Positions 1 to 37,574 of a stretch of DNA of 37,574 nucleotides are shown one piece after another (within the stretch, counting starts at the first letter, position 1; the number at the start of each line of letters is the position of its first letter). The DNA lies in contig NC_068985.1 in the NCBI RefSeq assembly GCF_001194135.2, forward strand, positions 55,381,958-55,419,531, read 5' to 3'. The notes under the pieces are model-generated. The model was given only the letters and a program-made list of their open reading frames with translations. It ran no database searches and was not told the DNA's origin. Source of the stretch: Octopus bimaculoides. Its lineage: Eukaryota. The translations under genes were made by a program, and so were the position numbers.

Positions 1-614
1 AAATAGGGCTGGAAAAGAGAACCCTGTCAGCCAGAGTATATGAGCAGAGATGGAAGGAAGTGGTGAAAAAGGTGGGTGTAAGTCACCCAAACTAATCATC
101 GAAAATAATAAAAGGCAAGCTGCTGGGCCTTATAGGCTGCCGGGTTGAAAAACCCAATCCTTCTGTTATTTTATATACGTGTTTAAGTATATGCGTGTGT
201 ATGTGTAGGGATGGATATGTGTGTGTATGTATGTATATGTATGTGTGGGTGTATATATATGTGTGTATGTATGTATATACATATATATATATATGTGTAT
301 GGATGTGTGTGTGTGTATACGCATATGTATGCTTGTATAATTGAAAGAGGAAAAAAAAAAGTCAATGAATATATATTAAAACTATCGTAATTTTTTAAAA
401 AGACAATCGTAATTTTAAAAAAATCATAGAACTCGCACATTTTGTTCATTTGTTTGTCCTGTATTGTACCCATCTGTGTTTCGATCCTTCGTGATCATAA
501 TAAAAATATTCAGAGAGGCAACACACGTGTGTTCGTTTTCCCTAACCCTAATTGACTTGCTCCTTCCCTCAAAAACCAGGCCTTGTGCCTATAATAGAAA
601 GGTTTATTACCTAC

Positions 615-634
615 TGCCAATATGCTTCAGCCAT
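615..634 (-). CDS. Candidate first coding exon (MAEAYW...) of a gene running off the left edge
   Basis: AAAAATGGCTG start context and CA|GTAGGT donor in a locally CpG-retaining segment; no downstream exon confirmed. Confidence 0.3.
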
Positions 635-712
635 TTTTTGACAAGGAAATAATTTTATCACCGCCAGAATCGTTTGTTTACGTAGTCAGCACTTAATATA
701 TTCGGCTGAATG

Positions 713-727
713 GACGTCAGTTATTGG
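713..727 (-). promoter_or_regulatory. CCAAT box and TGACGTC (CREB-site-like) motif upstream of the candidate start at 634
   Basis: On the - strand CCAAT at 727-723 and TGACGTC at 719-713, about 80-90 nt upstream of the ATG. Confidence 0.25.
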
Positions 728-787
728 TTGAAATTACAAAAATACGACAACTTTAACATGAAATAAATTGCAATATAATAATTTTTC

Positions 788-971
788 TTAAGAAGACTAA
801 GAGAAAAAGATGTTTTATATGACACATTCTACCAGTGTCCCAAGTTTCAAAGTGTTTCGTTAAGAAAATACTGGTGCCCCCGTTTTGAACTAGATCCGGA
901 TCGACCACTCCACGACTAGCTAGCGCGGACGCGCGACTGCGCGTTCGGGACCGTGCTGCTTTAGTTGTACC
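788..971. mobile_element. CpG-rich putative DNA-transposon end fused to a truncated SINE
   Basis: TTAA at 788-791 followed by GA (Kolobok-like terminus pattern), then >10 CpG in ~100 bp up to an abrupt junction with SINE family A at 972; no partner end found. Confidence 0.3.
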
Positions 972-1359
972 GGGTTCACCACCATCCCCTGCCGGAGCCT
1001 CGTGGAGCTTTAGGTGTTTTCGCTCAATAAACACTCACAACGCCCGGTCTGGGAATCGAAACCGCGAGTCCGCTGCCCTAACCACTGGGCCATTGCGCCT
1101 CCACTCAAGTGACAAGTAAATCTGTGGTATTTGCTATAATGATATTTCTGCTTCAGCATTTCAATGCTGAATATGTCTGAAATATAATGAAAAATAGGTC
1201 AGTTTCAAAACATTGCTGCCTAGATGATAAAAGCAAAGTTTGAAGGGAATAGCAGGCATTCCATTTGATTTCAAAACAGAAGCAAATAAAAAATAACACT
1301 TACTGACCAAATACAGACAAAAATTAAAAATTTGTTCCATATTGTTATTACTACAGTGC

Positions 1360-2010
1360 ATACAACCATCCGGACAAAGATCATGGTCTTCCGTGCCATT
1401 GTTCTGTCAGCTCTATTCTATGCTTGTAAGACTTGGAGGTTGTACCGCCGTCACTTCAAGTACCTTGAACGCTTCCAGCAATCGAAGCCACGACAAATCC
1501 TCAACATACAATGGGAAGATCACGTTACCAACAACGAGGTTCTTTGCCGCGCCTCACTACCAAGTGTCGAAGCCACCCTTCTTCGCCATCGTCTCCGCTG
1601 GGCAGCCCTCTCGTCTCCCAAGGATCATGCTCCATGGAGATCTTGCAATCAGAACAAGACCCAGAGAAGTCTGAAATTCCGTTTTAAAGACCAGCTCAAA
1701 TGGACCTTGGCTCAAGCTAACATCCAGCCATCCTCATGGGAACAAATTGCCATGGATAGGACAGCCTTGAGGACTGTTACCCACAATGGAACCAGATCAT
1801 TCGAGCAGAACAGACAACAAAATGAGAAGGCAAAACGCAGAAGAAAAGAACATCTTCGACCTGCACTGACCATCCTTTGTTAGTTCTGCCCACGATTCTT
1901 TTACCGTCGACTTGGACTCCAAAGTCACTTTTGACACAAACGTCAGCCAAGGAGACTGGATGGAAACTGATGAACCCAATGCTCGAATACAAGCTGGAGC
2001 TGACTACAGT
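1360..2010 (+). mobile_element. 5'-truncated RTE (BovB-like) LINE, 3' end of ORF
   Basis: ORF 1332-1883 has the RTE C-terminal pattern (TKIMVFRAIVLSALFYACKTW, ILNIQWEDHVTNNEVL, RLRWA, RFKDQLK) followed by a disrupted CxxC...H motif (C*FCPRFFYRRLGLQSHF). Confidence 0.85.
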
Positions 2011-3599
2011 GCATACAACTCCTCTTTATAGGAAATGCTTGGTATGTTTTTGTTTTATCCGTATTCTCACAGTTAATCCTTTTGATACCAACCTGTCAAA
2101 GTCTACTCGTAGTTCCATTATACAAAATTCATGTTTTGAAATAAACTAAATAAAAAATTGCCATAAAAATTTTATATTAATTTATGATTCAAATACGACT
2201 TAATCTTGATAATATTAAAACTCTAGGGATGTTTGTGTGTAACTGAAATATCTCAGAAATAGTATATTTTATCTTAATTTTTTTTTACATATTTATTATC
2301 ATACTTACCTTCGGCAGTGCAGTACAAATTTTTGTGACCTTTGAATTTCTATTTAAACAATTAAACAAGTTTTGTTATTTCTTGATGAAAAAAATACATG
2401 GCTTCCATGATGTCAACACAAATACAGAATACACACATATATAATGAATGTCATGGCTTGTCAATCAACACAAACACACACATTGTCTTCGCGCTCTCTA
2501 AGAAAAAAGACCGTTGACATTTTGACGCACACAATATTTTAATCATTTGTATTTCGTCTGTCTTTATGGTCTGGGTTCAAATTCCACTGTTGTCGACTTT
2601 GCTTTTCATCCTTTCGGAGTCGATAAATTAAGTACCAGTTGCGTCCTGGAGTCAATCTAATCGACTGGCCCCCTCACCCCAAAATTTAGGGTCTTGTGCC
2701 TAGAATAGAAAAGAATATTTTAATCATTTAGAAATATTTTTAACTGAATATGATTTCATCATCCGGAGTTCGTTAATTTCCGTAAAAAATTTTTTATTTA
2801 TTTACTTTTGTTTTAAACTGGAAGATGTATGTACGTGTATATGGGATCTTTATGAAATGTATGTATATGAAATGAACATGTGAGTATGTGAAAGAGAGAG
2901 AGAGAAAGAGAGACAGAGTGAATGAAGGGGTGTGTTGTCATGTATAGGTACATACTTCAGTACATATGCATACATCTTTTTTTGTATGTACGTGGGCATG
3001 TGTGTGTGTGTGTGAGAGAGAATGTGTGTGTGTGTGAGTGAGTGAACATGTGTGTTCTCATGTATGTGTAAGTGGCACACACACTATCTCTCTCTCTCAC
3101 ACACACACACATCCATTTCATTTACACGGTCATACATCATTCACTTTCTCCTCTCTTTCAATTTAAAACAAAAGTAACAGGTGATTTTCAGGATAAAAAT
3201 TGTTTAAAAAAAAGCCTTCTACTCATGTAAATTGATTACTATTGTTCGAATAGTTACAGTTAAATAAGTTCAGAAGTTAGGTTAAATATATATACATGCA
3301 CAAGTACCGTGAATTCCCATTCTATACACTGGCAAATAATTCCGTGAATACTTTATCAGGCAAGGCTGGATAGTAAGTCTAGTAATGACTAAATTTTTCA
3401 GTATTTTCCAAATTAATTAAAACAACATTTCAACAGAAATCTGACAATAAAGAGGATTATAATTACAAAGTTATTTTACTAACTTCTTCATTATTTTCAA
3501 AATCAATTAAATGAAAAGCAGTGTATTTCAACAAAAATATTGAACAACTGATTTTCAAGGGATGCTATTCTACAAAATAAAAGAAGTGCCATGTTTTAT

Positions 3600-3955
3600 T
3601 GTGGAGGGAGCCTGTGGAAGGGTTAGATCCAGGAAGACATAGGATGAAGTGGTGAAATATGATCTTTAGTTCTTGAGTCTCACAGAGGTGTTGACAAGTG
3701 ACTGAGACTTCTGGCGATTTACTGTGCTTGAGAAGACTTGTCAAGCCAAGTGAAATCGTAGTCATGGCCAGTGCTGGTGATACATAAAAGGTACCCAGTA
3801 CACTTTGTTGAGTGGTTGACATTTGGAAGGGCATCCAGCACTAGCAACCAAGCCAGAACAGATATTGGAGCCTGGTGCAGCTCTCTGGCTTATCACCTCC
3901 AGTCAAACTGTCTAACCACTGCCAACATGGAAATCAAACATTAATTGATGATAAT
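3600..3955 (+). mobile_element. RTE-family 3' end; further short tails at ~4935-5110(-), 6860-7245(+), 20030-20215(-), 22080-22255(-), 23105-23150(+), 25820-25960(+), 28745-28865(+), 29437-29690(-)
   Basis: Shared GGAAGGGCATCCAGC ... CATGCCAGCATGGAAA ... (GAT)n sequence. Confidence 0.85.
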
Positions 3956-6900
3956 GAACTCAATATAGGCACTGTGCAAAATTTTGTCGTAAAGGTGATG
4001 TCTAGAGGTGAGCCAAAAAACTATTCTTTTAAGCTTGTTCTTTAAAACGCTTTCTAAAACCACCATGTCACCCAGAATTTGTGGTGTGGAAAACAAAAGA
4101 CATAATTTCTTCAATGTAATGTGGTGCAGGCATGGCTGTGTGGTTGAGCAGCTTTCTTGGTTTCAGGTTCAGTTTCACTACACAGCACCTTGGGCAAGTG
4201 TCTTCTGCTACAGCCCCAGGTCAACCAATGTCATATGAGTGAATTTGGTAGACAGAAATTATGTGGAAACCTGTGCATGTGTGTGTGTGTGTATGGTTAC
4301 TGGTGCTGGTTTGTTTAGGCTCCTGCAACTTTGTGGTTTTGCAAAGGAGATTGATAGAATAAGGCCCAGACTTAGATAAAAAAGAAATAAGTACTAGAGT
4401 TGATTTGCTTGACTGAACCCTTCAAAGTGGTGCTCCTGCATGGCCACAATTTAATGACTGGAATAGATAAATGGTAAAAGATTAAGTTTCTTGGATTGCT
4501 TCATGTACTGTCCTTGTCTGTGTAGCAGCTGTTGTATCTTCAACTGCAAGTACAGCTAAGAATTTACCATTTCTTGCATTGATTAAACCTGAGATGATTA
4601 TAACCAATTTTTCTGCTGGCTTACCTCTTCAATAATATAAAAGATTTTACTGCCAGTATGTCACTTTCTACAGCCCAGTGTTGACACACACCCTGTGAGT
4701 GGAATTGGTTTGATGAAAACTACATAGATACCCATCAGGTGGGTTGTACCTGTAATTCAAGAGGTACAGCCTTGTCACACACTATGTCACACAGATTCTG
4801 TTTGAGAATTAGATTAGGGGTACATATACTTATGAAATACTCAGCCACTTGTATGTTAAATGAGGAGCAGGTAATTCAGTTGATCAAATAGCTGAATCTT
4901 TATCATCGAATGACAGAGCTCTATCACCTGTATATTTAACACAGGCTCCAGTCTCTTTTGGCTTGGTTTCTATATCTGGATGCCTTTCCTAACACCAACT
5001 ACTCCACAGAGTGTACTGGGTGTCTTTTACGTGTCACTGGCATGGGTGCCTTTTACATGTCACCATGTCATCAGTACGAGTGCCTTTCATGTGTTGCCAG
5101 CACTGGCTAAGAGTTGTCAAGCAGTGGTGGCAGACAAATGTAAGCATGAAGACACACATACATACCAATGTACATATATATGACAGGCTTCTTTCAGTTT
5201 CCATTTACCAAATTCACTCATAAGGCTTTGGTTTATGCAGAGCTATAGCAGAGGACACTTGTCTAAGGTGTCATGCAGTGGGATTGAACCCAGAAGCATG
5301 TTGTTGAAAAACACACTTGTTACTACAAAGCATGCCTGCATCTAAGTATTTTGTTTTTTAATTTAGGGTATTTTAAAAGTTTTCATTATTAAAAATATGA
5401 GTCCCATTAAAAATCATAGATTATAAGGTGTGAACTGGCAGAATCATTAGCATGCTGGGCAAGATGTTTAGCTACATTTCGTCTGTCTTCACATTCTGAG
5501 TTCAAATTCTGTCAAGGTCGACTTTGCCTTCCATCCTTTTGGGGGTCGATAAAAGGAGTACCAGTTGAACATTGGAAGTGATGTAATTGACTTACTCCTC
5601 CCCAGAGGAGTGATTTAAAAAGATTTTGTGCTACTATTTCTAATGGGCTGAGAGAGCACATAGAAGTTCCCTTGTTGGTTTGATAAGATCCCTGCAGTAG
5701 GCTATGTTGTTATGATGGATATTAGATTAGAAAATAGGTTGAACAGTTAATTGATTAGTTTGATTATAGGTGAATGTGTAAGTTGGTCAAACAAATTGGA
5801 GTGGAGAGATAGAGTGTGTGTGTGTGTGTGCATGTTGATTGTGGATATGAATACAGCTGAAGGTATGGTATTAATACTTGGTACACAAGGCAACAGGAGA
5901 GAGAGAGAGAAGGGGGGGTGAGAAAAAAGATAGAGAGAGGGAGGAGATACAGGGATTTAGATGTAATGAGAAAGAGAGTGACAAATAGAAAAATGATAGA
6001 AAAAAGAGAGGGAGAGAAACATTAGATGTGGATGAGAGAGAGTGACGTAGATAAAAAGATAGAGATAGAAACAGGAAGATAAAGGTTAGAGATAAAGATA
6101 GGACAGGGAGAGGAAGAGAGAGAAAGAAAGAGGGGAAGAGAGAGAAAGAAAGAGGGAAAGGGAGAGAAAGAAAGAGGAAAGGGAGAGAAAAAGAAAATAA
6201 AGAAACGGTTGGAGAGATGAGTGATTTATGTTAATTTATGTACTTTTAATTAGGGAGTTAAGGAAAGGAACAGGAATTGTAGGAGAATATAAACAATAAT
6301 TGTCTGGATATAAATAAATAGGGGCAAAGTGATGGTTCATCACTTATTGATATGTTATTACTGTTGTTGTTATTTAGCCCTGGTGAAGGCACATGGCTAA
6401 GTGGTTAGGGTATTCAGCTTATGGTCATAATGTCATGAGTTCAATTCCCAGTGATGTGTTGCATCCTTGAGCAAGACACTTTATTTCCCGTTGCTCCAGT
6501 ACACTCAGCTGGCAAAAATGAGTAGTACTTGTGTTTCAAAGGACCAGCCTTAAAAATATAATAATTATAATAATGAAATTATTGTGTATAGTGCTCAGGT
6601 GCACTACAACTCATCTAAGGTGCATGTACAGTACATAGAATTATGTACAAAAGTCAGGAAAGTGAACAGTGTATGAGTGTCATGATATACATGTGTGCAT
6701 GTGTTTGGAGAGTGCAGGATATCAGGTGTAGTAGTTGTATGCTGTCAACTTAATGTGACAGTCCCCTGAAGGGAATAATACTACTGTTGGTTAGACCTAG
6801 GAAGCTGCACTGCTTCTTGTTGGCCTTGACACATTTCCTCTGTGTGTGTGTGTGTGTGCCGGTGGTACGTGAAAAACANNNNNNNNNNTTCTTGTTGGCC

Positions 6901-7835
6901 TTGACACATTTCCTCTGTGTGTGTGTGTGTGTGCCGGTGGTACGTGAAAAACAACATTCAAGCGAGGACGTTGCCAGTGCCGCTGGACTGGCTCCTGTGC
7001 AGGTGACACATAAAAACACCATTTGAGCGTGGCCATTGCCAATACCACCTGACTGGCCCTCATGCCGGTGGCACATAAAAGCACCCACTATACTCTCGGA
7101 ATGGTTGGTGTTAGGGCATCCAGCTGTAGAAACTCTGTTAGATCAGATTGGAGCCTGGTGCAGCCATCTGGCTCACCAGTACCCAGTCAAACTGTCCAAC
7201 TCATGCCAGCATGGAAAGCAGATGTTAAACGATGATGATGATGATATATATATATATATANNNNNNNNNNNNNNNNNNNNNNNNNNNNNNNNNNNNNNNN
7301 NNNNNNNNNNNNNNNNNNNNNNNNNNNNNNNNNNNNNNNNNNNNNNNNNNNNNNNNNNNNNNNNNNNNNNNNNNNNNNNNNNNNNAATTTGTCATAAATT
7401 TAAATATTGAACTGTGTCCAGTTCATCACAAATTCAAATATTCATTGCGTTCACTGCAGAGTATTCCATTTTCATTTGCAAAGTCTCTCACTTTCTCTTT
7501 TAAGTTTTAATTTGCTATTAATGTATATGTAATGTAAAAACATTATTTATTGAATGAAGATTTTTTTAAATACCCATTTAATTCTTGAACATGGGATGAT
7601 TGTGAGAAGTGCCTAAAAAGTTGGGTAATTACTATTAGAAGACGAGGAGAAAAAAAAAAGAAGTTACCAACAAGTACTCAAAACTTGTACCTTATTCACA
7701 GTTTCCAAACACAACTTCAACAGTGATACACACATACACCAATACACACTCGCACACACACATAGGTACACACACACAAATGAAAAGCAATGAATTGTGT
7801 GTGTGTGTGTGTGTGAGTGCGTGCATGTGTGTACG

Positions 7836-7889
7836 GTTCACTGACAAAACTTCATGCTGCATCATTTTTGTGAAGTTTTGTCAGTGAAC
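7836..7889. repeat. Perfect 19-bp inverted repeat with a 16-nt loop
   Basis: GTTCACTGACAAAACTTCA (7836-7854) and TGAAGTTTTGTCAGTGAAC (7871-7889). Confidence 0.95.
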
Positions 7890-9169
7890 AGGTCACAGTT
7901 TCAAAGTGACAAAAATATTTTGACACAAATGAAATTTTAATGTTGAAGTGAAACTAACAGTATTTATGTGTTCTTGAATGGTTTACAAACATCTTCCATG
8001 CTGCAATTGTTTTTGTTTCAGCACACGATCTCAGATCAAGTCACTTGCTATGCAAGTACATCTCTGTAATTTTTAAAAATCACTGTGGATAAATGCCAGC
8101 AATGACCTTCTCAGGCTCTCCAATATTTTATTTTCTAAACAGAAACAATCGGGAGCAGGGAGTGGAGTTGCAATAAATTCATAATTTCTCAAATTTTCTT
8201 TTTTATAGCATATAAATGCATTTGTGGGGAAAAAATATTGAAAAACATTAATACATTCGAGAGTGAGAAAGAAACGAGGAGGGTTGTGCTAGAAACATGC
8301 TCTTCCCATGGTTTTGAAGTNNNNNNNNNNNNNNNNNNNNNNNNNNNNNNNNNNNNNNNNNNNNNNNNNNNNNNNNNNNNNNNNNNNNNNNNNNNNNNNN
8401 NNNNNNNNNNNNNNNNNNNNNNNNNNNNNNNNNNNNNNNNNNNNNNNNNNNNNNNNNNNNNNNNNNNNNNNNNNNNNNNNNNNNNNNNNNNNNNNNNNNN
8501 NNATAATCGTAATCTATGCCATTTGAAAGGGATTTGTATAAATTTTCCCTAAAAGATATCTATATTCCTGAAAGTTATTAGGGTAAAAAGTCAGTTCATG
8601 TGAATTTTCTGAAACTCCTCTTTCCACCCAGTCACAAAAATTCTTTCCCATAAATCCCTTTACACTCTGAAGCCAAAACATCTAAGTGGTATTTGCAGAA
8701 AATTTTGTTAAAATCTATTCATTTTTCTTGATGTTATGAGGCAACAAAGTTGGGGCTGTATACATCTGTAGTAATGCCCTTTTATTTATACGATTTTTTC
8801 ATTTCATGCTTGTTTCATTCATTGTTTGCAATACTCACTCACTCACTCACTCACTCACTCACTCACTCACTCACTCACTCACTCACTTGCTGCTGCTGCT
8901 GAACTGATATCTCTATGTTGCTTTGAGGGGAAGGTAAAACTTGACAAACTGCTTCTCCCTCAAGGGGTTAAACTACAAATAAATAAATAGATATATAAAT
9001 AAATAAATAAATAAATTGCTGATTTATGCCCTTGCAGCAGTGGTTTAAAATCGAATTGCTTGGTAACTGGTCATGCATTACGACCAAACCATAGTTGTTT
9101 CACATGATCAGTCTATTAAGCAACCAATCAGCATCCAACCATCACATGATTCAATCTTCTAGAATTATC

Positions 9170-9265
9170 TTAATATGACCCATTAAAGGCTGCTTCTGGT
9201 GGAAAATAGCTGCAGAATGTTGAGGCAGCTGCATGATGTCTCCATTCCTGCCATAGCCAGACAAC
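9170..9265 (-). CDS. Candidate terminal coding exon of unidentified - strand gene (VVWLWQEWRHHAAASTFCSYFPPEAAFNGSY*)
   Basis: Pyrimidine-rich acceptor CTATATTCCTAG|; phase-0 frame continues the exon at 9692-9754 to TAA. Confidence 0.5.
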   Translation of the reverse strand, partial: VVWLWQEWRHHAAASTFCSYFPPEAAFNGSY

Positions 9266-9691
9266 CTAGGAATATAGTTAAGATAGAAGATAGACGACAA
9301 GAATTTCCATCAACACAAATATAGTCCAATTGTTTTCAGTTATGCTGGGTCAGCCACATGTTGGTGTATCAGTAAGCTTGCAGTAAACTCCAAGCAGAAT
9401 ATCTCTCCCAGTATATAATTGCTATTTGTTATTTGTAAAAGACCAACACAGTTAATAAAACTCTATGTGTAATAATATAATCTTCTGCTAAATGTTTGTG
9501 GGTGTCATTCAGTTACTTTTTCACACAGCCCAAGAAACATTTTCATTGATCAACTCAACCAGGGATCACCTAAGACCAGCCAACAAACACGCTCGGAACA
9601 TTTAATTAATCCATTTTCGCTGACAATATATCAGAATTTTATAATTCAGCTCCTGTACAAACGAAATAAACTGAGATGGCTTAGTTCTCAC

Positions 9692-9754
9692 CTGTTCAGT
9701 ATCAACAGTTCTTATCTCAGCTATAATCTGACAATTATTCTGTCTATTTATCAC
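9692..9754 (-). CDS. Candidate internal exon (VINRQNNCQIIAEIRTVDTEQ)
   Basis: TTTTGTGCAG| acceptor; CAG|GTGAGA donor; 63 nt; only phase 0 is open. Confidence 0.65.
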
Positions 9755-10489
9755 CTGCACAAAATAAGCATTTCTACTCTATACTTCATATACACACATG
9801 CGCACGTGTGCACACACACACACACGCATGCGTGCACTCACACATACACACACCCAGAGTCCTTATCTCTATTTACATTTACATTGATCTATTTCTCCCT
9901 CCTCTCACGCTTTCTTATCTCCTTGTTTTCCCCATTCTACCTTTATTTACACCTCTTCATTTATATCTACATTGACCTCTCTTTATCAACATTGATCCCT
10001 CTCTCTCTTCATTTCTACCTACATCAATGTTTCTCTGCTTCTCTCATCTCCATGTTTTTCCCTTACTGTCTCTGTATATACATTTGCATCAATCTCTCTC
10101 TCTCTCTCACTTTCTTTGCTTTTCTTGACTGCCTCTACATCTCACTCTCCCTTATCTACGTTTTTCTCTCTTTCTCTCCATCCCCATTTACGTTTCTTTG
10201 TCTCTTCTCTTTCTGCTTTTCTTGACCGTTTTTACATCCCCATCTCTCTCACCTCTGTCTGTCTGTCTCTCTGTGTGCATATCTTTCTTAACTTCTTGTC
10301 TCCTCTTCCTCCCTATTTCAGCAACATAAACCTTAGCAAGGCAAACTACACCAAAGACAGAATTACCTTTAAAGTCCAAGGTTACAGGCAGTCTGAGGAA
10401 ATAAAAGCAATGCTCCTTGCATGGAACTTAGCAGAAGGATCATCATCAAACAATCTAATTTCAGAAACCCTGAACAGAGTTGTTTCTCA

Positions 10490-10810
10490 CAGAACCATGG
10501 CTCAGAAAGCAACTCGAGGCAGTTCAACAATGCTACACCAGGAAGATTGCATCAATGGAACAGCTGAGCTACTAGAAAAGTCTGAAAGAATTGTGACTCT
10601 ACTTCCTGGAGTGAAGATGGGAGAGTTATATTGTGATATACATATGGAAGATCCTAGAGGGGTTAGTATCAAACTTTGACATTGAGAGTCACACCAGCCC
10701 TCGAATTGGATGTCACTGCATTGTTCCAAAGGTCATTCCCATCCTGTCTAGAGTGAGGTCCAGATGAACCTACATCACTGCAAGAAACTCAAAAGAGGGT
10801 ATCAATAACA
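10490..10810 (+). mobile_element. Decayed CR1-group (Daphne/Crack-like) LINE ORF2 C-terminus
   Basis: Off-track frame reads LEAVQQCYTRKIASMEQLSY*KSLKEL*LYFLE*RWESYIVIYIWKILEGLVSN, matching the LESVQR...YWERL..L.LYSLERRRERY.IIY.WKIL pattern. Confidence 0.75.
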
Positions 10811-10914
10811 AATTCCCTCCTTCACAAGAAACCAATCACAATAAAATGGCCATTGGTAAGGTGACACTACAGGCAAAGCTTTTAGGCTGAAATACCTAAA
10901 CGAATAATAGAATA

Positions 10915-11072
10915 GGATGCTGTGTGGTAAGAAGTTTGCTTCCCAACACATGATTTCTGTTTCAGTTCCACTGCATGACACCCTAGGTGAGTCAAGTGTC
11001 TTCTACTATAGTCCTGGGGCAACCAAAACCTTGTGAGTAGATCTGGTAGATGGAAACTGAAAGAAGTTTGTT
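10915..11072 (+). mobile_element. SINE family C; other copies ~4128-4275(+), 5183-5340(-), 19812-19965(-), 23345-23460(+)
   Basis: Shared CACCTTGGGCAAGTGTCTTCT.CTATAG...CCTTGTGAGT.GA..TGGTAGA.GGAAACTGAAAGAAG, each ending in a microsatellite. Confidence 0.85.
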
Positions 11073-11161
11073 GTGTATGTATGTATGTATGTATGGATGG
11101 ATAGATGGATGTATGTATGTATGTACGTATGTATGTATGTATGTGTGTTTACACACACACA

Positions 11162-12057
11162 CAGGGTATTCAGGCTAAATTTGACGATTTTTTGTGTCTC
11201 CTTTTTCAGGAGCAATTTGATGTATTGTTGAACTGTCAACAGCATTGGAGAACATAAAGATTATAGACGTAGTTGAGGAAAAGTTAACTGATATGGAGGA
11301 CTGGAAGTCATCTGAATATTGGAAATGAATTATCTATATCAATATGATACACACCTGGTATTGAAATGCTGACATTATGACTTCTGCCCAATGCCCTGTC
11401 AACATTGTAAAGGCTGTAAAATTTGATATGGATAACTGCAACACACTATGAAGCCATAGCCAACAGGAAAGGACACAGCAGGTGTTCTAACTGTGTCCAT
11501 GATCACAAATGCAGCCTCACATCTCTGAACAGGGTTTTAAACTCAATTCAGAGATAGCTATGAGAAGCTACTGGAGACTGTGTTCTATCCCTTACAGGAG
11601 AGGGTAGCTGCTGGAAGGCCATAAATGTATTGGCAGGATTTGGCTTGTTGTCATACCTCCAGAAAGAATCAGAAGTGTTTGTCAGAGAATTTCTATATTA
11701 CTAGCCACAATTTCTGGCTTCCTAATTCCCCCAATTGTAATCCAATGGATTAATATATGTAGGACATGTTTGAGAAAGACACCAACCACTCTGTCTGTAA
11801 CATAAAGGCTGAGCTGGTGGCCAAAATCAAGAAGCTGTTTGAAGATCTTTCCAAGGATGCAGTGAGGAACACATGCATTGTGGAGCCATCTTGTGGCTGT
11901 GGTGGGAGCTGAGGGTGGCTACTTTGAATCAACTATTATTTCCCAGCCATAATCTAGTTGATATTTTTTTTGATTTTTTAAAATATTTTTACTTTTGGAT
12001 GAGGTATTGTGTCTTCTTTTCCTTTTATGCAAACTGTCAAATTTACTGAACACTCTG
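11162..12057 (+). mobile_element. Internally deleted mariner-like (maT/DD37D-type) transposon
   Basis: Imperfect TIRs CAGGGTATTCAGGCTAAATTTGAC and CAGAGTGTTCAGTAAATTTGAC; transposase relics GRP..WQDLACCHTS, WLPNSPNCNPMD, GAEGGYFE. Confidence 0.75.
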
Positions 12058-12308
12058 TATATGTGTATTTACAGTAATGTAGGATGCAACAAATTTTATT
12101 GAACAAAACATAATCCTTTAGGAAATTTTTAAAGTTTATATACTTTTAAAATTTTGTGGCAGAGAATCACTGATGTCAATGTCTGCTCATAAAAAAAGTC
12201 ATTTCAGCCTACAATGACAACATTTATGTTGACAATGACAAAATTGAAATAGATGATAATGTAATTGATTCAGATGATAATGTATTTGAAGTTGATGTTG
12301 ACAAAATT

Positions 12309-13558
12309 GAGGGTGGGCTGAAAAGTTCATAGGCTGGCTATGTAAGAGTGATGCTAGAGTTATGAAGTTTTGCATGCATTAATTTCAACTCTTCTTATTA
12401 ATAATTGCATTGTTTCATTCCAGATAAACGGATATTTGACTGTTTAAAGAAGACTTCTGTAGTAAGTAGTAGTGGCTTCTCTTGAAAATAGGTAAAATTT
12501 GGCAGCATTAGTGTTATCAAGTACCTGCTGAAAAAGGATTTATCCCCAGACAACATTCATACTGACATAGTTGCTACATTAAGGGATGACACTCCAGCTT
12601 TATCAACAGTGCAATAATGGTCAGCTGAATTCGGAGGGGAAGGGAGAGTCTTGAAGATGATCCATTGTCTGGATGTCCAGCAACTGCCACCACCAAGAAA
12701 AACATTGATTGTGTTCACCACATGGTGATGGATGACAGGCTATTGACTATAAATTGAACAGCCAATGCTATTGACATATCCTATGAGAGAGTTGAGAATA
12801 TTCTGCACAATGAACTTGGTGGGATGACGGTTTCTGCTTGGTGGGTGCCACATCTTCTGAGACCTGATAAAAAATGCATCAGGCTGATCACATCACAGGA
12901 AAATCTGACATTGTTGGAGGCAGATCCAGCTGGTTTCCTTGAATGTTTCCTGAGCCAGGATGTGTGCTGGATTCATCACTTGGAGCTAGACCTGAAAAGG
13001 AGATCCATGTAGTGGAAATGCCCCTCCTCACCTACTCCAAATAAGGTCAAGGTTGTTCCTTCTGCAGAGAAGATGATGGCCTTAGTTTTTTGGAATGTAA
13101 GAGGCATTGTGTTTATTGGATATTTTAAGAGAGCTATGCCATCAATGGAGAGTATGATGCCAATTTGCTGAGGCAGTTACCAAAGGCTATCAAGACTAAA
13201 TGTGCAAGAAATCTGATGAAGGGGCCTTGCTACATCAGGACAATGCTCCAGTATACAATGTCCTTCATTTCAATGGCTGCTGTGCATGACTCACACTTTG
13301 AACAGGTTGATCACCCTCCCTATTCTCCTAATTTGGCTCCATCTGACTATCAGCTGTTCACCAAGATGAAAAACCATTTGCTGCAAACCAGCACCACAGT
13401 GATGATGACATCATATCTGCTGTTGATGACTTTTCTGACCAACTGGATGAAAGCTTCATCACCAATGGGATCCAAGCCCTGCAACACTGATGGAAGAAGT
13501 GTGGGACTATGTTGAAAAATAAACCTCATTTGGTCACATTCTTTTCAGCTGGCCCACA
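12309..13558 (+). mobile_element. Near full-length dead mariner (DD34D-type); transposase pseudogene ~12488-13522
   Basis: Left end GAGGGTGGGCTGAAAAGTTC; motifs WWVPHLL, HQDNAP, HPPYSPNLAPSDYQLF, GDYVEK*; several stops and frameshifts; right end partly deleted. Confidence 0.92.
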
Positions 13559-13823
13559 TATATTTATTTATATAGATACATACATATATACACATACATA
13601 CATACATATATATATATATATAAATTCATTTAAATTCATATAAACAGTAGATTGCAATGTTTCACCAAAAGAAGAATAGTAATTGTCACTAAATGTGACT
13701 AGGGTGTTAAAAACCACCTAGAAATAAGAGCTTAAATGCTTTAATGCTGTAGTTAATGCACATGAATGGAAACACATACACTAATAGGAACCATAATTGT
13801 CTGAAAAATGTTGACTGAGAATT

Positions 13824-13872
13824 CTTAAGACTGTCGTCAGTTTTGACAATTTTGGTTGCCTTATCAGTTAAG
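13824..13872 (-). ncRNA. Degenerate type I hammerhead ribozyme motif (core mutated)
   Basis: - strand reads CTTAA CTGATAA GGCAA-ccaaaa-TTGTC AAAA CTG-acga-CAG TC TTAAG: perfect 5-bp stem I, stems II and III, GUC; two core G-to-A changes predict inactivity. Confidence 0.6.
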
Positions 13873-14179
13873 CCTGCTTGGTTTTCGGCTTTGCCCAGAC
13901 CTGTTTCTCTATTAATATTTATGTTTTTGTCATCCAAATTAATGGATGATTTAGTGATTCACTAATGTGTATACACAAAATTAATATAAACAGCAGGTTG
14001 CAATGTTTCACCAAAAAGGAGAATTATAATTGTCACTAAATGTGACTAGGGTGTTAAAAAAACATCTATATTGTTAGAAATAAGAGCTAAGATGCTCTAA
14101 TGTTGTAGTTAATGCACATGAATGAAAACATATACACGAACAGGGACCATAGTTGTCTGAAAAATGCTGACCGAGAATT

Positions 14180-14228
14180 CTTTAGACTGATGTCAGTTTC
14201 AGCAATTTTCGTTGCCTCATCAGCTAAC
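14180..14228 (-). ncRNA. Minimal type I hammerhead ribozyme motif with intact catalytic core
   Basis: - strand reads gttag CTGATGA GGCAA-cgaaaa-TTGCT GAAA CTG-acat-CAG TC taaag: CUGAUGA box, 5-bp stem II, GAAA box, short stem III, GUC triplet (predicted cleavage between 14185 and 14184). Stem I is imperfect in this copy. Confidence 0.75.
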
Positions 14229-14459
14229 TACAGCAATAGAGCATTTTAGGTCTAATATAAGAATATTAGGTTGTGAGTTCAATTCCTAGTAACACATTGT
14301 GTCCTTGACTAAGGCATTTTATTTCACATTGCTCCTGTCCACTCAGCTGGCAAAAATGAGTAGTATCTGTATTTCAAAGGACCAGCCTTGTCACCTTTTC
14401 TGTGTCACGCTGAACCTTCTTGAAAACTATATTAAGGGCACACGTATCTATACATATAT

Positions 14460-14497
<38 letters not shown>

Positions 14498-14589
14498 TGT
14501 TAATTGTTTTAGTTTGTATATCTTCATTTGTCTTGCTCATTTTTACATTCTGGCATTTGCTGAAATTTTTCTTGAGAATACACTCTTCA

Positions 14590-14975
14590 TGGTAAGGTGA
14601 TTTTACATCTGTTTTTAGCATATTAGGAATCCACTTTCCAAATGCAATGCTTCCCTTCTCTATTTGATAGTATGTCTCTGCATTAAGACTACCATCTCTT
14701 GACAGTGTGCTTCCAAGGTAAACAAAGGTGTCAATGACTTCTAACCTTGTTCTATTCACAAAAATATTTGGTTCAGAATATGTTTGTCATGACACAGGTG
14801 TAAACATTACTTTGGTTTTCCCGAGCCTAATTGTGAGTCCAAAATGTACACATGCAGTGGAAAATCTGTCCATTAAATGTTGCATGTCCCCTTCTGAGTG
14901 TGCCAACAAATCAGTATCATCAGCATAAAGTAATTCTCTAACAAATATTTTGAAAATCTTTACTTTGCAGTTAAT
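14590..14975 (-). mobile_element. RTE LINE reverse transcriptase fragment
   Basis: VRELLYADDTDLLAHSEGDMQHLMDRFSTACVHFGLTIRLGKTKVM contains the YADD motif; frameshifted continuation LEVIDTFVYLGSTLS. Confidence 0.9.
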
Positions 14976-15117
14976 GTTTGGCTTTAGAAGCTTTTCATGA
15001 GTGGACCTCTTTGTTGCTAAAAGCTCATTTATCACTGTATTATTGGAATAAAAACAGTGTTGGTGCTGTCTTCTATTAAAACCTAACATCTCTGATCCTG
15101 AAAAGATTGCCATGAAC

Positions 15118-15145
15118 CTTCAAAATGAACATTGCTGCATCTCTC
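15118..15145 (-). CDS. Candidate 28-nt micro-exon (R-RDAAMFILK)
   Basis: TTATTTCAG| acceptor; weak AAG|GTTCAT donor; phase 2 to 0 links 17322-17334 to 9692-9754. Confidence 0.3.
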
Positions 15146-15234
15146 CTGAAATAACTGCAAAACTTGTAGTTGTTTTAACTGCTCTACATCAATTCTCATA
15201 TATATATATCATACATACATAATGTTCAGGGGCA

Positions 15235-16470
15235 ATAAACACTGAAAATGTGCAGAAAACAGCTTCTGTCACATGCCAGGGGGAAAAACTAGAAGTAGTT
15301 GATAGCTTCCACTACCTAGGTGACCAAGTCAGTAGCGGGGTGGATGCTCTGAGAGTGTAGCTACTAGAATAAGAATAGCCTGGGCAAAGTTTAGAGAGCT
15401 CCTACCTCTGCTAGTGACAAAGGGCCTCTCGCTCAGAGTAAAAGGTAGACTGAATGATGCATGTGTGCAAACAGCCATGCTAAATGACAGTGAAACATGG
15501 GCTGTGACTGCTGAGGATATGCGTAAGCTTACAAGAAATGAAGCTAGTATGCTCCGCTGGATGTGTAATGTCAGTGTGCATACACGACAGAGTGTAAGCA
15601 CCCTGAGAGAAAAGTTGGATTTAAGAAGCATCAGATGTGATGTGCAAGAGAGACGACTGTGCTGGTATAGTCATGTGTTGCAAATGGATGAGGACAACTG
15701 TGTCACACCTTAGCAGTAGAGGGAACTTGTGGAAGAGGTAGACCCAGGAAAATCTGGGATGAGGTGGTGAAGCACAACCTTTGAATGTTGGGCCTCACGG
15801 AAGTGATGACGAGTGACGGAGACCTTTGGAGATATGCTGTGCTTAAGAAGACCCGGTAAGCCAAATGTGACCATAACCATGGCCTATGCCAGTGCAGCAT
15901 AACCAGCTCATTTAAGAGTACCCTTCAATCATTGGGCAATAAACTGTGCTTGCGAAAACCTGTTGAGTCAAGTGAAATCATTGCCGTGGTCGATGCCAGT
16001 ACTGCCTGACTGGCACCCGTGCTGGTGGCATGTAAAAAGCACAATTTGAGCATGGTCGATACCAGAGCTGCCTGAATTGTCCCATGCCGGTGGCATGTAA
16101 AAAGAACCATTTGAGCATGGTTGAAGCCAGTGCCGCTGGACTGGCTCCTGTGTTGTTGGCACATAAAAAGTACCATTCGAGTGTGGTCGAATGTGACTGC
16201 CTGACTGGCTCCTATGCTGGTGGCACATAAAAAGCACCATTCAAGTGTTGTCAATGCTCAGTACTACCTAACTGGCTCTCGTGCCGGTGGTGCATAAAAT
16301 GCACCCACCATACTCTCAGAGTGTTTGGTGTTAGGAAGGGCATCCAGCTGTAGAAAACTTGCCAGATCAGATTGGAGCCCAGTACAGCCTTCTGGCTTGG
16401 CAGTTCTCAGTCAAACTGTCCAACCCATGCCAGCATGGAAAGCAGATGTTAAATGACGATGATGATGATG
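15235..16470 (+). mobile_element. 5'-truncated RTE LINE with tandem-repeat 3' UTR and (GAT)n tail
   Basis: LEVVDSFHYLGDQV, RVKGRLNDACVQTAMLNDSETWAV, MLRWMC, GRGRPRKIWDEVV motifs; five ~65-bp units; ends GTTAAATGACGATGATGATG. Confidence 0.9.
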
Positions 16471-16684
16471 ATACATACATACATACATTCATATATGTAT
16501 ATTAAATAAATACTACACAGAAAGCAACTGTACATATAAATAGATAGAGCAGAGAAGTTGGTTTTTATTGATTAAACTTGGAGAGGCTACCAGGATTAAA
16601 GATTGATTAAATGGTTCCTACTGGTTGTGTGACATAATTGGATTTTGTGTGGGAGGTAGTCATATTATAGATAGGTTCTTTTTA

Positions 16685-17110
16685 AGGGTTAAAACAAATA
16701 TTGAAGGGAAGACTATATGAAGCTTACATGAAATGTCTGATAGTGTATAGCAGAGAAATATGGGTTATGAATGTAGAAGATGTACAGCAGAAAGAAAGGA
16801 ATGAAAAGGCAGAAAAGGCGGCGAGCTGGCAGAAACATTACCCCGAAATGCTTAGCAGTATTTCGTCTGCCGGTACATTCTGAGTTCAAATTCTGCCGAG
16901 GTCGACTTTGCCTATCATCCTTCCGGGGTCAATAAATTAAGTACCAGTTACGCATCGGGTGTCGATGTAATCGACTTAATCCCTTTGTCTGTTCTTGTTT
17001 GTCCCCTCTATGTTAAGCCCCTTGTTGGCAATAAAGAAATAAGAAAGAAAGGAATGACTCCTGTACTGTGCATTGTTAATTTACATGAAAGATTAAATAC
17101 TACTGATTTG
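16685..17110 (+). mobile_element. Old RTE fragment interrupted by a SINE (16805-17041) with a 16-bp target-site duplication
   Basis: KGRLYEAYMKCLIVYSREIWVMNVEDVQ before the SINE; AGAAAGAAAGGAATGA at 16789-16804 and 17042-17057. Confidence 0.8.
16805..17041 (+). mobile_element. tRNA-derived SINE family B; other copies ~2555-2712, 5428-5600, 17428-17640, 30915-31130, 32765-32970, 32975-33150 (+) and 35895-36000 (-)
   Basis: GAGTTCAAATTC B-box then GTCGACTTTGCC..TCATCCTT..GGGGTC.ATAAA..AAGTACCAG; this core resembles the Meta/MESC SINE domain as I recall it (assignment unverified). Confidence 0.85.
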
Positions 17111-17321
17111 AAGTGATTAATAAGATGTAATTAATGGATGTTGATGACTACAAGAATGAGAAAATACATCTAGGGATGTCTGGTTTAACACTGCTATGAG
17201 GTATCCTGTGTGCCTTTAACAAGCCAGTCTGTTGTATTTGGGTTAGGCTTCCAGTTTGCACATTCCTTCTGCTCTCCCTTCCAAGAGTATTGGAGATTCC
17301 AGAAATGGTCATGGGCACTAC

Positions 17322-17334
17322 CTACTCCCTGGAC
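17322..17334 (-). CDS. Candidate 13-nt micro-exon (V-QGS-R)
   Basis: Strong acceptor TTTTTTATCTTTTAG|; AG|GTAGTG donor; phase 1 to 2. Confidence 0.3.
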
Positions 17335-18033
17335 TAAAAGATAAAAAATATATATTGGATGTTGATAGAGGAAAATTTGGGTTGTAGGGAAATGTCTATG
17401 GGTAGCAGTTAATATTGTGTTATAAAAAGGTGGTTAGCTGGCAGAATCATTAGCACACTGGGCAAAATGCTTAGCAACATTTCATCTGTCTTCATGTTCT
17501 GAGTTCAAATTCTGCTGAGGTCAACTTTGCTTTTCATCCTTTCGGAGTCAATAAAGTAAGTACCAGTTGAACACTGGGGTCAATGTAATCAATTTAACCC
17601 TTCCCCCGAAATTGCTAGCCTTCTGCCAAAATTTGAAAATGATATTGGGTTATAAGGTTGACATTTGTGCTATAGTGTAAATATTTGAGATACAGGGTGA
17701 GCATTTGGGTTAAAAAGGGTACTTTGAGTTTGAGGGAGAACATCTGGGTTATCTGGAGAACATTTGGGCTATGGGATCAATAGTTAAGCAAAAATGGCTA
17801 ATATCTAAGTTATAGGGTTCATACATTAATTATAAGACAGCATTTAGGGTATAAGATTGAGAAATATAACGAAGATACCACATTACAGATCTATATTACT
17901 GCATGGAAAAAAAAAAAAAACTAAACTGGCATTGTTAATGAAGATGAAGTTGTTTTGCTGTTGTTGTTGATGATGAGGATGAGCAGGGTGAGGAGTGGAG
18001 GTTGATGTAGTTAGGTGTCAAAATCTCACTCAC

Positions 18034-18099
18034 CCTTGGAAAATGTTCTCCACACTAAGTTGTCTCTCCACATGAAGACGTCATTGTCAACACAATATG
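18034..18099 (-). CDS. Candidate internal exon (x-YCVDNDVFMWRDNLVWRTFSK)
   Basis: CAACAG| acceptor; consensus AAGG|GTGAGT donor; 66 nt; only phase 1 is open; protein-like composition within otherwise repetitive DNA. Confidence 0.6.
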
Positions 18100-18404
18100 C
18101 TGTTGCGTAATTATTAACAGACAAGGCTATCTTTAGAAATCACCTCTCACAAGGCGATGTTGGGGAAGAGTCACCTATGTGGTTCCTTGATTTGCCAGGA
18201 TTAGCAGCTAAATCTCTCTAAACACAATGTTTTATCATCTTAAAAAAGGGACATGCTGGCTTATGTGGTCCTGGATCTCTGTGCATAAGAAAACAACAAG
18301 ATGGTCATGGCTGGATTGCTTTTGATCATAGGCCAACTGGATTACAGTTGACCTGTGGAGGGTGTATGTGTCAAATGATGATATCACCATCAACAACATC
18401 CTAC

Positions 18405-18550
18405 ACAACTATTACTACTACAGCACCACCATCACTGCCGCCACCACCACCACTAACACCGCCACCACAACAACAGCTGCTGCTGCTGCTAATACTACTA
18501 CTACTACTACTACTACCACCACTACCACCACCACTACCACCACTACCACC

Positions 18551-18609
<59 letters not shown>

Positions 18610-18610
18610 A
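18405..18610. repeat. Compound trinucleotide microsatellite (CAC/CTA/CAG); similar mosaics at ~19280-19360, 25950-26125 and 30108-30420
   Basis: Visible directly; source of the poly-T, poly-V and poly-L pseudo-ORFs. Confidence 0.95.
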
Positions 18611-18745
18611 TCTTCACTGGTTAGTTTACATTTTTGATTAGAAGTACAGTACTCAGGTGGGTTAGAACTCAAATAAAGTTGTCATCAATGTTATGTCACA
18701 CAACCACAGAACCACCATAAAACTGTTCTGCATTGATTAGATATT

Positions 18746-19117
18746 GTGGAGGCGCAATGGCCCAGTGGTTAGGGCAGCGAACTCGCAGTCATAGGATCGC
18801 GGTTTCGATTCCCAGACCGGGTGTTTATTGAGCTAAAACACGTAAAGCTCCACGAGGCTCCGGCAGGGGATGGTGGCGAACCCTGCTGCATTCTTTCACC
18901 ACAACTTTCTCTCACTCTTACTTCCTGTTTCTGTTGTACCTGTATTTCAAAGGGTCAGCTTTGTCACACTGTGTCACGCTGAATATCCCCGAGAACTATG
19001 TTAAGGGTACACGTGTCTGTGGAGTGCTCAGCCACTTGCACGTTAATTTCACGAGCAGGCTGTTCCGTTGATCAGATCAACTGGAACCCTCGACGTCTTA
19101 AGCGACGGAGTGCCAAC
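18746..19117 (+). mobile_element. Near full-length tRNA-derived SINE (family A); partial copies at 972-1104(-), ~4700-4950(+), 6384-6550(+), 14262-14450(+), 37508-37574(-)
   Basis: A-box TGGCCCAGTGGTTAGG and B-box GGTTTCGATTCCC; shared body GCCTTGTCACACT...GTCACGCTGAA and tail GACGGAGTGCC. Confidence 0.88.
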
Positions 19118-19457
19118 TGATTAGATATCAATATTTATTGACAATTGTAACAACAATAATGGCAATAACGGTCATAGAATCAGTATATGTTCCACCCCCA
19201 TCACCTCTGTCACATGTATCAGCCACAAGAACTGCATCAGCAGCAGCACTGTATGCTCCGCCTGGTACATATATTGACAACAACAAGAGCAGCAGCAGCA
19301 ACAAGAGCAGCAGCAGCAACAACAGCAGTAGTAGGTACAACAGAAGCAGCAACAGTAGTTATTTGTCATTCTCATTATAAACACCCAATCTTCATACTTC
19401 ACTGCCAGAGAAACACCACCACCATCAAAACTATCACCACCACTGCCAAGTCCAGAT

Positions 19458-19512
19458 ATGATGAAACTTTGTGCTGTAGTGATGTTCATCACTTTCCTGC
19501 TCCACCGGGAAG
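19458..19512 (+). CDS. Exon 1 of candidate secreted CTLD-like/PAN-like protein (signal peptide MMKLCAVVMFITFLLHRE-G)
   Basis: First ATG after an in-frame upstream TAG; Lys then hydrophobic core; consensus donor GAAG|GTAAGT at 19513; ends phase 1, matching the phase-1 start of the exon at 26214. Confidence 0.7.
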
Positions 19513-20214
19513 GTAAGTCATAAACTAGCTGTCATCTTGATTACATCCACCCACAATCACATGCACACACAAACACAAATATACACACATAGTTATATTT
19601 AGAAGGTATCCAACAATTGTAGAAATATTTCAAAACCATAATATAGGCACATATGGATATATCATCATCATCATCATTGTCATTGTTTTCACGTTTGTCT
19701 TTCGATGGTCAGACAGAATTTTGTCAATCAGACAAAGAAACAATAACACACACACACACACACATCTATCTATCTATCTATCTATCTATAGATAGATAGA
19801 TATACAGATAACAAGCTTCTTTCAGTTTCTCTCTACCAAATCGACTTACAAGGTTTGGTGAGCCTAAGGCTATAGCAGAAGACATCTGCCCAAAGGGTCA
19901 CATAGTGGAATTGTACCCAGAACCATGTGGTTGGAAGGCAAACTTCTAACCACACAGCCACACCTGTGTTTATACACTCAGACACACACACACACACAAA
20001 CACACACACACGTATGTATGTGTGTGTGTATCATCATCATGATCATCATCATTTAACGTCCGCTTTCCATGCTGGCATGGGTTGGACGGTTTGATTGAAA
20101 ACTAGTAAGCCAGGGAGCTGCACCAGGTTCCAATCTGATTTGACAAGGTCTCTATGGCTGGATGCCCTTCCTAACATCAACAACTCCAAGAGTGTAGTGG
20201 GTGTTCCTCATGCC

Positions 20215-21141
20215 ATTCAGTAACAGCTGTGTGAATTGGTGCATTATCACTCTGAAAGGTTGCGTTTCTCTCCAGAAACAGTTTCGCAACCATAGAATGA
20301 ATTTGATCAGATAAAATGCTTAAATAGTTTTGACTATCAATTCTGCCAAGATTTAGACCCTCCCCCCCGCCAGATCATCACAGATCCTCCTCTATGTTTA
20401 ACAGTTGGAAGAAGGCAGTCTGGGTCAAATGCTTCTTTTAGCTGTCTCCACATGTACACCCAACCGGTGGTCAGAAATAAGGTAAAGGGCGACTCGTCTG
20501 AGAAAATAACATTCTTCCACTGCTCTAGAAACCAATTTTGTAGGTTTTTACTTTACTCTAAATGCTTTGCAACGTTTGTTTTTGAAAGTAGTGGTTTTCT
20601 GATTGCAGCCCTCCCATGAAATCCGGTTTTATGCAGCTCCTGGTGAACAGTTTTTGTGGAAACTGGGTTCTCGAGGTGGTCATTAAGCTCTGCAGTAATT
20701 TTGGGAACTGTACATTTGTGATCCTTTCTAACAATTCGCGTAAGAGTCCAATGGTCCTTATCTGAAAGTTTTGGTTTTCTTCTTGAGTTTTGTTTTGATG
20801 AGGAGGTTTTTTCCTCTTTATCAAAGACTGTCATTACTTTCGAGACAGTACTTCTTAATACACCAAACATTTCGGCTGTTTTCGTTACACTAGCATCTGC
20901 CATATGAGCACCAACAATTTGACCTCTTTGAAAGTCCGATAAATCTGTCATTTTAATGAATTTTAATTACCTTTTTGTAATGATATCTGAAAAGAAACAG
21001 CAATTTTAGCAAAACATATTAAGCAACACCAATAATAGATTAAAAAAACATTAAAATAAACATGCTTTTCACAGTTTTATAGATATTTTAAAATTATGAT
21101 GCTATGATGATAGGTGTTTCCATTATTTTGTCCAACCCCTG
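20215..21141 (-). mobile_element. Truncated Tc1-like (DD34E) transposon
   Basis: TA|CAGGGGTTGGACAAAATAATGGAAACAC left end at 21141; ORF 20951-20553 MTDLSDFQRGQIVGAHMADASVTKTA... continues with VIFSDES, TVKHRGGSVMIW and FQSDNAPIH. Confidence 0.9.
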
Positions 21142-21369
21142 TATACACAAGAGTGTATGCAAAACTGTTCTACTTTTGTTTTTCATTCCCATTTCTACAA
21201 CAATAAAGATACAGCTAACCATTTTATCTGCGGAGTGTATATTTGTAAATATGATTTTATGTATGTTCCAAACACACACATGTATATGTGTGTGTGTGTA
21301 TATGTATGTATTTGGATGCCTGGGTGCAAGCACACACACACACACACACATGCAGAGCAATATACTATA

Positions 21370-21600
21370 TTTTTTTATTCTTTCACTCGTTTCAGTCATT
21401 TGATTTTCACCATGCTGGAGCACCATCTTAAAGGATTTTTAGTCATAGAAATTGACCTCAGGACTTATTCTTTGTAAACCTGGTATTTATTCTATTGGTT
21501 TTTTTTTTTTTGCTGAACCACTAAGTTACGGGGACGTAAATACACTGACATAGGTTGTCAAACGATGGTGGCAGGGACAAACACAGACAGAAACACACAA
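21370..21600 (-). mobile_element. Short interspersed repeat family D; + copies ~4295-4485 and 35460-35630
   Basis: Shared GGTGCTCC.GCATGG...AATGACTG.AA and GATAGAATAA...CCAG..TTA segments. Confidence 0.6.
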
Positions 21601-21889
21601 ATATATACATACAGTGGCAGACTGGCCAGGTTGCCAGCTTGGCTGATAGCAAGTTGGCCCCTACACCATTAGAATCCATACATGGGGGCCCATGTTAGTA
21701 TCTAAGGGGCCCATCTCCTCAAGTTTGAGAATTTTTTATATATATATATATATTTATGCCGTATTTACATTTAGTGGCTCTCTCATTTATGTGCGTGTGT
21801 GCAAGTATGCACTAATTTTCCTTATATCTTTATTTATGTATTTATTTATTGAATTGCATTTTGGGAAAAGATTTGAAAAATATGAATTA

Positions 21890-22095
21890 TCCATGTGACA
21901 TGTGAGTGTGTATACATATATGTGTATGTATATGTATATATGTGTGTGTGTATATATATGTATATGTATGTGTATATATGTGTGTATATATATATATATA
22001 ATGTTTGTGTATGTGTATGTATATATGTGTGTGTATATGTATGTGTATGTGTATGTGTGTGCATGTATGTATATATATCATCATCATCATCATCA
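21890..22095. repeat. Compound (TA)n/(TG)n microsatellite; similar tracts at ~185-325, 2990-3110, 5810-6210 (GA-rich), 8833-8886 (CTCA), 9800-10310 (CT-rich), 11070-11160
   Basis: Visible directly. Confidence 0.95.
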
Positions 22096-23463
22096 TCGTT
22101 TAACGTCTGCTTTTCATGCTAGCATGGGTTGGACGATTTGACTGATGACTGGCGAACCAGATGGCTACGCCAGGCTCCAGTCTCATTTGGCAGAGTTTCT
22201 ACAGCTGGATGCCCTTCCTAACACCAACCACTCCGAGAGTGTAGTGGGTGCTTACATATATATATATATATATATATGTATATTTGTGTTTATGTATATA
22301 ATATCGAGTGGAAATAGGGAGTGCTGCAGTTCCACAGTGCCTATACATGAGCTGCCACTGGATGGAAGTGTCCTCAAACTGAAGACCTGGTCCAAATGTT
22401 TATAACAGAGTGGACTCTGCTAAAGACACTCACTGTCTCACATGGTAGTGTTTAACTGGACAATGCATTAAGCCTGCAATCCAAAGATTAAGTCATTATT
22501 CAAGTCAATTATGTGAGGATTAAGTAAATCATCCTAGGGTTAAATCACCTGTCTTTCCCACCACCATCTTAATAAATTTAGATACAGTCATTGTTTTTCA
22601 AGTTTATTTGATAAAACAGCAACAAAAAGGACAATTTTAATGACCTCTTTATTTGTTGAACAAATGTCCTTTCCTCTCCGGTTATACAAACAATATGGTG
22701 GAAATAAAATCCATTGTCAAATGTGATAATGCTTTGTTGGTCAACCAAAGAAGAAAATCAAAGACAATGTTAAAAACCAAACCAAACAATACATTGTTTC
22801 TCACTCATCTAATCCAAACCTCTGTATCATCTCACTTATTCTCACCCCGCCCCAAATGTCCCTCTAGGATATGTCCCAATACAGTCACCAACTCTCTCAC
22901 TATCATTTTCTTTGTCTTACTCTCTGACTCATCTGCTCTCTTTATCTTACTAATTCACTTCCCTTTCCTTTCCAACTGGGGTATCATGTATCTACTCTAA
23001 AGCAAGATACTTATCTCTGTCCCTCTATACCTGAAATCTCTCAACTGGCACAAAGCCAACCACCCTCAATACTAATCCTCACTCCTAGTCAAAGGGTCCA
23101 ACCTAAGCCAACATGGAAGAACGGATGTTAAATGATGATGATGATGATGAAACATATGCTTGATAGGTAATCTGTCAATCTATAAGTACTTCCTATCCTA
23201 TTCATATCCTTCTTCAGTACTTTCTATATAAATGACTATAATAATTTAATTGTCTATCTTCTATACTTAGAAGACACTCAATGTCATAAGAGTGAGCTTC
23301 CTTATCACCATATTGGGTTCCTTTATTGTATACTTAGAAGCTGCAGACGTGATTGTATTGCTAAGAAGTTAGCTTCCCAACTACATGGTTTTGGTCTCAT
23401 GGTGTGGCACTTTGGGCAAGTGGATTTTACTATAGATTTGGACCAACGAAAGCCTTGTGATAT

Positions 23464-23502
<39 letters not shown>

Positions 23503-23749
23503 NNNNNNNNNNNNNNNNNNNNNNNNNNNNNNNNNNNNNNNNNNNNNNNNNNNNNNNNNNNNNNNNNNNNNNNNNNNNNNNNNNNNNNNNNNNNNNNNNN
23601 NNNNNNNNNNNNNNNNNNNNNNNNNNNNNNNNNNNNNNNNNNNNNNNNNNNNNNNNNNNNNNNNNNNTCAGTTTTTTGAGATCATTTGTATGAATTTAGA
23701 AAATATGTAGCTCTTCAAAGAAAAATTATATTTGAAAGGAAATTGGCAC

Positions 23750-24738
23750 AGATAATCTTGATAATCTTTTAATGGCTGGTTCAATACAAGGTTGGAAGTG
23801 TTGACATACCTGAATCAGGTGACCTTTATCAATTTTGGATATAGTGCTGGTAATAGTGGGTTTTAGAGATGTTATGGGGGGGGGGGGAAGTGTGGACTGA
23901 TCTCTCTCTTGATTACACCCCATATGTACTAATTCAGTGGATTGAGGTCTGGTGAGCTAGGAGGTCATGTGTCTGGGAGAACATGATCATGGAGACTGGC
24001 ATGCATCCATGCTTGATTTGTTGTAGCCTTATGGGCAGAAACTAGTTGGAAGACATATGGTCTTCCATTGCATACTCTGTCTATCCAAGGCTTCACAACT
24101 TTCTCCATACCTCTGTGTAGACAGCAGAATTAACTCTTAAACCTTGTGCAAAAAGTGTGGTGATTTGAAATTTCCATTGTTGCTGATGACTCCCAGACCA
24201 TCACAGTTGTTGGGAACTTAGTATACATGACTGTTGAAACCTCATTTCGGTCTCTGCATAACCATCTGTCATTCCTTCAGTTTACTTTTTGGTCCTGACT
24301 GAAATATTTTTCCATCAGAAAAAACCCAAAATATTCCAACCTCTTGGAATTTTAATGTGTTTAGTAAGTGCTTTGCACAGATTGAATGATTCTCTCTTGT
24401 CTCATCCAGTATATACTGACACCCTCCATATCACATATATCTTGTACAGGATGTCCTCATGCACAACTCTTCTGATGGAGCATTTTGAAACCTTGAGCTC
24501 TGATTGACTCTCTGGAGTTTTTTTATCAATCATTTCTTGGACTTTTTGCACAAAGTTATGTGTTCTGATCATATTAGGATCTTGTGCATATGTTTTGCAT
24601 TTAGCTGTTGATGTTGGATCCCTGTCAGCAGCTTCTAGTTCTTTTCAGTTTTTGATAACAAAGGATCGGGCAACTTTGAGGACTCTTTGTATCACTATGT
24701 TGCACTTTTAAGGTGACGATTACAGCATGCCTTTCCAT
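23750..24738 (-). mobile_element. Decayed maT/DD37D-type mariner-like transposase
   Basis: Frameshifted translation with IRRVVHEDI, KPWIDRVCNGRPYVFQ, PPSSPDLNPLN*YIWG, CQHFQPCIEP. Confidence 0.75.
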
Positions 24739-25157
24739 ATGCTGAGTTAACCTGATGTCTGACATTATTTATCTGAAAAGTAATTTTAAAAAATTAAGTT
24801 AGAAGAAAGAGCTCTTGAAAGAGCTGTCCTCAAAAAATGGATGTACACTGTGCATAAAAAACCCAGCACATGGTGCAAAAATATTTATAAACAAAACATT
24901 CAAACAGTAAGGTTTGAAATGAGATGTCACTACTGTTAATATCATCTGTGGATAAAATTTAAAATTGATGGTACCAGCAGTAGCGTCTGATATCTTGGTG
25001 CTTTACGGTGGTTTAATTAAGACTTTAGCTCTTATTTCTAGCAGGTTGATGCTTTTCTGCATTCTTACACTTCGTGCTAATTTGTATATTATAGCTAAAT
25101 AATACTATTTGCTTGTGAACCACTTATGTTACTACTGTGAATGTATATATATACATA

Positions 25158-25392
25158 CAGGGTTACCCGAAAGTAGGTTTACAGTTACCACATAGCCAAT
25201 TTAAATTTCTTTTAAAACGTTTTATCATATTTAAATTTCTATCTTTCAAACTGAAAAGGGAGCTAGACAAAATTAACTAAATTAGCGTAGAATAATGGTT
25301 TCATATTATTTTATAATTAAGATCTAAACTGTTAATATATGAATGCGAAAGAGATAGTTGAATAACTGTAAACCTATTTTTGGGCCACCCTG
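25158..25392. mobile_element. 235-bp Tc1/mariner-type MITE
   Basis: ~30-bp imperfect TIRs (CAGGGTTACCCGAAAGTAGGTTTACAGTTA and CAGGGTGGCCCAAAAATAGGTTTACAGTTA) with TA on both flanks. Confidence 0.88.
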
Positions 25393-25402
25393 TATATATA
25401 AA

Positions 25403-25430
25403 CTAGCAGTATAACCCGACGTTGTCCGGG
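25403..25430 (-). mobile_element. Helitron-like 3' terminus
   Basis: - strand reads CCCGGACAACGTCGGG hairpin, 8 nt spacer, then CTAG followed by T; 5' end not identified. Confidence 0.55.
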
Positions 25431-26213
25431 TGTGACTTATTACGCCATCTACGATAAGTCTTGCTAGGTGAAAATCAACTAAAAAAGAAAGCCTTACAAT
25501 GAAAAAACCCTTATGATGTAAATATGTTCATAATTCAAAAGACGAAATTAATAGGGAAAGTCTGAAGGCTGAAATTAATTTTTCTAATTCTTCCTTTTCT
25601 TGATGTACTTCAAACAACACTAAAAGAAACAAAATCTTCAAAACAATTTGGTTCTTGCTGCTGCTAGGATTCCTTTAAAATTAGAGATTTATGGTTTCCA
25701 CATTGGTCACCCTACATCAAGGTTCTTTCTTTCATTTTTTAAAATTGAAATAAGTTTATCAGTGGATCAAGGTATGAATACATTTGATCTCTGAGAGTCA
25801 TTTTTGAGAGGCAAGAGAAATGTATTTGAAGGGCATCCATTGATAGAAACTATGCTTGAACCAAGACATTGGAGCAGGAAGTGTTCCTCTGGTCCATTGG
25901 ATCCTATCTCACCATCCAACTCATATCAGCATGGAAACAGATTTAATATGATGATAGTGATGATGTTTAATTCAAACAAATCATCATCATCAGCATTGTC
26001 ATCATTATCGATCTCCTTATCATTGTTTTCACCATCATCATCATGTCACCATCATCATCAGTATTGTTGTGGTTACCTTTTTCCTCCTCTTTATCATTGT
26101 CATCTTCATTGTCATTGTCATCATCTACTTTAATATATTGAAAGACTGATTCCTTCTTTCTCTTCATCTCTTTATCTTAATTTTCTTTCTTTTTTTTTCT
26201 GCTGTATTTTCAG

Positions 26214-26314
26214 GAATGGCAGAAATAAAACCCATTTCAATCTCTAGAAATGATTCTCTGGGGGTGATCTACTGGCACTTTCAAATCTTGGAAACCTTAA
26301 ATTCTGCAACACAG
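26214..26314 (+). CDS. Exon 2 (G-MAEIKPISISRNDSLGVIYWHFQILETLNSATQ)
   Basis: Long pyrimidine tract and TTTTCAG| acceptor; ACAG|GTATGA donor; 101 nt, open in phase 1 to 0. Confidence 0.8.
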
Positions 26315-27297
26315 GTATGAAGATATCTTAGTATCTATATCATAACAACATAAATATGAAGAACTCCAACATATAGTTCTATCTACATTGTTTTAATCTT
26401 TGAAATGGCCTTCAAGACAAATATGTCGAAGATGTCATGTATATTTGGAATTGCGTCACATACGAAGAATATTGGTTAGCAGCAGTTAAGACATATTAAA
26501 ATATATAAACAGACAAGCAATAATTAGTAGCTCCATGACATCAGTTTAAATAGTGTGTGACAGAAAAAGCTCCCATAGTTTACAGTAAAGTTATATAGGT
26601 AATAATAGTGTCTTCATGTAGCTCATGTTTTATAGTTATTTTTTTTCAGTTACCATAATGGTTAACCCTTTAGCATTCAGTTTATTCCTGTGTCAAATCT
26701 AATGCTTATTGATTTACAATCTTTTGAATTAAAGCAGTATTGTGTAGCTTTGCTTTTGAGCAAGTATGATGAGCAAGTGGTTCTATGGTGAATACAATGA
26801 TCCGACTTCAAGTCTTGGTAGAACCTATTTTATTTTGTGAAGGCACATGGTTTGTGGCTTGAGTGTCAGGCTCACAGTCATGAGGTAGTAAGTTCAATTC
26901 TGGGACTGGACAGTGTGTTGTGTTCTTGAGTAAGACGCCTTATATCACATTGCTCCAGTTCACTCAGCTGTAGAAATGAGTTGTGATGTCACAGGTACCA
27001 AGCTGTATCAGCCTTTGCTTTTCCTTGGATAACATCAGTGGCGTCCAATCCCAGTGGCATCCAATCATTCATGACTGATGGGGGGTCTTTTGCCCTTGAT
27101 TATGTAGCTTCGTGATTTTGCTGAAGTGATTGTATATTTTTAGAATGACATTGTAGGGTAGGTATGAGAGGCTGAATCTGGCCAGTTTGAACATAGAACA
27201 GAGCAGAACATTTGGGCCTGAGGAGGGTGGTTTAAATGATAGTGCACACTATGTATTTGCACTTGATCACTCCAGTTTTCTTTCAGGTATAAACATG

Positions 27298-28211
27298 CTC
27301 ACTCTGCTAGCAATGTGCACCAAAGGAGAACAGAGATCAATGATCTGATTTCTCTGGTCAGAAGGTGTGTTAGGGGCTGACATTCATTGCAGACTTTCAG
27401 TACAATATGGGGTCAGCACTCTGCCACTTAGAGGTGTGTATGAGTGGATTGAGAAGTTTAAAAGACAAACATGAAGCACAAAGCGAGAGCAAGACATCCA
27501 TCAAACTCCACCACTGATGTAAGAATCAACAAACCTGAGAGGTGGTTCTGGTGAACAAACGAGTAACCATCAATGAAGTGGTATGTTATTTGCATATTAG
27601 TCACAGTTCTGCATACAAAATCATCCATGACAAGCTTTGCTTCTGTAAAGTCTGTGTGAGGTGGGTGCCATGAGAGATTACTGAATCGCACAGTCATGTG
27701 GAGATCTGTCAATGCTTACTCAGCTGCTGCAATGATGAAGGTAAAGCTTTTTTGGAGAGAATAGTCGCAGGAGATGAGCCTGGGGTCCATCACTTTGAAC
27801 CAGAATCCTAAAGGCAATGTATGGAGTGGAAACACCTGAAATTGCCAGCGAAGAAATTCCACAGAAAAATTGATGCCAACTGTTTTTTGAGATGCAAAAG
27901 GGCCTATACTGGAGCTTTACCTGGAAAGGGGGTCTAGAGTCACTTGTGTAGGCTACAGTGAAATGTTGGTCAGCAAACTGAAATTAGCAATTCACACTAA
28001 ACACAGAGGTCTATTGTCAAAGCAAGTGTCATTGTTGCATGACAGTGCATGCCCACAAGGTCGTCAATTTGCTATGGATGAAGAAGTGCAGCAAGTACTG
28101 CATAAATGGCCACGCAATCAGCCCCAAACCTTCTTCTCTGATGGAATAAGCAAGCTTGTGGAGGACTGGAAAAAGTGCATTGAAAAACAAGGAGACTATG
28201 TTGAAAAATAA
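27298..28211 (+). mobile_element. Decayed mariner transposase in intron 2 of the + strand gene
   Basis: KVCVRWVP, IVAGDEPGVHHFEPES, LLHDSACP and WKKCIEKQGDYVEK* motifs; internal deletion. Confidence 0.88.
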
Positions 28212-28413
28212 TGTAATTGTTCAACCGCCTGCTTTTCTTTTAATAAATCACAGAAAGAAGAGTGCATATAATTTTTGACTTACTTTGACTTACATATATG
28301 CATGTATGTATGTGTGTTTTATGTTTGTTGATGAATTCTTTAGTATGAATTCATGTAATCTTTTAAGGGAAATTTATAATCCAGCAAGATCTCATATTCT
28401 GCTGTTTTTACAG

Positions 28414-28486
28414 ATTTGTCAGGAATATGGAATGACACTGTTTAGTATAAAGCGCCACAAAACCAGTTTCATGGAACTTTTACTGG
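28414..28486 (+). CDS. Exon 3 (ICQEYGMTLFSIKRHKTSFMELLL-D)
   Basis: TGTTTTTACAG| acceptor; TGG|GTATGT donor; 73 nt, phase 0 to 1; pattern A-x-x-x-C-x-x-x-G-x-x-L-x-S-I resembles helix 1 and the following strand of C-type lectin domains. Confidence 0.8.
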
Positions 28487-29199
28487 GTATGTAGCAAATA
28501 TTTTATTCACAATTCTTCTTCAGTCATTGTTGTCATCATTGCCACCATCACTGTGGCTGTTGTCATTCTTTGGGCACAGGTCAGTCCTGATCAAGCAAAC
28601 CTATGATCAAAGATTTTTCCTGTGTATCACAGAATATCCAGGATTACATTCATCAGTTTTACCTTCCTTAATTTTTAAGACAGTATAGTATGTTTTGAGG
28701 GAGATTTGGCTGCTATTTTCAGAAGAATGACTTACCATTTAGAGACTTGGCATTATGAAGGGCATCCAGTTGTAGAAACCATGCTAGAACAGACATTATA
28801 CTTTGATATAGCTCCACAACTCATTGGATCCTATCAAACCATTTACCTCATGATAGCATGGAAAACACACACACATATATATATATATATGCAACAGAGG
28901 CAGTATTAATACAGAGAAGTAATATTTATCCCCACTTAAACATGGATGTTCTATTAGAACAAACTATACTGCAGCAGTTATCCTGAGAGAAAATCTCATA
29001 TTGGCTATTTGGTGCCAACTGCATTCTTCTTTATATTGCTAGCAGGGAATATGCAAAATTAGTTTATTATTAAGAAACAGGAAAAAAGAGAGTTAAAAAA
29101 GGAAAAAAAAGTGTGTGTGTGTTTGGGGGAAGCAACAGAAAATGGAGGGGGTGGGGTGATGGGCCACATGCCCAAGAACACATGGCGGGCTCATCCATG

Positions 29200-29427
29200 C
29201 CCTGCAGCAATGACTGTGATGGCATTGCAATAGAGAGAGGCCAGTGACACTCATTGCAGCAGCCATTTTACCCTGCGGGGCTCATTTCTGCAATGGGCTG
29301 TTGTTATCCCTATTTTGTAGAGGAAATCAGTAGTACAGAGTCCTAGAGCACCTGATGTCTTGACAGTGACTGGCACAAACTGATGCCATGTCTGAAGAAG
29401 TATCACTGTTTTACTAAAGTCTAGAAA
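29200..29427 (-). mobile_element. CRE-clade non-LTR retrotransposon relic (restriction-like endonuclease C-terminus)
   Basis: HQFVPVTVKTSGALGLCTTDFLYKIG...EPRRVKWLLQ*VSLASLYCNAI fits the F.P.AVET.G..G.....F...G......EP.E..WL.QR.S.A..RGNA pattern. Confidence 0.7.
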
Positions 29428-29796
29428 TCTGGTAGAATCATCATTTAATGTCCACCTTTCATGCTGGCATGGGTTGGACAAGAGTTGATCAGGCAGGAAC
29501 CAGCACCAGACTTCTGTGTCTGTTTTGGCAGGGTTTTTATGGCTGGATTCCCTTCCTAGCACCAACCATCCTGCAGAATGGACTGAGTGCTTTTTACATG
29601 ATACAAGCACAGGCGAGGTCAATTTTGGCATGGTTTTTACAGTTGGATGCCCTTCTAAATGCCAACCATTTTACAGTGTGGACTGAAAAAAAGGGAAGCA
29701 GTTAAACTTTAACCATTGTTAAAATCTTTACTGTTTGACAGATATAACTTGATATATAAAGATATAAATATTTGTTTTCTCAATGATTTCTTGCAG

Positions 29797-29883
29797 ACAA
29801 AGTTCGGAAATTTATAGAAGGCAGCAAAGGACAAATAATGTTGGAGGCTTTTGTTTGTCAACGACATTTGGAACATGAAAATG
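29797..29883 (+). CDS. Exon 4 (D-KVRKFIEGSKGQIMLEAFVCQRHLEHEN-D)
   Basis: TTTCTTGCAG| acceptor; ATG|GTAAGT donor; 87 nt, phase 1 to 1; FVCQ resembles the terminal F-x-C motif of CTLDs. Confidence 0.8.
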
Positions 29884-30475
29884 GTAAGTAACATATAACA
29901 ATGGTTAATCTTTGTTTGTCAGATGCTGAGAATATGGAAATAGTGAAACTTAATATTAGTTAATCTTTGTCAAAGACAAACAAATATGAGAATATTTGGA
30001 ATATGGAAGTGGCACCAAACAACAAAAGTGACATACTACAATAGAATACTACCTGATGCCATAATGATATTAAAGGGATATTTTACAGTATCAGAAGAAA
30101 AATAATATCACCACCACCACCACCACCACCACCAATAACAACAATATCAACACCAGCATCACCAGCAGCAGCACTACTAGCTACAGCAGCAGCAGTACTA
30201 CTAGCTACAGCAGCAGTAGCAGCACCACCACTACTACCGCCAGCATCAACACCTGCACCAGCAGCAGCAGCACCACCACTACCACCACTACTGCCACCAG
30301 CACCTGCACCACCACCGTTCCCACAACTGCTGCCATCACCACCACCACAACCACCATTGCTACTATCTCACCACTAGCATCCCTCACCACTGCCGCTGCC
30401 AACGTCACTACCAGCAACACTATCTTATTTGTAAATATCCCAGTGAAGTCAATACTTTTGTCCCTATCTTTACAG

Positions 30476-30690
30476 ATTACTTTCATCGGACTGAAGAGAT
30501 TGAAGTCTGCGCTGAAGCATTACAAAGTGTTAGAGGAAACCATTTCCAGTGTGCATTCTATTGCAGCATCACTAAAAATTGTGTACTTTACTGTTTATCT
30601 TCTCACGTGTGTTTTCTGTATTCTAAATGTACTGGAACCTGCCCCAAGATGGCATGTCTGAAGAAGCATCATTGTTTCGCTAAAGTCTAG
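30476..30690 (+). CDS. Exon 5, terminal, Cys-rich PAN/apple-like (D-YFHRTEEIEVCAEALQSVRGNHFQCAFYCSITKNCVLYCLSSHVCFLYSKCTGTCPKMACLKKHHCFAKV*)
   Basis: TATCTTTACAG| acceptor; phase-1 frame open for 70 codons to TAG at 30688-30690; 10 Cys including C-x3-C-x5-C-x9-C-x-L spacing as in PAN/apple modules. The 3' end is less certain (see finding on 29382-30693). Confidence 0.7.
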
Positions 30691-30748
30691 AAAAATCCAA
30701 AATGAGATAAAACTGTTTCCTTCAAGATTCATTTGTATCTCAACAAGA

Positions 30749-30754
30749 AATAAA
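30749..30754 (+). promoter_or_regulatory. Candidate polyadenylation signal of the + strand gene
   Basis: AATAAA about 60 nt after the stop codon; the hexamer is common in AT-rich DNA. Confidence 0.35.
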
Positions 30755-31511
30755 ACCAATTGTCAAGTTTCATCTGTAGGAACCGATTTATCCAGATTAG
30801 CTGGTTATATCAACAGTAATATAAAAATTTGAGGACCCAATAAACCCAATACATATAATAAATTTTGCTCTGATGCTTTTATCAGTGTTTGTTGTCATTA
30901 TAACTTTATATAAAGGTGGGGAGCTGGCAAAATTTGTAGAGCATCAGAAGAAAATGCTTCATGCTGTTTATTCTGGTTCCTAACATTCAGAGTTTGAATC
31001 CTGCTGAGGTCAACTTTGTCTTTCATCTCTCTTGGGTTGATAAAATAAATGTACCAACCAAGTACTGGGGTCAATAGTATCAACTAATCCCCTGCCCTCA
31101 AAATTGCTGGTATTGTGTCCAAATTAGAAACTGTAGGGATTGAAACCCAAGCATGAAATTACTAGTTCATTATGATGAATGAACCAAACCATGTTCACAT
31201 GAACAACCTAAAACTCATCCAATCGGCTTGAAGCCATGCTGAAGACATCATCTTGAATGTTTTTGAGATTTGTGCCTTTTTCATTAGTTAAGCAGTTTGG
31301 TGCCAACATCATCCCAGGGCGCTGCTGACATTTCAAGCAGGACAGATCTCAGCTTGCACCAAGCAAATCAAGAAAAGTATCTTAACAAGTTTTGGTAGAT
31401 TCATATCATTTTGTCTTTTCACTTTCTAGATAACAAATAGCTGTGCAAATACAGTTAAGTCAATCCCTACGTCCTAGTCTCATTACCAGTGAGGATTTGA
31501 TGATAGACTAT

Positions 31512-32530
31512 GGTTTATGTGTGCGAACTGCCATGTACATGGCAGTAAAACATAGGCCATGACTGCTGAGGACGTGTAGGCTTGAAAGAAATGAAGCTAG
31601 TATGCTCCACTGGATGTGTAACGTCAGTGTGCATACATGACAGAGTGTAAGCGTCCTGAGAGAAAAGTTGGTTGTAAGAAGCATCAAATGTGGTGTGCAA
31701 GAGAGACGACTGTGTTGGTATGGTCATGTGTTACATATGGATGAGGACAGCTGTATGAAGAAGTGTCACACCCTAACAGTGGAAGGAACCTGTAGAAGAG
31801 GTAGGCCCAGGAAGACTTGGGATGAGGTAGTGAAGCATGACCTTTGAACACTGGGCCTCACAGAGGCACTGACAAGAGACCGAGACCTTTGGAGATATGC
31901 TGTAATTGAGAAGACCCGGCGAGTAAAGTGAGATCACAGCCATAGTTGATTACACTGTTGTATAACTGGCCCATTTAAGAGTACCCTTGAAGCATTGGGT
32001 AATATGATTTGCTTCAGAATCCTGTTGAATCAAGTGAAATTGAAATCATAGTCATGGCCAGTGCTGCCTGACTGGCACCCGTGCTGGTGGCATGTAATAA
32101 GCACCATTTGAGCATGGGTAAATGCTAATGCCACCTGACTGGCTTCCATGCCGGTGACATATAAAAAGCACCATCTGAACATGGTCGATGCCTGTGTCCC
32201 CTGACAGGCTCCCATGCTGGTGGCATGTAAAAAGTACCATCTGAACATGGTCAATGCCAGTGCCCCCTGACTGGCTCCTGTGCTGGTGGCATGTAAAAAG
32301 CACCTTGTGAACATGGTCAATGCTAGTGCCCCCTGACTGGCTCCCATGCTAGCATGTAGAAAGCACCCACTACACTCTCAGAGTGGTTGGCGTTAGGAAG
32401 GATATCCAGCTGTAGAAACTTTGCCAGATCAGATTGGAGCCTAGTGCAGCCTACTGGCTTGCCAGTCCCCAATCAAACCTTCCAACTCATGCTAGCATGG
32501 AAAGCGAACATTAAACGATGATGATGATGA
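31512..32530 (+). mobile_element. Second 5'-truncated copy of the same RTE family
   Basis: Collinear with 15490-16470, including five ~65-bp units and the (GAT)n tail. Confidence 0.9.
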
Positions 32531-32633
32531 TATATACATATGTATGCATGCTTAGCCTTCCCTTAATAAAATCAGCTGTTAAACGTTCACACATTTGCTT
32601 CTGTTTTAATATACACAGCCGACTTTATCTCAC

Positions 32634-32661
32634 ACCATGATTATTACAGCAACAATATCAA
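32634..32661 (-). CDS. Candidate 26- or 28-nt micro-exon (V-DIVAVIIM)
   Basis: TTCTATTATTATCACAG| acceptor; donor GTGAGA (28 nt) or GTGTGA (26 nt); phase-1 start fits the exon at 34169-34217. Confidence 0.3.
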
Positions 32662-33139
32662 CTGTGATAATAATAGAACACACACATTGATATCAAAACC
32701 ATGATATTGGTAACCCCATGGCCAAAACCATCAAAACCTTTATAACTAACTCTTCATAAAGGTGACCTGGCAGAGTTGGTTGAGCATCAGAAAAAGTTCT
32801 TTGTGCTATTTGTTCCAGCTCTTTAGTTTTGAGTTGAAATCCTGCTTGAGTCAAATTTGCCTCTCATCCTTTCAGGGACAATAAAATGGACTATCAATCA
32901 ATTACTGAGTTTAGGGTTATCAACAAATCTTTAACCTTCCAATAATTGCTGGCTTTATGCCTAAGTTAGAAACTGAGGTAGCAGAATCATTAGTGCATTG
33001 GAAAAAGTGCCTTGTGGTATTTCTTTCATTTCTTTTTGCTCAAACTTCAAATTTCACTGAGGTCAACTTTGCTTCATAAAATAAACTACCAGAGAAGTAC
33101 TGGGGTCAATGGTATTGACACCCCTGCCCCTACCTCAAA

Positions 33140-33605
33140 ATTACTGGTCCCCATTGTTTGGTCATGAATGACATGGGATTGCACCTAGAAAGTTCCCCTC
33201 CTAGGCACAAGTCTGGGCAAGGTTGTTTATGGAAGTCCAGCAGTCACCCATGCATACCAGCCTACCCTCTCCATGCCACTGATGTTATCCAAGGGAAAGG
33301 CAAAGGCCTATATAGCTTGGCACCAGTGATGCTGCAACTCATTTCCACAGCTGAGCTAACTGGAGCAACATGAAATAAAGTCTTGCTCAAGAACACAACC
33401 TCACTTGGTCACGTTCCATGAGAGTATCTTGGGTGGCCTATGAATTTTTCAGCTGATCCTTGTATATACCACTATCTTTGTCTTTTTTCCTGCTAGTCCC
33501 ACTCACCCTTATATAACGTGGGATGACCATACAGCCTGGGAATTGAACTCACTATCTCATGATTGTGAGCCCAACGCTCTAACAACTGAGCCATGCGCCT
33601 TCACT
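33140..33605 (-). mobile_element. SINE family E; + strand copy at ~26865-27090
   Basis: Shared TTGCTCCAGTTCACTCAGCTG..GAAATGAGTTG...CCAAGCT.TAT.GGCCTTTGC..TT.CCTTGGATAACATCAGTGGC. Confidence 0.75.
33399..33462 (+). mobile_element. Solo right end of the same mariner family, inside a - strand SINE
   Basis: TTGGTCAC...GCCTATGAATTTTTCAGC is the reverse complement of the left end at 12309; followed by TA. Confidence 0.6.
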
Positions 33606-33890
33606 TTGTATACCCAGTAGCTTCCTCCTGTTGTTATCATTAATTCTGTTTTGTCTGTAGACTTCAACTCCAACATAAATTGGTAGAAAGTACCAATTTG
33701 ATCCTGAGTTGTCAATACAACTGATTTTCTTTGGTTCTTTTTGTCAACAACCACACAAACCATTCCATTTGACCACGTCTGGTAATTCCCCAAACTCATC
33801 GGACTCATTACAGCACATCACTGAATTATTAGTTAATCTTAACAATGCAATAAACTAAACGACACATTCAATAACAATTGCCATGGTGTA

Positions 33891-33946
33891 AATATTCTAT
33901 AGAAAGTGAATTACTTTTAATATTCTATAGAAAGTGAATTACTTTT
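33891..33946. repeat. Perfect 28-bp tandem duplication
   Basis: AATATTCTATAGAAAGTGAATTACTTTT occurs twice in a row. Confidence 0.95.
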
Positions 33947-34168
33947 ATCATATCAGATCTGATCATTAGCATTATGTCATCTACAATTCTCAGACATTTC
34001 TTAGTGTCTGACAGATTCTGCTATTTCTTCAATAGATGAATAATTTCCAATTAAACTTCCAGGTTAAAAGGAAAAAAATTTCTTTCAGTTTTGTTTTACT
34101 GTCGAGTGTAAGTCACCAGATAATGATGATATTATTCAAGATGGTTCTTTCAATTTTTAGATACTTAC

Positions 34169-34217
34169 CCTTGTTTGCAGCCTCAAGACTAAGCACACCC
34201 TTAATTGTATGGGTGAT
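34169..34217 (-). CDS. Candidate internal exon (ITHTIKGVLSLEAANK)
   Basis: TTTTAGTTTCAG| acceptor; consensus AAGG|GTAAGT donor; 49 nt, phase 0 to 1. Confidence 0.65.
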
Positions 34218-34376
34218 CTGAAACTAAAATAATCTGGGAAAATGCAAAAATACACTTGGTATCCCAAGTGGACAAAATGAATATACAAATGTAGTCAATA
34301 TCATTATTACAAATTTCTCTTTTTATTGCTGAATAGCCTATTTTCTAAAGTTGTAACACTAGCGTTGTAAACTCAC

Positions 34377-34441
34377 CTCTTTATGTACAGGTGTGTATAT
34401 TTCAACTTGTGATTGCAAATATACACAGCATAACAATTTTC
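34377..34441 (-). CDS. Candidate internal exon (G-KLLCCVYLQSQVEIYTPVHKE, or V-EIYTPVHKE from an internal acceptor at 34405)
   Basis: Consensus GAG|GTGAGT donor ending phase 0, 159 nt from the phase-0 exon at 34217; both candidate acceptors are weak. Confidence 0.5.
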
Positions 34442-34444
34442 CTG

Positions 34445-34735
34445 TTATGTGGTGGCTGGCCCCATATCTGGGATGCCACATGCTGCGACACCTCCTCCAG
34501 CAACAACCTGGTGTGCTCAACTCCCAGCCCAGACTTTGCAGCTTGGGCAAAATGACAAAGCATCACTTGTTCTCTGAACCTGTTACAGTTGAGACCTTCG
34601 GCATTCATGACACTTCAATTACATCCCTTCTCACTACTATTGTTACAGAGATGGGTATCCACAAGTGTAAGCCCTTTGAGTCAGGGTGACTGTTCCAGTG
34701 TATTTCCTTTGCAACCCTCTGAGGCAATGCCTTTT
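34445..34735 (+). mobile_element. Second CRE-clade relic
   Basis: IWDATCCDTSS ... EPVTVETFGIH ... KPFESG*LFQCISFATLRGNAF. Confidence 0.65.
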
Positions 34736-34899
34736 CCACTTTGTCTACTGGGACCATAAGGTGGACTGATGAGTCTTTTTTATTTAAAGCTGTTGTATCT
34801 CTTAAGAAAAATAGATCATCAATAAAATTTCAGGTCCTTTCTGTTGATTTTATAGTTTTTGAAATTTTAAAATTTAGAGGAAATTTTTCAAATTTGGTA

Positions 34900-35437
34900 T
34901 ATTGATGTAATTTTTCCAGCTGAATCTGATTTTGTTATTCACGTGTTCTAGAAAATTTTTTTAGAAAAGTGTTGCAGGGGTATAAAGTTTGATCATTTTA
35001 CCAAATCACAAAGCAGGATTTGGAAGCTGGCATTTTCTGCATGAGAGCAAATGAAAGCAAAACATTAAGAAAAGGAATTTTTATTAGCAAAATAAAAGTT
35101 GTAAGAAGTTTTAAAGTTTTAATAAATTCTAATGAATAAAATCATGTGGAACTGTTGAACAGCCACACAAATGATTTAAAAAGGAAAAATCTTCAATGAA
35201 TGTTTTGCAAAATATAAAAAAACAAACTGTATGTTAGGGTTTAAGGTTAGGGTTGGGGTTTAGGGTTAGAATTAGTGTTTAGGGTTAGAATTTGGGTTTA
35301 AGGTTGAGGTTTAGGTTCAGTTCGACCAGTTGATGACCTAAGCTTAATCAATTAGTAACATATTTTTAGTGAACATTTTTCCAAAATTTTTCTAGAAGTG
35401 AATAAAATCAGATTCAGTGTGAAAAATTACATCAATA
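34900..35437. mobile_element. Non-autonomous inverted-repeat element with degenerate TTAGGG-like core
   Basis: ~55-bp imperfect inverted repeats at 34900-34959 and 35383-35437; GGTTAG/TTAGGG-like tandem at ~35233-35318. Confidence 0.6.
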
Positions 35438-36008
35438 CATACACATGTGTCTGTCTGTGTGTGTATGTTGTGTTTATGTTTGCCTCCTCCACCACTTGAA
35501 AACTGGTGTTGGTTTGTTTACATCCTCGTTTGGCAAAAATATGAACATAAAAAAATAAGTGTCGGAGGTGTTTTGTTCAAACCCAACATGACCGTAGCTC
35601 AATGATTCAAATAAATGAAAGATAAAAGACAACCAAACAGCACATCGGTATTCTTTTGTTTTATTATCCTAAATGAAGGTAGAAATATTGACATTATTCA
35701 GAAAGAAAAAAAAATGCCAATTGCTAATGATAATTTTCTTCCATTTTGCAATCCTTGTGTTAAAAAATACCCAAAAATGCCTGAATCATAAGTACGAGAA
35801 TGAAATTTGCTTTGACGGTGCAAACCCAGGCCCAAAATTTTTTACAAACAAGGTCAATTTTTTGCAATCTTAATATCAAAATAAACACAACTATTATAAT
35901 AATAATGATTTCAAATTTTGGCACAAGGCCAGCACTTTTGAAAGCAGGGATAAGTTGATTATGTCGACCCCAGTGTTCAACTGGTACTTATTTTATTCAA
36001 TTACATGA

Positions 36009-36410
36009 NNNNNNNNNNNNNNNNNNNNNNNNNNNNNNNNNNNNNNNNNNNNNNNNNNNNNNNNNNNNNNNNNNNNNNNNNNNNNNNNNNNNNNNNNNNN
36101 NNNNNNNNNNNNNNNNNNNNNNNNNNNNNNNNNNNNNNNNNNNNNNNNNNNNNNNNNNNNNNNNNNNNNNNNNNNNNNNNNNNNNNNNNNNNNNNNNNNN
36201 NNNNNNNNNNNNNNNNNNNNNNNNNNNNNNNNNNNNNNNNNNNNNNNNNNNNNNNNNNNNNNNNNNNNNNNNNNNNNNNNNNNNNNNNNNNNNNNNNNNN
36301 NNNNNNNNNNNNNNNNNNNNNNNNNNNNNNNNNNNNNNNNNNNNNNNNNNNNNNNNNNNNNNNNNNNNNNNNNNNNNNNNNNNNNNNNNNNNNNNNNNNN
36401 NNNNNNNNNN
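36009..36410. other. Assembly gap; others at 6879-6888, 7261-7385, 8321-8502, 23503-23667
   Basis: Runs of N. Confidence 1.
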
Positions 36411-36671
36411 TGCTATAAAAGTGCATATAAGAATGATTTTATCTAGTTTTCTAATGAATTGTTTGTTTGTTTTCGGGGTACCCTTGGCTTCTCATCTCCC
36501 TCTTGATTCCCCATCTTAGTTTGAATACTTCTCAAAGCCCTTATTAATTATAGGTTTATTGAAAATAAATCCCATACTCGTTTGTGAAGAAACAGTTTTC
36601 CTGACAGCTTGGGTTCAGTTTAAATGATTGATCAATGATTTAACTTGGTGGATCGACCTTCCCGTCCTCAC

Positions 36672-36687
36672 CTTTGATGCTATGGAC
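36672..36687 (-). CDS. Candidate 16-nt micro-exon (VHSIK)
   Basis: TTCCATCTAG| acceptor; AAG|GTGAGG donor; phase 0 to 1. Confidence 0.4.
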
Positions 36688-36761
36688 CTAGATGGAATAT
36701 TTATGATAATTAAAGTAACTTATAAAAACTTAGGTAAAATGAAGTAAAAATAAATAGATAC

Positions 36762-36784
36762 CTGCACACTAACAATGTAGAAAA
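36762..36784 (-). CDS. Candidate 23-nt micro-exon (x-FYIVSVQ)
   Basis: Long pyrimidine tract ending TTTAATTATAG|; CAG|GTATCT donor; phase 1 to 0; 74-nt intron to the next micro-exon. Confidence 0.4.
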
Positions 36785-37146
36785 CTATAATTAAACAAGA
36801 AAGTACGGAATCAAGGGTAGAAATACGATGAGATAAGCAGAGAGGAAGAAAGAAGAAGTGGTATAATTTGACAAAGCAAAAAAGCAAAACGAATCTTAAA
36901 GAGACTTGTGTGGATGTTAACCAGTTAGAATGGACATTATTGATTGGATGGATTTTCTATGTCATCAATAATGTTGAAGTGAAGTTTTGATTAATAACTG
37001 TGATTTTGCCTTCTGCACTGTCCATTATATATATATATATATGTTTTGCAGCTTTAAAATTTTGGAGCAATTTGGTACAATGCAATGATATGTAGCTGTT
37101 CATCTTATGAACCAGACAAACAACACTCAAAATCTAATATTCTAAC

Positions 37147-37167
37147 ATGTGTTCTTTAGGTACATAT
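37147..37167 (-). CDS. Weak candidate 21-nt micro-exon (MYLKNT-F)
   Basis: TTTTCTATTACACTCAG| acceptor; non-consensus GTTAGA donor; phase 1 to 1. Confidence 0.2.
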
Positions 37168-37574
37168 CTGAGTGTAATAGAAAATTAGTACATAAGGATG
37201 ATTCATCATTATAATAAGTGCATATACACGTGTTTCTTATATGTATATGTGTAATGTGCATCTTACAAATAAAAATACATACCTACATGTTAATATTTTA
37301 TGATTCCCAAATTTTCTGCGCCCCTCTCCATAGCCCCCTGTGGTTCCCAATTTTTCAGACCTAGCTGTGGCCTCCAAGAAATGTTTCATGGCCCCCTAGG
37401 GAGCCATATGGCTGACCTTTGAGAAACCCTATTCTACAGGACTGCCACATTTAGTTGACAAATATATTTTATGAATAAACAGACAGGGATAAATAGATAG
37501 ATTTGATGGCACTCCGTCGTTTACGACATCGAGGGTTCCAGTTGATCTGATCAACGGAACAGCCAGCTCGTGAA

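Follow-up and report, generated by a model that had tools for sequence, protein, structure and literature searches.

Two hammerhead-like motifs on the - strand of Octopus bimaculoides contig NC_068985.1 are probably the dead remnant of a true type I hammerhead that was carried by a short non-autonomous octopod retroelement. The motifs lie in a 37,574-nt stretch of that contig (the window; all coordinates are positions within it), at the 5' edges of two related repeat units of composite origin. The anatomy of the motifs, the rarity of such a combination in random and in real octopod sequence, and the pattern of decay in the two copies point to this reading. The locus is now a single inactive relic set within transposon-rich DNA and shows no sign of a function today.

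Anatomy of the two motifs

Copy A (- strand, 14228-14180) reads GUUAG-CUGAUGA-GGCAA-CGAAAA-UUGCU-GAAA-CUG-ACAU-CAG-U-C-UAAAG. Its core boxes, CUGAUGA (14223-14217) and GAAA (14200-14197), are intact together with GUC, and the conserved type I core (CUGANGA...GAAA...UH) is complete and in the right order. Helix II (GGCAA, 14216-14212, with UUGCU, 14205-14201) has 5 bp, with a G.U at 10.1-11.1; helix III (A-CUG, 14197-14194, with CAG-U, 14189-14186) has 4 bp and the loop ACAU, and U14186 is followed by C17 at 14185. Helix I is another matter: between its 5' strand (GUUAG, 14228-14224) and its 3' strand (UAAAG, 14184-14180) three of the five positions pair, and just one pair is contiguous with the core.

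Copy B (- strand, 13872-13824: CUUAA-CUGAUAA-GGCAA-CCAAAA-UUGUC-AAAA-CUG-ACGA-CAG-U-C-UUAAG) pairs in all three helices. Its helix I is perfect (CUUAA, 13872-13868, with UUAAG, 13828-13824; 5/5 pairs, compared with 3/5 in copy A), its helix II, GGCAA/UUGUC, has G10.1-C11.1, and its helix III, CUG/CAG, is followed by U13830 and C13829. The damage is in the core: the first box reads CUGAUAA (13867-13861), which is G8A at 13862, and the second reads AAAA (13844-13841), which is G12A at 13844, so that the conserved hammerhead core is broken in both boxes. Because G12 is the general base of hammerhead catalysis and the 2'-OH of G8 its proposed general acid (PMC6155905), these two changes are inactivating. 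The present state of the locus is thus that copy A has no helix I and adopts a different fold, and that G8 and G12 are gone from copy B; neither is expected, on sequence and predicted fold, to cleave now.

One strand carries both CUGAU boxes, at a distance of 356 nt from each other. Helices II and III are paired in each copy, and in the two-copy alignment 26 of the 28 helix cells are paired, a share that drops to 21-39% once the 3' partners are shifted along. This alignment has three one-sided changes, every one of which preserves pairing, and no two-sided ones; the helices show no compensatory changes because just two related copies exist. Identity between the copies is lower in the motif (39/49 positions, or 80%) than in the remainder of the unit (172/192, or 90%; Fisher p=0.09); the motif has been free of constraint since copies A and B split, evolving at least as fast as its surroundings. 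The first-pass annotation of this DNA had described the positions of the motifs, their core boxes, their spacing and their strand, the intact core of copy A, and the combination in copy B of a perfect stem I with two core G-to-A changes, and in all of this it was accurate.

A composite repeat unit

Unit A (13978-14227, - strand, 250 nt) consists of ~105 unique 5' nt that include the motif, a SINE-derived module and an AT-rich tail. Unit B (13632-13871, - strand, 240 nt) is 87.6% identical to it over aligned bases; overall identity is 84-88%, in keeping with the ~85% first noted, and the differences comprise 21 transitions and 9 transversions. The units are in direct orientation with a period of 346-356 nt, of which just 240-250 nt is repeated. 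The 106-nt spacer between them (13872-13977) is unique: nothing homologous to it lies upstream of unit A, within the adjoining SINE or past the end of the SINE tail, and TRF detects no repeat with a period close to 350. The tandem ~356-nt monomer that had been proposed is not established by these measurements: the locus appears to be at best a truncated dimer of ~1.7 units and not a clean head-to-tail tandem.

Unit positions 106-194 are homologous, as judged against shuffles, to the head of a tRNA-derived SINE, on the same strand as the motif. The module occupies 14034-14122 of unit A (- strand; z=7.6, measured on the head of the + strand SINE next to it) and 13677-13766 of unit B (- strand; z=6.5). 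Because of this homology the unit is a composite of ~105 unique nt, an old SINE module and an AT-rich tail. The GTCAC-N5-GTGAC hairpin, correctly singled out in the first-pass annotation as conserved, lies inside a 34-nt block that is identical between the copies and is itself part of the SINE module. The B-box region of the module reads GTTTTTTTAACACC, a degenerate sequence, and the unit is broken by T5-T7 runs at 14164-14160 and 14062-14056 (the latter the T7 run of the unit A module); Pol III expression of the unit is doubtful on both counts. ARAGORN found no tRNA. The GC content of the unit is 33%. The earlier description of the locus as the relic of a hammerhead family therefore stands in part: type I descent is still the best reading, but the unit is composite, with a tRNA-SINE-derived module that had been missed.

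The surroundings of the units are crowded with related and unrelated mobile DNA. An inverted tRNA-derived SINE of the same subfamily as the internal module abuts unit A directly upstream of copy A (14228-14494, + strand; B box GAGTTCAATTCC at 14275-14286 and (TA)n tail at 14445-14494); further copies of the family lie at 6352-6560 and 33517-33640 and occur in O. vulgaris. A candidate target-site duplication for this SINE (CAGCTAA versus CTGTTAA, 5/7) is too weak to rely on. Together, the SINE and the module inside the unit make up a long, imperfect inverted repeat (fold z-score -4.1): 14080-14111 pairs with 14225-14256 at 84% complementarity, and 14034-14050 pairs with 14285-14301. Centred on helix III is a 40-nt imperfect palindrome (14171-14211), its score reached by 0/500 shuffles, that competes with the hammerhead fold. 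A (TA)n/(TACA)n microsatellite (13558-13632) follows immediately on the 3' side of unit B. No terminal inverted repeats are visible by eye, and a MITE-like reading of the unit was set aside.

Upstream of unit A, on the same strand as the motifs, is a fragment of a LINE-type reverse transcriptase (~14634-14950, YADD at ~14916-14927; RVT_1 E=2.4e-4), which can be aligned with the N-terminal end of a LINE protein that was retrieved via the window's other LINE ORF. The unit is not the 3' UTR of this LINE: the reverse transcriptase breaks off at ~14634, and there is no similarity to the LINE 3' end at 1880-2300. The first-pass statement that no reverse transcriptase or GIY-YIG ORF is adjacent is contradicted in its first half by this fragment, albeit not a Penelope-like one; as to its second half, among ORFs of at least 70 aa and in Pfam scans no GIY-YIG or Penelope-like ORF was seen, just LINE-type reverse transcriptase and Tc1 pieces. 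At 74-89%, the LINE, Tc1 and SINE sequences of the window have matches in loci of O. vulgaris and O. sinensis. In the 18 long ORFs scanned there is no non-transposon (host-gene) Pfam domain, which leaves the placement of the motifs in an intron of a - strand host gene unsupported; the related suggestion that an active copy would cut the host pre-mRNA finds no support either, neither copy being expected to cleave.

Chance expectation and the search for relatives

The motif is very unlikely to be a product of chance, as judged by descriptor searches of random and of octopod sequence. Our own type I descriptor (which asks for CUGANGA and GAAA boxes, a helix II of 4 bp or more, a helix III of 3 bp or more with A15.1-U16.1 among its pairs, and H17), a check that had been suggested for this locus, finds copy A as its sole match on both strands of the window and in three fetched loci. 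When 1.95 Gb of random sequence with identical composition is searched, this loose descriptor is matched at a rate of 8.5e-3 per window, and helices as good as those of copy A arise at 1.3e-3 per window. Copy A also has the canonical form CUGAUGAG...Y-GAAAC...GUC, with a helix II of 5 bp and a helix III of 4 bp; the extras counted (U7, G10.1 facing a pyrimidine at 11.1, C15.2-G16.2 and GUC) are seen in the Rfam consensus and, though textbook ones, were picked after the motif was seen. The chance rate of this form is 1.4-2.2e-6 per window in an iid model, which is 0.1-0.2 per 2.7 Gb, the size of an octopod genome; in a looser case used to calibrate the arithmetic, 22 matches were predicted and 34 observed.

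Real genomes are not random sequence, and 1,200 permuted-core decoy descriptors run over 158 kb of real octopod sequence give a 1.5-fold (loose) to 3-fold (strict) excess over random. The genome-wide chance expectation, with this inflation included, is about 0.1-0.5 per genome. Because the decoys are inflated just 1.5-3 fold, genomic structure fails to rescue a chance reading; and because a rate of ~2e-6 per window is raised no further than that, we accept descent of the motif from a genuine type I hammerhead as quite probable.

Rfam, the other check that had been suggested, does not recognise the motifs. In the whole window no hammerhead reaches the gathering score, and in the 1 kb around the motifs none appears at E<=10. 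When 91-nt pieces are searched, the best score of copy A is 13.6 bits, to Hammerhead_3 (a model of other topology) with a threshold of 48.5; copy B has no match, and Hammerhead_1 gives no match at E<=10.

Nor were further copies of the unit found in the octopod DNA searched. The octopus sample consists of two loci, from O. vulgaris and O. sinensis, that were reached via LINE/Tc1 protein searches and amount to 41 kb (a third locus, from an ENA assembly, is not octopod); it contains no copy of the unit. A covariance model built on the two motifs and run unfiltered over 79 kb of octopod DNA found no further copy, and a covariance-model match at 19111-19166 is not a hammerhead. A protein search with a spurious ORF that spans both copies gave no match, exact look-ups of two window ORFs returned no record, metagenome scans with a 20-mer of the unit and a 22-mer of the abundant SINE gave 0 matches each in a collection without octopod DNA (which makes the first of these zeros uninformative), and a full-text literature search with strings of the motif, the unit and the SINE brought up nothing relevant. 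Among the top-ranked literature matches none reports an octopus hammerhead or retrozyme.

The inferred ancestor and its fold

What the ribozyme may have looked like can be approached through the decay of CpG. The window is very poor in CpG (o/e 0.28, as against 1.40 for TG and 1.36 for CA), and at positions 11.1-12 copy A has UG and copy B has CA, a pair of states that points to an ancestral C11.1-G12; decay of this junction in opposite directions had been recognised in the first-pass annotation. Loop 3 has CA in copy A where copy B has CG, and the ancestral loop was presumably ACGU. Helix III with this loop would be ACUGACGUCAGU, a perfect 12-nt palindrome (the next-position U being taken from copy A). 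The near-palindromic stem III that had been described is a property that the reconstructed ancestor has in full and that the extant loops, ACAU and ACGA, both non-palindromic, do not share. The whole ancestor would read CUUAA-CUGAUGA-GGCAA(loop)UUGCC-GAAA-CUG-ACGU-CAG-UC-UUAAG. The complete ribozyme that the consensus had been said to rebuild exists solely as a best-of-two consensus: CpG logic restores C11.1 and G12, but two copies cannot polarise the states of G8 or of helix I.

Folded as monomers, copy A and the inferred ancestor both take structures other than the hammerhead, the probability of helix III being ~0 in each. The minimum-energy structure of copy A lies at -11.1 kcal/mol, compared with -1.2 kcal/mol for the hammerhead fold, and sequesters CUGAUG; that of the inferred ancestor lies at -12.4, compared with -8.4 kcal/mol. 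The monomers misfold because CUGAUG pairs with CAUCAG in copy A and with CGUCAG in the ancestor. In the homodimer of the inferred ancestor, a double hammerhead with a 12-bp helix III is the minimum-energy structure (-32.5 kcal/mol, compared with 2 x -12.4 kcal/mol); this dimer fold was computed on a reconstructed sequence, and of the forms folded that homodimer alone adopts the hammerhead. A dimer mode of action is known for metazoan type I hammerheads and for those of Penelope-like elements, and the computed fold fits it (PMC4209133, PMC7229834).

An element of the following kind would account for the locus. Each unit of ~245 nt would have had a hammerhead at its 5' edge, then a linker of ~55 nt, an old same-strand tRNA-derived SINE module and an AT-rich tail. 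The ancestral monomer would have been held in its CUGAUG-CGUCAG misfold until two copies on one transcript paired through the palindromic helix III into a double hammerhead, each of which would then have cut after GUC, freeing a monomer of ~350 nt; the monomer may have been circularised and copied back by a reverse transcriptase acting in trans. If this reading is true, the 5' ends of further unit copies would cluster at TTAACTGATGA.

Other readings of the locus

The rival that survives best, unlikely as we judge it, is that no ribozyme was ever here and that the motif is a chimeric look-alike put together by chance, with its 5' third the antisense of the + strand SINE 5' end and the remainder palindrome-rich flank. 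The helix I strand, CUGAUGA and the first helix II bases would then be SINE antisense, the 5' end of the SINE subfamily would contain GCCTCATCAG, and a local duplication of ~14 nt of SINE head, 92 nt and the old SINE would have made copy B. The crux is whether the SINE-head homology anchored at TAACTACA (14225) runs left to ~14216, over the reverse complement of CUGAUGA; if that leftward homology is real, the motif is chimeric. An anchored test over 14216-14224 against shuffles (C/D-type consensus, three other heads) gives p=0.03, but the homology is weak, with p=0.25 and 0.16 in two other anchored tests. In favour of the chimera, the homology of A and B stops at 14227, at the exact start of the SINE; against it, copy B retains the box without an adjoining SINE and has a perfect helix I. 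That the region is a nest of inverted repeats, that the opposite strand also scores 20 bits with the two-motif covariance model, that Rfam lends the hammerhead no support and that the motif is not conserved relative to the rest of the unit are all as a chimera would have it. Even so, the flank would still have to contribute the complement of helix II together with Y-GAAAC, a hairpin and GUC, all of them correctly spaced, which is expected at ~1.5e-6 per junction, and the chance expectation for the genome given above applies here as well.

Considerably less probable is a reading of the locus as remnants of the pseudo-LTRs of a Penelope-like element, that is, as two partial tandem terminal repeats with hammerheads and an inverted 5'-truncated copy, inserted at a (TA)n microsatellite. 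Hammerheads do reside in the pseudo-LTRs of these elements, where a palindromic 15.2-16.2 plus loop 3 is typical (PMC4209133), and descriptions of them include partial tandems, a truncated copy lying inverted alongside and a preference for (TA)n targets (PMC8557442); the octopus locus is bounded on both sides by microsatellites and includes a related copy in inverted orientation. The inverted copy, however, is an ordinary tRNA-derived SINE that is also found in O. vulgaris, the reverse transcriptase pieces are all LINE-type, and no ORF with reverse transcriptase and GIY-YIG was seen among the window ORFs examined. The motifs, too, depart from the type, in which an additional nucleotide stands between A9 and 10.1, helix II is 6-8 bp long and helix III 0-2 bp (PMC4209133); the octopus motifs have 5 bp and 4 bp in these helices and no such nucleotide.

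A currently active ribozyme pair that processes a host pre-mRNA or frees a 356-nt circular RNA, which the intact core of copy A and the presence of two same-strand motifs might suggest, is extremely improbable in view of the loss of G8 and G12 from copy B, the loss of helix I from copy A and a best fold that hides its CUGAUG (-11.1 versus -1.2 kcal/mol), the evolution of the motif at least as fast as its surroundings, and the failure to detect a host exon in 18 long ORFs.

Comparison with known hammerhead systems

The dead relic of a type I hammerhead element, our preferred reading, may be carried one step further, to a proposal that is rather unlikely: that octopods carry undescribed SINE-derived retrozymes, in which an SMalpha-like type I hammerhead is fused to a tRNA-SINE and which spread by way of dimer-cleaved circular RNAs of ~350 nt, the present locus being one decayed insertion. 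Should further copies across the genome bear this out, cephalopods would join the groups known to harbour hammerhead-bearing retroelements, and octopods would be the second lineage, after schistosomes, with a hammerhead fused to SINE-derived sequence. A fusion of this kind bears on the origin and the transcription of retrozymes. The SMalpha element has Pol III A and B boxes.

The features of the octopus locus fit published hammerhead-bearing repeats only in part. With the metazoan non-LTR retrozymes it shares a type I hammerhead in an AT-rich, non-coding unit of a few hundred nt and two direct-orientation motifs ~350 nt apart (PMC7229834). Retrozymes are of low GC content (<45-50%), and the octopus unit lies well within that range; they are also head-to-tail repeats of 150-450 bp, each with a type I hammerhead, present in many genomic copies and expressed as both linear and circular RNA, whereas in octopus the 356-nt motif spacing contains 240-250 nt of repeated sequence and an unrepeated 106-nt spacer. 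The octopus locus differs further from the metazoan retrozymes in having no identifiable loop 1-loop 2 contact (PMC7229834), in a core that is dead in one copy and a helix I that is gone from the other, and in bearing a tRNA-SINE-derived module.

The minimal hammerheads of Penelope-like elements have a short helix I, as the octopus motifs do (5 bp), and a conserved G10.1-C11.1, which is G-C in copy B and in the inferred ancestor and G.U in copy A (PMC4209133). Their palindromic helix III plus loop, which makes a double hammerhead in the dimer, is matched by the inferred octopus ancestor alone. They have a bulged base after A9, whereas the octopus A9 runs directly into G10.1, and relative to theirs the octopus helix II is shorter and its helix III longer (PMC4209133). 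No Penelope-like ORF was seen near the octopus motifs among the long ORFs examined.

The newt and salamander satellite 2 hammerheads resemble the inferred ancestor in a weak monomer fold and in acting as dimers, via helix III, in tandem transcripts (PMC7229834, PMC4209133). Satellite 2 occurs there in large, conserved and expressed arrays, in contrast to the one decayed locus in octopus.

In layout the octopus unit is also like SMalpha and Sjalpha, hammerhead-bearing SINE-like elements of Schistosoma (Ferbeyre 1998, cited in PMC8490949). As these elements are summarised there, they share with the octopus unit the presence of a type I hammerhead and SINE-like sequence on the same strand of one ~335-350 nt unit (PMC8490949). 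The octopus unit differs from SMalpha in its degenerate B box and its T5-T7 interruptions.

SINE modules and the helix III core

Two SINE heads of the same subfamily, at 14034-14111 and 14225-14301, stand head to head across a 113-nt spacer; together they make up an inverted repeat that is long but imperfect, with a fold z-score of -4.1. No further head of this type turned up in the 79 kb of octopod DNA covered, so the pair may have arisen by local inverted duplication. In three related SINE sequences of the window, a hairpin lies immediately 3' of the B box, at an equivalent position (hairpin sites: 14032-14046, 13685-13699, 14291-14301 and 6455-6467). Its stems differ among the three (GTCAC/GTGAC, ACAC/GTGT and GATG/CATC), which looks like covariation of a stem-loop within this octopod SINE family. 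Another tRNA-derived SINE family, commoner than the first and marked by the B box GAGTTCAAATTC and the sequence ...GGTCGACTTTGCCTTTCATCC, is common to the window (5498, 16882 and 17501, + strand) and to the O. vulgaris locus L001 (570, 754 and 11957).

The helix III core TGACGTCA (14187-14196 / 13831-13840) of the ancestor reconstructed from the two hammerhead-like copies is also the consensus cAMP-response element; the match may be a coincidence.

Genomic setting and other mobile elements

The window has a CpG o/e of 0.28, with TG and CA in excess, a composition that implies heavy methylation-driven CpG decay throughout. Its five N gaps, of 10-402 nt each, point to a draft scaffold as its source.

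LINE-type reverse-transcriptase fragments lie at 14634-14950 (- strand), 1290-1880 and 15414-15713 (both +); within the second, 1365-1603 has 89% DNA identity to a locus of O. vulgaris whose annotation reads hypothetical protein. Two + strand ORFs (13165-13540 and 27891-28208) carry a C-terminal motif (HPPYSPNLAPSDYQLF; ...KKCIEKQGDYVEK) that we take to be mariner-like; neither has a Pfam match, even at E<=10.

A Tc1-like transposase at 20202-21145 (- strand; HTH_Tnp_Tc3_2, E=1e-12) has 84-88% DNA identity to O. sinensis LOC118762572, which sits within an intron of a Peptidase_S28 gene. The octopod SINE was not found in the ENA 'metagenome' assembly ERZ21867824 (contigs up to 1.9 Mb; ctg64858l is our L002). 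That assembly, apparently of eukaryotic source, holds many Tc1-like ORFs with 65-77% identity to the window transposase.

What the first reader, a model, noticed from the sequence alone, without database searches (positions are those of the whole stretch)
19458..30690. Hidden five-exon gene for a small secreted protein with a loop-less C-type-lectin-like region fused to a PAN/apple-like module
Seen: five exons with good GT-AG sites whose phases chain exactly (1,0,1,1) into a 176-aa ORF absent from the ORF track: MMKLCAVVMFITFLLHREGMAEIKPISISRNDSLGVIYWHFQILETLNSATQICQEYGMTLFSIKRHKTSFMELLLDKVRKFIEGSKGQIMLEAFVCQRHLEHENDYFHRTEEIEVCAEALQSVRGNHFQCAFYCSITKNCVLYCLSSHVCFLYSKCTGTCPKMACLKKHHCFAKV. It has a signal-peptide-like start and no other TM segment. 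The Cys of QICQ and of FVCQ would form the outer CTLD disulfide, but only 42 residues separate them, with no WIGL, EPN/QPD or WND motifs. Established: canonical CTLDs have a much longer span including the sugar- and Ca-binding long loop; compact CTLDs such as Link modules lack it. Inference: an unusually minimal, probably non-sugar-binding CTLD plus PAN adhesion or recognition protein, possibly lineage-specific. I found no extra phase 1-1 exon in gap-free intron 3.
Basis: partly seen in the sequence, partly recalled or inferred. Interest (0 to 1): 0.7.

Follow-up and report, generated by a model that had tools for sequence, protein, structure and literature searches.

The report
Annotated octopus half-lectin cysteine-rich gene
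The five-exon gene is real, but it is already in RefSeq as an uncharacterised Octopus bimaculoides gene; it encodes a small, probably secreted, cysteine-rich protein that starts like a C-type lectin domain, and the proposed PAN module could not be confirmed.

Summary
The five GT-AG exons give a 531-nt, 176-aa ORF. That ORF is identical to RefSeq XP_014771457.1 (LOC106870011 isoform X1, Octopus bimaculoides), which UniProt auto-names a C-type lectin domain-containing protein. The assembly gap lies in intron 1, after an (AT)n run. Gap-free O. sinensis and O. vulgaris loci carry the same five exons, splice sites and 176-aa length, so no exon is needed from the gap.

The ORF shows purifying selection overall (dN/dS 0.27, P=2.7e-4). 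Selection is strong on residues 77-176 (0.10) and nearly absent on residues 20-76 (0.81).

Residues about 34-91 resemble the first half of a C-type lectin-like domain (CTLD), in the same register against two unrelated CTLD families. Pfam Lectin_C gives no hit, and the sugar- and Ca-binding motifs are absent.

The 10-cysteine C-terminal part has no demonstrable homolog. There is no Pfam PAN hit, only a faint motif-level resemblance (P about 0.02). Two AlphaFold runs failed (pLDDT 37).

The 'loop-less CTLD closed by C54-C97 plus PAN' architecture therefore remains a guess. The gene appears restricted to Octopus. Low interest: it is already annotated and simply uncharacterised.

The parts
19458..19512 (+). 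Exon 1 (coding part). It encodes MMKLCAVVMFITFLLHRE plus the first base of G19, the signal-peptide-like start.
   Evidence: One search shows ATG with a GT donor at 19513. One search shows an in-frame stop upstream with no earlier ATG, in both O. bimaculoides and O. sinensis. One search gives a mean hydropathy of 2.3 over residues 1-16. One search shows the exon is conserved in O. sinensis (L002 10001-10055).
23503..23667 (.). Assembly gap (165 N) inside intron 1. It is not part of the coding sequence.
   Evidence: Searches show it follows an (AT)n run. One search shows the same gap in GCA_001194135.2. Searches show the orthologous introns are gap-free, with the same exon 1-2 join.
26214..26314 (+). 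Exon 2, residues 19-52. It holds the beta1-like strand (VIYWHFQ) and the start of the alpha1-like helix.
   Evidence: Searches confirm the exon and its conservation. Searches align it with CTLD columns. One search shows it is intact in O. vulgaris, although that species' annotation skips it.
28414..28486 (+). Exon 3, residues 53-76 (ICQEYGMTLFSIKRHKTSFMELLL). This is the best CTLD-like stretch and holds the alpha1 cysteine C54 and the beta2 strand.
   Evidence: Searches give the CTLD match. One search shows it is the top hit to CTLD profiles in a six-frame scan of the window.
29797..29883 (+). Exon 4, residues 77-105. It is alpha2-like, followed by GQIMLEAFVCQRHLEHEN, which contains C97.
   Evidence: Searches confirm the exon. 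One search gives dN/dS 0.22. Read-through of its donor gives ...HENGK*, the ending seen in an O. vulgaris model.
30476..30690 (+). Exon 5, residues 106-176 plus the TAG stop. This is the region with 10 cysteines and is the most constrained part.
   Evidence: One search confirms the exon. Searches give dN/dS 0.08, with 10 synonymous against 4 non-synonymous changes (P=3.6e-5). Searches find no Pfam or PDB homolog.
2035..2041 (+). Coding end (ATGCTTG|gt) of a distant alternative first exon. It is used by RefSeq isoform X2 (MLGMAEIK...), which skips exon 1 and so lacks the signal peptide.
   Evidence: One search finds this as the only ATGCTNGGTR site upstream of exon 2. It coincides with the start of the gene range on record (L001 10001 = window 2035). 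One search gives the isoform sequence.
29382..29427 (+). Relic in intron 3. It is a 46-nt copy of the last 13 codons, the stop and 3 nt of 3' UTR of exon 5, and it is non-coding.
   Evidence: One search shows 41/46 identical to 30648-30693, with alignment score 31 against at most 13 in 200 shuffles. The O. sinensis copy has a 2-nt deletion.

Best explanation
This is the already annotated protein-coding gene LOC106870011 of Octopus bimaculoides. It is found only in Octopus species among the proteins searched.

Isoform X1 is a 176-aa precursor. Exon 1 supplies a signal peptide. The mature protein of about 155 aa has 12 cysteines.

Its first part (residues about 34-91) descends from the N-terminal half of a C-type lectin-like domain: beta1, alpha1 with its cysteine, beta2 and alpha2. 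The long loop, the WIGL core and every Ca/sugar-binding motif are missing or unrecognisable, so it cannot act as a classical sugar-binding lectin.

The rest, mainly exon 5 with 10 cysteines in 56 residues, has no demonstrable relative. It is the part that selection preserves.

Most likely mode of action (inferred, not shown): a small, disulfide-rich, secreted binding protein. Its function would reside mainly in the cysteine-rich C-terminal part, with the half-CTLD acting as a scaffold or a tolerated remnant.
For: Gene and model:
- Exact identity to XP_014771457.1 / UniProt A0A0L8HM99.
- Isoforms X2 and X3, and O. sinensis X1 and X2, are on record.
- Five exons, eight splice sites, no indels and the same 176-aa length in O. 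sinensis. All exons are intact in gap-free O. vulgaris.

Coding constraint:
- dN/dS is 0.27 overall, 0.10 for residues 77-176 and 0.81 for residues 20-76.
- Excess of synonymous change: P=2.7e-4 overall and P=2.3e-5 for residues 77-176. Heterogeneity between the two halves: P=0.011.
- Introns carry 4-5 indel events each, the coding sequence none.

Secretion:
- MMK followed by a 12-residue hydrophobic run, then G-M-A.
- An in-frame stop lies upstream of the ATG.

CTLD half:
- The only remote hit among 1.84 billion proteins is a 7-CTLD protein of Polypedilum vanderplanki (E=4.6e-5, six repeats, all hitting residues about 29-68).
- hhalign pairs query 34-91 with CTLD columns 15-70 of 134 (E=1.2e-4).
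- A profile of mammalian CLEC4D alone aligns the same register (18 of 3000 shuffles reach the score). The P. vanderplanki profile is reached by 0 of 3000.
- The second AlphaFold run gives strand-helix-strand-helix at residues 34-83, with its only pLDDT values above 50 there.

Restricted distribution: no other protein at E<=0.001. Cephalopod CTLD repertoires are reported as strikingly small (PMC10140915).
Against: - Pfam Lectin_C gives no hit at E<=10.
- The library E-value of 4.6e-5 sums six near-identical repeats of one protein, so it overstates the independent evidence. A single pairwise match is only E=5e-4.
- Both AlphaFold models are unusable (mean pLDDT 37.0 and 37.4), and Foldseek found nothing.
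- No transcript reads could be examined here.
- RefSeq also lists isoforms without the signal peptide, so part of the output may not be secreted.
- The function is inferred from composition and selection pattern only.
Confidence: 0.6

Rival explanations
1. Residues about 36-100 would be a complete but minimal, loop-less CTLD closed by a C54-C97 disulfide. Residues about 117-176 would be a PAN/apple module.
For: - C54 sits at the alpha1 cysteine position.
- FVCQ resembles the CTLD end motif by eye.
- Exon 5 alone scores 2.7 bits against a plasminogen+HGF PAN profile, reached by 69 of 3000 shuffles. C117, C131 and C141 fall on PAN cysteines, and HFQCAFY falls on FTCxAFxY.
Against: - No Pfam PAN family at E<=10, for the whole protein or the domain alone.
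- No PAN or CTLD chain in PDB by sequence or by fold.
- No alignment method paired FVCQ with the CTLD last strand.
- Ten cysteines in 56 residues, with a repeating C-x3-C-x5 spacing, lets many cysteine patterns match by chance.
- AlphaFold gave neither fold.
Confidence: 0.13
2. One whole but very divergent CTLD spans exons 2-5. C117 and C131 would be the inner cysteine pair, and a later cysteine the partner of C54. A shortened long loop and a cysteine-rich tail would complete it.
For: - hhalign with greedy extension aligns query 36-136 to CTLD columns 3-113 of 117, placing C131 on Cys3 and GNH on WND (E=0.002, probability 13%).
- MAFFT against 16 CLEC4D domains independently places C131 on Cys3.
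- The HMM envelope runs to residues 142-145.
- The protein ends a few residues after a cysteine, as CTLDs do.
Against: - Exon 5 alone shows no signal against any CTLD profile (621 to 2583 of 3000 shuffles reach it).
- The three alignments disagree on Cys2 and Cys4.
- hmmalign leaves everything after residue 71 unaligned.
Confidence: 0.15
3. A precursor of a cysteine-rich peptide. The half-CTLD would be a dispensable pro-region, removed at a basic site such as K65-R66 or R80-K81. The constrained C-terminal part would be the active product, for example a toxin-like, antimicrobial or signalling peptide.
For: - The N-terminal part evolves almost neutrally (dN/dS 0.81) while residues 77-176 are strongly constrained (0.10). 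The difference has P=0.011.
- Basic pairs are present in the sequence.
Against: - No homology to any known peptide family.
- The substitution counts are small.
- There are no expression or proteomic data.
- The constrained block starts inside the CTLD-like alpha2, not after a clean cleavage site.
Confidence: 0.08
4. Not a functional protein gene. It would be a transcribed remnant of a CTLD gene whose ORF survives by recency, or a prediction artefact.
For: - There is only half a recognisable domain.
- Isoforms lack the signal peptide.
- O. vulgaris models skip exon 2 or retain intron 4.
- The N-terminal half is near neutral.
Against: - Significant excess of synonymous change (P=2.7e-4).
- No indels or stops in three species, and all splice sites are kept.
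Confidence: 0.04

Closest known systems
Canonical C-type lectin-like domains (Pfam PF00059 Lectin_C), for example the tandem CTLDs of Polypedilum vanderplanki KAG5666695.1 and mammalian CLEC4D (PDB 3whd)
   Same: They share the order and register of the beta1 strand, the alpha1 helix with its cysteine, the beta2 strand (GMTLFSIK against GMTLFTIK or GAHLATIS) and the alpha2 helix. Both are secreted or extracellular.
   Different: - No Pfam hit.
- No WIGL motif, and only one Trp in the whole protein.
- No EPN/QPD or WND motif.
- The roughly 60-residue second half, with Cys2-Cys4, is not recognisable.
- A 10-cysteine region follows instead.
Compact CTLDs without the long loop (Link module, intimin/invasin D3). 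This comparison rests on my own knowledge of Zelensky and Gready, FEBS J 2005, and was not tested against their sequences.
   Same: They lack the long-loop region and do not bind sugar through the Ca site.
   Different: Those domains still have the full beta-sheet core of about 100 residues. Here only about 58 residues align to any CTLD, and no structure supports a closed compact domain.
PAN/apple domains (plasminogen N-terminal domain 4a5t, HGF N domain 1bht)
   Same: A stretch in exon 5 (C117, HFQC131AFY, NC141VLY) can be laid on the PAN core cysteines and the FxCxAFxY motif.
   Different: - The score is only 2.7 bits, with P about 0.02 by shuffling.
- No Pfam PAN hit.
- The second PAN cysteine is absent in that alignment.
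- Cysteine density is much higher: 10 in 56 residues, against 5 in the 65-column plasminogen/HGF alignment.

Membership tests
C-type lectin-like domain (Pfam PF00059 Lectin_C) | Match to the family profile at or above the curated threshold | tested here: not met
   hmmscan found no family at E<=10 for the whole protein or for residues 22-105 of either species. UniProt's automatic name says 'C-type lectin domain-containing protein', but the basis and coordinates of that name are not visible here.
C-type lectin-like domain (Pfam PF00059 Lectin_C) | N-terminal half: beta1, alpha1 with Cys1, beta2 and alpha2 in canonical order | tested here: met
   - HMMER hit to a 7-CTLD protein, E=4.6e-5.
- hhalign 34-91 against columns 15-70, E=1.2e-4.
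- The CLEC4D-only profile aligns the same register, P about 0.006; the P. vanderplanki profile gives P<3e-4.
- Secondary structure agrees, at low confidence.
C-type lectin-like domain (Pfam PF00059 Lectin_C) | Four conserved cysteines forming Cys1-Cys4 and Cys2-Cys3 | tested here: inconclusive
Cys1 is C54. Candidates for Cys2-4 differ between MAFFT and hhalign alignments.
C-type lectin-like domain (Pfam PF00059 Lectin_C) | WIGL core motif, and the EPN/QPD plus WND Ca/sugar-binding motifs | tested here: not met
   None of these strings is present, and W39 is the only Trp. The best positional equivalents are KFIEG or IMLEA, HEN and GNH, in low-confidence alignments.
C-type lectin-like domain (Pfam PF00059 Lectin_C) | CTLD fold | tested here: inconclusive
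   AlphaFold2 gave mean pLDDT 37.0 with 2 sequences and 37.4 with 18 sequences. Foldseek against PDB found no match at E<=0.001.
PAN/apple domain (Pfam PF00024 and related) | Match to a PAN family profile | tested here: not met
   No Pfam family at E<=10 for the whole protein or for residues 106-176 alone. A plasminogen+HGF profile gives 2.7 bits, reached by 69 of 3000 shuffles.
PAN/apple domain (Pfam PF00024 and related) | Apple fold with its nested disulfides | tested here: inconclusive
   The models are unusable in this region (pLDDT 29-37). There is no PAN chain among the Foldseek or phmmer PDB hits.
Secreted protein (classical signal peptide) | N-terminal n-, h- and c-regions with small residues at -3 and -1, and no other membrane segment | tested here: inconclusive
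   MMK, then 12 hydrophobic residues, then HREGMA with G at -3 and A at -1 before E22. No other window of 11 residues exceeds 1.6 in hydropathy. No signal-peptide predictor was available. Isoforms X2 and X3 lack this exon.

The most novel reading that the evidence does not exclude
An Octopus-restricted secreted protein in which the first half of a C-type lectin-like domain has been joined to a cysteine-rich module of a new kind (10 cysteines, roughly a 10-residue C-x3-C-x5 periodicity). Together they would form a fold not yet seen, with the new module carrying the function. This would be an example of a young gene built from a domain fragment.
Probability: 0.2. Interest if true: 0.45.

Novelty: already known. 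Interest (0 to 1): 0.2.

Why it matters
As a discovery it matters little. The exact protein has been in RefSeq and UniProt since the first O. bimaculoides annotation, with a C-type lectin label.

Its residual value is as a small case study. Cephalopods have unusually few CTLD genes (PMC10140915). This one keeps only half the domain, has lost all sugar-binding features, and is constrained mainly in an orphan cysteine-rich tail. If the protein is expressed and folded, it would show how a domain fragment can be reused in a lineage-restricted secreted protein.

Nothing here makes a long-standing question testable.

Tried and rejected
1. Tandem duplication of the gene. One search seemed to show 91%-identical copies upstream. 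One search showed that the FASTA file held both L001 and the O. sinensis locus L002, so the 'copies' are the ortholog. Rejected.

2. AlphaFold2 with the two-species alignment, and again with 16 CLEC4D sequences added. Both gave pLDDT about 37 and were unusable. Foldseek on the second model gave only noise.

3. Profile searches to deepen the alignment.
- The hybrid alignment A4 returned only the octopus proteins.
- The CTLD alignment A5 returned only mammalian CLEC4D.
- No bridging mollusc sequences were found.

4. A hidden exon restoring a canonical CTLD. A six-frame scan of the whole window with three CTLD profiles found only exon 3. One weak fragment in intron 2 (27988-28146, E=0.24) was judged chance.

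5. An exon in the gap or elsewhere in intron 1. The one conserved block in intron 1 (25247-25402, 94% identical to O. sinensis) has stops in all six frames.

6. An upstream extension of the ORF, as in the O. vulgaris model. This is excluded in O. bimaculoides and O. sinensis by an in-frame stop within exon 1.

7. Literature. No paper in the library mentions LOC106870011, XP_014771457, A0A0L8HM99, LOC115212181 or XP_036358628.

8. Rfam found no RNA family in the window.

Full report
**Observation**

- Each internal exon is preceded by AG after a pyrimidine-rich tract and followed by GTAAGT or GTATG.
- The lengths are 55, 101, 73, 87 and 215 nt, summing to 531 nt.
- C54 and C97 are separated by 42 residues. 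There is one Trp. There is no WIGL, EPN, QPD or WND motif. The only strongly hydrophobic stretch is residues 1-15.

**Identity**

A word-indexed search returned a protein 100% identical over 100% of the length. It is XP_014771457.1, 'uncharacterized protein LOC106870011 isoform X1 [Octopus bimaculoides]'. UniProt A0A0L8HM99 auto-names it 'C-type lectin domain-containing protein'.

The same cluster holds several related records:
- O. bimaculoides isoforms X2 (160 aa, MLGMAEIK...) and X3 (157 aa, MAEIK...).
- O. sinensis LOC115212181 X1 (176 aa, 90% identical) and X2 (157 aa).
- Two O. vulgaris models (CAI9723039 and CAI9723040) that cover the same exons with different 5' ends.

The window equals positions 7967-45540 of locus L001, taken from chromosome CM046605.1 of assembly GCA_001194135.2. 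The gene is therefore not new; it is hidden only from a single-ORF track.

No paper in the held library mentions any of its identifiers.

**The assembly gap**

The N run at 23503-23667 lies in intron 1, directly after an (AT)n microsatellite. It is present unchanged in the chromosome-level assembly. No exon borders it, so the reading frame does not depend on its length.

The remaining risk is an unseen exon. That risk is answered by the orthologs:
- The O. sinensis locus L002 and the O. vulgaris locus L003 have no N runs.
- Both carry the same exon 1 and exon 2 with the same phases, and give the same 176-aa length.
- The only conserved island inside intron 1 (25247-25402) has stops in all six frames.

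**Is it a real coding gene?**

Between O. bimaculoides and O. sinensis, all eight splice sites are conserved. The coding sequence has 34 substitutions and no indel, whereas the flanking introns carry 4-5 indel events each.

Nei-Gojobori estimates:

| Region | dN/dS |
|---|---|
| Whole coding sequence | 0.27 |
| Residues 20-76 | 0.81 |
| Exon 4 | 0.22 |
| Exon 5 | 0.08 |

Significance:
- The excess of synonymous change is significant overall (P=2.7e-4) and for residues 77-176 (P=2.3e-5), but not for residues 20-76.
- The two halves differ (Fisher P=0.011).

The ORF is under purifying selection, concentrated in the C-terminal 100 residues. Direct transcript evidence could not be examined with these tools. 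The existence of several RefSeq isoforms in two species is indirect support only.

**Start of the protein**

Upstream of ATG 19458 there is an in-frame stop and no earlier ATG, in both species. The start is MMK, then 12 hydrophobic residues, then HREGMA, which fits a signal peptide cleaved after A21 by the (-3,-1) rule (inference, no predictor was available).

Isoform X2 starts at ATGCTTG|gt at window 2035-2041, 17.4 kb upstream. It splices to exon 2 and drops the signal peptide.

**The CTLD-like region**

- Pfam gives no family at E<=10 for the whole protein or its halves, and PDB sequences give nothing.
- A full HMMER scan of 1.84 billion representatives found one remote hit at E=4.6e-5. It is KAG5666695.1 of the midge Polypedilum vanderplanki, a 1211-aa protein with tandem Lectin_C domains (Pfam E=3.8e-25).
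- All six matched stretches fall on query residues about 29-68. These align with the start of each CTLD: NSATQICQEYGMTLFSIK against NATNAIKACKSLGMTLFTIK. Because the six repeats are near-identical, this E-value overstates the independent evidence.
- hhalign of the two-species alignment against the repeats pairs query 34-91 with CTLD columns 15-70 of 134 (E=1.2e-4, probability 54%). Those repeats in turn match DC-SIGN, CLEC4D and tetranectin in the PDB.
- As an independent control, a profile built only from mammalian CLEC4D domains aligns the query in the same register. It scores higher than all but 18 of 3000 shuffles. The midge-only profile beats all 3000.

I conclude that residues about 34-91 derive from the first half of a CTLD, with C54 as the alpha1 cysteine.

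**What follows residue 91**

This is unresolved. Three alignments give three answers:

| Method | Result |
|---|---|
| MAFFT with the midge repeats | C151, C166 and C172 on Cys2-4 |
| hhalign, extended greedily | Query 36-136 on columns 3-113; C131 on Cys3, GNH on WND, HEN on EPN (probability 13%) |
| MAFFT with CLEC4D | C131 on Cys3, C151 on Cys4 |

Exon 5 on its own shows no signal against any CTLD profile (621-2583 of 3000 shuffles reach its score).

For the PAN idea, I verified the plasminogen PAN sequence against PDB 4a5t and took the HGF N domain from the printed alignment. I then built a two-sequence profile from them. Exon 5 scores 2.7 bits, reached by 69 of 3000 shuffles, with C117, C131 and C141 on PAN cysteines. 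That is a faint hint, not evidence, and the Pfam PAN families do not hit.

The region has 10 cysteines in 56 residues with spacing C-x13-C-x3-C-x5-C-x3-C-x5-C-x5-C-x3-C-x4-C-x5-C. There is also a weak 10-codon periodicity, with 13-15 of 30 nt shared between the first three units. Many cysteine patterns can therefore be fitted by eye.

**Structure**

AlphaFold2 with the two-species alignment gave mean pLDDT 37.0. With 16 CLEC4D sequences added it gave 37.4. In that run only residues about 46-63, 73-81 and 95-96 lay above 50, with a strand-helix-strand-helix pattern at 34-83. Foldseek against the PDB gave no match at E<=0.001, and no CTLD or PAN chain.

The models are too poor to count as refutation.

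**No missing exon**

A six-frame scan of the whole window with three CTLD profiles found only exon 3. One weak fragment in intron 2 (E=0.24) was judged chance.

**Distribution**

No other protein in the 1.84-billion library reaches E<=0.001. Among annotated proteins the gene is therefore confined to Octopus bimaculoides, O. sinensis and O. vulgaris. Cephalopod CTLD repertoires are reported as strikingly small (PMC10140915).

**Verdict**

The gene model is right and real, but already public. The protein is a small, probably secreted, 12-cysteine protein. Its N-terminal part is a degenerate half-CTLD without any sugar-binding equipment. Its constrained C-terminal part is an orphan cysteine-rich region.

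The specific architecture 'loop-less CTLD closed by C54-C97 plus PAN' is not supported beyond motif resemblance.

My best functional reading is inferred only: a disulfide-rich extracellular binding protein whose function lies mainly in the C-terminal part. Interest is low.

Noticed in passing
window 29382-29427 (+), intron 3; L002 22504-22548: A 46-nt copy of the end of the coding sequence, the stop codon and 3 nt of 3' UTR (41/46 identical to 30648-30693). It sits just upstream of a dispersed repeat. In O. sinensis the copy carries a 2-nt deletion, so it is an old non-coding relic of a partial duplication of the last exon.
   Followed up: partly
window 2035-2041 (+), next to a reverse-transcriptase-like ORF at 1332-1883 (+): The alternative first coding exon of RefSeq isoform X2 lies 17.4 kb upstream of exon 1, about 150 nt downstream of a LINE-like fragment. 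Transcripts from it skip the signal-peptide exon.
   Followed up: partly
L003 (O. vulgaris, OX597818.1) 16573-30498, and proteins CAI9723039/CAI9723040: The O. vulgaris annotation appears to be mis-modelled. It adds a 106-aa N-terminal extension from upstream exons. It skips the intact exon 2 by using an acceptor 29 nt upstream of exon 3 (ARSQILLLLQ). In one model it also retains intron 4 (...HGNGK*). All five exons are intact in the DNA.
   Followed up: yes
window 20553-20951 (-), 13165-13515 (+), 14448-15113 (-), 15414-15713 (+): There are transposon fragments: a Tc1-like transposase N-terminus inside intron 1, a mariner-like DDE fragment, and reverse-transcriptase pieces upstream of the gene. 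Identification is by eye from the ORF translations.
   Followed up: no
window 6947-7085, 15987-16305, 32057-32350: Arrays of a 65-66-bp tandem repeat recur on both sides of the gene and at several places in the O. sinensis locus. This is probably a common octopus interspersed or satellite element.
   Followed up: no
window 25247-25402, intron 1: An isolated 156-nt block is 94% identical to O. sinensis (L002 12572-12727), amid otherwise unalignable intron sequence. It has stops in all six frames. It could be a regulatory element or simply surviving ancestral intron.
   Followed up: partly
window 18489-18609, 19281-19351 and 30146-30356: Long trinucleotide (CTA) and CAG/CAC-type repeats flank exon 1 and fill intron 4.
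   Followed up: no
L001 1-8600 (-), reaching window 1-634; L002 27696-28547 (-): Neighbouring genes: a Translin-family gene (331 aa) lies upstream on the opposite strand. In O. sinensis a single-exon caspase-like ORF (Peptidase_C14, 283 aa) lies 3.9 kb downstream. That ORF has no tblastn match in the window or in L001.
   Followed up: partly
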